Shown one piece after another: positions 1 to 32,022 of a stretch of 32,022 nucleotides of DNA. Both the position numbers and the translations under genes were made by a program. The notes beneath the pieces are model-generated. The model worked only from the letters and a program-made list of their open reading frames with translations, ran no database searches and had not been told where the DNA came from. The stretch covers positions 1,121-33,142 of the forward strand of contig DAIQBC010000001.1 in assembly GCA_036781345.1 (NCBI GenBank), written 5' to 3'. The DNA is from Acidimicrobiales bacterium (lineage in GTDB: Bacteria; Actinomycetota; Acidimicrobiia; Acidimicrobiales; VFJN01). Position 1 is the first letter of the stretch, and each line of letters starts with the position of its first letter.

Positions 1-762
1 CCGCGCCGAGCGGAAGTCCACGCGGGCGACACTCCTGGTTCCCACGCCACCGTCGATGGGGTGGTTCTGGTCGGCGGTCCCGTGGATGTGCAACACGGAG
101 ACCGGCTGGTCCGGCTCGCAGATGTCGATCCCCAGACTGCCCGCCTGCACCCCAACGGCCACGACCAGGTCAGAGAGCTCACAGGCCAACCGGTAGGCCA
201 GGATCGCACCGTTGGAGTGTCCGGCGGCGTAGACCCGGTCGGCATCGATGGGGTGGTCCCGCTCGACCGCCTCGATGAGCATGCGGATGAACGTGACATC
301 GTCGACGTTCTGGGTGACCGCTGGTCCGCAGCAGTAGCCACCGTTCCACGTGCGCGACTGGTCGGCATTCGGTCCGATGCCGATGCCGTCTGGGTAGACG
401 ACGATGAAGTCGTTCGCCTCGGCGAGCCCGTCGAAGCCGGAGTTGGCTTCGAACTGCGCGCCCCATCCCGTCCCTCCGTGCAGGGCGATCAGCAACGGCA
501 CAGCGGAGCCCGGGCGAACCGAGGCAGGGACGTAGGTGCGGTAGGTGCGAGTCCGACCGTCGGGCGTGGTCAGCGAGCTGTCGCTCCGCTCGCCGACGGC
601 CGGCTCGGCCGGGCGCACGGTGCGAACCGGCGCGTCGGAGCGGTCGGTGGTGGTCGGCTCAGACTCGCTCGTCGACTGCACCGGCGAGCATCCAGAGACC
701 GGCAGGGCCATCGCGACGACCAGCGTTGACACCGTGATCGCACGCCACGATGTCCTGCTCAT
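1..762 (-). CDS. Lipoprotein esterase, PHB-depolymerase/LpqC-like alpha/beta hydrolase (C-terminus runs off the window)
   Basis: Absent from the ORF track because it is open at the window edge. My translation from ATG at 762-760 gives MSRTSWRAITVSTLVVAMALPVSGCSPVQ (signal peptide plus lipobox VSGC). It continues with LIALHGGTGWGAQFEANSGFDGLAEANDFIVVYPDG and the nucleophile elbow AAGHSNGA (GxSxG). Frame stays open to position 1. ATGA overlap with the P450 stop (759-762). Confidence 0.7.
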   Translation of the reverse strand, partial: MSRTSWRAITVSTLVVAMALPVSGCSPVQSTSESEPTTTDRSDAPVRTVRPAEPAVGERSDSSLTTPDGRTRTYRTYVPASVRPGSAVPLLIALHGGTGWGAQFEANSGFDGLAEANDFIVVYPDGIGIGPNADQSRTWNGGYCCGPAVTQNVDDVTFIRMLIEAVERDHPIDADRVYAAGHSNGAILAYRLACELSDLVVAVGVQAGSLGIDICEPDQPVSVLHIHGTADQNHPIDGGVGTRSVARVDFRSAR

Positions 763-2066
763 CGTCGGGGCGGCCCCGGCGTCCATTGGGCCGGCAGGTG
801 CTTGATGCCGTTGATGAAGCTCGACTGCAACCGGGCGGGCTCGCCGACGGCGTGGATGTCGGGGATCCGCTCGAAGAGCTCCTTGAACATGACCGTGATC
901 TCGCGGCGGGCCAGGTGAGCACCGAGGCAGAAGTGGGGACCGGGGCCGCCGAAGCCGACGTGGTCGTTCGGCGTGCGCCCCACGTCGAACCGGAAGGGAT
1001 CCTCGAACACGGCGGCGTCACGGTTGGCGGACGCGTACCAGAGCACCACCTTGTCGCCCTCGCTGAAGGTGTGCTCGCCCAACCGGGCCCCGTCCACGGT
1101 GCAGGTGCGGCGGAAGTGGATCACCGGGGTGGCCCACCGCACGATCTCCTCCACTGCCGTGGGGGCCAGGCCATCGACGTCGGCGGCCCAACGAGCCCGC
1201 TGCTCGGGATGCTGAGTGAGCGCGAGCAGCCCATGGGCGATTGCGTTGCGGGTGGTCTCGTTGCCGGCCACGACGAGCAAGATGAAGAAGGAGGCCATCT
1301 CGGCGGGGGTGAGCTTCTCGCCGTCGACCTCGGTGGTGACGAGGGCCGTGGTGACGTCGTCCCTGGGATCCCGCACCCGGTCCTCGGCCAGCTCGGTGAT
1401 CAACAGGCTGAGGTCCTGGGCGGCCGTGAGCAGGGCGGCGGTGATCCCCGCCTCGGTCTGATCGGGCACGTACTCCGCGTCGCCGAGGCCGAGGATGACG
1501 TTGGTGCGGTCGAAGATGAACCGCTCCTGGCTGCGCGGGATGCCCATGAGGTCGACGATGATCCGCAGCGGCAGGGTGGCCGCGATGTCCGTCACGAAGT
1601 CGCCCTCACCGCGCTCGATGACATCGTCGACGATGCCGGCCGCAGTGGCCTCGACATCACCCTTCATCTGGTCGAGCTGCCGAGGCGTGAAGCCGCGCGA
1701 CACGATCCGGCGCATCCGCGCGTGCTTCGGGTCGTCCATGTTGATCATCGACCCGAGGAACTCGAGGAACTCGGTGGGCATGTCGCCGATGCTGGTGCCC
1801 TGTCCGGAGCAGAACAGTCCAGGCTGGCGGCTGGCCTCCACGACATCGGCGTGCCGGGTGATGGCGTAGTAGCCCGGACCCCGCGGGTACGTCATCAGCT
1901 CCGGCTCCTCGAAGAAGCGAACGGGGTCTTCGTCCCGCAGGGTGAGGAAGGCGCCCTCGCGCTCCTCCGGCCGCCGGCCCCAGAACTCCCCGTCAGAAAG
2001 GTCGATCTCGTCGAGGGTGAGGCTCTGCATCGGCTCCATGACGCCGAACCTAGACCGACCGGTCAC
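759..2066 (-). CDS. Cytochrome P450 monooxygenase
   Basis: 435-aa ORF with heme-thiolate loop FGGPGPHFCLGAHLAR (FxxGxxxCxG), I-helix AGNETTR and an ExxR-type region. High GC3. Confidence 0.9.
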   Translation of the reverse strand: MTGRSRFGVMEPMQSLTLDEIDLSDGEFWGRRPEEREGAFLTLRDEDPVRFFEEPELMTYPRGPGYYAITRHADVVEASRQPGLFCSGQGTSIGDMPTEFLEFLGSMINMDDPKHARMRRIVSRGFTPRQLDQMKGDVEATAAGIVDDVIERGEGDFVTDIAATLPLRIIVDLMGIPRSQERFIFDRTNVILGLGDAEYVPDQTEAGITAALLTAAQDLSLLITELAEDRVRDPRDDVTTALVTTEVDGEKLTPAEMASFFILLVVAGNETTRNAIAHGLLALTQHPEQRARWAADVDGLAPTAVEEIVRWATPVIHFRRTCTVDGARLGEHTFSEGDKVVLWYASANRDAAVFEDPFRFDVGRTPNDHVGFGGPGPHFCLGAHLARREITVMFKELFERIPDIHAVGEPARLQSSFINGIKHLPAQWTPGPPRR

Positions 2067-2081
2067 GTGCGGGGAGTCCGA

Positions 2082-3053
2082 TCAGGACCCGCCCTGGAAG
2101 ACCGCCGCCTTGATGCCGTCGCCGGCCAGCGCCACCAGGAACGGGATCGGATCGGCGAGAGCGCCGAGCCCGGCGGCTCCGACGGGCACCCGTCCGGCCA
2201 GCGCCCAACGCAGGGCTAGGGCCGCCGTAGCCCCAGCCGCCACCGCCGGCCGGTCGAGCGCACCGAGCACCAACGTGTCGCTCTGCCCGTTGCGCTGGCC
2301 GCGCACCTCCACGCGGACCGCCCCCACCAGCCCTTCGGGATGAGGTTTGCGCAGCATTGGCAGGTGGGCCGAGAAGCGGTCACGCCGGTTGGCGGCCAAG
2401 CGGGCGGTGACCCGCTCGATCCCGGGGAACACCGGCACGAGCAGGAGCGCGTCGGGCAGCTCGGCGCGGTAGCAGTCCTGCCCGCCAACAGGGTCAGGGA
2501 ACCAGCACAGCTCGCGACCGGACCCCGCCGGCCGGCGCTGCCAGCCACCGTCGCGCCAGTCGAGCGCCTGGCCGGTGAGGGCGGCGTGGTGCTGGCGGGC
2601 GCAGGCCGGACCGCCGGTGCCGCTCCGCGCCACGTGCACCTCCGTGACGTCATCGAACGACCGTGCCGCGTGGCGGGCCAGGAGGCAGCTGTAGCCGGGG
2701 GAGAAGGCCGCACCGACCACCACCGGCAGCTCGCGGATGCGGGCTTCCGCGTCGAGGTCGAGCAGCGCGGTCACGTCGTCGATCGAGTCGCTGGTGGACA
2801 CCACCGGCCGACCAGCGGCGAGGTGGTGCCCGGCCAGGTCGGCGTGGGTCCCGGGCGGTCCGGCCAGCAGCACGGCGTCGGCGACGTCACGGTCCGCTCC
2901 GGCGATGGCCTTGTCCCCCGATGCCTCCACCACGGCGGCCTGACGGACCGGATCGACGTCGACCACCACCACCTGGTCCACGTCATCGCTCTCCACGAGC
3001 TGGCGCACGGCCCGGGCCCCGACAGCGCCCACACCCACGACGAGGACGCGCAC
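2082..3053 (-). CDS. Saccharopine dehydrogenase-like NAD(P)-binding protein
   Basis: C-terminal 323 codons of the 682-aa track ORF. GTG at 3053-3051 gives the N-terminus (M)RVLVVGVGAVGARAVRQL, a Rossmann GxGxxG. The upstream part of the track ORF overlaps the opposite-strand secreted-protein gene and looks like a high-GC shadow. Confidence 0.7.
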   Translation of the reverse strand: MRVLVVGVGAVGARAVRQLVESDDVDQVVVVDVDPVRQAAVVEASGDKAIAGADRDVADAVLLAGPPGTHADLAGHHLAAGRPVVSTSDSIDDVTALLDLDAEARIRELPVVVGAAFSPGYSCLLARHAARSFDDVTEVHVARSGTGGPACARQHHAALTGQALDWRDGGWQRRPAGSGRELCWFPDPVGGQDCYRAELPDALLLVPVFPGIERVTARLAANRRDRFSAHLPMLRKPHPEGLVGAVRVEVRGQRNGQSDTLVLGALDRPAVAAGATAALALRWALAGRVPVGAAGLGALADPIPFLVALAGDGIKAAVFQGGS

Positions 3054-3190
3054 TACTCGAGATCGGGGCCGGAGAGCTCGCGCCAGCCCCCTTGCTGTGG
3101 CGGGGTGCCGCCAGAGCCACGGAGCCGGAGCACCGCCGCGATGATCCCCGCCAGCCCGAGGGCGATGAGAGCACGGCGCAACAGGGCCAT
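3053..3190 (-). CDS. Small (45 aa) single-pass membrane peptide, hypothetical
   Basis: Below the track size cutoff. My translation is MALLRRALIALGLAGIIAAVLRLRGSGGTPPQQGGWRELSGPDLE. GGAG lies about 10 nt upstream of the ATG. Its TAG stop shares one nucleotide with the GTG start of the downstream dehydrogenase-like gene (TAGTG). Confidence 0.35.
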   Translation of the reverse strand: MALLRRALIALGLAGIIAAVLRLRGSGGTPPQQGGWRELSGPDLE

Positions 3191-3416
3191 CAGGGCATCT
3201 CCGGGGATCGGGTCGGATACGAACCCCCATCCTTAGCAGGCCCGGCTCCCGCGGTCGCCCCGACCCGGCCAGGGATGCGCCCGGATCACGAGGAGAGCCC
3301 CGCACAAACGTCCGCCTCACCGATCCTACTCTACGTGGACATCTGCTCACTCTATGTGGCAGTCTGAGGCGGCTCCACGGAGGCTGGTGGCCGGCGGCAC
3401 TCGAAAGGACCTTCTC

Positions 3417-4439
3417 ATGGGCACACAACGTTCTCGTCGACTCCGAAGTGCGGCCTGCGGAGCGCTCATCCTCCTCCCCCTCCTCCCCGGCCCGGCAACC
3501 GCGCCGGCCGGGGCGGACCCTGGCGCGTGCGTCGCCCGCACGTTCATCGCGGGGGTCGACCTCGGTTGCCTGACCGACAACCTCTTCGTGTTCACCGACG
3601 GGAGCAAGGACGCCAATTGGCAGAGCTCGTCGAAGGGCTATGCCGGCAACGTTGCCATCGACGGGTTCTCTGCGCGCGAGCGGACCTCGGGCACCTTTGC
3701 CTATGCCGGCACGATCACCACGAACGACAGCGACCTCGGGGCGTGGGAGAAGATCGTCGGCGCCAACTCCGGGCAGGCGACCTCCGCAGCCGATGACACG
3801 GTGGGCATCGACGACCTGTCGACGACCCTCGGAGCTGCGATCGCAGAGATCGGCGCTCGCACGGCCACCCCCGGATACGAAGCTCGATCCGCCCAGTCCC
3901 TCGATGGGCTGGACACTCGGAACGGGTTCACGGACCAGGTGGTGATCAACGTGACGAGCGGCCTCAAGGTGTCGACCCGGATCACCGTCTTCGGCGATGC
4001 CGCCGACATCTACCTGCTCCGCTGGGACACCGACGGTGACGCCCGCAACGGCCTCCAGGGACAGGTCAAGTTCCAGAGCGGAGGGGCCATCGTCCCCGCT
4101 GGGGAGCTCACTCCCGCCAACTTCCTGCACATCGCGGGGGACATGACCGCCTCCGGTGGCGGCTCGACGCCCCCGTCGCCCTACCCGCAGGGCCCCCGGC
4201 TCGGTAGCGGGACGGGCCCGCTGATCACCGGCGGCTCGGACTTCAACGGCGGCGGGTTCTTCACGGGCTACTGGCTCACAACTGGGTCGCCCCAGACGGG
4301 GAAGACCTCATCGATGAGCAACGCCGTGTTCGTCGGTGGGTGGTACTCGCTCACCAACGAGTTCAGCATGACCAGCGGCACGAGCGGCGTGCACGTCGCC
4401 CCGCCGGCCGGAGGCGGCGGGGGCGGCGGCGGCACCTGA
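3417..4439 (+). CDS. Secreted hypothetical protein with C-terminal poly-Gly tail
   Basis: Internal ATG at 3417 is preceded by AAAGGA. N-terminus MGTQRSRRLRSAACGALILLPLLPGPATAPAGA looks like a signal peptide (RR-containing). The mature part is Gly/Thr/Ser-rich and beta-rich, and it ends APPAGGGGGGGGT. I recognised no family motif securely. Confidence 0.6.
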   Translation: MGTQRSRRLRSAACGALILLPLLPGPATAPAGADPGACVARTFIAGVDLGCLTDNLFVFTDGSKDANWQSSSKGYAGNVAIDGFSARERTSGTFAYAGTITTNDSDLGAWEKIVGANSGQATSAADDTVGIDDLSTTLGAAIAEIGARTATPGYEARSAQSLDGLDTRNGFTDQVVINVTSGLKVSTRITVFGDAADIYLLRWDTDGDARNGLQGQVKFQSGGAIVPAGELTPANFLHIAGDMTASGGGSTPPSPYPQGPRLGSGTGPLITGGSDFNGGGFFTGYWLTTGSPQTGKTSSMSNAVFVGGWYSLTNEFSMTSGTSGVHVAPPAGGGGGGGGT

Positions 4440-4495
4440 TGTCTCTGTAGCGACACGCCCGGATCGTCGACAGGTTCTCGAAGAGCCGGCAGGAG

Positions 4496-4652
4496 TGGTG
4501 GGGTTGGGAGGAATCGAATCCTCCGGCCTCCCCCTCATCGGGGGATCGCCGGGTGCGCCACTGACCGCCAAGCCCGCTGGGGTCTTGTGCTCACGACTGA
4601 CCGCCAAGAACATCCATTGTCCACTCTCCCGCGGCCTGGCCGCGGCCTGAGC
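4496..4652 (-). repeat. Degenerate copy of the island distal junction: tRNA-Ile-like 3-prime fragment, TGACCGCC arm repeats and 20-bp palindromic box
   Basis: By-eye alignment to 22778-22952 gives roughly 70% identity. It includes a T-arm-like ggaggattcgattcctcc, an acceptor/CCA-like caaccccacca (minus strand) and two ctgaccgccaag 12-mers (4561-4572, 4597-4608). The stretch ctcccgcggcctggccgcggcctg is identical in both regions. Confidence 0.6.
4630..4649. repeat. 20-bp box cgcggcctggccgcggcctg, copy 1 of 3
   Basis: Exact 20-mer also found at 22930-22949 and 31866-31885. It contains the near-perfect palindrome cgcggcc-t-ggccgcg. Confidence 0.85.
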
Positions 4653-4941
4653 GACCCGTGCGCCACCGCATCGCGGACGTCACAACCCCTACGAGGCCCT
4701 CGCTGAGGACGCCTCGGGCGGGACTGCACTGCTGCCCGCAACGGACATGACGATCGCCGGGATCGTCAGGCGTAGAGCTGGAATCCCATCTCGGCCTTCG
4801 TGAGGCCCAGCTCCTCGCGCCGCCCATCGAGGGCTGGCACCTTGTTCGTCGAGCTGATCGATCCGGCGGCATCTCCTCCGCCGTCGGCGAGCTGCCATTC
4901 GGTCCAGAAGACCGCGACGTCACGCGCGCCGCGGCTGGCCC

Positions 4942-5484
4942 TCACTGAGCGGCGAGCCACTGGTCCCGCACCTCCGGCACCAGGGGGTCGAAGTCGGCCC
5001 GGATGGAACGGGAGAGATCACGCAGGTCGGCCCACAGGTCGTAGATCGACGGGCGACCCCAGAACCAGTACCCGCAGTAGATCTTGTGGACCACGAGCCC
5101 CGGGGCGAGCACGAGGGTGTAGGGGACGTTCGCCGGATGGTGGGTGTCGGTGTACTCCCGGATGTCGAGGTCGGCCTGGACCACGAGCTGCTCGTCGGCG
5201 AGGAAGGTCCAGCTGGCCCCGGTCGAGATCTTGAGCTTGTACGTCTCGTGCTGGTCGTTGGGCAGCAGCGAGACCAGGGACGTGAATCCCACGGCGCACC
5301 ACTCGTGGAGCTTGAGCAGCTCCCGGTGCATCTGGCGCTCGCGGGGACAGTGCTCGCCACGGCTGAGGTGCAGCACCATCAGGCCGTCGTCGCCCTGCAA
5401 GTCGGACAGCCGGTGGCGCACGCCGGCCTCATCGGGGAGCTCGTAGTCGGGGAAGGTGGCGCCGGGGATGATGTCGGCTCGCAT
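4942..5484 (-). CDS. Redoxin/AhpC-TSA-like thioredoxin-fold protein
   Basis: 180-aa ORF with GAGAGGA upstream of the ATG. Thioredoxin-fold-like N-terminus (LSDLQGDDGLMVLHLSRGEHCPRERQ) with a single candidate active-site Cys. Last gene of the minus-strand lactonase operon. Confidence 0.65.
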   Translation of the reverse strand: MRADIIPGATFPDYELPDEAGVRHRLSDLQGDDGLMVLHLSRGEHCPRERQMHRELLKLHEWCAVGFTSLVSLLPNDQHETYKLKISTGASWTFLADEQLVVQADLDIREYTDTHHPANVPYTLVLAPGLVVHKIYCGYWFWGRPSIYDLWADLRDLSRSIRADFDPLVPEVRDQWLAAQ

Positions 5485-5502
5485 CGAAAGGGTCCTCTCG
5501 TA

Positions 5503-7068
5503 TCAGGGAAGGGCACCGCCTGCGGGCAGCCGCAGCCGGTACACGCTGGTCATGGCACAGATGTAGAGGGTGTTGCCGTCGTCGCCCCACGCCAGGTTGT
5601 GGGGGGCCTCGGGGAGCACGAGGCGGCCGAGGATGGATCCCTCCGGGGTGATCACCCAGATGCCGCCGGGCCCACACGTGTAGAGGTGGCCGGCCCGATC
5701 CACCTTGATGCCGTCGATTGCGTCGTCACCGTCCTCGCCGGTGAGGTCGCACAGCACGATGGCGTTGGCGGTGGACCCGTCGTCGGCGACGTCGTAGCGC
5801 ATGACCACCTTGTGGCTGGGATCCCAGTCGCCGACGTAGAGGTAGCGCTCGTCGGGCGACAGGGCGATGCCGTTGGGTCCGGCCAGCTCGTCTGTGACGA
5901 GCTCGATCCGGCCCTCGCGCGCCCGGAAGACCCCGGAGAACGGGAGCTCTCGCTTCGGGTCGTCCGCTCCGGCCGGCAGCCCGAACGGCGGGTCGGTGAA
6001 GTAGAGCGTCCCGTCGGACCGGAAGACGAGGTCGTTTGGGCTGTTGAGCCGCTTGCCGTCGTAGTGATCAGCCAGCACCGTCGTGTCGCCGTGTGGGTTC
6101 ACTCGGATCACGCGGCGGTTGCCGTGCTGGCAGATGGCCAGCCTGCCGGCAGGGTCGAGGGTCAGGCCGTTGGAGCCCGGTTGGTGGTAGCGGCCGATGT
6201 CGGCGCCGGCGTACCCGCTCTTGGCCCGGAAGACGGTGACGACCCCGTTCGGGGTCCACCGGTAGATCGTGTTCACGTCAGGTGAGCTGAAGAGCAGGGC
6301 GCCGTCCTGCCACACCGGCCCCTCCGTGAACTCGAACCCGGTGGCGATCCGCTCCAGCTCGGTGCCGGCGGGGACGACGGCATCGAGACGGGCGTCCCGG
6401 CGCTCGACCGCCAGGGGTGCTCGCTCACCGACTCCGGCCCGCTCGGCGAGGTACACGTCGAGGGTGGCCGTCCGGACCCAGATGTAGTTGTGCGGATCTG
6501 ACGACAGCGGCCCGTTGATGCCAAACACCGCTATCGAGAAGGAGTCTCCGGGCCGGGCGTCTCGCGTGAGCACCACCCGGTTCGGGGCGTTGAAGCCGGC
6601 CACCACCGGACCCCCGGAGTCGCCGAGCACGAACGGCAGCTCGCCGTCCACCCACACCTCGGCGTAGTCGTCGACGACGATCTCGAACACGACGGTGGCG
6701 CCAGTCGGGTCGAGGTCGCCGATGCGTTCGGGGATCGTGACCGTGGTCCGATACCAGTTGAACGACACCCGGCCGGAGCCGAGGCGGCGCTCGAGCTCGG
6801 TCGGCGCGAGCTCCGCCCAGTCGGAGTCGTCGAAGCCGGGCCCACCCGCTCGGGGAAGGATGCCGAAGGTGCGAGTGGGCACCGTGCCCGGGCCGAGGTC
6901 GTCGCCGACGCCCACGAAGTCCACGTCGACGACCGTGGCGTCCGCGTAGCGCCACTGCGCCCCAACCAGGGCCGCGCCCTCGGCGGTTCGGAGGTCGACG
7001 ACGGCATCGGGACGGCCGGGCAGGAGCTCGGGCGGGCCGGGGACCCGGTGGGCGGTGGCGGAGCTCAC
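5503..7068 (-). CDS. SMP-30/gluconolactonase/LRE-like beta-propeller fused to an N-terminal beta-sandwich (galactose-binding-like) domain
   Basis: C-terminal half has propeller signatures FTEGPVWQDGALLFSS, NSPNDLVFRSDGTLYFTDP and GPNGIALSPDERYLYVGD. I chose GTG at 7068-7066 as start, 1 nt after the upstream stop (7070-7072). The track start at 7104 would overlap the upstream gene. Confidence 0.75.
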   Translation of the reverse strand: MSSATAHRVPGPPELLPGRPDAVVDLRTAEGAALVGAQWRYADATVVDVDFVGVGDDLGPGTVPTRTFGILPRAGGPGFDDSDWAELAPTELERRLGSGRVSFNWYRTTVTIPERIGDLDPTGATVVFEIVVDDYAEVWVDGELPFVLGDSGGPVVAGFNAPNRVVLTRDARPGDSFSIAVFGINGPLSSDPHNYIWVRTATLDVYLAERAGVGERAPLAVERRDARLDAVVPAGTELERIATGFEFTEGPVWQDGALLFSSPDVNTIYRWTPNGVVTVFRAKSGYAGADIGRYHQPGSNGLTLDPAGRLAICQHGNRRVIRVNPHGDTTVLADHYDGKRLNSPNDLVFRSDGTLYFTDPPFGLPAGADDPKRELPFSGVFRAREGRIELVTDELAGPNGIALSPDERYLYVGDWDPSHKVVMRYDVADDGSTANAIVLCDLTGEDGDDAIDGIKVDRAGHLYTCGPGGIWVITPEGSILGRLVLPEAPHNLAWGDDGNTLYICAMTSVYRLRLPAGGALP

Positions 7069-7069
7069 C

Positions 7070-7906
7070 TCACGCCGCCCCGGCGACGGCTGACGTGAAC
7101 GCACGTGCTCCGGTCACGGCGAGCTCCTGGTCCTCCGCGGCGGAGGAGGCGCCGCTGACGCCGATGGCCCCGACGACGGTGCCCTCGACGACGAGGGGGA
7201 TGCCGCCCTGAAGGGGCACGGCACCGGCCAGGTGCAGCGCCGACGGTCGGCCCCCGGCCGCCTGGTCTTCGAAGTCCTTGCTCGGGCGCCGGTAGATCGC
7301 GGCCGTCCGGGCCTTGTCGGTGGCCACGCCGACGCTGGCGACCTGTGCCGCATCAGGCCGGCGGACGTAGACGAGCTCGCCCCCGGCATCGACCACGGAG
7401 ACCACAGGGTGCACATCCCGGGTGTCGGCCTCCGCGCCCGCCGCCTCGGCGGCGAGGCGGGCCGCCTCGAAGGTGAGGCCCGGGACCTCCGTGGCCGGGA
7501 GGTCGACGGACGCACCGGCGATCGAGACACCCTCGTCGTCGTCGGGTGTCTCGCCGCTGGTGCCGATGGCGCCCACGACCTCGCCGGCCACGATCAGGGG
7601 GACCCCGCCGGTCAGAGCGGCGGCACCGTGCAGGGCCAGGGCACCGAGGCGACCGGCGCTCACCTGCGCTTCGATGTCCCGGCTCGGCCGCACGAAGATG
7701 GCGGCGGTTCGTGCCTTGTCGATCGCGACCTGGCTGCTGGCCACCTGTGCATCGGCGGTGCGCCGAACCTGCAGGAGGTGGCCGCCGGCGTCGACGATCG
7801 CGATGACGACTCGGTGGCCATGCTCGGCGGCGTGCTTCTCCGCCGCGGCCATCACCGCATCCACGGCACCAGGGTCGAGGACGCGGCGGGTACGGGTCAG
7901 GTTCAT
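7070..7906 (-). CDS. Tandem-duplicated GlcG/HbpS-like (DUF336) heme-binding protein
   Basis: Two internal repeats each carry VDAGGxLxxxRRxDxAQVASxxVAxDKARTAAIxxRPS and GGxPLxVxGxVVGAIGxSG. ATGA overlap with the upstream lactonase gene (7903-7906). Confidence 0.8.
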   Translation of the reverse strand: MNLTRTRRVLDPGAVDAVMAAAEKHAAEHGHRVVIAIVDAGGHLLQVRRTADAQVASSQVAIDKARTAAIFVRPSRDIEAQVSAGRLGALALHGAAALTGGVPLIVAGEVVGAIGTSGETPDDDEGVSIAGASVDLPATEVPGLTFEAARLAAEAAGAEADTRDVHPVVSVVDAGGELVYVRRPDAAQVASVGVATDKARTAAIYRRPSKDFEDQAAGGRPSALHLAGAVPLQGGIPLVVEGTVVGAIGVSGASSAAEDQELAVTGARAFTSAVAGAA

Positions 7907-8796
7907 GGTCGAGCTCCGTTCATGACGAGCGAGGGAGGCCTCGCGCTCAGGGAGCTGAGGTCCGCCGTGAAGACGGCGGCATCAGCGGTGATGTAGAGGA
8001 CGGCGGGCTCGGAGCGGCCGAAGGCGAAGTTGACGGCCCCAGGCAGGCGGATCTCGCCGATGAGCTCGCCGTCCGGGGAGAAGATCTGCACGCCGCTGCC
8101 AGCCGAGGCGAACACATGGCCCGCTGCGTCGACCTTGAGGCCATCAGGGAAGCCGGGGTGGGTCACCGCCAGCAGGCGGCGGTTGCGGAGGTGGGCGCCC
8201 ACGACGTCGAACGCCTCGATGTGGTGAGGGCGAGCCGGCTCGAACGAGCCGGGCTCGTGGTTGGCCCCGCTGTCGGTCACGTAGAGAACCGCGCCATCGG
8301 GCGACAGGGCGATGCCGTTCGGCTTGTCGAACCCGTCGGCGACGACCTCATGCCGACCCTCGACGGGGTCGAACCGGTGCACGAAGTCGCCGAGCGACGG
8401 CCGGGGCCGGAAGCCCTGGAGGAAGCCGTAGCTCGGGTCGGTGAACCAGATGACCCCGTCCGGGCCGACGGCGATGTCGTTGGGCGAGCTCAACGGCAGG
8501 CCGCGGAGGTCCTCGACGACGACGTCGAGCGCACCGGTTCGCGGATCGACGCGGCTGATGCGGGCCGGGTGCTCGAGGTCGCCCTGCTCGCACACGAGGA
8601 GCCAGCCGTCCCCGTCGAGGTGCATGCCGTTGGGCCGCACGACCGCGGCGTCCAACGTGCTGACCTCGAGCGTGCCCAGGTCGATGCGTCGGATCCCCGC
8701 CTCGACCGTCACGTAGAGGGCGTTCTCATCGGCGACGTGCACCGGACCCTCGTGGGCATCGGTGGCGACGAGCAGCTCGGCGGAGAGGACCTGCAT
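7903..8796 (-). CDS. SMP-30/gluconolactonase/LRE family protein
   Basis: 297 aa with SSPNDIAVGPDGVIWFTDPSYGF and KPNGIALSPDGAVLYVTDSG propeller motifs. Confidence 0.85.
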   Translation of the reverse strand: MQVLSAELLVATDAHEGPVHVADENALYVTVEAGIRRIDLGTLEVSTLDAAVVRPNGMHLDGDGWLLVCEQGDLEHPARISRVDPRTGALDVVVEDLRGLPLSSPNDIAVGPDGVIWFTDPSYGFLQGFRPRPSLGDFVHRFDPVEGRHEVVADGFDKPNGIALSPDGAVLYVTDSGANHEPGSFEPARPHHIEAFDVVGAHLRNRRLLAVTHPGFPDGLKVDAAGHVFASAGSGVQIFSPDGELIGEIRLPGAVNFAFGRSEPAVLYITADAAVFTADLSSLSARPPSLVMNGARP

Positions 8797-8826
8797 CGGC
8801 GGCTCCGTCCCGCGACGGTCCGGGGT

Positions 8827-8851
8827 GTTACACGCAGATCTCGTCTGTAAC
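8827..8851. promoter_or_regulatory. Candidate operator in divergent promoter region: GTTACA-N13-TGTAAC
   Basis: gttacacgcagatctcgtctgtaac has 6-bp inverted arms around an AGATCT centre. It is the most AT-rich patch of the 104-bp gap between the divergent lactonase (8796) and SDR (8901) operons. Confidence 0.3.
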
Positions 8852-8900
8852 GCGGCGTCGGCCCGGGGGACAGCGGAGCACGCACGACGAGGAGGAAGCG

Positions 8901-9728
8901 ATGAAGGGTCTCGAAGGCAAGACGGCGATCGTCACCGGAGGCAGCTCCGGGATCGGCCAGGCGATCGCCATACGCCTGGGTCACGAAGGCGTCAACGTCG
9001 CCGTCAACTACGTCGGGCCGCTGGAGGGAGCGCAGGCGACCAAGGACGCCATCGACTCGAGCGTGCGCGCGTGCATCGACGAGGTCAACGCCTGCAGCGC
9101 TCCCAGCCGCGCCACGCTCGTCGAGGCCGACGTCTCCGACGAGTCGGCCGTGGAGCGCATGTTCAAGGAGGTGCGATCCGAGCTTGGCCGGGTCGACTTC
9201 CTCGTGAACAACGCCGGCATCCAGATCGCGCAGGACTCCGACATGCTCGATCCCAGCGCCTTCGATCGGGTGCTGTCGGTCAACTTGCGGGGTGCGTTCC
9301 TGTGCGCCCGCGAGCAGATCCGCCAGCTCCTCGACGACGACCGGCCCGGCTCGATCGTCAACATCTCCTCGGTCCACCAGGTGATCCCGAAGCCGAAGTT
9401 CCTCGGCTACTCCGTGAGCAAAGGCGGCATGCAGAACCTGACGCGCACCCTCGCCCTCGAGTTCGCGTCCCGAGGTGTCCGGGTCAACGCCATCGGCCCG
9501 GGGGCGACCGTCACGCCGATCAACCGGAGCTGGATCGACGATCCCGAGAAGTCGGCCCAGGTCACCAGCCACATCCCGATGGGCCGACCGGGCCTGGCCG
9601 AGGAGATGGCCGGCGTGACGGCGTTCCTCCTCTCGGAGGAGGCAAGCTACGTCACCGGACAGACGCTGTTCGTCGACGGTGGGCTCACGCTCTACGCCGA
9701 CTTCCGGGGCACGTGGAGCTCCGAGTGA
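8901..9728 (+). CDS. Short-chain dehydrogenase/reductase (glucose 1-dehydrogenase-like)
   Basis: TGGSSGIGQA cofactor motif, NNAG and the YSVSK catalytic Y-x3-K. Strong RBS GAGGAGGAAG. Confidence 0.9.
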   Translation: MKGLEGKTAIVTGGSSGIGQAIAIRLGHEGVNVAVNYVGPLEGAQATKDAIDSSVRACIDEVNACSAPSRATLVEADVSDESAVERMFKEVRSELGRVDFLVNNAGIQIAQDSDMLDPSAFDRVLSVNLRGAFLCAREQIRQLLDDDRPGSIVNISSVHQVIPKPKFLGYSVSKGGMQNLTRTLALEFASRGVRVNAIGPGATVTPINRSWIDDPEKSAQVTSHIPMGRPGLAEEMAGVTAFLLSEEASYVTGQTLFVDGGLTLYADFRGTWSSE

Positions 9729-10528
9729 GCGGTGCGGTCCTGCGGGGTGTGACCCTGGTGCAGGAGGGCCGGGTGTTCGATCTCGCCCACGTCCTGGACG
9801 AGCACATCCCGGCCTTTCCGGGCCGAACCTTCCGTCAGCTGCTCACCACCAGCCCGGCCCGATCGGTCGGCAAGAACAAGGTCAACTGGATCGTCGAGTA
9901 CGTGAACGCCCCGTCCCAGATGGGCACCCACATGGACGGCCTCAACCATCTCCTGCGCGACGGGCGGATGTACGGCGGCCACCACGTCGACGAGGTCGTC
10001 GTGGAGTGGGGCACCACCGAGAACGGGATCGAGACCGTCCCGCAGATCGTGACGCGGGGCGTCCTGCTCGACATCGCGGCGGTACGGGGCGTCGACCACC
10101 TCGATGCCGGCGACGTGATCACCCCCGATGACGCCGACACCGCACTGGCCGCCGCCGGCCTGATCGTGGAGCCCGGCGACGCCGTCCTGTTCCACACCGG
10201 CTGGGGGCGGCAGTGGGGATCTGACGGGGACGCCTACGTCGCCGGCGAGCCAGGCCCGGGCGTCGCGATGATCGGGTGGCTCGTCGAGCGGGGCGTCGTG
10301 CTCACCGGTTGCGACACCTGGAGCTACGGACCCGTGCCGGCGGAGGAGCCCGACGAGCCCTTCGTGGTTCCGCAGACGCTCAACGTCGACCACGGCGTCC
10401 TCGTGCTCGAGAACCTCCGGCTGGAGGAGCTCGCCGCCGCAGCAGCGCCGGAGTTCCTCTTCGTCGTATCCCACCCGAAGCTGCGCGGCGCCACCGGCGC
10501 GTGGGTCGCGCCCCTCGCCATCGTCTGA
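9725..10528 (+). CDS. Putative cyclase / kynurenine-formamidase-like family protein
   Basis: GTG at 9725 overlaps the SDR stop (GTGA). Metal-site-like QMGTHMDGLNHL (HxGTHxDxxxH type), LFHTGWG and GCDTWSYGP. Confidence 0.75.
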   Translation: MSGAVLRGVTLVQEGRVFDLAHVLDEHIPAFPGRTFRQLLTTSPARSVGKNKVNWIVEYVNAPSQMGTHMDGLNHLLRDGRMYGGHHVDEVVVEWGTTENGIETVPQIVTRGVLLDIAAVRGVDHLDAGDVITPDDADTALAAAGLIVEPGDAVLFHTGWGRQWGSDGDAYVAGEPGPGVAMIGWLVERGVVLTGCDTWSYGPVPAEEPDEPFVVPQTLNVDHGVLVLENLRLEELAAAAAPEFLFVVSHPKLRGATGAWVAPLAIV

Positions 10529-10540
10529 GAGGAACGCGCC

Positions 10541-12073
10541 ATGGCAGAGCACTACGACGTCATCGTCATCGGATCCGGAGCCGGGGGCGGCACGCTCACC
10601 CATGCGCTCGCGCCCACCGGGAAGCGGATCCTGCTGCTCGAACGGGGCCGCTGGTACCCGCGGGAGCGTGACAACTGGGACTCCAAGGTGGTGTGGGGCG
10701 ACCTCAAGTACCGCAACGCCGGGATGTGGACCGATCAGGACGGTCGGAGCTTCAACCCGAAGCAGCACTACTACGTAGGCGGCAACACCAAGGTGTACGG
10801 GGCCGTGCTCTTCCGCTTCCGGGAGCGCGACTTCGGCCCCGTCCAGCACGTCGACGGTGTGTCGCCCGCCTGGCCGCTCGACTACCGCGACTTCGAGCCG
10901 TGGTACACGAGAGCCGAGCAGCTCTACTCCGTGCACGGCGAGCGAGGGGCCGATCCGCTCGACCCGCCGGCCTCGGCCCCCTACCCGTGGCCGGCGGTCA
11001 GCCACGAGCCCCGCATCGAGGAGCTCGCGCACGACCTCAAGGGCGCCGGGCTGCACCCGTTCTCCTTGCCGCTCGGGATCATGCTCGACGAGGCCAACCC
11101 TGATCGCAGCCCGTGCATCCGGTGCGCGACCTGCGACGGCTTCGCCTGCCTCGTTCGAGCCAAGGCCGACGCGCAGGTCGTGTGCGTCGAACCGGCGCTC
11201 GAGCACCCGAACGTCTCGATGCTCACCGGCGCGCGCGTGACCCGGCTCGTCACCGCCGAGGGCGGCCGCCGGGTGCGCTCGGTGATCGTCGAGCGAGATG
11301 GTCAGCTCGAGGAGCACACCGCCGATGTCGTCGTGGTGGCAGCCGGTGCGATCAACTCGGCCGCCCTGCTGCTCGCCGCCGCCGACGAGCACCACCCGAA
11401 CGGCCTCGGGAACCGATCGGGGATGGTGGGGCGAAACCTGATGCTGCACAACAACAGCTCGCTGATCGCCATCTCCAGGACCCCGAACCCGACCATCTTC
11501 GAGAAGACCCTCGGGATCAACGACTTCTACTACGGGGACGGTGAGTGGGACTTCCCGTTGGGCGCCATGCAGATGCTGGGCCGCAGCGACGCCTTCACGA
11601 TGTCGCTCGATGCCCCCGATGCAGAGGATCCCGCCGATCTGGCCGCCCACTCGCTCGAGTTCTGGCTCACCACGGAGGACCTGCCCGTCGCCGACAACCG
11701 GGTGGAGCTGTCCGCGGACGGCGGCATCAAGCTCACCTACACGCCCACCAACCTGGAGGCCCACCACCGGCTCAATGCGCGGTTCCGCTCGCTGCTCGAC
11801 ACGATGCGCTGCCGGAGCGAGGTGTTCGGCAAGCACAGCTACCTCGGCGGTCGGCTCGGGATCTCGGGCGTCGCCCATCAGAACGGGACGATCCGCTTCG
11901 GCACTGATCCCGCCACCTCTGCCCTCGACCTGTCCTGCCGGCTGCACGACGTCGACAACGTGTACGTCACCGACTCGAGCTTCTTCGTGTCGAGCTCGGC
12001 CGTGAACCCGACCCTCACGATCATCGCCAACGCGCTGCGAGTCGCCGATCACCTCGCCGGTCGGCTGGCCTGA
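10541..12073 (+). CDS. GMC-family FAD-dependent oxidoreductase
   Basis: N-terminal DVIVIGSGAGGGTL FAD fold, 510 aa, with a C-terminal GMC-type region (HQNGTIRFG, NPTLTIIANALR). Confidence 0.85.
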   Translation: MAEHYDVIVIGSGAGGGTLTHALAPTGKRILLLERGRWYPRERDNWDSKVVWGDLKYRNAGMWTDQDGRSFNPKQHYYVGGNTKVYGAVLFRFRERDFGPVQHVDGVSPAWPLDYRDFEPWYTRAEQLYSVHGERGADPLDPPASAPYPWPAVSHEPRIEELAHDLKGAGLHPFSLPLGIMLDEANPDRSPCIRCATCDGFACLVRAKADAQVVCVEPALEHPNVSMLTGARVTRLVTAEGGRRVRSVIVERDGQLEEHTADVVVVAAGAINSAALLLAAADEHHPNGLGNRSGMVGRNLMLHNNSSLIAISRTPNPTIFEKTLGINDFYYGDGEWDFPLGAMQMLGRSDAFTMSLDAPDAEDPADLAAHSLEFWLTTEDLPVADNRVELSADGGIKLTYTPTNLEAHHRLNARFRSLLDTMRCRSEVFGKHSYLGGRLGISGVAHQNGTIRFGTDPATSALDLSCRLHDVDNVYVTDSSFFVSSSAVNPTLTIIANALRVADHLAGRLA

Positions 12074-12094
12074 CGGGAGGTAGGGTCCGGGTGC

Positions 12095-12763
12095 GTGGAC
12101 CGTGACGGAACGATCTCCTCCGAGGCAGGTGCGAGCGACGACGACGCCCTGGTCCTCGCGCTGCGGGCGGGGGACGCGCGGGCCTTCGAGATGCTGATCG
12201 ACCGCTACTACGGCACGATGCTGCGGGTGGCCCGGATGCATGTCAGCACCACGGAGGCGGCCGAGGATGTGGTTCAGGAGACGTTCCTGGGCGTCATCCA
12301 GGGGATCGACCGATTCGAGGGGCGCTCGTCGCTGCGCACCTGGATGTTCCGCATCCTGGTCAACCGAGCCAAGACGCGTGGTGAGCGGGAAGGCCGGAGT
12401 CGCCCGTTCTCCTCCCTCGAGGCAGACCTGGAGACGGGCCAGCCATCGGTCGACCCGGACCGGTTCGAACCGGACGGGCGCTGGGCGGGCTTCTGGGCCG
12501 CGCCGCCCGCCGCGACCCACCTGCCCGAGGCCCGGGTGCTCGCCGCCGAGGCCGGGGATCGTGTCGCGGCCGCATTCGAGTCGCTCCCCGACACCCAGCG
12601 CACGGTGATCGTGCTCAGAGATGTGGAGGGCCTCTCAGCCTTGGAGGTGTGCGATCTCCTCGGTCTCTCGGAAGGCAACCAGCGCGTCCTGCTGCACCGC
12701 GCGCGCACCAAGGTGCGGGCCACGCTGGAGCAGTACCTGGACGACCGGGTGGAGGTGAGCTGA
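12095..12763 (+). CDS. ECF-type RNA polymerase sigma factor
   Basis: Region 2 DVVQETFLGVIQGIDRFEGRSSLRTWMFRILVNRA and region 4 HTH LSALEVCDLLGLSEGNQRVLLHRAR. GTG start. Confidence 0.85.
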   Translation: MDRDGTISSEAGASDDDALVLALRAGDARAFEMLIDRYYGTMLRVARMHVSTTEAAEDVVQETFLGVIQGIDRFEGRSSLRTWMFRILVNRAKTRGEREGRSRPFSSLEADLETGQPSVDPDRFEPDGRWAGFWAAPPAATHLPEARVLAAEAGDRVAAAFESLPDTQRTVIVLRDVEGLSALEVCDLLGLSEGNQRVLLHRARTKVRATLEQYLDDRVEVS

Positions 12764-13020
12764 TGCTCCAGCCCGCGATCCGTTGCGTGGAGTTCGTCGA
12801 GTCGGTGACCGACTGGATGGAGGGCGCGCTCGTCGACGAGGAGCGCCTCGCCTTGGAGGAGCACCTCGCCATCTGTCCGCACTGCACCGAGTACGTCGAC
12901 CAGCTCATGCTGGCGCGAGCCGTGCTCCGCGCAGCCGGTGGCCAGCTACCCCAGGAGTCACCGCCGCCGCGAGCCCGCGCCACGCTGCTCGAGGCATTCC
13001 GCCGCGAGCGAGGCAGCTGA
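12763..13020 (+). CDS. Zinc-finger (ZAS-type) anti-sigma factor
   Basis: ATG overlaps the sigma-factor TGA by 1 nt (TGATG). HLAICPHCTEY matches the HxxxCxxC ZAS motif. 85 aa. Confidence 0.75.
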   Translation: MLQPAIRCVEFVESVTDWMEGALVDEERLALEEHLAICPHCTEYVDQLMLARAVLRAAGGQLPQESPPPRARATLLEAFRRERGS

Positions 13021-13027
13021 GCAGAGC

Positions 13028-13651
13028 TCAGCCGAGGGCGAGCCGGTCCGAGAGCCACCTCGACTGGAACGAGCGCTCCGTTGCGTATCCGGCGTCGTAC
13101 GCGGCCTGGTCGCCGAGCGCGCCGGCCGCGAGGTGCCCCGCCGAGCACGCCGCCACGAAGGGAGACTGGGCCGGGTTGCCGTGCAGTGCGAAGTGGGCAG
13201 CATCGGCAGCCAGCCCGCCGGCACCGCCGGCGAAGGTCGCGTCGTCGACCTCCGGCGCCAGGGCCGCGAGGTCGGCGAGGGTCATCACGGCTTCGAACCT
13301 GGCGGCGAGTGCCTCGTCCCCGCCGGCTCGCAGCGCGACCACCGCGCGGTCCCGGGCCCGCCACGCGCCCTCCTCTGCCAGCTCGCGGACGGCTACGGCA
13401 TACCCGTCGATGCGCCGCACCAGACGCCCCCGGGTGGCCACCACCTTGTGGCGGGTGTCGACCACCTCGCCGTCGAGCTCCACCTCCCACAGCGCGGCGG
13501 CGAGCCAGTGCGCCAGGTCGGGTGGCCGGCAGGCGTGCACGCCCTCGTGGCACGGCCGGGCGGCGACCGCCTCCACCCACGTGCCCGGCGACCAGGTCGT
13601 CCCGGTGAACGGAGCTCGTCCGTCGGCGTCGAGGAACTTGAAGGCCCTCAT
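13028..13651 (-). CDS. Hypothetical protein
   Basis: Start set at ATG 13651-13649 (MRAFKFLDADGRAPFTGTTWSPG...). The upstream part of the 419-aa track ORF is antisense to the glucosidase gene. High GC3. No family recognised. Confidence 0.55.
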   Translation of the reverse strand: MRAFKFLDADGRAPFTGTTWSPGTWVEAVAARPCHEGVHACRPPDLAHWLAAALWEVELDGEVVDTRHKVVATRGRLVRRIDGYAVAVRELAEEGAWRARDRAVVALRAGGDEALAARFEAVMTLADLAALAPEVDDATFAGGAGGLAADAAHFALHGNPAQSPFVAACSAGHLAAGALGDQAAYDAGYATERSFQSRWLSDRLALG

Positions 13652-13702
13652 CGCCGTCAGACTAGGCCGTAACGCCGGCATCGCTCGCGAGACGGTGGGG
13701 CC

Positions 13703-16288
13703 ATGGCGACCGTGGAGCAGCAGCGGCTGAAGGATGACCCGCAGGCATGGAAGCGGTGGGGGCCCTACCTCGCCGAGCGAGCCTGGGGCACCGTGCGGGA
13801 GGACTACAGCCAGTCCGGGAGCGCATGGGAGGACCTCCCCCACGATCACGCTCGGTCGCGGTCCTACCGCTGGAACGAGGACGGCCTCGGGGGGATCAGC
13901 GACGACGGCCAGCGCCTGTGCCTGGCGTTTGCCTTCTGGAACGGAGTCGATCCCATCATCAAGGAGCGCATCTTCGGGCTCACCGGCAACGAGGGCAACC
14001 ACGGCGAGGACGCCAAGGAGCACTGGTGGTTCCTCGACTCGACGCCCACGCACTCGTGGATGCGGTGGCGCTACTGGTACCCGCAGCGCGAGTTCCCCTA
14101 CGCCGAGCTGGTCGACGAGAACCGGCGCCGCGGCCGCGACGCGCCCGAGTACGAGCTGCTCGACTCCGGCATCTTCGACGACGACCGCTACTGGGACATC
14201 ACCGCCGACTACGCCAAGGCCACGCCGGACGACCTCTGCCTCCGCTTGTCGATCCGCAACGCGGGCCCCGACACCGCGACCCTCCACGTGCTGCCGACGA
14301 TGTGGTTCCGCAACACCTGGTCATGGGGCAACGACGACCGCAAGCCGATGCTGATGGCCAAGGACGGCGCACTCGTCGCCGACCACCACGACCTCGGTCG
14401 GATGGTCCTCATCGGCGACGGCAGCCCGGCAACCCTCCTGTGCGAGAACGAGACCAACGCCGCCCGGCTCTGGGGCGGCGACGGAACGACACCGTTCCCC
14501 AAGGACGGGATCAACGACCACGTGATCACCGGCGCCCCCTCTGTCAACGTCGATGGCGTCGGCACCAAGGGCGCCCTCTGGTACGTGGTGAGCGTCCCGG
14601 CTGGCGGGACGGCCGAGGTGCGCCTACGTCTCGCTCCCGACGCCGGCGACCTCGGCGACACCCACGCCCGCACCCTCGCCACGCGCCAACGCGAAGCCGA
14701 CGAGCTCTACAGCGAGCTCCTTGCCGGGCTCGACGCCGAGGCCGCGCTGATCGCCCGGCAGGCCCTGGCCGGGCTGATGTGGACCAAGCAGTGGTTCCAC
14801 TACGACGTCGAGCGCTGGCTCAGCGGCGACCCGAGCGGCCCGCCGCCCCCCGATGGTCGCCAAGACGGGCGCAACCACGAGTGGCGTCACCTGAACAACG
14901 CCGACGTCATCACGGTCTGCGACACCTGGGAGTACCCGTGGTACGCGACCTGGGACCTCGCCTTCCAGTGCGTGGCGATCGCGCACCTCGATCCCGGGTT
15001 CGCCAAGGACCAGCTGCTGCTGATGTGCCGCGAGTGGTACATGCACCCCAACGGTCAGCTGCCGGCCTACGAGTGGGCCTTCGGCGACGTGAACCCGCCG
15101 GTGCACGCCTGGGCCGCCCTTCGCGTGTTCGCCATCGACGCGGCCGCCACCGGCACCCACGACCACGTGTTCCTGGAGCGCATCTTCCACAAGCTGCTCC
15201 TGAACTTCACGTGGTGGGTGAACCGCAAGGATGCCTCCGGGGACAACGTGTTCGAGGGCGGCTTCCTCGGGATGGACAACATCTCCCTGATCGACCGGTC
15301 CGCGCCGCTGCCGGTCGAGGGGCGCTTGGAGCAGTCCGACGCGACCGGGTGGATGGCGCTGTTCTGCCTCAACATGCTCGAGATGTCGCTGGTGCTGGCC
15401 GAGCACTCACCGGCCTACGAGGACATGTGCACGAAGTTCCTCGAGCACTTCGCCTACATCGCCACCGCCATCCACGAGCGCGGCCTCTGGGACGACGACG
15501 ACGGCTTCTACTACGACGTGCTGCGGGTGGGCGACGAGCGGATCCCGTTGCGGGTGAGGTCCATGGTCGGCCTGCTGCCGCTGTGTGCGGTGACGACCCT
15601 GGGCGAGCGCACGCTCGAGCGGCTCCCGGACTTCGCCGCCAGGCTTGACTGGTTCGTGCGCCACCGGCCGCAGTTCGCCCGCCACATCGACCATCGTCAT
15701 GTGCGCGGCGGTCACGAGGGCCGGCTGCTGGCGCTGGTCGGGCCCGACCGGCTCGAGCGCATCCTCACGCGGCTGCTCGACCCGCAGGAGCTCCTCTCCC
15801 CGCACGGGGTGCGGTCGCTGTCGGCGGTGCACCGGGACCAGCCGTTCATGATCGAGCTCGGTGGCATGGAGCTGGGGGTGGACTACGCGCCAGCCGAGGG
15901 GACCACCGGGCTCTTCGGGGGAAACTCCAACTGGCGGGGCCCGGTGTGGTTCCCCGTCAACTCGCTGGTGGTCGACGCGCTGCGGGCGTACGGACGGTTC
16001 TTCGGCGACGATCTGATGGTGGAGCACCCGGCGGGCTCCGGCGAGCACCGGTCGTTGACCGACGTGGCCGACGACCTGGCCGAGCGGCTCGTGGGGCTGT
16101 TCCGGGAGGGCCACGACGGTCGCCGTCCGGTGCACGGCCCCTACGAGAAGTTCCACGACGACCCGGCCTGGCACGACGCCATCCCGTTCCACGAGTACTT
16201 CCACGGTGACACCGGCGCCGGGCTGGGGGCCTCCCATCAGACCGGTTGGACGGGGCTCGTGGCCGATCTCCTGCTGCGAAGGGACTGA
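13703..16288 (+). CDS. GH63-like (MGH1-like) glucosidase
   Basis: 861 aa. N-terminal [21 protein letters not shown]...[13 protein letters not shown] and an (alpha/alpha)6-type C-terminal half ([29 protein letters not shown]), typical of bacterial GH63/MGH1-like enzymes. Confidence 0.8.
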
Positions 16289-16293
16289 GCCCG

Positions 16294-17688
16294 GTGGATG
16301 TCGAGAGCGTCGACGTGATCGTCATCGGCGCCGGCCCGGCCGGCGAGAACGCAGCCGGCCGCTGCGCCGAGGGCGGCCTGTCCGTCGCCATCGTCGAGCG
16401 CGAGCTCGTCGGTGGCGAGTGCTCCTACTGGGGGTGCATCCCCTCCAAGGTGCTCGTGCGGCCCGGCGACGTGGTGGCGGCCGCCCGCCGAGTGCCCGGA
16501 GCGGTCCCGGCCGTCACCGGCCACGTCGACGCCACTGCCACGTTCGCGCTCCGCGACCGCTTCACCGGCGGATGGGACGACACCGGCTCGCTGCAGTGGC
16601 TCACCGACCGCGGCATCGAGATCGTCCGTGGGACCGGCCGGCTGGTCGGACCGCGTCGCGTAGTCGTGCACGCGGCTGCGGGCCCGCCGCGCGAGCTCAC
16701 CGCGCGGCGGGCGGTCGTGCTCGCCACCGGCACGGCGGCGGCCATGCCGCCGATCCCCGGCCTGGTCGAGGCGCATGCCTGGGACAACCGCGACGTGACG
16801 GCCGCCAAGGACGTGCCGCGCCGGCTGCTCGTGCTGGGAGGCGGGGCCATCGGGCTCGAGATGGCCCAGGCGTTCCGGCGGCTCGGCGCAGAGGAGGTGA
16901 CGGTGGTCGAGGGCGCCCCCCGCCTGCTGGCGCGGGAGGAGCCCTTCGCAGGCGACGAGATCCGTGAGGCCCTGGAGGCCGAGGGCATCACCGTCCACGT
17001 CGGCGCCAGCGTCACCGAGGTTCGCCGGGTCGGCGACGGACCGGTGGTGATGCGTCTGGCCGACGGTGGAGAGCTGGCCGGCGACGAGCTGCTGGTCGCA
17101 GCCGGGCGTCGTCCCAGCACCAGCGATCTCGGTCTCGACGCGGTGGGGATCGAGCCGGGTCGCTTCATCGAGGTCGACGACCGCCTGCGCGCCGTCGGCG
17201 TCGACGGCGGCTGGCTCTACGCGGTGGGCGACTGCAACGGGCGCGCCCTGCTGACCCACATGGGCAAGTACCAGGCCCGGATCGCCGCCGACGTGATCCT
17301 CGGCCACGACGTGGTCGCGACAGCCGACCATGGCATCGTGCCCCGGGTAACCTTCACCGACCCGCAGGTCTGCGCGGTGGGCCTCACCGAGCTCGAGGCT
17401 CGCAACGCCGGCTTCCAGATCCGCGTGGTTCGGCACGCGACCGGCGCGGTCGCCGGGGCGGCGGTGCTCGCCGATGCGTTTCCCGGGACGAGCCAGCTGG
17501 TCGTCGACGAGGCCCGCCGGGTCGTCGTCGGGGCCACGTTCGTGGGGCCGGGCGTGCAGGAGCTGCTGCACTCGGCCACGATCGCCATCGCGGGTGAGGT
17601 CCCGCTCGACCGGCTCTGGCACGCTGTCCCGTCCTTCCCCACCGTGAGCGAGGTGTGGCTCCGGCTGCTCGAGGGGTATGGGCTGTGA
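16294..17688 (+). CDS. Class I pyridine nucleotide-disulfide oxidoreductase (flavoprotein disulfide reductase)
   Basis: GTG at 16294 gives VDVIVIGAGPAG. Redox-active GGECSYWGCIPSK (CxxxxC). C-terminal HAVPSFPTVSE (His-Glu dyad-like). Confidence 0.85.
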   Translation: MDVESVDVIVIGAGPAGENAAGRCAEGGLSVAIVERELVGGECSYWGCIPSKVLVRPGDVVAAARRVPGAVPAVTGHVDATATFALRDRFTGGWDDTGSLQWLTDRGIEIVRGTGRLVGPRRVVVHAAAGPPRELTARRAVVLATGTAAAMPPIPGLVEAHAWDNRDVTAAKDVPRRLLVLGGGAIGLEMAQAFRRLGAEEVTVVEGAPRLLAREEPFAGDEIREALEAEGITVHVGASVTEVRRVGDGPVVMRLADGGELAGDELLVAAGRRPSTSDLGLDAVGIEPGRFIEVDDRLRAVGVDGGWLYAVGDCNGRALLTHMGKYQARIAADVILGHDVVATADHGIVPRVTFTDPQVCAVGLTELEARNAGFQIRVVRHATGAVAGAAVLADAFPGTSQLVVDEARRVVVGATFVGPGVQELLHSATIAIAGEVPLDRLWHAVPSFPTVSEVWLRLLEGYGL

Positions 17689-18932
17689 CCGGTGACCTCA
17701 CCTTCGGCGACCTGCTGATCGTGTCGCTGATCGCGGTGATCGCGCCGCTGGTGGCCAACTCCATCCCCGGGATCAAGGTGCCCGGTGTCGTGCTGGAGAT
17801 CGTGGCCGGCATCGTGGTGGGCCCGTCGGTGCTGGGCTGGGTCGAGGTCGACGAACCCATCGCCGTGCTCGGTCTGGTCGGGCTGGCGTTCCTGCTGTTC
17901 CTGGCCGGACTCGAGATCGACCTGGCGAGCTTGCGCGGCCACCTCCTGCGCCTCGCCCTCACCGGGTTCGGGCTGACCCTCGCCATCGGGTTCGTCGCCG
18001 GCGCCGCCTTCGACGCCGCCGGCTGGGTCAACGGCCCGTTCTTCCTGGCCATCGCCCTCACGGCCACGTCGCTCGGGTTGGTCGTGCCCGTCCTCAAGGA
18101 CGCGGGCGTGGCCGACGAGCCCGTCGGCCAGCTCATCATCGCCGGTGCGACCATCGCCGACTTCGGCGCCGTGATCCTCCTCTCGTTGTTCTTCTCCGAA
18201 GCCGAGGGCGGCACGGCCAGCAAGCTGATCGCGGTCGGCTCCTTCGTGACCGTCATGGCGGTCCTGGCACTGGTGCTCGTGCGGGCAGGCCGCAGCATGC
18301 GGATCGACGCCGTCCTGTTCCGGCTGCAGGACACCACCGCGGAGATCCGGGTGCGGATCGCTGTTGCGCTGCTCGTCGGGTTCGTCGCGCTCGCTGCGAA
18401 CGCCGGGCTCGAGATCATCCTCGGAGCCTTCATCGCCGGCGCCCTCCTCGGTGCGGTCGATCGGGACACGATGTCCCACCCGCACCTGCGCACCAAGCTC
18501 GACGCGGTCGGCTACGGGTTCGTGATCCCGGTGTTCTTCGTCGCAAGCGGGCTGCGCTTCGACCTGGATGCCCTCACGAGGAGTCCCGGCGTCCTCACCC
18601 GCGTGCCTCTCCTCCTCCTCGCCCTGTTGCTCGCCCGCGGGCTGCCCGCCCTCCTCTACCTGCGGCCGCTCGGCCGCGATGGGGCGACCATCGCCGCTCT
18701 GCTCCAAGCGACCTCTCTGCCGTTCATCGTGACCGCCACCCAGATCGGCGTCGGGATCGGCGCCATCCGACCGGCGACCGCGGCGGCCCTCGTCGCCGCC
18801 GGGCTGCTCTCCGTCGTCGTCTTCCCGCCGATCGCTCTCGGGTTGCTGCGCCGCCTGCCGCCCACCGCCGAGTCGTCGCCGCCCACCGCCCTGTCGACCG
18901 TCGGGCACCGCCCGATGGGCACGCAGGACTGA
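17685..18932 (+). CDS. Cation:proton antiporter (CPA2/Kef-like membrane domain)
   Basis: GTGA overlap with the reductase stop. About 12 hydrophobic segments. VLEIVAGIVVGPSVLG is a Na_H_exchanger-type N-terminus. Confidence 0.8.
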   Translation: MTGDLTFGDLLIVSLIAVIAPLVANSIPGIKVPGVVLEIVAGIVVGPSVLGWVEVDEPIAVLGLVGLAFLLFLAGLEIDLASLRGHLLRLALTGFGLTLAIGFVAGAAFDAAGWVNGPFFLAIALTATSLGLVVPVLKDAGVADEPVGQLIIAGATIADFGAVILLSLFFSEAEGGTASKLIAVGSFVTVMAVLALVLVRAGRSMRIDAVLFRLQDTTAEIRVRIAVALLVGFVALAANAGLEIILGAFIAGALLGAVDRDTMSHPHLRTKLDAVGYGFVIPVFFVASGLRFDLDALTRSPGVLTRVPLLLLALLLARGLPALLYLRPLGRDGATIAALLQATSLPFIVTATQIGVGIGAIRPATAAALVAAGLLSVVVFPPIALGLLRRLPPTAESSPPTALSTVGHRPMGTQD

Positions 18933-18961
18933 TCCCGCCCACCACCAGAAGGACCCGATCA

Positions 18962-19942
18962 ATGATCCTGACCAGCGATGTCATCCCGATCGAGGTCCAC
19001 CTCGATCCCGGCGAGTGGACTCGGCTCCTCCGGGCCGAGGCCGCGGCGGGCTTGACCGCCACACCCAAGGAGCTGCCGCCGACGTGGCTCTACGACGATC
19101 GTGGCTGCGAGCTCTTCGACGCCATCACCCGGCTCCCCGAGTACTACCCCACCCGAACCGAGCGGGCCATCCTCGCGGAGCGGGCTACCGCCATCGCCAC
19201 CATCACCGGCGCGGACACGCTGATCGAGCTGGGCGCTGGCACATCGGAGAAGACCCGGCTGCTCCTCGACGCCATGACGGCCACAGGTTGCCTCCGCCGC
19301 TTCGTGCTCTTCGACGTCGCCGAGCCCACTCTGCGAGCCACTGCCCAGACCGTGGCCGAGGAGTACCCCGAGATCGAGGTCTCCGGTGTCGTCGGTGACT
19401 TCCGGCGCCACCTTGACCGCATCCCCAACGACGGCCGGCGGCTCATCGCCTTCCTTGGGGGCACCATCGGCAACCTCCAGCCGCCCGACCGAGCATCGCT
19501 CCTCGCTCAGCTGGCTCGCACGATGGCCCCCGGCGACGCGCTGCTCCTCGGCACCGACCTCGTGAAGGAGCCCGACCGGCTCGTCGCCGCCTACGACGAC
19601 ACCGCTGGGGTGACCGCGGCGTTCAACAAGAACGTGCTCGCCGTGCTGAACCGCGAGCTGGGCGCCGACTTCGACCTCGAGCGCTTCGATCACGTCGCTC
19701 GCTTCGACCCTGACGAGCAGCGGATCGAGATGCGGCTCCGAGCCCGGGGCGCCCAAGCCGTGCGGGTCGAAGCCCTGGGCCTCACCTTGGCGTTCGACGA
19801 CGGCGAGGACATCCGAACGGAGATCAGCACCAAGTTCCGCCCTGAGGCCGTTCGGGCCGAGATCGCCGCTGCCGGCCTCGATCTGGTCGCGTGGTGGACC
19901 GACGGCAGCGGTGACTACGGCGTGTCGCTGTCGATCCGATGA
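18962..19942 (+). CDS. egtD: L-histidine N-alpha-methyltransferase (ergothioneine biosynthesis)
   Basis: Close by-eye match to mycobacterial EgtD landmarks: LPPTWLYDDRGCELFDAITRLPEYYPTRTE, ELGAGTSEKTRLLLDAM, FLGGTIGNL and GVTAAFNKNVLAVLNREL. Confidence 0.9.
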   Translation: MILTSDVIPIEVHLDPGEWTRLLRAEAAAGLTATPKELPPTWLYDDRGCELFDAITRLPEYYPTRTERAILAERATAIATITGADTLIELGAGTSEKTRLLLDAMTATGCLRRFVLFDVAEPTLRATAQTVAEEYPEIEVSGVVGDFRRHLDRIPNDGRRLIAFLGGTIGNLQPPDRASLLAQLARTMAPGDALLLGTDLVKEPDRLVAAYDDTAGVTAAFNKNVLAVLNRELGADFDLERFDHVARFDPDEQRIEMRLRARGAQAVRVEALGLTLAFDDGEDIRTEISTKFRPEAVRAEIAAAGLDLVAWWTDGSGDYGVSLSIR

Positions 19943-21111
19943 GCGCCCTCGACTACTGCTCGGTCCGGGCGACCACCGAGCGCCTGGCCGCCCGGCTGGG
20001 GGCAGAGGACCAGACCGTGCAGTCGATGCCGGACGCCTCACCCACGAAGTGGCACCGGGCCCACACCTCGTGGTTCTTCGAGACCTTCGTGCTGCGGCCG
20101 TTCGCCGAGGGCTACGAGGAGGTCGAGCCCGCCTACCGCTTCCTCTTCAACTCCTACTACGAGGCTGTCGGGCCTCGTCACGCGAGGCCGCAGCGCGGGC
20201 TCATCACCCGACCCGGCATCGCCGAGGTGGCTTCCTATCGCCGCCATGTCGACCGGGCCATGCTCACCCTGCTGGACGGCGAGGTGCGCGATCCGGTCGC
20301 GCCGCTGGTCGAGCTCGGGCTCCACCACGAGCAGCAGCACCAGGAGCTGCTGGTGATGGACATCCAGCATGCGCTCTCGTGCAACCCGCTCCTGCCTCGG
20401 TACGGCGAGCTCCCCTGGGCCTCGAGCGAACCGACCGGTGATGGCTGGATCCGGCACGACGGTGGTGTCGTGGAGGTCGGCCACGGGGGCTGCTCGTTCG
20501 CCTTCGACAACGAGGGTCCGAGGCACGAGCAGCTGCTCCGGCCCTTCGAGATCGCCGCCGGCCTGGTGACCAACGGCGACTGGCTGGCCTTCATGGACGA
20601 CGGCGGGTACGAGCGGGCTGAGCTCTGGATGTCCGACGGCTGGCACATGGTGCAGGCGAGCGGGTGGCACAGCCCCGAGTACTGGCACCTCGCAGAGGAC
20701 TCGGCTCTCGTGTTCGGCCTCGAGGGCCTCCGACCGCTCGACCCGGCGGCACCTGTCGCCCACATCAGCTGGTTCGAGGCCGATGCCTACGCACGGTGGG
20801 CCGGCGCGAGGCTCCCGCTGGAGGCCGAGTGGGAGGCCACCGCCCCCGAGCCCGAGGATCGCCGTGCGCCAGGGTGGTACGGCTCGGTCTGGCAGTGGAC
20901 CGCCAGCCCCTACACCGCGTACCCGGGGTTCCGACCCTCAGCCGGGGCCGTCGGTGAGTACAACGGGAAGTTCATGGTCAACCAGCACGTGCTGCGAGGC
21001 TCCTGCCGCGCCACCCCGCCCGGCCACGCCCGCCGTACCTACCGGAACTTCTTCCCAGCCTCGGCTCGCTGGGCCTTCGCCGGGCTGCGCCTCGCCTACG
21101 ACGGCCGGTGA
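19939..21111 (+). CDS. egtB: Hercynine oxygenase / sulfoxide synthase
   Basis: ATGA overlap with egtD. DinB-like N-terminus SPTKWHRAHTSWFFETF and HHEQQHQELL, followed by an FGE-sulfatase-like C-terminus (WQWTASPYTAYPGF, RGSCRATP). Confidence 0.85.
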   Translation: MSALDYCSVRATTERLAARLGAEDQTVQSMPDASPTKWHRAHTSWFFETFVLRPFAEGYEEVEPAYRFLFNSYYEAVGPRHARPQRGLITRPGIAEVASYRRHVDRAMLTLLDGEVRDPVAPLVELGLHHEQQHQELLVMDIQHALSCNPLLPRYGELPWASSEPTGDGWIRHDGGVVEVGHGGCSFAFDNEGPRHEQLLRPFEIAAGLVTNGDWLAFMDDGGYERAELWMSDGWHMVQASGWHSPEYWHLAEDSALVFGLEGLRPLDPAAPVAHISWFEADAYARWAGARLPLEAEWEATAPEPEDRRAPGWYGSVWQWTASPYTAYPGFRPSAGAVGEYNGKFMVNQHVLRGSCRATPPGHARRTYRNFFPASARWAFAGLRLAYDGR

Positions 21112-22511
21112 GGTGCCGGGGGCTGCACACCCAGACCGAGCGCCCGAAGCAGCCGATCGGTGATGTCGGCCCACCGGTAGCGGCGGGCGGTCTCGACCGC
21201 CGCCGCCCGCATGGCCCGCGTCCGCTCGGGATCGGCACGCAGCCAGTCGAGGTGAGCGATGATCTCGCAGGCGTCGTCCGTGTCGAGCGCGAGCCCGTTG
21301 TGAAAGGGGATGAGGTAGTCCTCTCCGGTCGCGCCGGTGATCACCAGGCCCCTGGAGGCCATCGCCTCGAGGCCCACCAGGCCGAAGGGCTCGAACCCGC
21401 TGTTGGCCAGGACTGCGTCGACGCCGCCGTAGAGGGCCCGGAGCTGGTCGCCCTCCACCGGGAAGGCCAGCTCGATGATGGCTGATCCCCCCGGATCGGC
21501 GGCGCGCACACCGGCGGCCAGATCGCGCTGGGCCGGCCCGATGCCGGTCAGGTGCACCCAGGGAAGCCCGAGGTGCTCGGCGTGCGCTCGGAGCGCATCG
21601 TGGTGGCCGCGGGCCGCGGCGCTGCCGTTCCAGCCGCGGGCGAGCAGCACGGCGTCCTGGTGGCGGTCGCGCTGGTGGGCGACGGCATCGAGCGCCATGT
21701 GCCAGCGCTTGTCGGGGTCCGAGCGGCCGACCTTGGCCAGCGACACCCGCCGGCCCACGAAGACCTGCTCGAGCGCTGAGCGGCCGAGGACCGGCGGATC
21801 CGCAAGGAGGTCGTCGGGGATGCCGTTGGGCACGACGAGGGGGTTGACGCCGTGCTGCCAGAGGAGGTGCTTCATGGCCCGCGAGATGGTGAGGATCGTC
21901 GCCGCCGTCGCGAGCCGGGCGAAGTCGATCCTGTCGAAGCCGAAGCGGTTGTTGGCTGTCCACGCCAGCACGGCGTGGTCGCGCAGCTGGCGCCGCTCGA
22001 GCTCGTCGTGCAGGGCGATGAGCGGCCAGGCGGCATGCCAGTCCTCGGCCAGCACCACGGTCTGCCGGCCCGCCCTGAGGTCGGTCGCCACGAGGTCGGC
22101 GATGTGGGCCGGCCAGCGGGTGCACAGCTCCTCGATCTTGCGCTCCTCAGCCTCGTAGACGCCCTCGCGGGCCCCAGCGGAGATCGCCTGGCACCAGCGA
22201 CGGAGCCTGACCCCGTCCCGTTCTTCGACGTGGGGCAGATCGGGGTCGCCGACGAAGTGCAGATCGACTGGAGTCCCATCGGAGGCCAGCGCCCGAGCCA
22301 GGTTGGCGACCCGGACCGCGAGCCCGCCCGCCGACGCGTAGCGGTCTGGGCCCTCGAACGACAGCAGCACGAACCGCAGGAGGCCCGCCTCCGGCTCGAC
22401 GGCGGAGCAGTGGCGGGGCGCGGGAGCCGGCACGTGGCCGGGGGGCACCGTCCCTGGGAGCGTCAGCGGACGCTTCGGGAGCGGCCGACGGGCGGCGAGC
22501 TTGGTGGGCAT
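21096..22511 (-). CDS. Glycosyltransferase (GT-B fold, GT4-like)
   Basis: 471 aa. N-terminal FVLLSFEGPDRYASAGGLAVRV and a C-terminal GFEPFGLVGLEAMA (E-x7-E-type) motif. RBS GGTGAGG. Its 3-prime end overlaps the convergent egtB end by 16 nt. Confidence 0.7.
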   Translation of the reverse strand: MPTKLAARRPLPKRPLTLPGTVPPGHVPAPAPRHCSAVEPEAGLLRFVLLSFEGPDRYASAGGLAVRVANLARALASDGTPVDLHFVGDPDLPHVEERDGVRLRRWCQAISAGAREGVYEAEERKIEELCTRWPAHIADLVATDLRAGRQTVVLAEDWHAAWPLIALHDELERRQLRDHAVLAWTANNRFGFDRIDFARLATAATILTISRAMKHLLWQHGVNPLVVPNGIPDDLLADPPVLGRSALEQVFVGRRVSLAKVGRSDPDKRWHMALDAVAHQRDRHQDAVLLARGWNGSAAARGHHDALRAHAEHLGLPWVHLTGIGPAQRDLAAGVRAADPGGSAIIELAFPVEGDQLRALYGGVDAVLANSGFEPFGLVGLEAMASRGLVITGATGEDYLIPFHNGLALDTDDACEIIAHLDWLRADPERTRAMRAAAVETARRYRWADITDRLLRALGLGVQPPAPHRPS

Positions 22512-22777
22512 GCCTCACCGTCTGGCCAGCGGCTCTCTCGTTACGTCCGGCCGTCTCGCCGAACAGCGCTGCCGCGTTCGACGCGAATTCGCCCAGCGAC
22601 GTCGCAGGTCGCCCGGCGATGATGGCCGAGGTGGAGGAGGCCCACGTCGTCGTCGCCCATCGCGAGCGAGCGACCCTGCGCGTCGGCGACGTGTTCGTGC
22701 TGCGGACTCCCCGCGGCCAGCCCGCGGCCTCGACCCGATCTGCGGCCGAGGCCGGGGGGCTGTTCTGACCCATAAGC

Positions 22778-22837
22778 CAGGTCAGGGGTGGTGGGGCTAG
22801 GAAGAATCGAACTTCCGACCTCATCCTTATCAGGGAT
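22778..22837 (-). repeat. att repeat, distal copy (displaced tRNA-Ile 3-prime segment)
   Basis: caggtcaggggtggtggggctaggaagaatcgaacttccgacctcatccttatcagggat is identical over 60/60 nt to 31934-31993. Identity breaks on both sides. Confidence 0.9.
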
Positions 22838-22856
22838 CGACAGGGGTGCGCGCCGT

Positions 22857-22915
22857 TGACCGTCATGCCCTCTGACCTGGGCTTTCGCGTTCTGGAGTGA
22901 CCGCCATTGACCGCC
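22857..22915. repeat. Candidate integrase/Xis arm-type sites TGACCG(C/T)C x3
   Basis: tgaccgtc at 22857-22864. tgaccgcc at 22898-22905 and 22908-22915, a tandem pair at 10-bp spacing. The same 8-mer occurs twice in the related region at 4562-4569 and 4598-4605. Confidence 0.45.
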
Positions 22916-22929
22916 GTTTTCCACCCTCC

Positions 22930-22949
22930 CGCGGCCTGGCCGCGGCCTG
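22930..22949. repeat. 20-bp box cgcggcctggccgcggcctg, copy 2 of 3 (distal arm of the element)
   Basis: Exact 20-mer, located 92 nt inside the distal att repeat. Confidence 0.85.
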
Positions 22950-22976
22950 GAGGTCGCCTCAGAGGACGCCACCCGC

Positions 22977-23648
22977 TCAATATCCGACGAGCAGGATTCC
23001 CTTGAACGGGAGTGTGAGTCGTCCGCTCCAGTGCAGCGCGCGCAGGAACTCGAGTAGCGGCTCGTAGCCGGCGCTGGTTTGTCCGCTCGAGCGATAGGAG
23101 ATCGGGATCATCATCGCCAGGTAGTCCGCGTCGGCGATGAGGCTGGTTCTGAGCAGGTCGCGGAACCCTGCGTTCGACATGACGCCACGACCGGCCTCGA
23201 CCTCGACGACGATCTTCATCTCCGGCTGGTATGCATCGATGTCGTACCTGATCGAGGGAACGCCGTTCTCACCGAAGAGGACCGGTCGTCGGATCAGGCC
23301 AGCCGCGGCCTTTCCCGCTTCGACCTCGTAGTTGAGTGCCTCGAGGCCCGTGCGGAGCTCCTTGAGAACCGTGTCACTCTTCGGTCCGTTCTTGTCGGCC
23401 GATGAGATGGCTCCCTCGGCCGCCGCGACCACCGCTACGAACTGCAGAGCCCAGCCCGGGGGCTCGTCATTGGCTGGGAAGTACTGCCATCTCGGGAACG
23501 CCACTGCCGTAGCTTGTCGCCGTTCGGCCGGTGAAGCTAGCGGCAGAGGCCCGCCGGCGATCCGTTCGCTTGGCTTCCTGTTGAGGCGCTGGTTCGGTCC
23601 CGACAGGTAGTGGGCCTGCCCCAGCCGAACTCTGTCGTCCCGGCGCAC
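22977..23648 (-). CDS. PD-(D/E)XK nuclease candidate, BamHI/BglII-like; no partner methyltransferase
   Basis: Core RYDIDAYQPEMKIVVEVEAGRGVMSNAGFRDLLRTSL fits an acidic D ... E-x-E arrangement followed by an SN...R..L helix, as I recall it for BamHI/BglII-type enzymes. The first ~48 codons have poor codon bias. An alternative GTG start at 23504 would give 175 aa. Confidence 0.45.
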   Translation of the reverse strand: MRRDDRVRLGQAHYLSGPNQRLNRKPSERIAGGPLPLASPAERRQATAVAFPRWQYFPANDEPPGWALQFVAVVAAAEGAISSADKNGPKSDTVLKELRTGLEALNYEVEAGKAAAGLIRRPVLFGENGVPSIRYDIDAYQPEMKIVVEVEAGRGVMSNAGFRDLLRTSLIADADYLAMMIPISYRSSGQTSAGYEPLLEFLRALHWSGRLTLPFKGILLVGY

Positions 23649-23975
23649 CGCGCGAGTTCAGACGAGTTGGTCTTGGCCGAGGTTCTGAGCAAGGTCCCGA
23701 TAGAGGTCCGCGTGGTCATTAGCGGCAGTTGTGCCGCCTGGCTACCGCGCCGAGCTGCCGGGACGACCTCCTGGCTCACCACCGCATGGAGGTCCCGCTA
23801 ACAGTTAGCTCTCGCATAGCGCCTGGGCCACTCAAACGGAGACCCCTCACCAGTTTCACCGTCGCCCCGAGCGGCCATCGAAGTCGGAGCCGGAGCAAGC
23901 TGAGCCTGGTACCTTCGCTCGATCTACAACAGCGGAGAATCGATCTCAAGTGGGTCCCTTGGGAGCTGGGCCGAA

Positions 23976-24707
23976 GTGTCGGTAGCGCGCGAGCCGGCAC
24001 GCGAGGTCCTCCTGCGCCGAGTGTTGAATGCAGCGAAGGAAGACTGGGCGCACACCACAGCGACACAGCGACTGATCCTGATCGTCGTCGCAGTCGGCAT
24101 CGCTTATGAGTGGGGCATCGGCAATGAGATTGTTACCCCCTGGCTGTCCTCGCTCCTACTTGATCGTCTTGGAGACGGAATCGGTGGAGCTCTCGCTGCC
24201 GCTGGGCTCGTGGCGGTATTCACGGCCCTGCAGCAGGTGGCTGTTGGTTGGCTCACGCTTTACGCGATGGCCGTGACTCCCTCAGTCGTCGACACCGCGG
24301 CAGATGCTGTTCGTGCTCGCTTTGGCTTCGTCGTCCCGTCGTGGTGGACGCTTCCAAGGTTTCAGGCCGTTGCCGTGAGCTTCAGTCTCGGTGGAACGTT
24401 CGTCGCGGTCGAGGAATCTCTCGCAGCCGCGCCACGGCGGAGACACACGGTCGTCGTCTCCTCCGTGGTCTGCGCAACAACCGTCTTCGTGGTTGTCGGT
24501 GTCATCGGCGTGCTCGTTCTCGCGTGCGATGGAACGGTTCTCGAAGGCGCTGCGCGGACCCTGATGCGAATCCTGAGCAACCCGATGCCTTGGTGCGTGG
24601 TGGCCATTGGGCCATCGGTCGTCAAGTGGGTACGCGAGAGACACGCGACAACCTCAGCCGGTTCGATCAGTCTTGCCCAGCCACCAGCCGAGGACGAGCC
24701 CCGTTGA
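23976..24707 (+). CDS. Polytopic membrane protein (4-5 TM), hypothetical
   Basis: GTG start with GGGAG 10 nt upstream. Hydrophobic segments include LILIVVAVGIAY, GGALAAAGLVAVFTAL..GWLTLYAMAV, FQAVAVSFSLGGTFVAV, VVVSSVVCATTVFVVVGVIGVLVLA and PWCVVAIGPSVV. Confidence 0.6.
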   Translation: MSVAREPAREVLLRRVLNAAKEDWAHTTATQRLILIVVAVGIAYEWGIGNEIVTPWLSSLLLDRLGDGIGGALAAAGLVAVFTALQQVAVGWLTLYAMAVTPSVVDTAADAVRARFGFVVPSWWTLPRFQAVAVSFSLGGTFVAVEESLAAAPRRRHTVVVSSVVCATTVFVVVGVIGVLVLACDGTVLEGAARTLMRILSNPMPWCVVAIGPSVVKWVRERHATTSAGSISLAQPPAEDEPR

Positions 24708-25531
24708 CAGTTGAGGCGAATCCCTACTCCGCGGACCCCTATGGCACCGATGTACTCGAGGCGTGCGTACATGCGTGCGCTGCCCTTGAGCCTTTCCTAT
24801 ACGAGGTCGCGTACGCGGACATCGGCTCGTCTGAGGTCTACTGCATCAACGAGCCCGGCTCGGAGGCTGCCAACGTCTGCCGAGCGATCGAAGGATTTGT
24901 ATTCGAGCGAGACTGGGGCTTGCCTCCTGCGCACACCGTTGTCGACTTCGCACCATTTGAAGGCAACTCAATCTTCTTCCTGTTGACGACTCGCGTCGAC
25001 GGCCAGAGCCGACCTGTCGGCGTCTTGCGCGTCGCCGATCTCTCGGTAGGGCCTTCAGAGAGCGAGTCGGCGTACCGTGAGCTGATCGGCGACGGTCCCC
25101 TGCCTGCGGAGCTCCGATGGCTACCTGAGGACCGCGGAGTGTGGGACGTGGTTGGCGTCGCCGTGCTTCCTGAGTACCGGAATGGCCTGGAGTCGGCGTG
25201 GCTCTACCACGCCCTTTATCAAGCGAGTCTCGATCGCAGAATCACGCGATGGATCACCAACGTGACGCCGCGCGAGCTTCGAAACCTCCGCGAGTGGATG
25301 GGCATACCGTTCACGGACGTTGGTGAGAGCGGCATATATGTCGGTCCAACGGATGGAGTCGCAACGGAGTTCATCTTCTGTGAATGTCTCGTTGGCGTGA
25401 TCGCTGCTGCAGTGAGCCAGCGGATCGCCGAACTTGAACGCGATGAGAGCGAGATGTCCCTTCTAATTTCGCAAGCGGCGAGCGTTGCACTAACGGGGAG
25501 ATTCCCCCCGCTCCAGCAACTAATGGGGTAG
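24704..25531 (+). CDS. GNAT-fold N-acyltransferase candidate (LuxI/FeeM/OlsB-like)
   Basis: TTG at 24704 overlaps the membrane-protein TGA (TTGA), with GAGGA 9 nt upstream. There is no in-frame ATG until very late. Motifs by eye are CRAIEGFVFERDWGL...VVDFAPFEG...LLTTRVDGQSRPVGVLRVAD and WDVVGVAVLPEYRNG. Confidence 0.45.
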   Translation: MTVEANPYSADPYGTDVLEACVHACAALEPFLYEVAYADIGSSEVYCINEPGSEAANVCRAIEGFVFERDWGLPPAHTVVDFAPFEGNSIFFLLTTRVDGQSRPVGVLRVADLSVGPSESESAYRELIGDGPLPAELRWLPEDRGVWDVVGVAVLPEYRNGLESAWLYHALYQASLDRRITRWITNVTPRELRNLREWMGIPFTDVGESGIYVGPTDGVATEFIFCECLVGVIAAAVSQRIAELERDESEMSLLISQAASVALTGRFPPLQQLMG

Positions 25532-25655
25532 CCGTGCGTGCCCACCGCTATCTCCCCCAGCGACGCAGGGCACGCGACGGCGGGTCAGGACAGCGGTTAG
25601 TAGTGCGCCGTCACAGACTGCCCTGAATGGGACACGGACACCAGCGCACCGCTGG

Positions 25656-25674
25656 CTGCGCCGGGGCGGCAGAG
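25656..25674 (+). repeat. Island intergenic motif copy 1 (ctGCGCCGGGGCGGCAGag)
   Basis: The 15-nt core gcgccggggcggcag is at 25658-25672. It is preceded by the hairpin ccagcg-cac-cgctgg (25641-25655). It lies in the convergent gap between the acyltransferase-like gene and the relaxase. Confidence 0.8.
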
Positions 25675-25848
25675 AACCTCAGTTGCGACGGCCGGCCTAC
25701 TCGTCGGTGTAGTCGCCGGTCAGGGTGCCCGAGTTGGACGGGCAGGCGTACAGGGCCGCGGCTACTTACCCAGACGATCTCGATGAGGACACGGCATCCT
25801 CCTACCCACAGTTCACGCCCCGCTGCCCGCGCTCTGATCCCCACGACC

Positions 25849-28455
25849 TCATCTTCCCCAATCGAGCTCCAGACCGAGGTCGTCTCGCCCCAGCCCGAGC
25901 TCGGGGGTCGGCAACCCAGCGTCGCGGTGCAGGCGGTCGGCGACGCTGAGGGCTGAATAGCGATCAGCTTCGTGAGCAAGGACCCCACCGAGGACGTCCA
26001 CTGGGTCAAGCATGCCTTCGGGGTCGGGGAGCCACGCATGGTTCGCCTCGCGACCCCGGGTGAGGGCGACGTAGGCATGGTTTCGGTTGGTGCCCGGTTC
26101 GATGACGGCGATGCCGATGTCGACGGTGTCGCCTTGGTTGCCGTAGCCGGTGACGGCCCATCCGAGCTCCACGTGGCGGCTGGTGTAGTCGGGAGGCAGC
26201 ACCGCCGTGCCCCGCTCCGGTGCGGTAACAGTGAGCTGGCCTCGGTCATCGATGCGCTCGACGGTCCAGATCTGTCGGTTGCGGACCTGCTGTCCCAGGC
26301 TGGTCTCGAGGGTGCGGTCGTTGCGGCGGGTGGCGATCCGGTCGCCGGCCAGGACGTGGGTGCCGTCGGCGAGCTCGACGCCGCGCTCGCCGAGCCGGTG
26401 TTGTCGGGCTTGGATGGCTTCGTTGATCTCACGGGCGGTGGCGGCGCTGCTGGTGGTGATGGCAACCGACCGGCCCGCGTCGACGTGGCTCCGGTAGGTG
26501 TCGGCGATCCGGTTGGAAAGCAGCGCTGGGTGAGCCGTGTGGAGGCGGTGGTGCTGGTCGTAGAGCTCGACGACGGAGCGCTCCCCGCGCCGCAGTCCGA
26601 GGCTGGCCTCAGCTTCCCATGGCTCGATGAAGCGACGGGGGTCGTCGAGCTCGTGGTGGGGGACGGTCTCGCACCAGTGGGCGAACAGCCCGCCGCGGCC
26701 GACCGAGGGCAGCTGCGCGGGGTCGCCGACGAACACGATCCGCCAGTGCCGGTAGCGGGCGTGGTCGATGAGCTCGGCCAGGTCTTGGGTGGCGGCCATG
26801 CCGGCTTCGTCGACGATGACGGTGGTCCCCATCGGCCACGGCGAGGGCGTCCGGGAGTCGCGGTGGCGGGTGAGGAACCCGGCCAGGGTGTCGGTCGGGC
26901 AGCCGGCCTCGAGGTGCAGCACGTCGGCGGCCTTCCCGGATGGCGCGAGGCCGACAACGGGCCGGTCCCGTTCGCGCAGCTGCTCGACGGCTTGGGCGGT
27001 TGTGCGGGTCTTGCCGGTCCCGGCGGGCCCGACGACCAGGACCAGCCGCGCTGGGCCGGCGATGGCCGCCGCTGCGTCAGCCTGCCGGTCGCCTGAACCG
27101 GGTTCGACGGGGTAGGCGTGCCCGAGCGCCCAGTCCTGCAGCCTGCGCTCCTGTTCGAGGATGTCGATGGTGGTGAGGCGGTGGTCGGTGACGTGCTCGG
27201 CGAAGGGCCGCCCATCCCTTCGCCGGTGGGGTCCTTCCCGCTCCGGGGCGAGCGGGATGCAGCGTTCGACCCCTCGACTGGTGATCTGGTCGACGAGGTC
27301 GACGAGCCCTAGCGCACCGGGTGCGGCGTCGGGCGGGACGAGGGTGGCAACGTGTCGAGCGAGATCGGCGGGCAGCCAGGTCGAAGACTCCTCGGCGACG
27401 CGCCGGACCGCCTCGGTGGCGATCGCATGCTCGTCGGCGGGCGGTCGGGGTCCCGATGCGGGTCCCGATCGTGGTCCCGACGGCCCGAGCTCGGGCAGCT
27501 CGACGCCCAGCGCCCTCGCCTGGTCGCCCCAGGAGCGGTGGAGATCGACGGCGTCGATCCCGTGAGCCTTCGGGGGCCGGGAGGCCAGCACCGCGGCCCG
27601 CGTCAGATGAGCGATCGTCCGGGCATCGGGGTCCGTGCCGTCATGCTCCAGGCTCCAGCGTGCGATCAGCTCGCGCTGCTTCGCCTTGACCTGTGTGGTC
27701 CGCTGCGAGAACGCCTGTCGGACCACCTCCGGGACCCCAGTCAGCTCGGCCTGGCCACCCGCAACGGGGCCCCACTCGACGCCGAGGCGGCCGGTGAGCT
27801 CGCTGCGCAGGGCGGCGTCGTAGACCCAGCCGATCGTGCGCTGCTGGTACTTCAGGAACCGGGCATCGAGCGACAGCCACTTCCCCGTCGGGTCCTGGAC
27901 CTTCGCCGAGATCACGGCATGGGTGTGCAGCTGCGGATCGACAGTCCGGGAGGTGTGCTGCCGGAACAGGGCCGCGGTCACCCCGAGGGTGTCGACCTGA
28001 TGGACGCCCTGTGGTCCGCGGCGGGTCACTCCCCCATGGGTCTGGAACCAGGCCATCGCTGCCTCGACGGCGTGGTCGTGGGCGGCGAGGACCTCCGCCC
28101 GCACCCACGGATCCGGCGTAAGCGCCCACAGCACCGACACCGACTTCGGCGCCGAGAACGTCGCATCGAACCCTCGCACCGACGACTCCCCGAACGACCT
28201 TCCGAGCGCCTCTCCCGTGACCGGATGGGATGCCTCCAGCACCGAACGAAGCGCCTCCGGAGTGACCTCACCCGACACGCCGAGCGCCACCCGACCATCA
28301 CCCCACCAGCGCCCGAGCTGCTCGTCCGGATCGAGGTAGTAGTCCACCGGTCCACGTCCGGGCTTCTCCGGGCCTCGTTCCGCCAGGCCCGCGTAGTACG
28401 CGATCAACCCGCCCACCCCGCCGCCGCTCACCTTGAGCGTCGTCACTCGCATCAT
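25849..28455 (-). CDS. MobF-family conjugative relaxase with C-terminal RecD/TraA-like helicase
   Basis: Start at ATGATG 28455 (MMRVTTLKV). TrwC-type relaxase motifs GFDATFSAPKSVS and the His triad HTSRTVDPQLHTHAVI. Helicase Walker A VVGPAGTGKT and Walker B TVIVDEAGM. Confidence 0.9.
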   Translation of the reverse strand: MMRVTTLKVSGGGVGGLIAYYAGLAERGPEKPGRGPVDYYLDPDEQLGRWWGDGRVALGVSGEVTPEALRSVLEASHPVTGEALGRSFGESSVRGFDATFSAPKSVSVLWALTPDPWVRAEVLAAHDHAVEAAMAWFQTHGGVTRRGPQGVHQVDTLGVTAALFRQHTSRTVDPQLHTHAVISAKVQDPTGKWLSLDARFLKYQQRTIGWVYDAALRSELTGRLGVEWGPVAGGQAELTGVPEVVRQAFSQRTTQVKAKQRELIARWSLEHDGTDPDARTIAHLTRAAVLASRPPKAHGIDAVDLHRSWGDQARALGVELPELGPSGPRSGPASGPRPPADEHAIATEAVRRVAEESSTWLPADLARHVATLVPPDAAPGALGLVDLVDQITSRGVERCIPLAPEREGPHRRRDGRPFAEHVTDHRLTTIDILEQERRLQDWALGHAYPVEPGSGDRQADAAAAIAGPARLVLVVGPAGTGKTRTTAQAVEQLRERDRPVVGLAPSGKAADVLHLEAGCPTDTLAGFLTRHRDSRTPSPWPMGTTVIVDEAGMAATQDLAELIDHARYRHWRIVFVGDPAQLPSVGRGGLFAHWCETVPHHELDDPRRFIEPWEAEASLGLRRGERSVVELYDQHHRLHTAHPALLSNRIADTYRSHVDAGRSVAITTSSAATAREINEAIQARQHRLGERGVELADGTHVLAGDRIATRRNDRTLETSLGQQVRNRQIWTVERIDDRGQLTVTAPERGTAVLPPDYTSRHVELGWAVTGYGNQGDTVDIGIAVIEPGTNRNHAYVALTRGREANHAWLPDPEGMLDPVDVLGGVLAHEADRYSALSVADRLHRDAGLPTPELGLGRDDLGLELDWGR

Positions 28456-28684
28456 CGGATCACGCCCCGAAGCCGCGCTCTGGGTCGTGCCCCGGCCAGT
28501 GCACCCGTCTGCCTCATGTAGGGATAGGCCTGCGGAGGGCCGAACTGTCGCGACGATCGCGCCGACGGAGCGCTCATGGCGAGGCCAAGGTGGAGCCGGA
28601 CGAGCTAGTGGACCACGGCCCTGACATGGCCAGCAGCGGGGCGACGAACGGCCCAGGGGTCCGCTCGGTGGCAACCCGGCGCTG

Positions 28685-28699
28685 GCGCCGGGGCGGCAG
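28685..28699 (+). repeat. Island intergenic motif copy 2
   Basis: Core gcgccggggcggcag. It overlaps the 8-bp-arm palindrome cccggcgc-tg-gcgccggg (28675-28692) in the divergent relaxase / PH-protein promoter region. Confidence 0.8.
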
Positions 28700-28860
28700 G
28701 CCTGGTGCTCAGGCGGAGTCAGCGACGATCACGAGCACTGCACTAGGCAGCGCGTTGCATAACGGGCAGTCTGGGCGGGTGATCCAGGACGAAGCGCACA
28801 CCGAAGCCAGCCCAGGGCCAAGGGGCACACGTCCGCCGAAGAAGTCCATCCTGGGGCTCT

Positions 28861-29331
28861 GTGGAGGCTAACGAGCGGCGCCTGGTCCGGCGCGAGAACG
28901 TGCTCGTACTCACGGCGATCTTCGCCGTGTCCTTCTTCTACTGGATGTTCACAGCCAACGACTCGTCGTCCGGCGTGGATCGGCCAGAGCCCGTATGGGT
29001 CGCGGCGGGAGTGGCGGGTATGGCCATCTCGGCCGCGCTCGCCGTGCGGTCGTGGCGGCTGGGCGTGTATTTGAACGGCAGCTCATCAACAGTGCGCAAC
29101 CTCCTGAGGACTTGGCACGTGGACGCGGAGGAGGTGGCGTCGATCGTCACGGAGCGTGTCCCGATCATGGGCACGCCTATCCCCGCCCTCATGCTGAAAG
29201 ATGGCAGGACGATCCGAATGACGGCGGTCGAGCCCCCCAACACGCGGACCCGGCCGAAGAACCAGGATGCCCAGAGCGCCATGAGTTCCCTCCAACAGTG
29301 GCTGGCGGAACACGGGCATCCAACCGACTAG
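28861..29331 (+). CDS. Membrane protein with bacterial PH-like domain
   Basis: GTG start. Two N-terminal TM segments (VLVLTAIFAVSFFYWMF, VWVAAGVAGMAISAALAV), then WRLGVYLNGSSSTVRNLLRTWHVDAEEVASIV...LMLKDGRTIRMTAV, typical of actinobacterial bPH domains. Confidence 0.6.
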   Translation: MEANERRLVRRENVLVLTAIFAVSFFYWMFTANDSSSGVDRPEPVWVAAGVAGMAISAALAVRSWRLGVYLNGSSSTVRNLLRTWHVDAEEVASIVTERVPIMGTPIPALMLKDGRTIRMTAVEPPNTRTRPKNQDAQSAMSSLQQWLAEHGHPTD

Positions 29332-29366
29332 CCGCACGGAACTGCCGGTAAGGACAACGCGGATCC

Positions 29367-29414
29367 CGATCGGGAACTTGATCGGGACTTCGATCGGGAC
29401 CCTGATCAGACCGT
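29367..29414 (+). repeat. Iteron array 1: 12-bp-phased (c/t)GATCGGGA(a/c) x3 plus one degenerate unit
   Basis: cgatcgggaact (29367), tgatcgggactt (29379), cgatcgggaccc (29391), tgatcagaccgt (29403). A GGATCC lies immediately upstream at 29361-29366. Confidence 0.8.
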
Positions 29415-29436
29415 GGCCGGGATCAGCTCGCGCTCT

Positions 29437-29455
29437 GCGCCGGGGCGGCAGAGGT
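29437..29455 (+). repeat. Island intergenic motif copy 3 (left arm of 19-bp inverted repeat)
   Basis: gcgccggggcggcagaggt. With flanks it reads ctctgc-gccggggcg-gcagag, a possible 6-bp stem. Confidence 0.85.
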
Positions 29456-29507
29456 CCATCCGACCTGACTGTGTCCACGACTGCCGCCGCGGGCACACTT
29501 GCCTGCA

Positions 29508-29879
29508 ATGGAGACGATCGACCAGAACCGAATCGCGAAGCCTCGGGTTGGGTGGGTCGTCTGCGGCGTGCTGGCGGTTGCCCTCTTGGCGGCCGGAGGC
29601 TTCTACGCGTTCAGAGACACCAGCGAGCCCTGCTACCAGACGACGATGAACACGCCAGATCCCGATCCGAAGCCAACCGCTGAAGCGGCTGCGATGTCCT
29701 TCCTGACTCTCGATGGTTGGCCCGACGAGTTCGTGGATGATCTCGGCCATTACGAACAGACCACGACTGCCGAGGGCATCGAGTTCGCTACCGGTGGGTC
29801 ACCCTCGGCGGAGTTTCGAGTGATCGAGAGTGGCGCTGGTTGGATCGTCGTTGGGGTGGCCCTGACGTGTCCAACCTGA
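29508..29879 (+). CDS. Small membrane-anchored hypothetical protein
   Basis: ATG at 29508 (METIDQNRIAKPRVGWVVCGVLAVALLAAGGFYAF). One N-terminal TM, then an acidic ~80-aa domain. No clear RBS. Confidence 0.5.
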   Translation: METIDQNRIAKPRVGWVVCGVLAVALLAAGGFYAFRDTSEPCYQTTMNTPDPDPKPTAEAAAMSFLTLDGWPDEFVDDLGHYEQTTTAEGIEFATGGSPSAEFRVIESGAGWIVVGVALTCPT

Positions 29880-29915
29880 CACCACGCGATCAATAGCTAA
29901 GCGGTTCCTCGGGCA

Positions 29916-29934
29916 ACCTCTGCCGCCCCGGCGC
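29916..29934 (-). repeat. Island intergenic motif copy 4 (right arm of 19-bp inverted repeat)
   Basis: acctctgccgccccggcgc is the exact reverse complement of 29437-29455. Confidence 0.85.
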
Positions 29935-29992
29935 TGAGGTCCTCGTGATCCCAAGTGCTTCGTCGCAGGCCCCGGTTCGGCCGGTATCCCCT

Positions 29993-30040
29993 GAGTTGGG
30001 ACCTCGATTGGGACCGCCATCGGGACCTAGATCGGGACCG
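29993..30040 (+). repeat. Iteron array 2: 12-bp-phased nnAT(c/t)GGGACCn x4
   Basis: gagttgggacct (29993), cgattgggaccg (30005), ccatcgggacct (30017), agatcgggaccg (30029), followed by degenerate units. It lies directly upstream of xis. Confidence 0.8.
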
Positions 30041-30104
30041 TCATCGCGCACGATCCGGCCGGGACGCCAGCCAGCGACCCTCCACTCCTGCCTGGAGGTA
30101 CCCC

Positions 30105-30323
30105 GTGCCGATCGATCGTTCGACCCCGCCCCTGCTCCCCAATCGCCTCGTCGGCATCGGCGAGGTCGCCGACCTGCTCGGCGTCGAGGTTCGTCACGTC
30201 CGCCGGCTCGTTGCCGAACGCCGCATCCCGTTCATCAAGTGGGGGCACCTGGTTCGGTTCGACCCTCTCGAGCTCGCCGCTTGGATCGACGAGCACCGGC
30301 TGGCGTCAGGACCGTCGCGATGA
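30105..30323 (+). CDS. xis: Excisionase-family DNA-binding protein (MerR-like winged HTH)
   Basis: GTG at 30105 with GGAGG 6 nt upstream. LVGIGEVADLLGVEVRHVRRLVAERRIPFIKWGHLVRFDPLELAAWI is a typical HTH_17/excisionase signature. The longer track ORF (from 29955) merely translates the iterons. Confidence 0.8.
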   Translation: MPIDRSTPPLLPNRLVGIGEVADLLGVEVRHVRRLVAERRIPFIKWGHLVRFDPLELAAWIDEHRLASGPSR

Positions 30324-30418
30324 GGGGCGGACCGTCACACCGGACTCCTACGATGGTCTCAGCCCTCGGGCCTCGCCGTTCACTCGGCCTCCAATCCGGT
30401 TGATCGGGAGCGAGGCCA

Positions 30419-31549
30419 GTGGCGCACGTCGAGAAGCGAGGGCCCTCCCGTTGGAGGGCTCGATACCGGGGACCTGACGGGCGAGAGCGGTCGATGACGT
30501 TCGATCGGCGCGCAGACGCCGACCGGTGGCTCGCGGCGAACGAGATCGCTAAGGCCCGCAGCGAGTGGATCGACCCGAGCTTGGGTCGCTGCACGTTCGC
30601 CACCTGGGCAGAGCAGTGGAAGACCACGCTCGTCGATCTGCGGCCGGCCACGCGAGACCGTGATCTTCGGATCCTCCGAGTGCACCTGGTCCCCCACTTC
30701 GGGACCATGCCCCTCGCCAAGATCACGCGTGGGACCGTCGTCGGGTTCGTCAGCGGGATGCTCGCCGCTGGCGACCATGCACCCGCGACGGTCCGGAAAG
30801 TCGGCCAGGTCCTCAACAAGGTCCTGAAGGCGGCCGTCGAGGCGGGCCTGATCACCAGGTCACCGAGCGACGGGGTCCGGCTGCCCGCCGAAGGGCGACG
30901 CGAGATGGCCTTCCTCACCCCAGACCAGGTCAATCTCCTCGCCACGGCCGTTGGCCCGGAATGGGAGGCTCTTGTCCTCACCGCGGCCTACACCGGACTC
31001 CGGTGGGGCGAGCTGGCCGGCCTCCGGGTCGGACGAGTCGATCTCGCCCGACGGACGGTGACGGTGGTCGAGCAGCTGAACGAGCTCAGCGGGCAGCTGG
31101 AGTTCGGGCCCCCGAAGACAGCGGCCGGCCGAAGGGCCGTCTCGCTCCCCGTCCTGCTGACGGAGCTCCTCGCGGTCCAGCTCGAGCGATCCGAGGTGGT
31201 TCGCAGCGGACTGGTGTTCCCGACGCCGGTGGGCGAGCCGATGCGGCGATCCAACTTCGCTCGACGGGTCTGGGCACCGGCAGTCAGGGCGCTCGAGCTC
31301 GACGGTCTGCGCTTCCACGACCTCCGGCACACCGCGGTGGCCATAGCAATCGCCCAGGGCGCCCATCCGAAGACGCTCCAGCAGCGGATGGGCCACAGCT
31401 CCGTGACCGTCACGCTCGATCGGTACGGGCACCTCTACGACGGCCTCGACGCCCAAGTCGCGGACTCACTCGACCAGGTCCTGCGAACTTCGCGCGGCAT
31501 GAGCGCTCCGTCCCCGCCGGCGGCTGGCGAGCCGCTGCGGCTGCTCTGA
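30419..31549 (+). CDS. int: Tyrosine-type site-specific integrase
   Basis: GTG start. N-terminal SAM-like and core-binding region. Catalytic landmarks TGLRWGELAGL (Arg), HDLRHTAV (H-x-x-R) and GHSSVTVTLDRYGHL (His, Tyr). Confidence 0.9.
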   Translation: MAHVEKRGPSRWRARYRGPDGRERSMTFDRRADADRWLAANEIAKARSEWIDPSLGRCTFATWAEQWKTTLVDLRPATRDRDLRILRVHLVPHFGTMPLAKITRGTVVGFVSGMLAAGDHAPATVRKVGQVLNKVLKAAVEAGLITRSPSDGVRLPAEGRREMAFLTPDQVNLLATAVGPEWEALVLTAAYTGLRWGELAGLRVGRVDLARRTVTVVEQLNELSGQLEFGPPKTAAGRRAVSLPVLLTELLAVQLERSEVVRSGLVFPTPVGEPMRRSNFARRVWAPAVRALELDGLRFHDLRHTAVAIAIAQGAHPKTLQQRMGHSSVTVTLDRYGHLYDGLDAQVADSLDQVLRTSRGMSAPSPPAAGEPLRLL

Positions 31550-31865
31550 GACAGCCAGAGCAGGCACGGCAGGGTTCCGACGAACCAACGTCGATCACGG
31601 CGTCGGTCTCACGAACCCCGTCGTGTGAGACTCCGTCGATGGTCAAGACCGGGGCCCGAGCGTCGGCTCTGGCGTTGCTGCTCGAGCGGATCGGACGGCC
31701 GCTCACGTCGAGCCGACGTCCTGCGCCGCGGATCGGTCCACGACCTCGTCGGTGACCGCTCGCTGGAGGCGGTGCTCCGTGACCCGAGCAAGGTCGATCT
31801 GGACGCGCTCAGGACCCTTCTCGAGGCCCGAACCGCGTGAGTCCTCGCGGCCTCCGCGAAATTCT

Positions 31866-31885
31866 CGCGGCCTGGCCGCGGCCTG
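31866..31885. repeat. 20-bp box cgcggcctggccgcggcctg, copy 3 of 3 (tRNA-proximal arm)
   Basis: Exact 20-mer, 48 nt inside the proximal att repeat. It is preceded by a second small palindrome cgcgg-cct-ccgcg. Confidence 0.85.
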
Positions 31886-31933
31886 GGGCTCCAATTTCGG
31901 GCGAGCCGTTGCGCTGGTTTCCGGACAAAACCG

Positions 31934-31993
31934 CAGGTCAGGGGTGGTGGGGCTAGGAAGAATCGAACTTCCGACCTCATCCTTATCAGGGAT
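31934..31993 (-). repeat. att repeat, tRNA-proximal copy
   Basis: Identical over 60/60 nt to 22778-22837. Covers tRNA positions from the anticodon stem to CCA (31945-31993) plus 11 nt downstream. Confidence 0.9.
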
Positions 31994-32021
31994 GCGCTCT
32001 AACCGACTGAGCTATAGCCCC
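31945..32021 (-). tRNA. tRNA-Ile (anticodon GAU), CCA encoded
   Basis: Minus strand folds by hand as GGGGCTA-TA-GCTC-AGTCGGTTA-GAGC-G-CATCC-CTGATAA-GGATG-AGGTC-GGAAG-TTCGATT-CTTCC-TAGCCCC-A-CCA. 77 nt with a canonical cloverleaf. The anticodon loop CT-GAT-AA gives GAT. Confidence 0.9.
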
Positions 32022-32022
32022 C

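Follow-up and report, generated by a model that had tools for sequence, protein, structure and literature searches.

As ordinary Type IIP enzymes, the restriction endonucleases BamHI, OkrAI, BglII and BstYI all cleave DNA that is unmodified. The BamHI gene adjoins the genes for an N4-cytosine methylase and a controller protein. Lone restriction-enzyme genes are also a known phenomenon. A total of 272 solitary genes were analysed by Ershova et al. (2012, PMC3488263), and 731 on chromosomes and 23 on plasmids were reported by Oliveira et al. (2014, PMC4176335); to account for such genes, it has been put forward that the methylase is encoded at a distance, that the gene is silenced or that its function has changed (PMC3488263, PMC4176335).

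The nuclease gene described here lies in a 32,022-bp stretch of DNA from an Acidimicrobiales bacterium, which is referred to below as the window. A 9.2-kb integrative mobilizable element inserted in tRNA-Ile carries the gene as cargo. The gene product is best explained as a restriction endonuclease with the fold of BamHI, OkrAI, BglII and BstYI, belonging to an uncharacterised family of small enzymes (~175 aa). The best reading of the locus, which we favour tentatively and at somewhat below an even chance, is a functional Type II-like restriction nuclease that stands alone and is protected by methylation from an unlinked source.

The nuclease gene

The maximal ORF at this locus (22977-23648, complementary strand) would code for 223 amino acids from a GTG start and contains the core DIDAY...IVVEVEAGRG...N..FRDLL. 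This is the ORF singled out by the initial annotation, and it stands with its coordinates corrected to a shorter CDS. The true CDS is most likely 22977-23504, coding for 175 amino acids from a conserved GTG, because the homologues are 175-185 amino acids long and span only the C-terminal 78% of the 223-amino acid ORF, the GTG at 23504 is invariant, nucleotide similarity to the two closest relatives ends ~36 bp further upstream, the codon-position GC is coding-like in 22977-23504 (0.65/0.45/0.80) and not in 23505-23648 (0.77/0.58/0.71), and P0123, an NCBI protein in the same 90%-identity cluster, also has 175 amino acids. P0123 is probably the product of this gene, and the upstream extension is probably untranslated (Table 1). 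In the two closest relatives, L003 and L087, the 565-bp block that includes the gene occupies a different place within related islands, as determined by blastn. The gene had been placed in the lowest-GC part of the island, which is approximately right: its G+C content is 63%, near the minimum of 61% that belongs to the two neighbouring cargo genes (24.0-25.5 kb).

Table 1. Coordinates of the features of the island and its nuclease gene (positions in the window).
Feature	Coordinates	Strand	Evidence or remarks
attL, 60-bp perfect direct repeat (copy of the tRNA-Ile 3' end + 11 nt)	22778..22837	.	Repeat search
Conserved terminal arm of the island, including a hairpin motif	22838..22976	.	Directly downstream of the nuclease stop codon
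565-bp block (nuclease gene + 36 bp upstream)	22976..23540	-	blastn, ~81% identity to L003 and L087
Nuclease gene, BamHI/BglII-fold PD-(D/E)XK (most likely CDS)	22977..23504	-	175 aa; ORF, homologue lengths, invariant columns, AlphaFold, Foldseek, GTG, codon-position GC
Upstream extension of the maximal ORF (probably untranslated)	23505..23648	-	Absent from P0002/P0003; nucleotide homology stops at 23540; GC not coding-like
Two cargo ORFs, 243 aa + 286 aa	23976..25531	+	Lowest-GC stretch; not linked to the nuclease family
TrwC-type relaxase fused to SF1 helicase	25849..28674	-	Pfam TrwC 1.4e-74, AAA_30 8.4e-49
Iteron array 3, three perfect TCGGGAC cores	27450..27480	-	Inside the relaxase gene
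Iteron array 1, GATCGGGAC-type units, 12-bp period	29361..29414	+	Repeat analysis
Xis-like HTH_17 protein	29955..30323	+	Pfam HTH_17, residues 68-114
Iteron array 2, T(C/T)GGGACC units	29996..30046	+	GATC in one of five units
Tyrosine integrase	30419..31549	+	Pfam Phage_integrase, Phage_int_M, Phage_int_SAM_3
DUF7255 gene remnant, 435-bp internal deletion	31621..31840	+	blastn, phmmer, Pfam tags
attR, second 60-bp repeat (overlaps the tRNA gene)	31934..31993	.	Repeat search
tRNA-Ile(GAT), integration target	31945..32021	-	ARAGORN; Rfam 76.9 bits

Predicted fold and active site

The AlphaFold2 model of the nuclease (pLDDT 94.2, pTM 0.90) was compared with the PDB using Foldseek. The best 16 matches were all OkrAI, BglII, BstYI or BamHI, with probabilities of 0.69-1.0 (the first five at 1.0) and query TM-scores of 0.43-0.58, and the first match outside this group had a probability of 0.11. 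These are checks that the initial annotation had named, and they confirm, at the level of the predicted structure, that the protein has a BamHI/BglII/BstYI-like restriction endonuclease fold of the PD-(D/E)XK type.

The D...ExE catalytic arrangement proposed earlier is supported as well, as its acidic residues are invariant in the family. Residues E62, D90, E101 and E103 (175-amino acid numbering) are conserved in 44 sequences and in all 73 genome copies examined, are located on predicted strands of the model and correspond to BamHI E77, D94 and E111-x-E113; we consider them candidate catalytic residues on the basis of conservation and modelling. This correspondence rests on local motifs (DIDAY and VEVEAGR in the nuclease, PIDVY and MEFETGN in BamHI) together with hhalign, which places E101/E103 onto E111/E113 with an E value of 0.26, not statistically significant alone. 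A second conserved block, R106/N111/R115/D116/R119, barely varies among the family nucleases, and R138 is likewise a conserved residue. The proposed search for the Pfam families Endonuc-BamHI (PF02923) and Endonuc-BglII (PF09195) came out negative: neither these nor any other Pfam or NCBIfam profile matched the nuclease or its homologues at E values up to 10. The missing BamHI and BglII profile matches and the hhalign value count against the favoured reading. PADLOC, PHROGs and PDB sequences also gave no match for the nuclease or its homologues, the profile search against PDB sequences returning solely a spurious match to ribosomal protein bS6. Some homologues bear the precomputed Pfam tag PF26497.1, and one UniRef entry labels a homologue "Restriction endonuclease BglII".

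The island

The location on a mobile island is supported by the att repeats, the integrase, the Xis-like protein and the TrwC relaxase. Perfect 60-bp direct repeats corresponding to the tRNA-Ile 3' end flank the element with a spacing of 9,156 bp, and no coupling-protein, FtsK or T4SS domains were detected by Pfam in the island ORFs. The element thus has the att repeats, tyrosine integrase, excisionase-like HTH protein and relaxase of a mobilizable element, with conjugation machinery absent. The Xis-like gene probably starts later than 29955, and the integrase gene has 81% nucleotide identity to that of L087. The terminal arm includes the hairpin motif CCGCGGCCTGGCCGCGGCC at 22927-22955, is 90% identical to the end of L003, and has a 72% identical copy at 4498-4649 of the window. 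In L003 and L087 the counterpart of the DUF7255 remnant is found as the divergent neighbour of the nuclease gene.

By eye, the 243-amino acid cargo protein is membrane-like and the 286-amino acid one has GNAT-like motifs; neither had a Pfam, PADLOC or PHROGs match, nor a homologue in 87 other loci. The suggestion that the nuclease is an effector of a multi-gene, non-R-M defence system is not borne out by these neighbours, which have no homologues in those loci; only methylase and Vsr neighbours are conserved in the family.

The initial annotation had also noted iterons with GATC cores and a GGATCC, and had taken them as a hint of self-recognition by the nuclease. The iterons exist, and array 1 does carry GATC in every unit and one GGATCC, but the unit is an asymmetric 12-bp direct repeat in which TCGGGAC rather than GATC forms the conserved core. 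A DNA-processing enzyme that is specific to the element and reads these GATC-containing iterons or the att region would account for the GATC of array 1, and for one exact iteron core with degenerate neighbours that lies 170-215 bp upstream of the nuclease gene. We nevertheless give this function hardly any credence. Asymmetric repeats are ill-suited to a BamHI-type homodimer, which reads palindromes; GATC is found in only one of the five units of array 2; comparable arrays were detected in none of 87 other loci, 83 of them with a nuclease homologue, and the closest relatives L003 and L087 have the nuclease but not the iteron regions; and the DNA processing of the element is already covered by the relaxase and by the integrase with Xis.

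Methyltransferase search and proposed mechanism

A DNA methyltransferase gene is absent from the 32-kb window according to Pfam scans (of long ORFs picked by length and codon-position GC), a six-frame search with a C5-methylase HMM and a motif IV scan, as had been stated before; the sole methyltransferase found by the Pfam scans was EgtD, a histidine methyltransferase whose homologues place the host near Acidimicrobiia. The linked cognate methylase gene by which a Type II R-M system is recognised is therefore not present in the window. In the host DNA of the window GGATCC is not depleted (15 observed, 17 expected) and RGATCY is mildly depleted (29 observed, 40 expected), counts that tell against the favoured reading. 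A scan for palindrome avoidance found no 6-mer missing and CGATCG the most depleted, 32 kb giving such a scan little power.

Under the favoured reading, and by analogy with its structural relatives, the nuclease would act as a Mg2+-dependent homodimer on a short palindromic site; like the characterised ones, it would cut both strands and restrict incoming DNA. Base methylation would block cleavage, by analogy with relatives found in methylase-nuclease-Vsr modules. If so, with no methylase in 32 kb, protection of the host would have to be provided by a methyltransferase whose gene lies at another place in the genome; the R-M system would then be a split one, or the nuclease would depend on a methylase already resident in the host.

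Distribution, gene neighbourhoods and selection

The nuclease family is rare and patchy in distribution, with ~1,200 clusters at 50% identity. Searches of BFVD viral structures and of a phage database found no relative, and a plasmid collection yielded one match (38% identity, in Bacillus). Cultured hosts include Nocardioides endophyticus, Demequina, Curtobacterium and Pseudonocardia alni. The neighbourhoods of 83 related loci were surveyed, with methylases called by Pfam and HMM searches. A DNA methylase lies within 1.2 kb of the nuclease in 19 of the 83 (~23%), mostly of the C5 type and often with a Vsr gene. Sixteen loci have a C5 methylase within 1.2 kb, a number that rises to 19 at 8 kb, and three more loci have an N4/N6 or Dam-class methylase within ~1.1 kb, immediately adjacent in two. 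The C5 methylases form the most frequent family among the neighbours (6 of 139 and 5 of 148 proteins), and clustering of 734 neighbouring ORFs from the 83 loci revealed no conserved partner gene beyond C5 methylases, Vsr and integrases. About 70% of the loci have no detectable methylase within 8 kb. The earlier view that an unprotected restriction enzyme on a mobile element would be unusual was thus overstated, since solitary genes are documented and make up this majority of the family.

These neighbourhoods also bear on a different explanation, nearly as likely as the favoured one although doubtful in itself, in which the protein is a methylase-independent, self-safe defence nuclease, for example a modification-dependent one (Type IIM/IV-like). 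Such an enzyme might cut a short site only when it carries a foreign modification, e.g. adenine methylation that the host lacks, a form we view with the same reserve; it would therefore be able to do without a partner gene and to move by itself on mobile elements. Consistent with this, the lone copies, which form the majority just described, keep every catalytic residue, and defence-island or mobile-element contexts are frequent (GmrSD, AIPR, ApeA, OLD/AAA_21, SIR2, HerA, NERD, integrases and TrwC). The gene behaves as a discrete 565-bp unit repositioned within related islands, and dN/dS is 0.07 in the window's clade, in which two of the three islands show no methylase. Furthermore, the adjacent C5 methylases are heterogeneous, with 15-30% identity in the target-recognition region except for two related pairs; a test of methylase-nuclease co-evolution gave a correlation due to one clade, the target-recognition regions being unrelated elsewhere. 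Several of these methylases have other candidate partners by eye or Pfam: a 290-amino acid protein with a D...SxK motif in L003, a 271-amino acid protein with PD...DIK in L026, a GHKL-like protein in L072, a ParB-like protein in L041 and the MTaX1 protein in the Nocardioides group.

Against methylase independence, the solved relatives are all ordinary Type IIP enzymes and the nuclease is a single 175-amino acid domain with no modification-reading domain added. The gene order of the Nocardioides group resembles a classical R-M-V module: in L016, L018, L020 and L023 (Nocardioides and Marmoricola) the nuclease gene lies between a methylase gene (73-86 bp upstream, same strand) and a Vsr gene. In L039 a Dam-class methylase gene follows the nuclease gene on the same strand, 200 bp further down, and the support for methylase independence is mainly negative evidence.

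Several of the same observations weigh against the favoured solitary nuclease with protection in trans. The proportion of lone loci is far above what we would expect of a classical Type II family; a methylation-sensitive nuclease travelling without a methylase would be dangerous cargo for a transferable element, and this one has been retained in the island family since the variants diverged (dS ~0.9). Lone copies are inherited within Curtobacterium and Demequina, and the C5 methylases are heterogeneous whereas the R106-R119 block of the nuclease is near-constant; the other candidate partners of the neighbouring methylases point the same way.

Comparison of the nuclease gene with its two closest relatives gave a dN/dS of ~0.07 at a dS of ~0.9, so that the coding sequence is under strong purifying selection. 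Together with the presence of all invariant residues, this makes an inactivated relic, as had been considered, unlikely. A broader version, in which the frame is intact and the gene silent or inactive after recently losing its methylase and native promoter, seems improbable to us. The promoter region would be foreign, because only 36 bp upstream of the start are shared with the relatives; no obvious Shine-Dalgarno sequence is seen by eye, and a scan for promoters and terminators was empty, an outcome that carries no information in high-GC actinobacteria. The DUF7255 gene, which looks like that of a partner, is degraded; stops or frameshifts (possibly sequencing errors) occur in some family members from MAGs; and Ershova et al. 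(PMC3488263) suggest that solitary restriction-enzyme genes can fall silent when the methylase gene upstream is lost. Apart from the selection and the invariant residues, coding-like codon usage and the recovery of an identical protein from other samples argue against this version.

Vsr genes are nearby in 14 of the 83 loci, including L032, where 29 bp separate the nuclease gene from Vsr and no methylase is found within 8 kb. By eye, a putative Vsr/DUF559-like motif can also be seen in the DUF7255 protein encoded next to the nuclease in L003 and L087. A repair-type nuclease that acts with Vsr-like endonucleases on 5-methylcytosine-linked damage, rather than in restriction, would fit these cases, but we think it very unlikely: in most of these loci a C5 methylase close by accounts for the Vsr adjacency, the majority of family members lack both Vsr and a methylase, and we know of no precedent for such a role in the BamHI/BglII fold family.

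Significance

If the classical interpretation holds, uncultured Acidimicrobiia-like bacteria would contribute a further uncharacterised Type II specificity, and the gene would be a clean example of a mobile-element nuclease that relies on methylation encoded elsewhere, with a bearing on the movement and tolerance of R-M genes. A methylase-independent enzyme would represent a new mode of self/non-self discrimination in one of the best-studied restriction-enzyme folds, and possibly a useful reagent. It is conceivable, although we would not expect it, that the whole family comprises the first BamHI-fold nucleases to work without a methylase, as a single-gene, self-safe defence. By the same doubtful extension, a GATC-type site, for example, might be cut only when foreign-methylated, and a ~0.6-kb cassette could perhaps be spreading from one defence island or mobilizable element to another in Actinomycetota and further soil phyla. 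On either interpretation the practical value is modest before enzyme tests, for which the family offers small, easily expressed proteins with cultured hosts.

Comparison with known systems

The nuclease resembles DpnI-type Type IIM and Type IV enzymes in being encoded by a single gene with no methylase and in its defence-island context, a functional analogy only, which belongs to the methylase-independent explanation. Neither its structure nor its sequence matches DpnI, Mrr, McrA or GmrSD, and it has no separate modification-reading domain; modification-dependent families gave no PADLOC or Pfam match and are not among the Foldseek matches above a probability of 0.3.

The best structural match is OkrAI (GGATCC; PDB 3ODH), a small BamHI isoschizomer (E 1.9e-4, TM 0.58), with BglII (AGATCT, 1D2I) and BstYI (RGATCY, 1VRR) second and third by Foldseek at a probability of 1.0, and BamHI itself (GGATCC; 1BHM, 2BAM) further below. 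Like BamHI and OkrAI, the protein has an acidic E...D...E-x-E site in which Glu takes the "K" position, and the motifs IDxY and ExExG, but identity is just 12-18%, its 175 amino acids compare with 194-213, the PF02923 match is missing, and the residues that follow E-x-E are GRGxxxNAxYRD in place of the GNISSAHR recognition segment of BamHI. Neither the adjacent N4-cytosine methylase nor the controller protein of BamHI is found here. BglII and BstYI carry E-x-Q and E-x-K, respectively, where E-x-E stands in the nuclease, which also differs from them in having no PF09195 match.

Also close are the Nocardioides/Marmoricola modules among the related loci (L016, L018, L020, L023 and L076), with nucleases of the same family at 48-51% identity. 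L018, L020 and L023 have the same type of island, close to tRNA-Ile(GAT) and with a homologue of the TrwC relaxase; L018 has a homologue of the integrase as well; on the short contig of L016 only a tRNA-Ala is seen. These modules carry a C5 methylase, Vsr and an MTaX1-domain protein, unlike the island in the window, which has none of the three.

As in described solitary or split nuclease systems, the gene is a full-length Type II-like one with no adjacent methylase and with orthologues beside methylases elsewhere. It differs from the solitary genes of PMC3488263 and PMC4176335 in that here the solitary state is that of the family majority, and in that the gene is carried by an apparently intact mobilizable element.

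The nuclease gene and its predicted fold

The 223-aa ORF with a GTG start that the initial annotation had pointed out as an orphan BamHI/BglII-like nuclease is present on the minus strand, and its start needs correcting. A total of 442 homologues were found; nearly all of the best 120 are 175-185 aa long, and these 120 align with no more than the last 78% of the ORF. The N-terminal extensions of the two closest relatives are unrelated, nucleotide similarity with them starts 36 bp 5' of an invariant GTG at 23504, codon-position GC is coding-like only 3' of this GTG, and an NCBI protein of 175 aa from this protein cluster agrees with the shorter form. For these reasons the predicted CDS is shorter than the ORF (Table), and residues are numbered on the 175-aa protein.

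The nuclease had no match in Pfam, NCBIfam, PADLOC, PHROGs or the PDB sequences, and comparison of a profile of 44 family members with the PDB sequences gave no relevant match. An AlphaFold2 model built on the 44-member alignment (mean pLDDT 94.2, pTM 0.90) was compared with the PDB using Foldseek. The best 16 matches were all chains of OkrAI, BglII, BstYI or BamHI (probability 0.69-1.0, query TM-score 0.43-0.58), and the next match had a probability of 0.11. Residues E62, D90, E101 and E103 are invariant in the family alignment, as are, after E103, G105, R106, G107, R115, D116 and R119, while N111 is nearly invariant. When matched by eye to a BamHI sequence identical to 1BAM, DIDAY corresponds to PIDVY (D94 of BamHI) and VEVEAGR to MEFETGN (E111 and E113); hhalign placed both proteins in the same register, with an E value (0.26) that is not statistically significant. 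The structure matches, the invariant acidic residues and the common register of motifs and hhalign therefore bear out the proposed D...ExE, BamHI/BglII-type assignment. Glu-x-Glu is the variant of BamHI and OkrAI, BglII having E-x-Q. The nuclease of L087, a related locus (748-1356 therein), has a two-residue VE duplication within the catalytic E-x-E strand (VVEVEVEAGRG).

The island and its variants

The window has a GC content of about 70% and, by its EgtD homologues, is placed near uncultured Acidimicrobiia/Acidimicrobiales of soil metagenomes. The region between the two direct repeats is a 9.2-kb integrative mobilizable element. It includes the nuclease, two cargo genes, a TrwC relaxase-helicase, two small ORFs, an HTH_17 Xis-like gene and a tyrosine integrase. 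The cargo ORFs matched nothing in the libraries searched and lack homologues in the 87 other loci; by eye, one is membrane-protein-like and the other has GNAT-like motifs.

Table. Coordinates of features in the island and its flanks
Feature	Position	Strand	Remarks
Second att-like sequence	4470-4680		
tRNA-Gln call	7575-7652	-	ARAGORN; inside HbpS-like ORF; not confirmed by Rfam; probably a false positive
Ergothioneine biosynthesis genes	18962-21111	+	Chromosomal flank; EgtD and EgtB-like protein with FGE-sulfatase and DinB_2 domains
Direct repeats	22778-22837 and 31934-31993		60 bp, perfect; copies of the tRNA-Ile(GAT) 3' part
Nuclease ORF	22977-23648	-	
Predicted nuclease CDS	22977-23504	-	
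Degenerate iteron copy	23675-23709		
Two cargo ORFs	23976-25531	+	Lowest-GC part of the island (61-63% GC)
Iteron array	27450-27480		Inside the relaxase gene
Iteron array 1	29361-29414		5' of ORF 29499-29879
Iteron array 2	29996-30046		5' of the Xis-like gene
DUF7255 remnant	31621-31840	+	Between integrase and attR
tRNA-Ile(GAT)	31945-32021		

The nucleases of the closest relatives, in loci L003 (90% amino acid identity) and L087 (87%), are both carried by variants of this tRNA-Ile island. Common to the three variants are the att sequence, a terminal arm of roughly 115 bp and a DUF7255 gene by the other end; the integrase and Xis genes of the window share 81% nucleotide identity with those of L087. 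The DUF7255 remnant of the window matches the N- and C-terminal parts of an intact 212-aa gene of L003, 435 bp being deleted. The DUF7255 motif 'GVIVELDEELHF' looks, by eye, Vsr/DUF559-like. The att-like tRNA-3'-end sequence recurs, together with the terminal arm of ~115 bp and the CCGCGGCCTGGCCGCGGCC hairpin, as a diverged second copy (~72%) in an intergenic gap well away from the island; this copy may be a scar that an older island of this family left behind.

Similarity in the nuclease region is confined to a discrete 565-bp block, placed differently across the clade: in L003 and L087 the nuclease and DUF7255 genes are divergent neighbours 54-95 bp apart, and in the window the nuclease lies at the opposite island end, directly against the terminal arm. 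The cargo is wholly different among the variants. That of L003 comprises a 290-aa PD-ExK-like protein, a C5 methylase and Vsr, which together look like a complete second restriction-modification system, plus GmrSD, RelA/SpoT and AIPR genes; L087 carries ApeA and DUF4062 genes and an integrase split by a frameshift, and the window TrwC and the two cargo genes. The nuclease gene alone is intact in each of the three variants, and its dN/dS in this clade is 0.07 at a dS of about 0.9. It is kept for its protein function; that it is a silent relic is improbable, less likely than either of the two main mechanisms considered below.

Methylases, recognition sites and iterons in the window

The orphan status holds: no DNA methyltransferase was found anywhere in the 32 kb. 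A Pfam scan of 28 long ORFs, picked by length and codon-position GC, detected as sole methyltransferase EgtD, a histidine methyltransferase unrelated to DNA; a search of the six frames with a C5-methylase HMM gave no match, nor did a scan for motif IV. GGATCC is not depleted in the host DNA of the window (15 observed, 17 expected), RGATCY is only mildly so (29 observed, 40 expected), and no 6-bp palindrome is absent from the window. The host must methylate such sites if the enzyme cuts them unmodified.

The iterons are real: the 12-bp units form three arrays, where 0.01 would be expected at random, and the island contains 11 of the window's 14 exact cores. The idea that they serve self-recognition by the nuclease was not supported, as the conserved core, TCGGGAC, is asymmetric, every unit of array 1 has GATC but only one of the five units of array 2 does, and no arrays of this kind were detected in the other fetched loci, including 83 with a nuclease homologue. 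The arrays look like binding sites of an element-encoded regulator or recombination-directionality factor rather than nuclease targets. A weak, degenerate copy lies about 170-215 bp 5' of the nuclease start and might, speculatively, tie nuclease expression to regulation of the element.

Distribution and neighbours of the family

The family is rare and patchy, a spread resembling that of defence genes: 112 relatives turned up among 185,579 species, each scanned in a single genome, and a profile matched 1,234 clusters when searched against 1.84 billion representative proteins. Actinomycetota predominate; other members are from Chloroflexota, Acidobacteriota, Myxococcota, Thaumarchaeota and one Bacillus plasmid. 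Genes were called in 83 non-redundant loci, and among the 734 clustered neighbours no partner gene was conserved family-wide. Among the 287 proteins encoded within 2.5 kb, C5 DNA methylase was the top Pfam family in each of two batches, with 6 and 5 members, followed by integrases, transposases and the defence-type domains AAA_21, SIR2, NERD, GmrSD and HerA. A C5 methylase lies within 1.2 kb in 16 of the 83 loci and within 8 kb in 19; an N4/N6 or Dam-class methylase lies within about 1.1 kb in three and farther off in two. Vsr is nearby in 14. Any methylase within 1.2 kb was found in 19 loci (about 23%), and about 70% have none within 8 kb; as some contigs are short, the numbers of loci with a methylase are lower bounds.

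In Nocardioides/Marmoricola the nuclease gene is flanked by a C5 methylase gene on the same strand, 73-86 bp upstream, and by Vsr on the other side; an MTaX1-domain gene accompanies them. In three of these loci, L018, L020 and L023, tRNA-Ile and tRNA-Ala are ~2 kb away and a TrwC relaxase homologue is present, L018 also having an integrase homologue; they are the same kind of island as that of the window, but with a methylase. The MTaX1-domain protein, C5 methylase, BamHI-like nuclease and Vsr are kept together in L016, L018, L020, L023 and L076, the gene order of L076 being different. MTaX1 has been proposed as a discriminator of modified DNA (PMC10853773).

Is the nuclease guarded by a methylase?

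Adjacent C5 methylases show 15-30% identity in their target-recognition regions, two related pairs excepted; the nucleases stay at least 45% identical, and their putative DNA-contact block is nearly invariant. Several of these methylases adjoin another candidate partner (by eye or Pfam), lone nuclease copies are inherited in both Curtobacterium and Demequina, and each of the 57 copies that have no methylase nearby retains E62, D90, E101 and E103. The diversity of the methylases, their other candidate partners and the inherited, conserved lone copies argue against simple cognate pairing. A methylase-independent, possibly modification-dependent nuclease would agree with a family that is mostly solitary yet strictly conserved and that lives on mobile elements; we consider this only a little less likely than the reading preferred below. 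Solitary restriction-enzyme genes have already been documented (PMC3488263; PMC4176335), and one homologue is already labelled 'BglII' in one database.

We tentatively prefer to regard the nuclease as a classical methylation-sensitive, Type II-like enzyme guarded by an unlinked methylase, because the methylase-nuclease-Vsr modules and every solved relative support this positively. The heterogeneity of the adjacent methylases does not exclude cognate pairing, since the methylases that partner an isoschizomer family are known to differ in chemical class.

Follow-up and report, generated by a model that had tools for sequence, protein, structure and literature searches.

A mobile-element gene pair from an Acidimicrobiales bacterium encodes a predicted GNAT-fold acyltransferase of an undescribed family and a hydrophobic partner protein

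Two overlapping genes of an Acidimicrobiales bacterium, located in a window of 32,022 nucleotides (the whole stretch of DNA that was analysed), belong to the accessory cargo of an integrative mobilisable element of 9.1 kb that is integrated in a tRNA-Ile gene. The second gene encodes a protein of 275 residues that structure prediction shows to be a GNAT-fold acyltransferase, and whose undescribed family is sister to the N-acyl synthases of the FeeM, LuxI and TIGR03694 types. The first, named memA, encodes a hydrophobic protein of another undescribed family. On the basis of the genes that surround their relatives, the two proteins probably make an acylated polyamine-type molecule. The fuller reading favoured here, put forward as a tentative one with slightly less than an even chance of being right, is that the element-borne enzyme would N-acylate an amine of the polyamine pathway, that MemA would move the product or the substrate, and that the product would be sensed in Saccharibacteria.

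The gene pair and the mobile element that carries it

The first-pass annotation of the window, made from the sequence alone, had reported two reading frames overlapping in TTGA, about 10% poorer in GC than the host and carried by an island, in a pairing that matched no named system. All of this was upheld. Both reading frames exist at the positions given (Table 1), and their overlap places a TTG start (24704-24706) over a TGA stop (24705-24707), with a Shine-Dalgarno-like GAGGA 9 nt 5' of the TTG. Four metagenome contigs with the same element have this start in their JGI gene calls, and it also fits the N-terminal length of the homologue found at locus L001. These are real genes, as indicated by homologues of both proteins at E-values of 1e-33 to 1e-70. 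Their composition is foreign: the GC content is 63.1% for memA and 60.5% for the acyltransferase gene against 70.8% in the host flank, and GC3 is 0.68-0.69 for the pair, whereas host genes have 0.88-0.91 and the relaxase and integrase genes of the element 0.84.

Table 1. Coordinates of the gene pair and of the element that carries it, numbered from the first letter of the window
Feature	Position	Strand	Description
attL	22778-22837	.	Left-hand member of a perfect 60-nt direct repeat; left boundary of the element
223-aa ORF	22977-23648	-	Element cargo, divergent from memA; no profile matches
memA	23976-24707	+	243-aa hydrophobic protein, undescribed family; GTG start
Coupling junction	24690-24707	+	GAGGA 24690-24694 and TTGA 24704-24707; read from the sequence
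GNAT-fold N-acyltransferase-like protein	24704-25531	+	275 aa, undescribed family; TTG start at 24704, stop 25529-25531
MobF/TrwC relaxase-helicase	25849-28674	-	Pfam TrwC 1.4e-74, AAA_30 8.4e-49; NCBIfam MobF 3.8e-65
Tyrosine integrase	30419-31549	+	Pfam Phage_integrase 1.5e-19, plus Phage_int_M and SAM_3 domains
attR	31934-31993	.	Right-hand member of the repeat (60 nt), overlapping tRNA-Ile(GAT) in its 3' part
tRNA-Ile(GAT)	31945-32021	-	

The att repeats at a tRNA gene, the site-specific integrase and the relaxase, whose gene is convergent with that of the acyltransferase, together define an integrative mobilisable element. Elements of this kind inserted in actinobacterial tRNA genes have the same organization, with a 60-nt att site duplicating the tRNA 3' end, a tyrosine integrase and a MobF relaxase; the present one differs by its cargo, made of an uncharacterised pair and one ORF without matches. 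The foreign composition of the pair and its position between the att sites are the grounds for rejecting a gene of a housekeeping pathway. No relative of either protein was found among PLSDB plasmids or IMG/VR viral contigs.

The 223-aa protein encoded divergently from the pair, an arrangement correctly described at first pass, had been taken for a nuclease that could form a three-gene defence module with its neighbours. This reading is hardly credible. The three genes are indeed adjacent low-GC cargo of a single element and share a divergent intergenic region of 327 bp, but the 223-aa protein has no match, nuclease or other, in Pfam, NCBIfam, PADLOC, PHROGs or PDB sequences. A tblastn search detected it only on contigs that carry this element (L002-L004), and it is absent from every other locus where the pair occurs. 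Because it is confined in this way to the element and has no nuclease or defence match, the module is left without support. PADLOC likewise returned nothing for memA, the acyltransferase, the 223-aa ORF or two small ORFs, the one result that bears on the entry exclusion or phage resistance envisaged at first pass, and the only PHROGs match among the ORFs of the island was at noise level (orf156, E 0.061).

Fold and family of the acyltransferase

The AlphaFold2 model of the 275-residue protein has a pLDDT of 94.4 and a pTM of 0.92, and its elements succeed one another in the GNAT order (beta1-alpha1-alpha2-beta2-beta3-beta4-alpha3-beta5-alpha4-beta6/7). To a GNAT core spanning approximately residues 44-229 (nt 24833-25390), the family adds an N-terminal helix, an insert between beta3 and beta4 in which S118-E119 and P134 are invariant, and a pair of helices at the C terminus (residues 230-264). 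Foldseek matched the model to 320 PDB entries at E<=1e-3, of which the 50 that were listed are acyltransferases with the GNAT fold, so that the fold proposed at first pass is corroborated by both the prediction and the structural matches. By E-value the top match is the spermidine acetyltransferase PaiA (1tiq); BjaI, LasI, EsaI, MesI and TofI are also present, and FeeM (2g0b_D, E 1.8e-5) has the best query-normalised TM score among the 50 listed (0.49, or 0.70 when normalised to the target). These E-values fail to separate PaiA from the AHL synthases or from FeeM. In the Foldseek viral library, only generic GNATs were matched.

All 13 of the nearly invariant residues of the family are found in the window protein, and the motifs quoted in the first-pass annotation (R60..E63..F67..W71, VGVLR109 and VAVLPEYR159) all fall on columns conserved in the family. 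The canonical CoA-binding loop of motif A between beta4 and alpha3 (Q/R-x-x-G-x-G/A) is absent; the corresponding sequence is P-E-Y-R159-N-G161-L-E-S164, and the family consensus is R-x-G-x-x-S-A. Motif A is also degenerate in the LuxI/FeeM branch. A GNAT toxin-antitoxin pair was considered and rejected, the protein being too long and unaccompanied by a small DNA-binding antitoxin, in a family whose context is chromosomal and biosynthetic.

At the level of sequence, the protein stands apart from described families. Pfam gave no family match, FeeM, Acetyltransf_5 and Autoind_synth included; NCBIfam gave TIGR03694 only, at 14.5 bits (E 0.018, residues 167-214) for a curated cutoff of 111.95; PDB sequences returned noise, whether queried with the protein alone or with the tier-1 and tier-2 profiles introduced below. 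Relatives were also scarce in simple searches: a word-indexed protein search found two, or three with a profile query, a genome scan with the pattern [AP]WLYHALY found none, and one with a hand-made gapped pattern found four. An exhaustive profile search produced 244 matches, 27 of them at E<=1e-30, and yielded about 36 full-length relatives, all unannotated (tier 1), as well as a larger sister family (tier 2) related to tier 1 at an hhalign E-value of 1e-41. Neither the acyltransferase nor the MemA family has a Pfam or NCBIfam model or any name in its source other than "hypothetical protein", and literature searches found no published work on either.

The sister family links the window protein to the N-acyl synthases. 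Weak matches to TIGR03694 were obtained for 32 of 45 tier-2 members, below the cutoff of that model, and 7 and 5 of 50 members match Acetyltransf_5 and FeeM, respectively, at 1e-4 to 6e-5. In an hhalign comparison with LasI, the tier-2 profile reaches a probability of 83% (E 8.5e-6) in the register R..VF..W / LR / WD. The tier-1 profile, for which the same comparison gives a probability of only 4.6% (E 0.0088), places R60..F67..W71, R109 and D148 on their LasI equivalents, and the positions of LuxI S103 and R104 are not conserved. A FeeM match is found for one of 35 tier-1 members (at 0.028) and an Acetyltransf_1 match for only two of 35 (at 0.023); Autoind_synth (PF00765) has no match at E<=0.1 in the window protein or the 35 family members. 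It is this transitive profile evidence that supports a placement near the FeeM, LuxI and TIGR03694 branch; at first pass, a resemblance to enzymes of the LuxI, FeeM and OlsB types had been noted from motifs. The neighbour-joining tree is star-like and includes two MemA sequences among its entries, and it supports no phylogenetic conclusion.

The comparison with characterized systems shows likenesses and differences. FeeM and the long-chain N-acyl amino acid synthases (PF13444/PF21926) are, like the window enzyme, single-domain GNAT proteins of about 200-280 residues, and the N-acylation of a small amine acceptor that they perform is predicted here as well. No family member reaches Pfam thresholds, however, and no acyl carrier protein comparable to FeeL adjoins the gene; the additional helices and insert are specific to the family, and its context is one of polyamines rather than amino acids. 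TIGR03694, a model for acyltransferases associated with PEP-CTERM and exosortase, is the only curated model that the window protein matches, but exosortase and PEP-CTERM genes are absent from every locus examined.

The polyamine context and the first rank of PaiA raise the possibility of a short-chain N-acetyltransferase of the PaiA/SpeG type, which would neutralise excess polyamine for export by MemA, the kinase described in the next section sensing the polyamine, for homeostasis and not signalling. The same polyamine-gene neighbourhoods could accommodate this enzyme, but the detectable relatives are long-chain N-acyl synthases (TIGR03694, Acetyltransf_5, FeeM, LasI) instead of Acetyltransf_1, the acetyl-CoA loop is missing, and the rank of PaiA is inseparable from that of the AHL synthases and FeeM. 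Moreover, the window protein has no sequence-level relationship with PaiA or SpeG and is longer by about 100 residues. Such an acetyltransferase appears unlikely.

MemA and the genes surrounding the acyltransferase in relatives

MemA has no match in Pfam, PDB, PADLOC or PHROGs and resembles no known transporter. A Kyte-Doolittle scan shows three strong hydrophobic segments and two weaker ones, which makes the four to five transmembrane segments announced at first pass plausible; the AlphaFold model, built from three sequences, has a pLDDT of 54, too poor to settle their number. The invariant motifs are Y44-E-W-G-x-G-N-E51..P55 (nt 24105-24128), whose acidic part E-W-G-x-G-N-E lies in the first hydrophobic helix, Q86-Q87, and N202-P203..W206. 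Homologues are found at L001 (48% identity) and as P0004 and P0005, and a local HMM detects others at L014, L017/18, L020 and L034, with fragments at L033 and a distant match at L032.

In eight independent loci, counting the window, a memA gene is found no further than about 5 kb from that of the acyltransferase, and usually adjoins it (the window, L001, L014, L017/18, L020, L034, L033 with its fragments and L032 with its distant copy). The pairing is therefore real, in agreement with the expectation that the two genes would co-occur in other genomes. Their translational coupling, in contrast, is not a shared trait: it is particular to this element, and the same overlap is seen only at the distant L032, between memA and an acyltransferase fusion gene. 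The two genes are divergent in four of the seven loci outside the window, and L033 retains the gene order of the window with a fragmented memA. In five Saccharibacteria-type loci, the place of memA is taken by an unrelated protein of 254-266 aa, called memB, for which distant homology to memA was ruled out (hhalign probability 0.1%).

Outside the window, mostly in Saccharibacteria, the pair has polyamine-synthesis genes and a membrane sensor kinase for neighbours. The surroundings of the acyltransferase gene in relatives are strikingly constant, with genes for a polyamine pathway, for a partner protein, for receivers and for a sensor kinase that is orthologous between loci. AdoMet_dc and/or Spermine_synth genes adjoin the acyltransferase gene at L010, L015, L017, L023, L027, L020 (fragment) and L001 (fragment). 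In an actinomycetotal MAG (L026) it is the last gene of an operon PvlArgDC-AdoMet_dc-Spermine_synth-GNAT. Among tier-2 members, P0039 is translationally coupled to AdoMet_dc alone, with no aminopropyltransferase, and P0149 is a fusion of an ornithine/arginine decarboxylase with the GNAT. In Saccharibacteria-type loci, the next gene after that of the acyltransferase encodes a histidine kinase, multi-pass and orthologous between loci, with AdoMet decarboxylase, spermidine synthase and receiver proteins adjoining; orthologous kinases (43-54% identity) are found 3' of the gene in all seven low-GC loci that have downstream sequence. No polyamine gene is in view at L033 and L014, and the window contains no polyamine, kinase or receiver gene, so that for the window copy this context is borrowed from relatives 29-46% identical. 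The conserved polyamine and two-component context nevertheless points to an amine or aminopropyl acceptor over an amino acid. Of the N-acyl amino acid or lipid signal envisaged at first pass, the N-acyl product is consistent with the branch to which the enzyme belongs, and the amino-acid acceptor is disfavoured.

An AdoMet decarboxylase as neighbour would also suit a LuxI-like synthase, to which it could supply the substrate: SAM or decarboxylated SAM would be acylated, methylthioadenosine released, and a lactone-like or aminopropyl-derived autoinducer formed. AHL synthases rank high among the structural matches, R..VF..W, LR and W-D align with SAM-pocket residues of the N-terminal and beta4 regions of LasI and with its E101, and the coupling of P0039 to AdoMet_dc alone goes in the same direction. 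Autoinducer synthases, moreover, adjoin a dedicated sensor, as the acyltransferase gene does in Saccharibacteria-type loci. This alternative is nonetheless quite unlikely. The Autoind_synth match and the S103/R104 equivalents are lacking, the tier-1 similarity to LasI is marginal, and most clusters include a spermidine-synthase homologue that would use up the decarboxylated SAM. Neither the window nor any locus contains a LuxR-type gene; the relatives have a histidine kinase and stand-alone receivers instead, next to an AdoMet decarboxylase and an aminopropyltransferase. Finally, the PF02675 neighbours may be ornithine/arginine decarboxylases instead of AdoMet decarboxylases (PMC10407285), in which case a different amine would be made.

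Membership of the GNAT branch that includes aminolipid and N-acyl amino acid synthases, a conserved membrane partner and a mobile-element location might suggest an OlsB-like enzyme, whose N-acyl amine lipid MemA would insert or flip, remodelling the envelope and perhaps conferring entry exclusion or phage resistance on behalf of the element. No second acyltransferase of the OlsA type was found in any locus, however, PADLOC gave no match, and the constant kinase and receiver neighbours are more easily reconciled with a molecule that is sensed than with a lipid made in bulk. An aminolipid synthase is thus very unlikely.

Predicted product and biological significance

In the reading favoured here, the acyltransferase would use acyl-CoA or acyl-ACP to acylate the amine of an acceptor which, judging from the conserved neighbourhoods, may be a diamine or polyamine, or else an aminopropyl compound formed from decarboxylated SAM; the amine concerned would be a different one if the PF02675 neighbours are ornithine/arginine decarboxylases. 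Through the overlap of start and stop codons, both proteins would be produced together and, more speculatively, MemA would bring the cationic or amphiphilic product, or the substrate, across or into the membrane. In Saccharibacteria-type genomes, the enzyme seems to be wired to the orthologous multi-pass histidine kinase and the stand-alone receivers, a proximity which suggests that its product is sensed there as a signal. The copy carried by the element no longer has the kinase, receiver and polyamine genes beside it, and would act on the amine and acyl pools of its host.

The window copy is a minimal two-gene version of the system, which makes it an easy expression construct, and it documents the arrival of the pair, by horizontal transfer with a mobilisable element, in a host of high GC content. 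Actinobacteria are the group on which Saccharibacteria live. It can be imagined, as a long shot, that an undescribed signalling system native to Saccharibacteria, and hard-wired there to the multi-pass sensor kinase and the receivers, uses an N-acyl polyamine or a molecule made from decarboxylated SAM as its signal, and that the pair is its core for synthesis and export; the element would have captured the synthase and its partner without the receptor, and the host could then produce, mimic or jam the signal of its epibiont.

The genomes of Saccharibacteria are heavily reduced, and the conservation of the whole cluster in them argues for its importance for their lifestyle. In Nanosynbacter lyticus TM7x, the spermidine synthase TM7x_01235 is reported to be induced when the cells first meet their host (bioRxiv 10.1101/2022.03.25.485537). 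If an acylated polyamine product is indeed sensed, it would represent a new chemical class in bacterial signalling and would open communication in the Candidate Phyla Radiation to concrete tests.

The integrated element and its surroundings

The window carries a 9.1-kb integrative mobilisable element with clean att sites in tRNA-Ile(GAT). Between the two copies of a perfect 60-nt direct repeat lie a tyrosine integrase, a MobF/TrwC relaxase-helicase, two small ORFs, a 223-aa ORF and, as cargo of the element, the pair formed by the hydrophobic protein memA and a 275-aa protein. Both ORFs of this pair had been placed exactly by the first-pass annotation, including the TTGA shared by the stop codon of memA and the start codon of its partner. 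A GAGGA read from the sequence precedes this TTG by 9 nt, the gene call is identical on four JGI metagenome contigs bearing an identical element, and the N-terminus of the closest homologue is just as short. The cargo genes are foreign by composition, with a GC content of 60.5-63.1% and a GC3 of 0.68-0.69, against a GC3 of 0.88-0.91 in host genes and 0.84 in the relaxase and integrase. The 223-aa ORF, read in the same annotation as a nuclease possibly acting with the pair, is supported neither as a nuclease nor as a partner.

The left flank (about 70% GC) contains the ergothioneine genes EgtD (Methyltransf_33, 2.9e-110) and EgtB (FGE-sulfatase and DinB_2), whose stop and start codons overlap, followed by a GT4 glycosyltransferase ending just ahead of attL. 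The host would be an actinobacterium. Inside the element, two clusters of three iterons each (12-nt spacing, core GATCGGGAC) occupy the stretch that separates the relaxase side from the integrase gene, and could represent integrase arm sites, an origin or an oriT. An exact 15-19-mer, CTGCGCCGGGGCGGCAGAG, flanks the relaxase gene and a 156-aa ORF on both sides. Judging from its GC3 of 0.55, compared with about 0.84 in adjacent element genes, and from its overlap with the second iteron cluster, the 152-aa ORF is unlikely to be a genuine gene in this reading frame.

Coordinates of features in the window and at loci carrying relatives of the pair
Sequence	Feature	Position	Strand	Remark
Window	EgtD and EgtB	18962-21111
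Window	Direct repeat, left	22778-22837
Window	223-aa ORF	22977-23648	-
Window	memA	23976-24707	+	GTG start, 243 aa
Window	275-aa protein	from 24704	+	TTG start
Window	Shared TTGA	24704-24707
Window	CTGCGCCGGGGCGGCAGAG copies	25656-25674; 28685-28699; 29435-29453		Copy at 29440-29451 has inverted partner at 29481-29492
Window	MobF/TrwC relaxase-helicase	25849-28674	-
Window	Iteron clusters	29349-29419; 29987-30057
Window	152-aa ORF	29945-30403	+
Window	Tyrosine integrase	30419-31549
Window	Direct repeat, right	31934-31993		Overlaps 3' part of tRNA gene
Window	tRNA-Ile(GAT)	31945-32021	-
L001	Adapter TGTATAAGAGACAG	3-16; 2184-2197	+; -
L010	memB	8352-9116	-
L015	memB	9051-9851	-
L021	120-aa HExxH protein	515-877	-	ImmA/IrrE-like
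L023	memB	2966-3982	-
L026	OLD-family nuclease	818-3148	-	AAA_15 and OLD TOPRIM
L027	memB	493-1722	-
L028	memB	2983-3681	+
L034	Receiver-like protein	4384-5115	-
L034	Histidine-kinase-like protein	5112-6401	-	429 aa, multi-pass

A new family with a GNAT fold

Direct searches with the 275-aa protein returned no Pfam match and nothing but noise among PDB sequences; its sole NCBIfam match was a weak one to TIGR03694, the exosortase-associated acyltransferase (E 0.018). A word-indexed search of 5.8 billion proteins retrieved the protein itself and a single 38%-identical relative, and when 1.84 billion cluster representatives were searched exhaustively with a profile, 244 matches at E<=1e-3 were obtained, distributed in two tiers. 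The first comprises full-length relatives, about 36 of them, 280-330 aa in length, and all ten of the clusters looked up were metagenomic and either unnamed or labelled 'hypothetical protein'. The second is more numerous, with proteins of about 270 aa, and judged by profile comparison is clearly homologous to the first (hhalign E 1e-41 over 223 columns). Its members weakly match TIGR03694 (32/45, best 3.6e-10), Acetyltransf_5 (7/50) and FeeM (5/50). The window protein is probably functional, since it keeps all 13 nearly invariant residues of the family; the canonical CoA motif Q/R-x-x-G-x-G/A is not present.

The GNAT-type fold proposed from the sequence was borne out by structure prediction. 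The AlphaFold2 model built on the tier-1 alignment (pLDDT 94.4, pTM 0.92) shows the canonical GNAT order of elements; a helix at the N-terminus, an insert between beta3 and beta4 and two helices at the C-terminus are additions of the family. In the PDB, 320 Foldseek matches reached E<=1e-3, those listed (50) being GNAT-fold acyltransferases. PaiA had the best E-value among the matches; of those listed, FeeM had the highest TM-score, and the AHL synthases BjaI, LasI, EsaI, MesI and TofI were prominent. A LasI sequence, checked against 1ro5, aligned with the tier-2 profile (probability 83%, E 8.5e-6) and, weakly but in the same register, with tier 1. This register puts R60..F67..W71, R109 and D148 on conserved positions of the LuxI family, so that the earlier recognition of LuxI-like motifs was sound. 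The 275-aa protein represents a new family in the neighbourhood of FeeM, LuxI and TIGR03694.

Conserved linkage of memA and the enzyme

No match to memA was found in Pfam, NCBIfam, PADLOC, PHROGs or PDB sequences. Three segments of the protein are strongly hydrophobic and another two less so; the motifs Y-E-W-G-x-G-N-E..P, Q-Q and N-P..W are invariant among its homologues. In local HMM searches, the fetched loci gave eight independent places where memA and the acyltransferase gene are no more than about 5 kb apart. The two genes are overlapping and co-directional in the window. They are divergent at L001 (48% identity), at L020, at L014 with a receiver gene in between, and at L017/18, where memA lies past the genes for spermidine synthase, AdoMet decarboxylase and one receiver. 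At L034, memA is downstream of the enzyme with one gene in between; at L033 it occurs as two fragments immediately upstream; and at L032 a distant homologue (hmmsearch 4e-9; hhalign 88%) overlaps the beginning of a decarboxylase-GNAT fusion gene from tier 2. Both families being very rare, this linkage cannot be due to chance. The two genes had been described as a translationally coupled pair: their functional link is conserved, whereas the coupling is not, as the orientation varies.

One high-GC chromosome (L006) possesses memA without the enzyme. At five Saccharibacteria-type loci, memA is replaced by memB, an unannotated Gly/Ala-rich protein of 254-338 aa that lacks strong hydrophobic segments and has no detectable similarity to memA. 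The ENA contig L001, which holds the closest divergent homologue pair, bears a Nextera mosaic-end adapter at both ends, and its terminal 'ORFs' starting with MYKRQ are artefacts.

Polyamine and sensor genes around the enzyme

In all seven low-GC loci (39-48% GC) with downstream sequence, an orthologous kinase of about 730 aa is encoded after the enzyme. These kinases share 43-54% identity and have a multi-pass N-terminal domain; both HisKA_7TM and GAF were found in L014, HisKA_7TM also in L023 and GAF also in L020. On its upstream side, the enzyme gene of the low-GC loci is accompanied by genes on the other strand: memA or memB, PF02675 (AdoMet_dc) in one or two copies, a homologue of spermidine synthase, and between one and four stand-alone receivers. 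Scanning GTDB species genomes with a gapped DNA pattern located the cluster in three Saccharibacteria or Saccharimonadota MAGs, and the enzyme in one Actinomycetota MAG (L026), where it comes last in a series of co-directional genes for pyruvoyl arginine decarboxylase, AdoMet_dc, spermidine synthase and GNAT. An AdoMet_dc fragment ends the 2.2-kb contig L001, the tier-2 protein P0039 overlaps an AdoMet_dc stop codon in an actinobacterial-looking genome, and P0149, also of tier 2, forms a fusion with a PLP-dependent ornithine/arginine decarboxylase. The recurring partner of the enzyme is therefore an amine-forming decarboxylase or an aminopropyl pathway. The PF02675 assignments call for caution, as homologues of this family have often been neofunctionalised to decarboxylate ornithine or arginine (PMC10407285).

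At L034 (68% GC), a receiver-like gene and a histidine-kinase-like gene of a different kind, the latter with no Pfam match on record, run divergently to the enzyme and memA. The two-component link thus reappears there with a kinase that is not an orthologue. The polyamine and two-component context is conserved in the relatives.

Two further neighbours were observed. An OLD-family nuclease lies just upstream of the L026 operon, on the opposite strand, and an ImmA/IrrE-like protein is encoded downstream of P0016, a high-GC family member in L021, which hints that this copy also resides in a mobile or prophage-like context.

The acceptor of the 275-aa enzyme would be a polyamine-pathway amine, memA may handle the product or the substrate, and the product would be sensed in Saccharibacteria. 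The window contains no polyamine, kinase or receiver genes, and its copy would consequently depend on host pools. The enzyme is of a known kind, a GNAT N-acyltransferase; no description of its family, of the membrane partner or of the conserved wiring was found in the databases and literature searched. The interest of the system comes mainly from the Saccharibacteria cluster, reached by way of the window gene.
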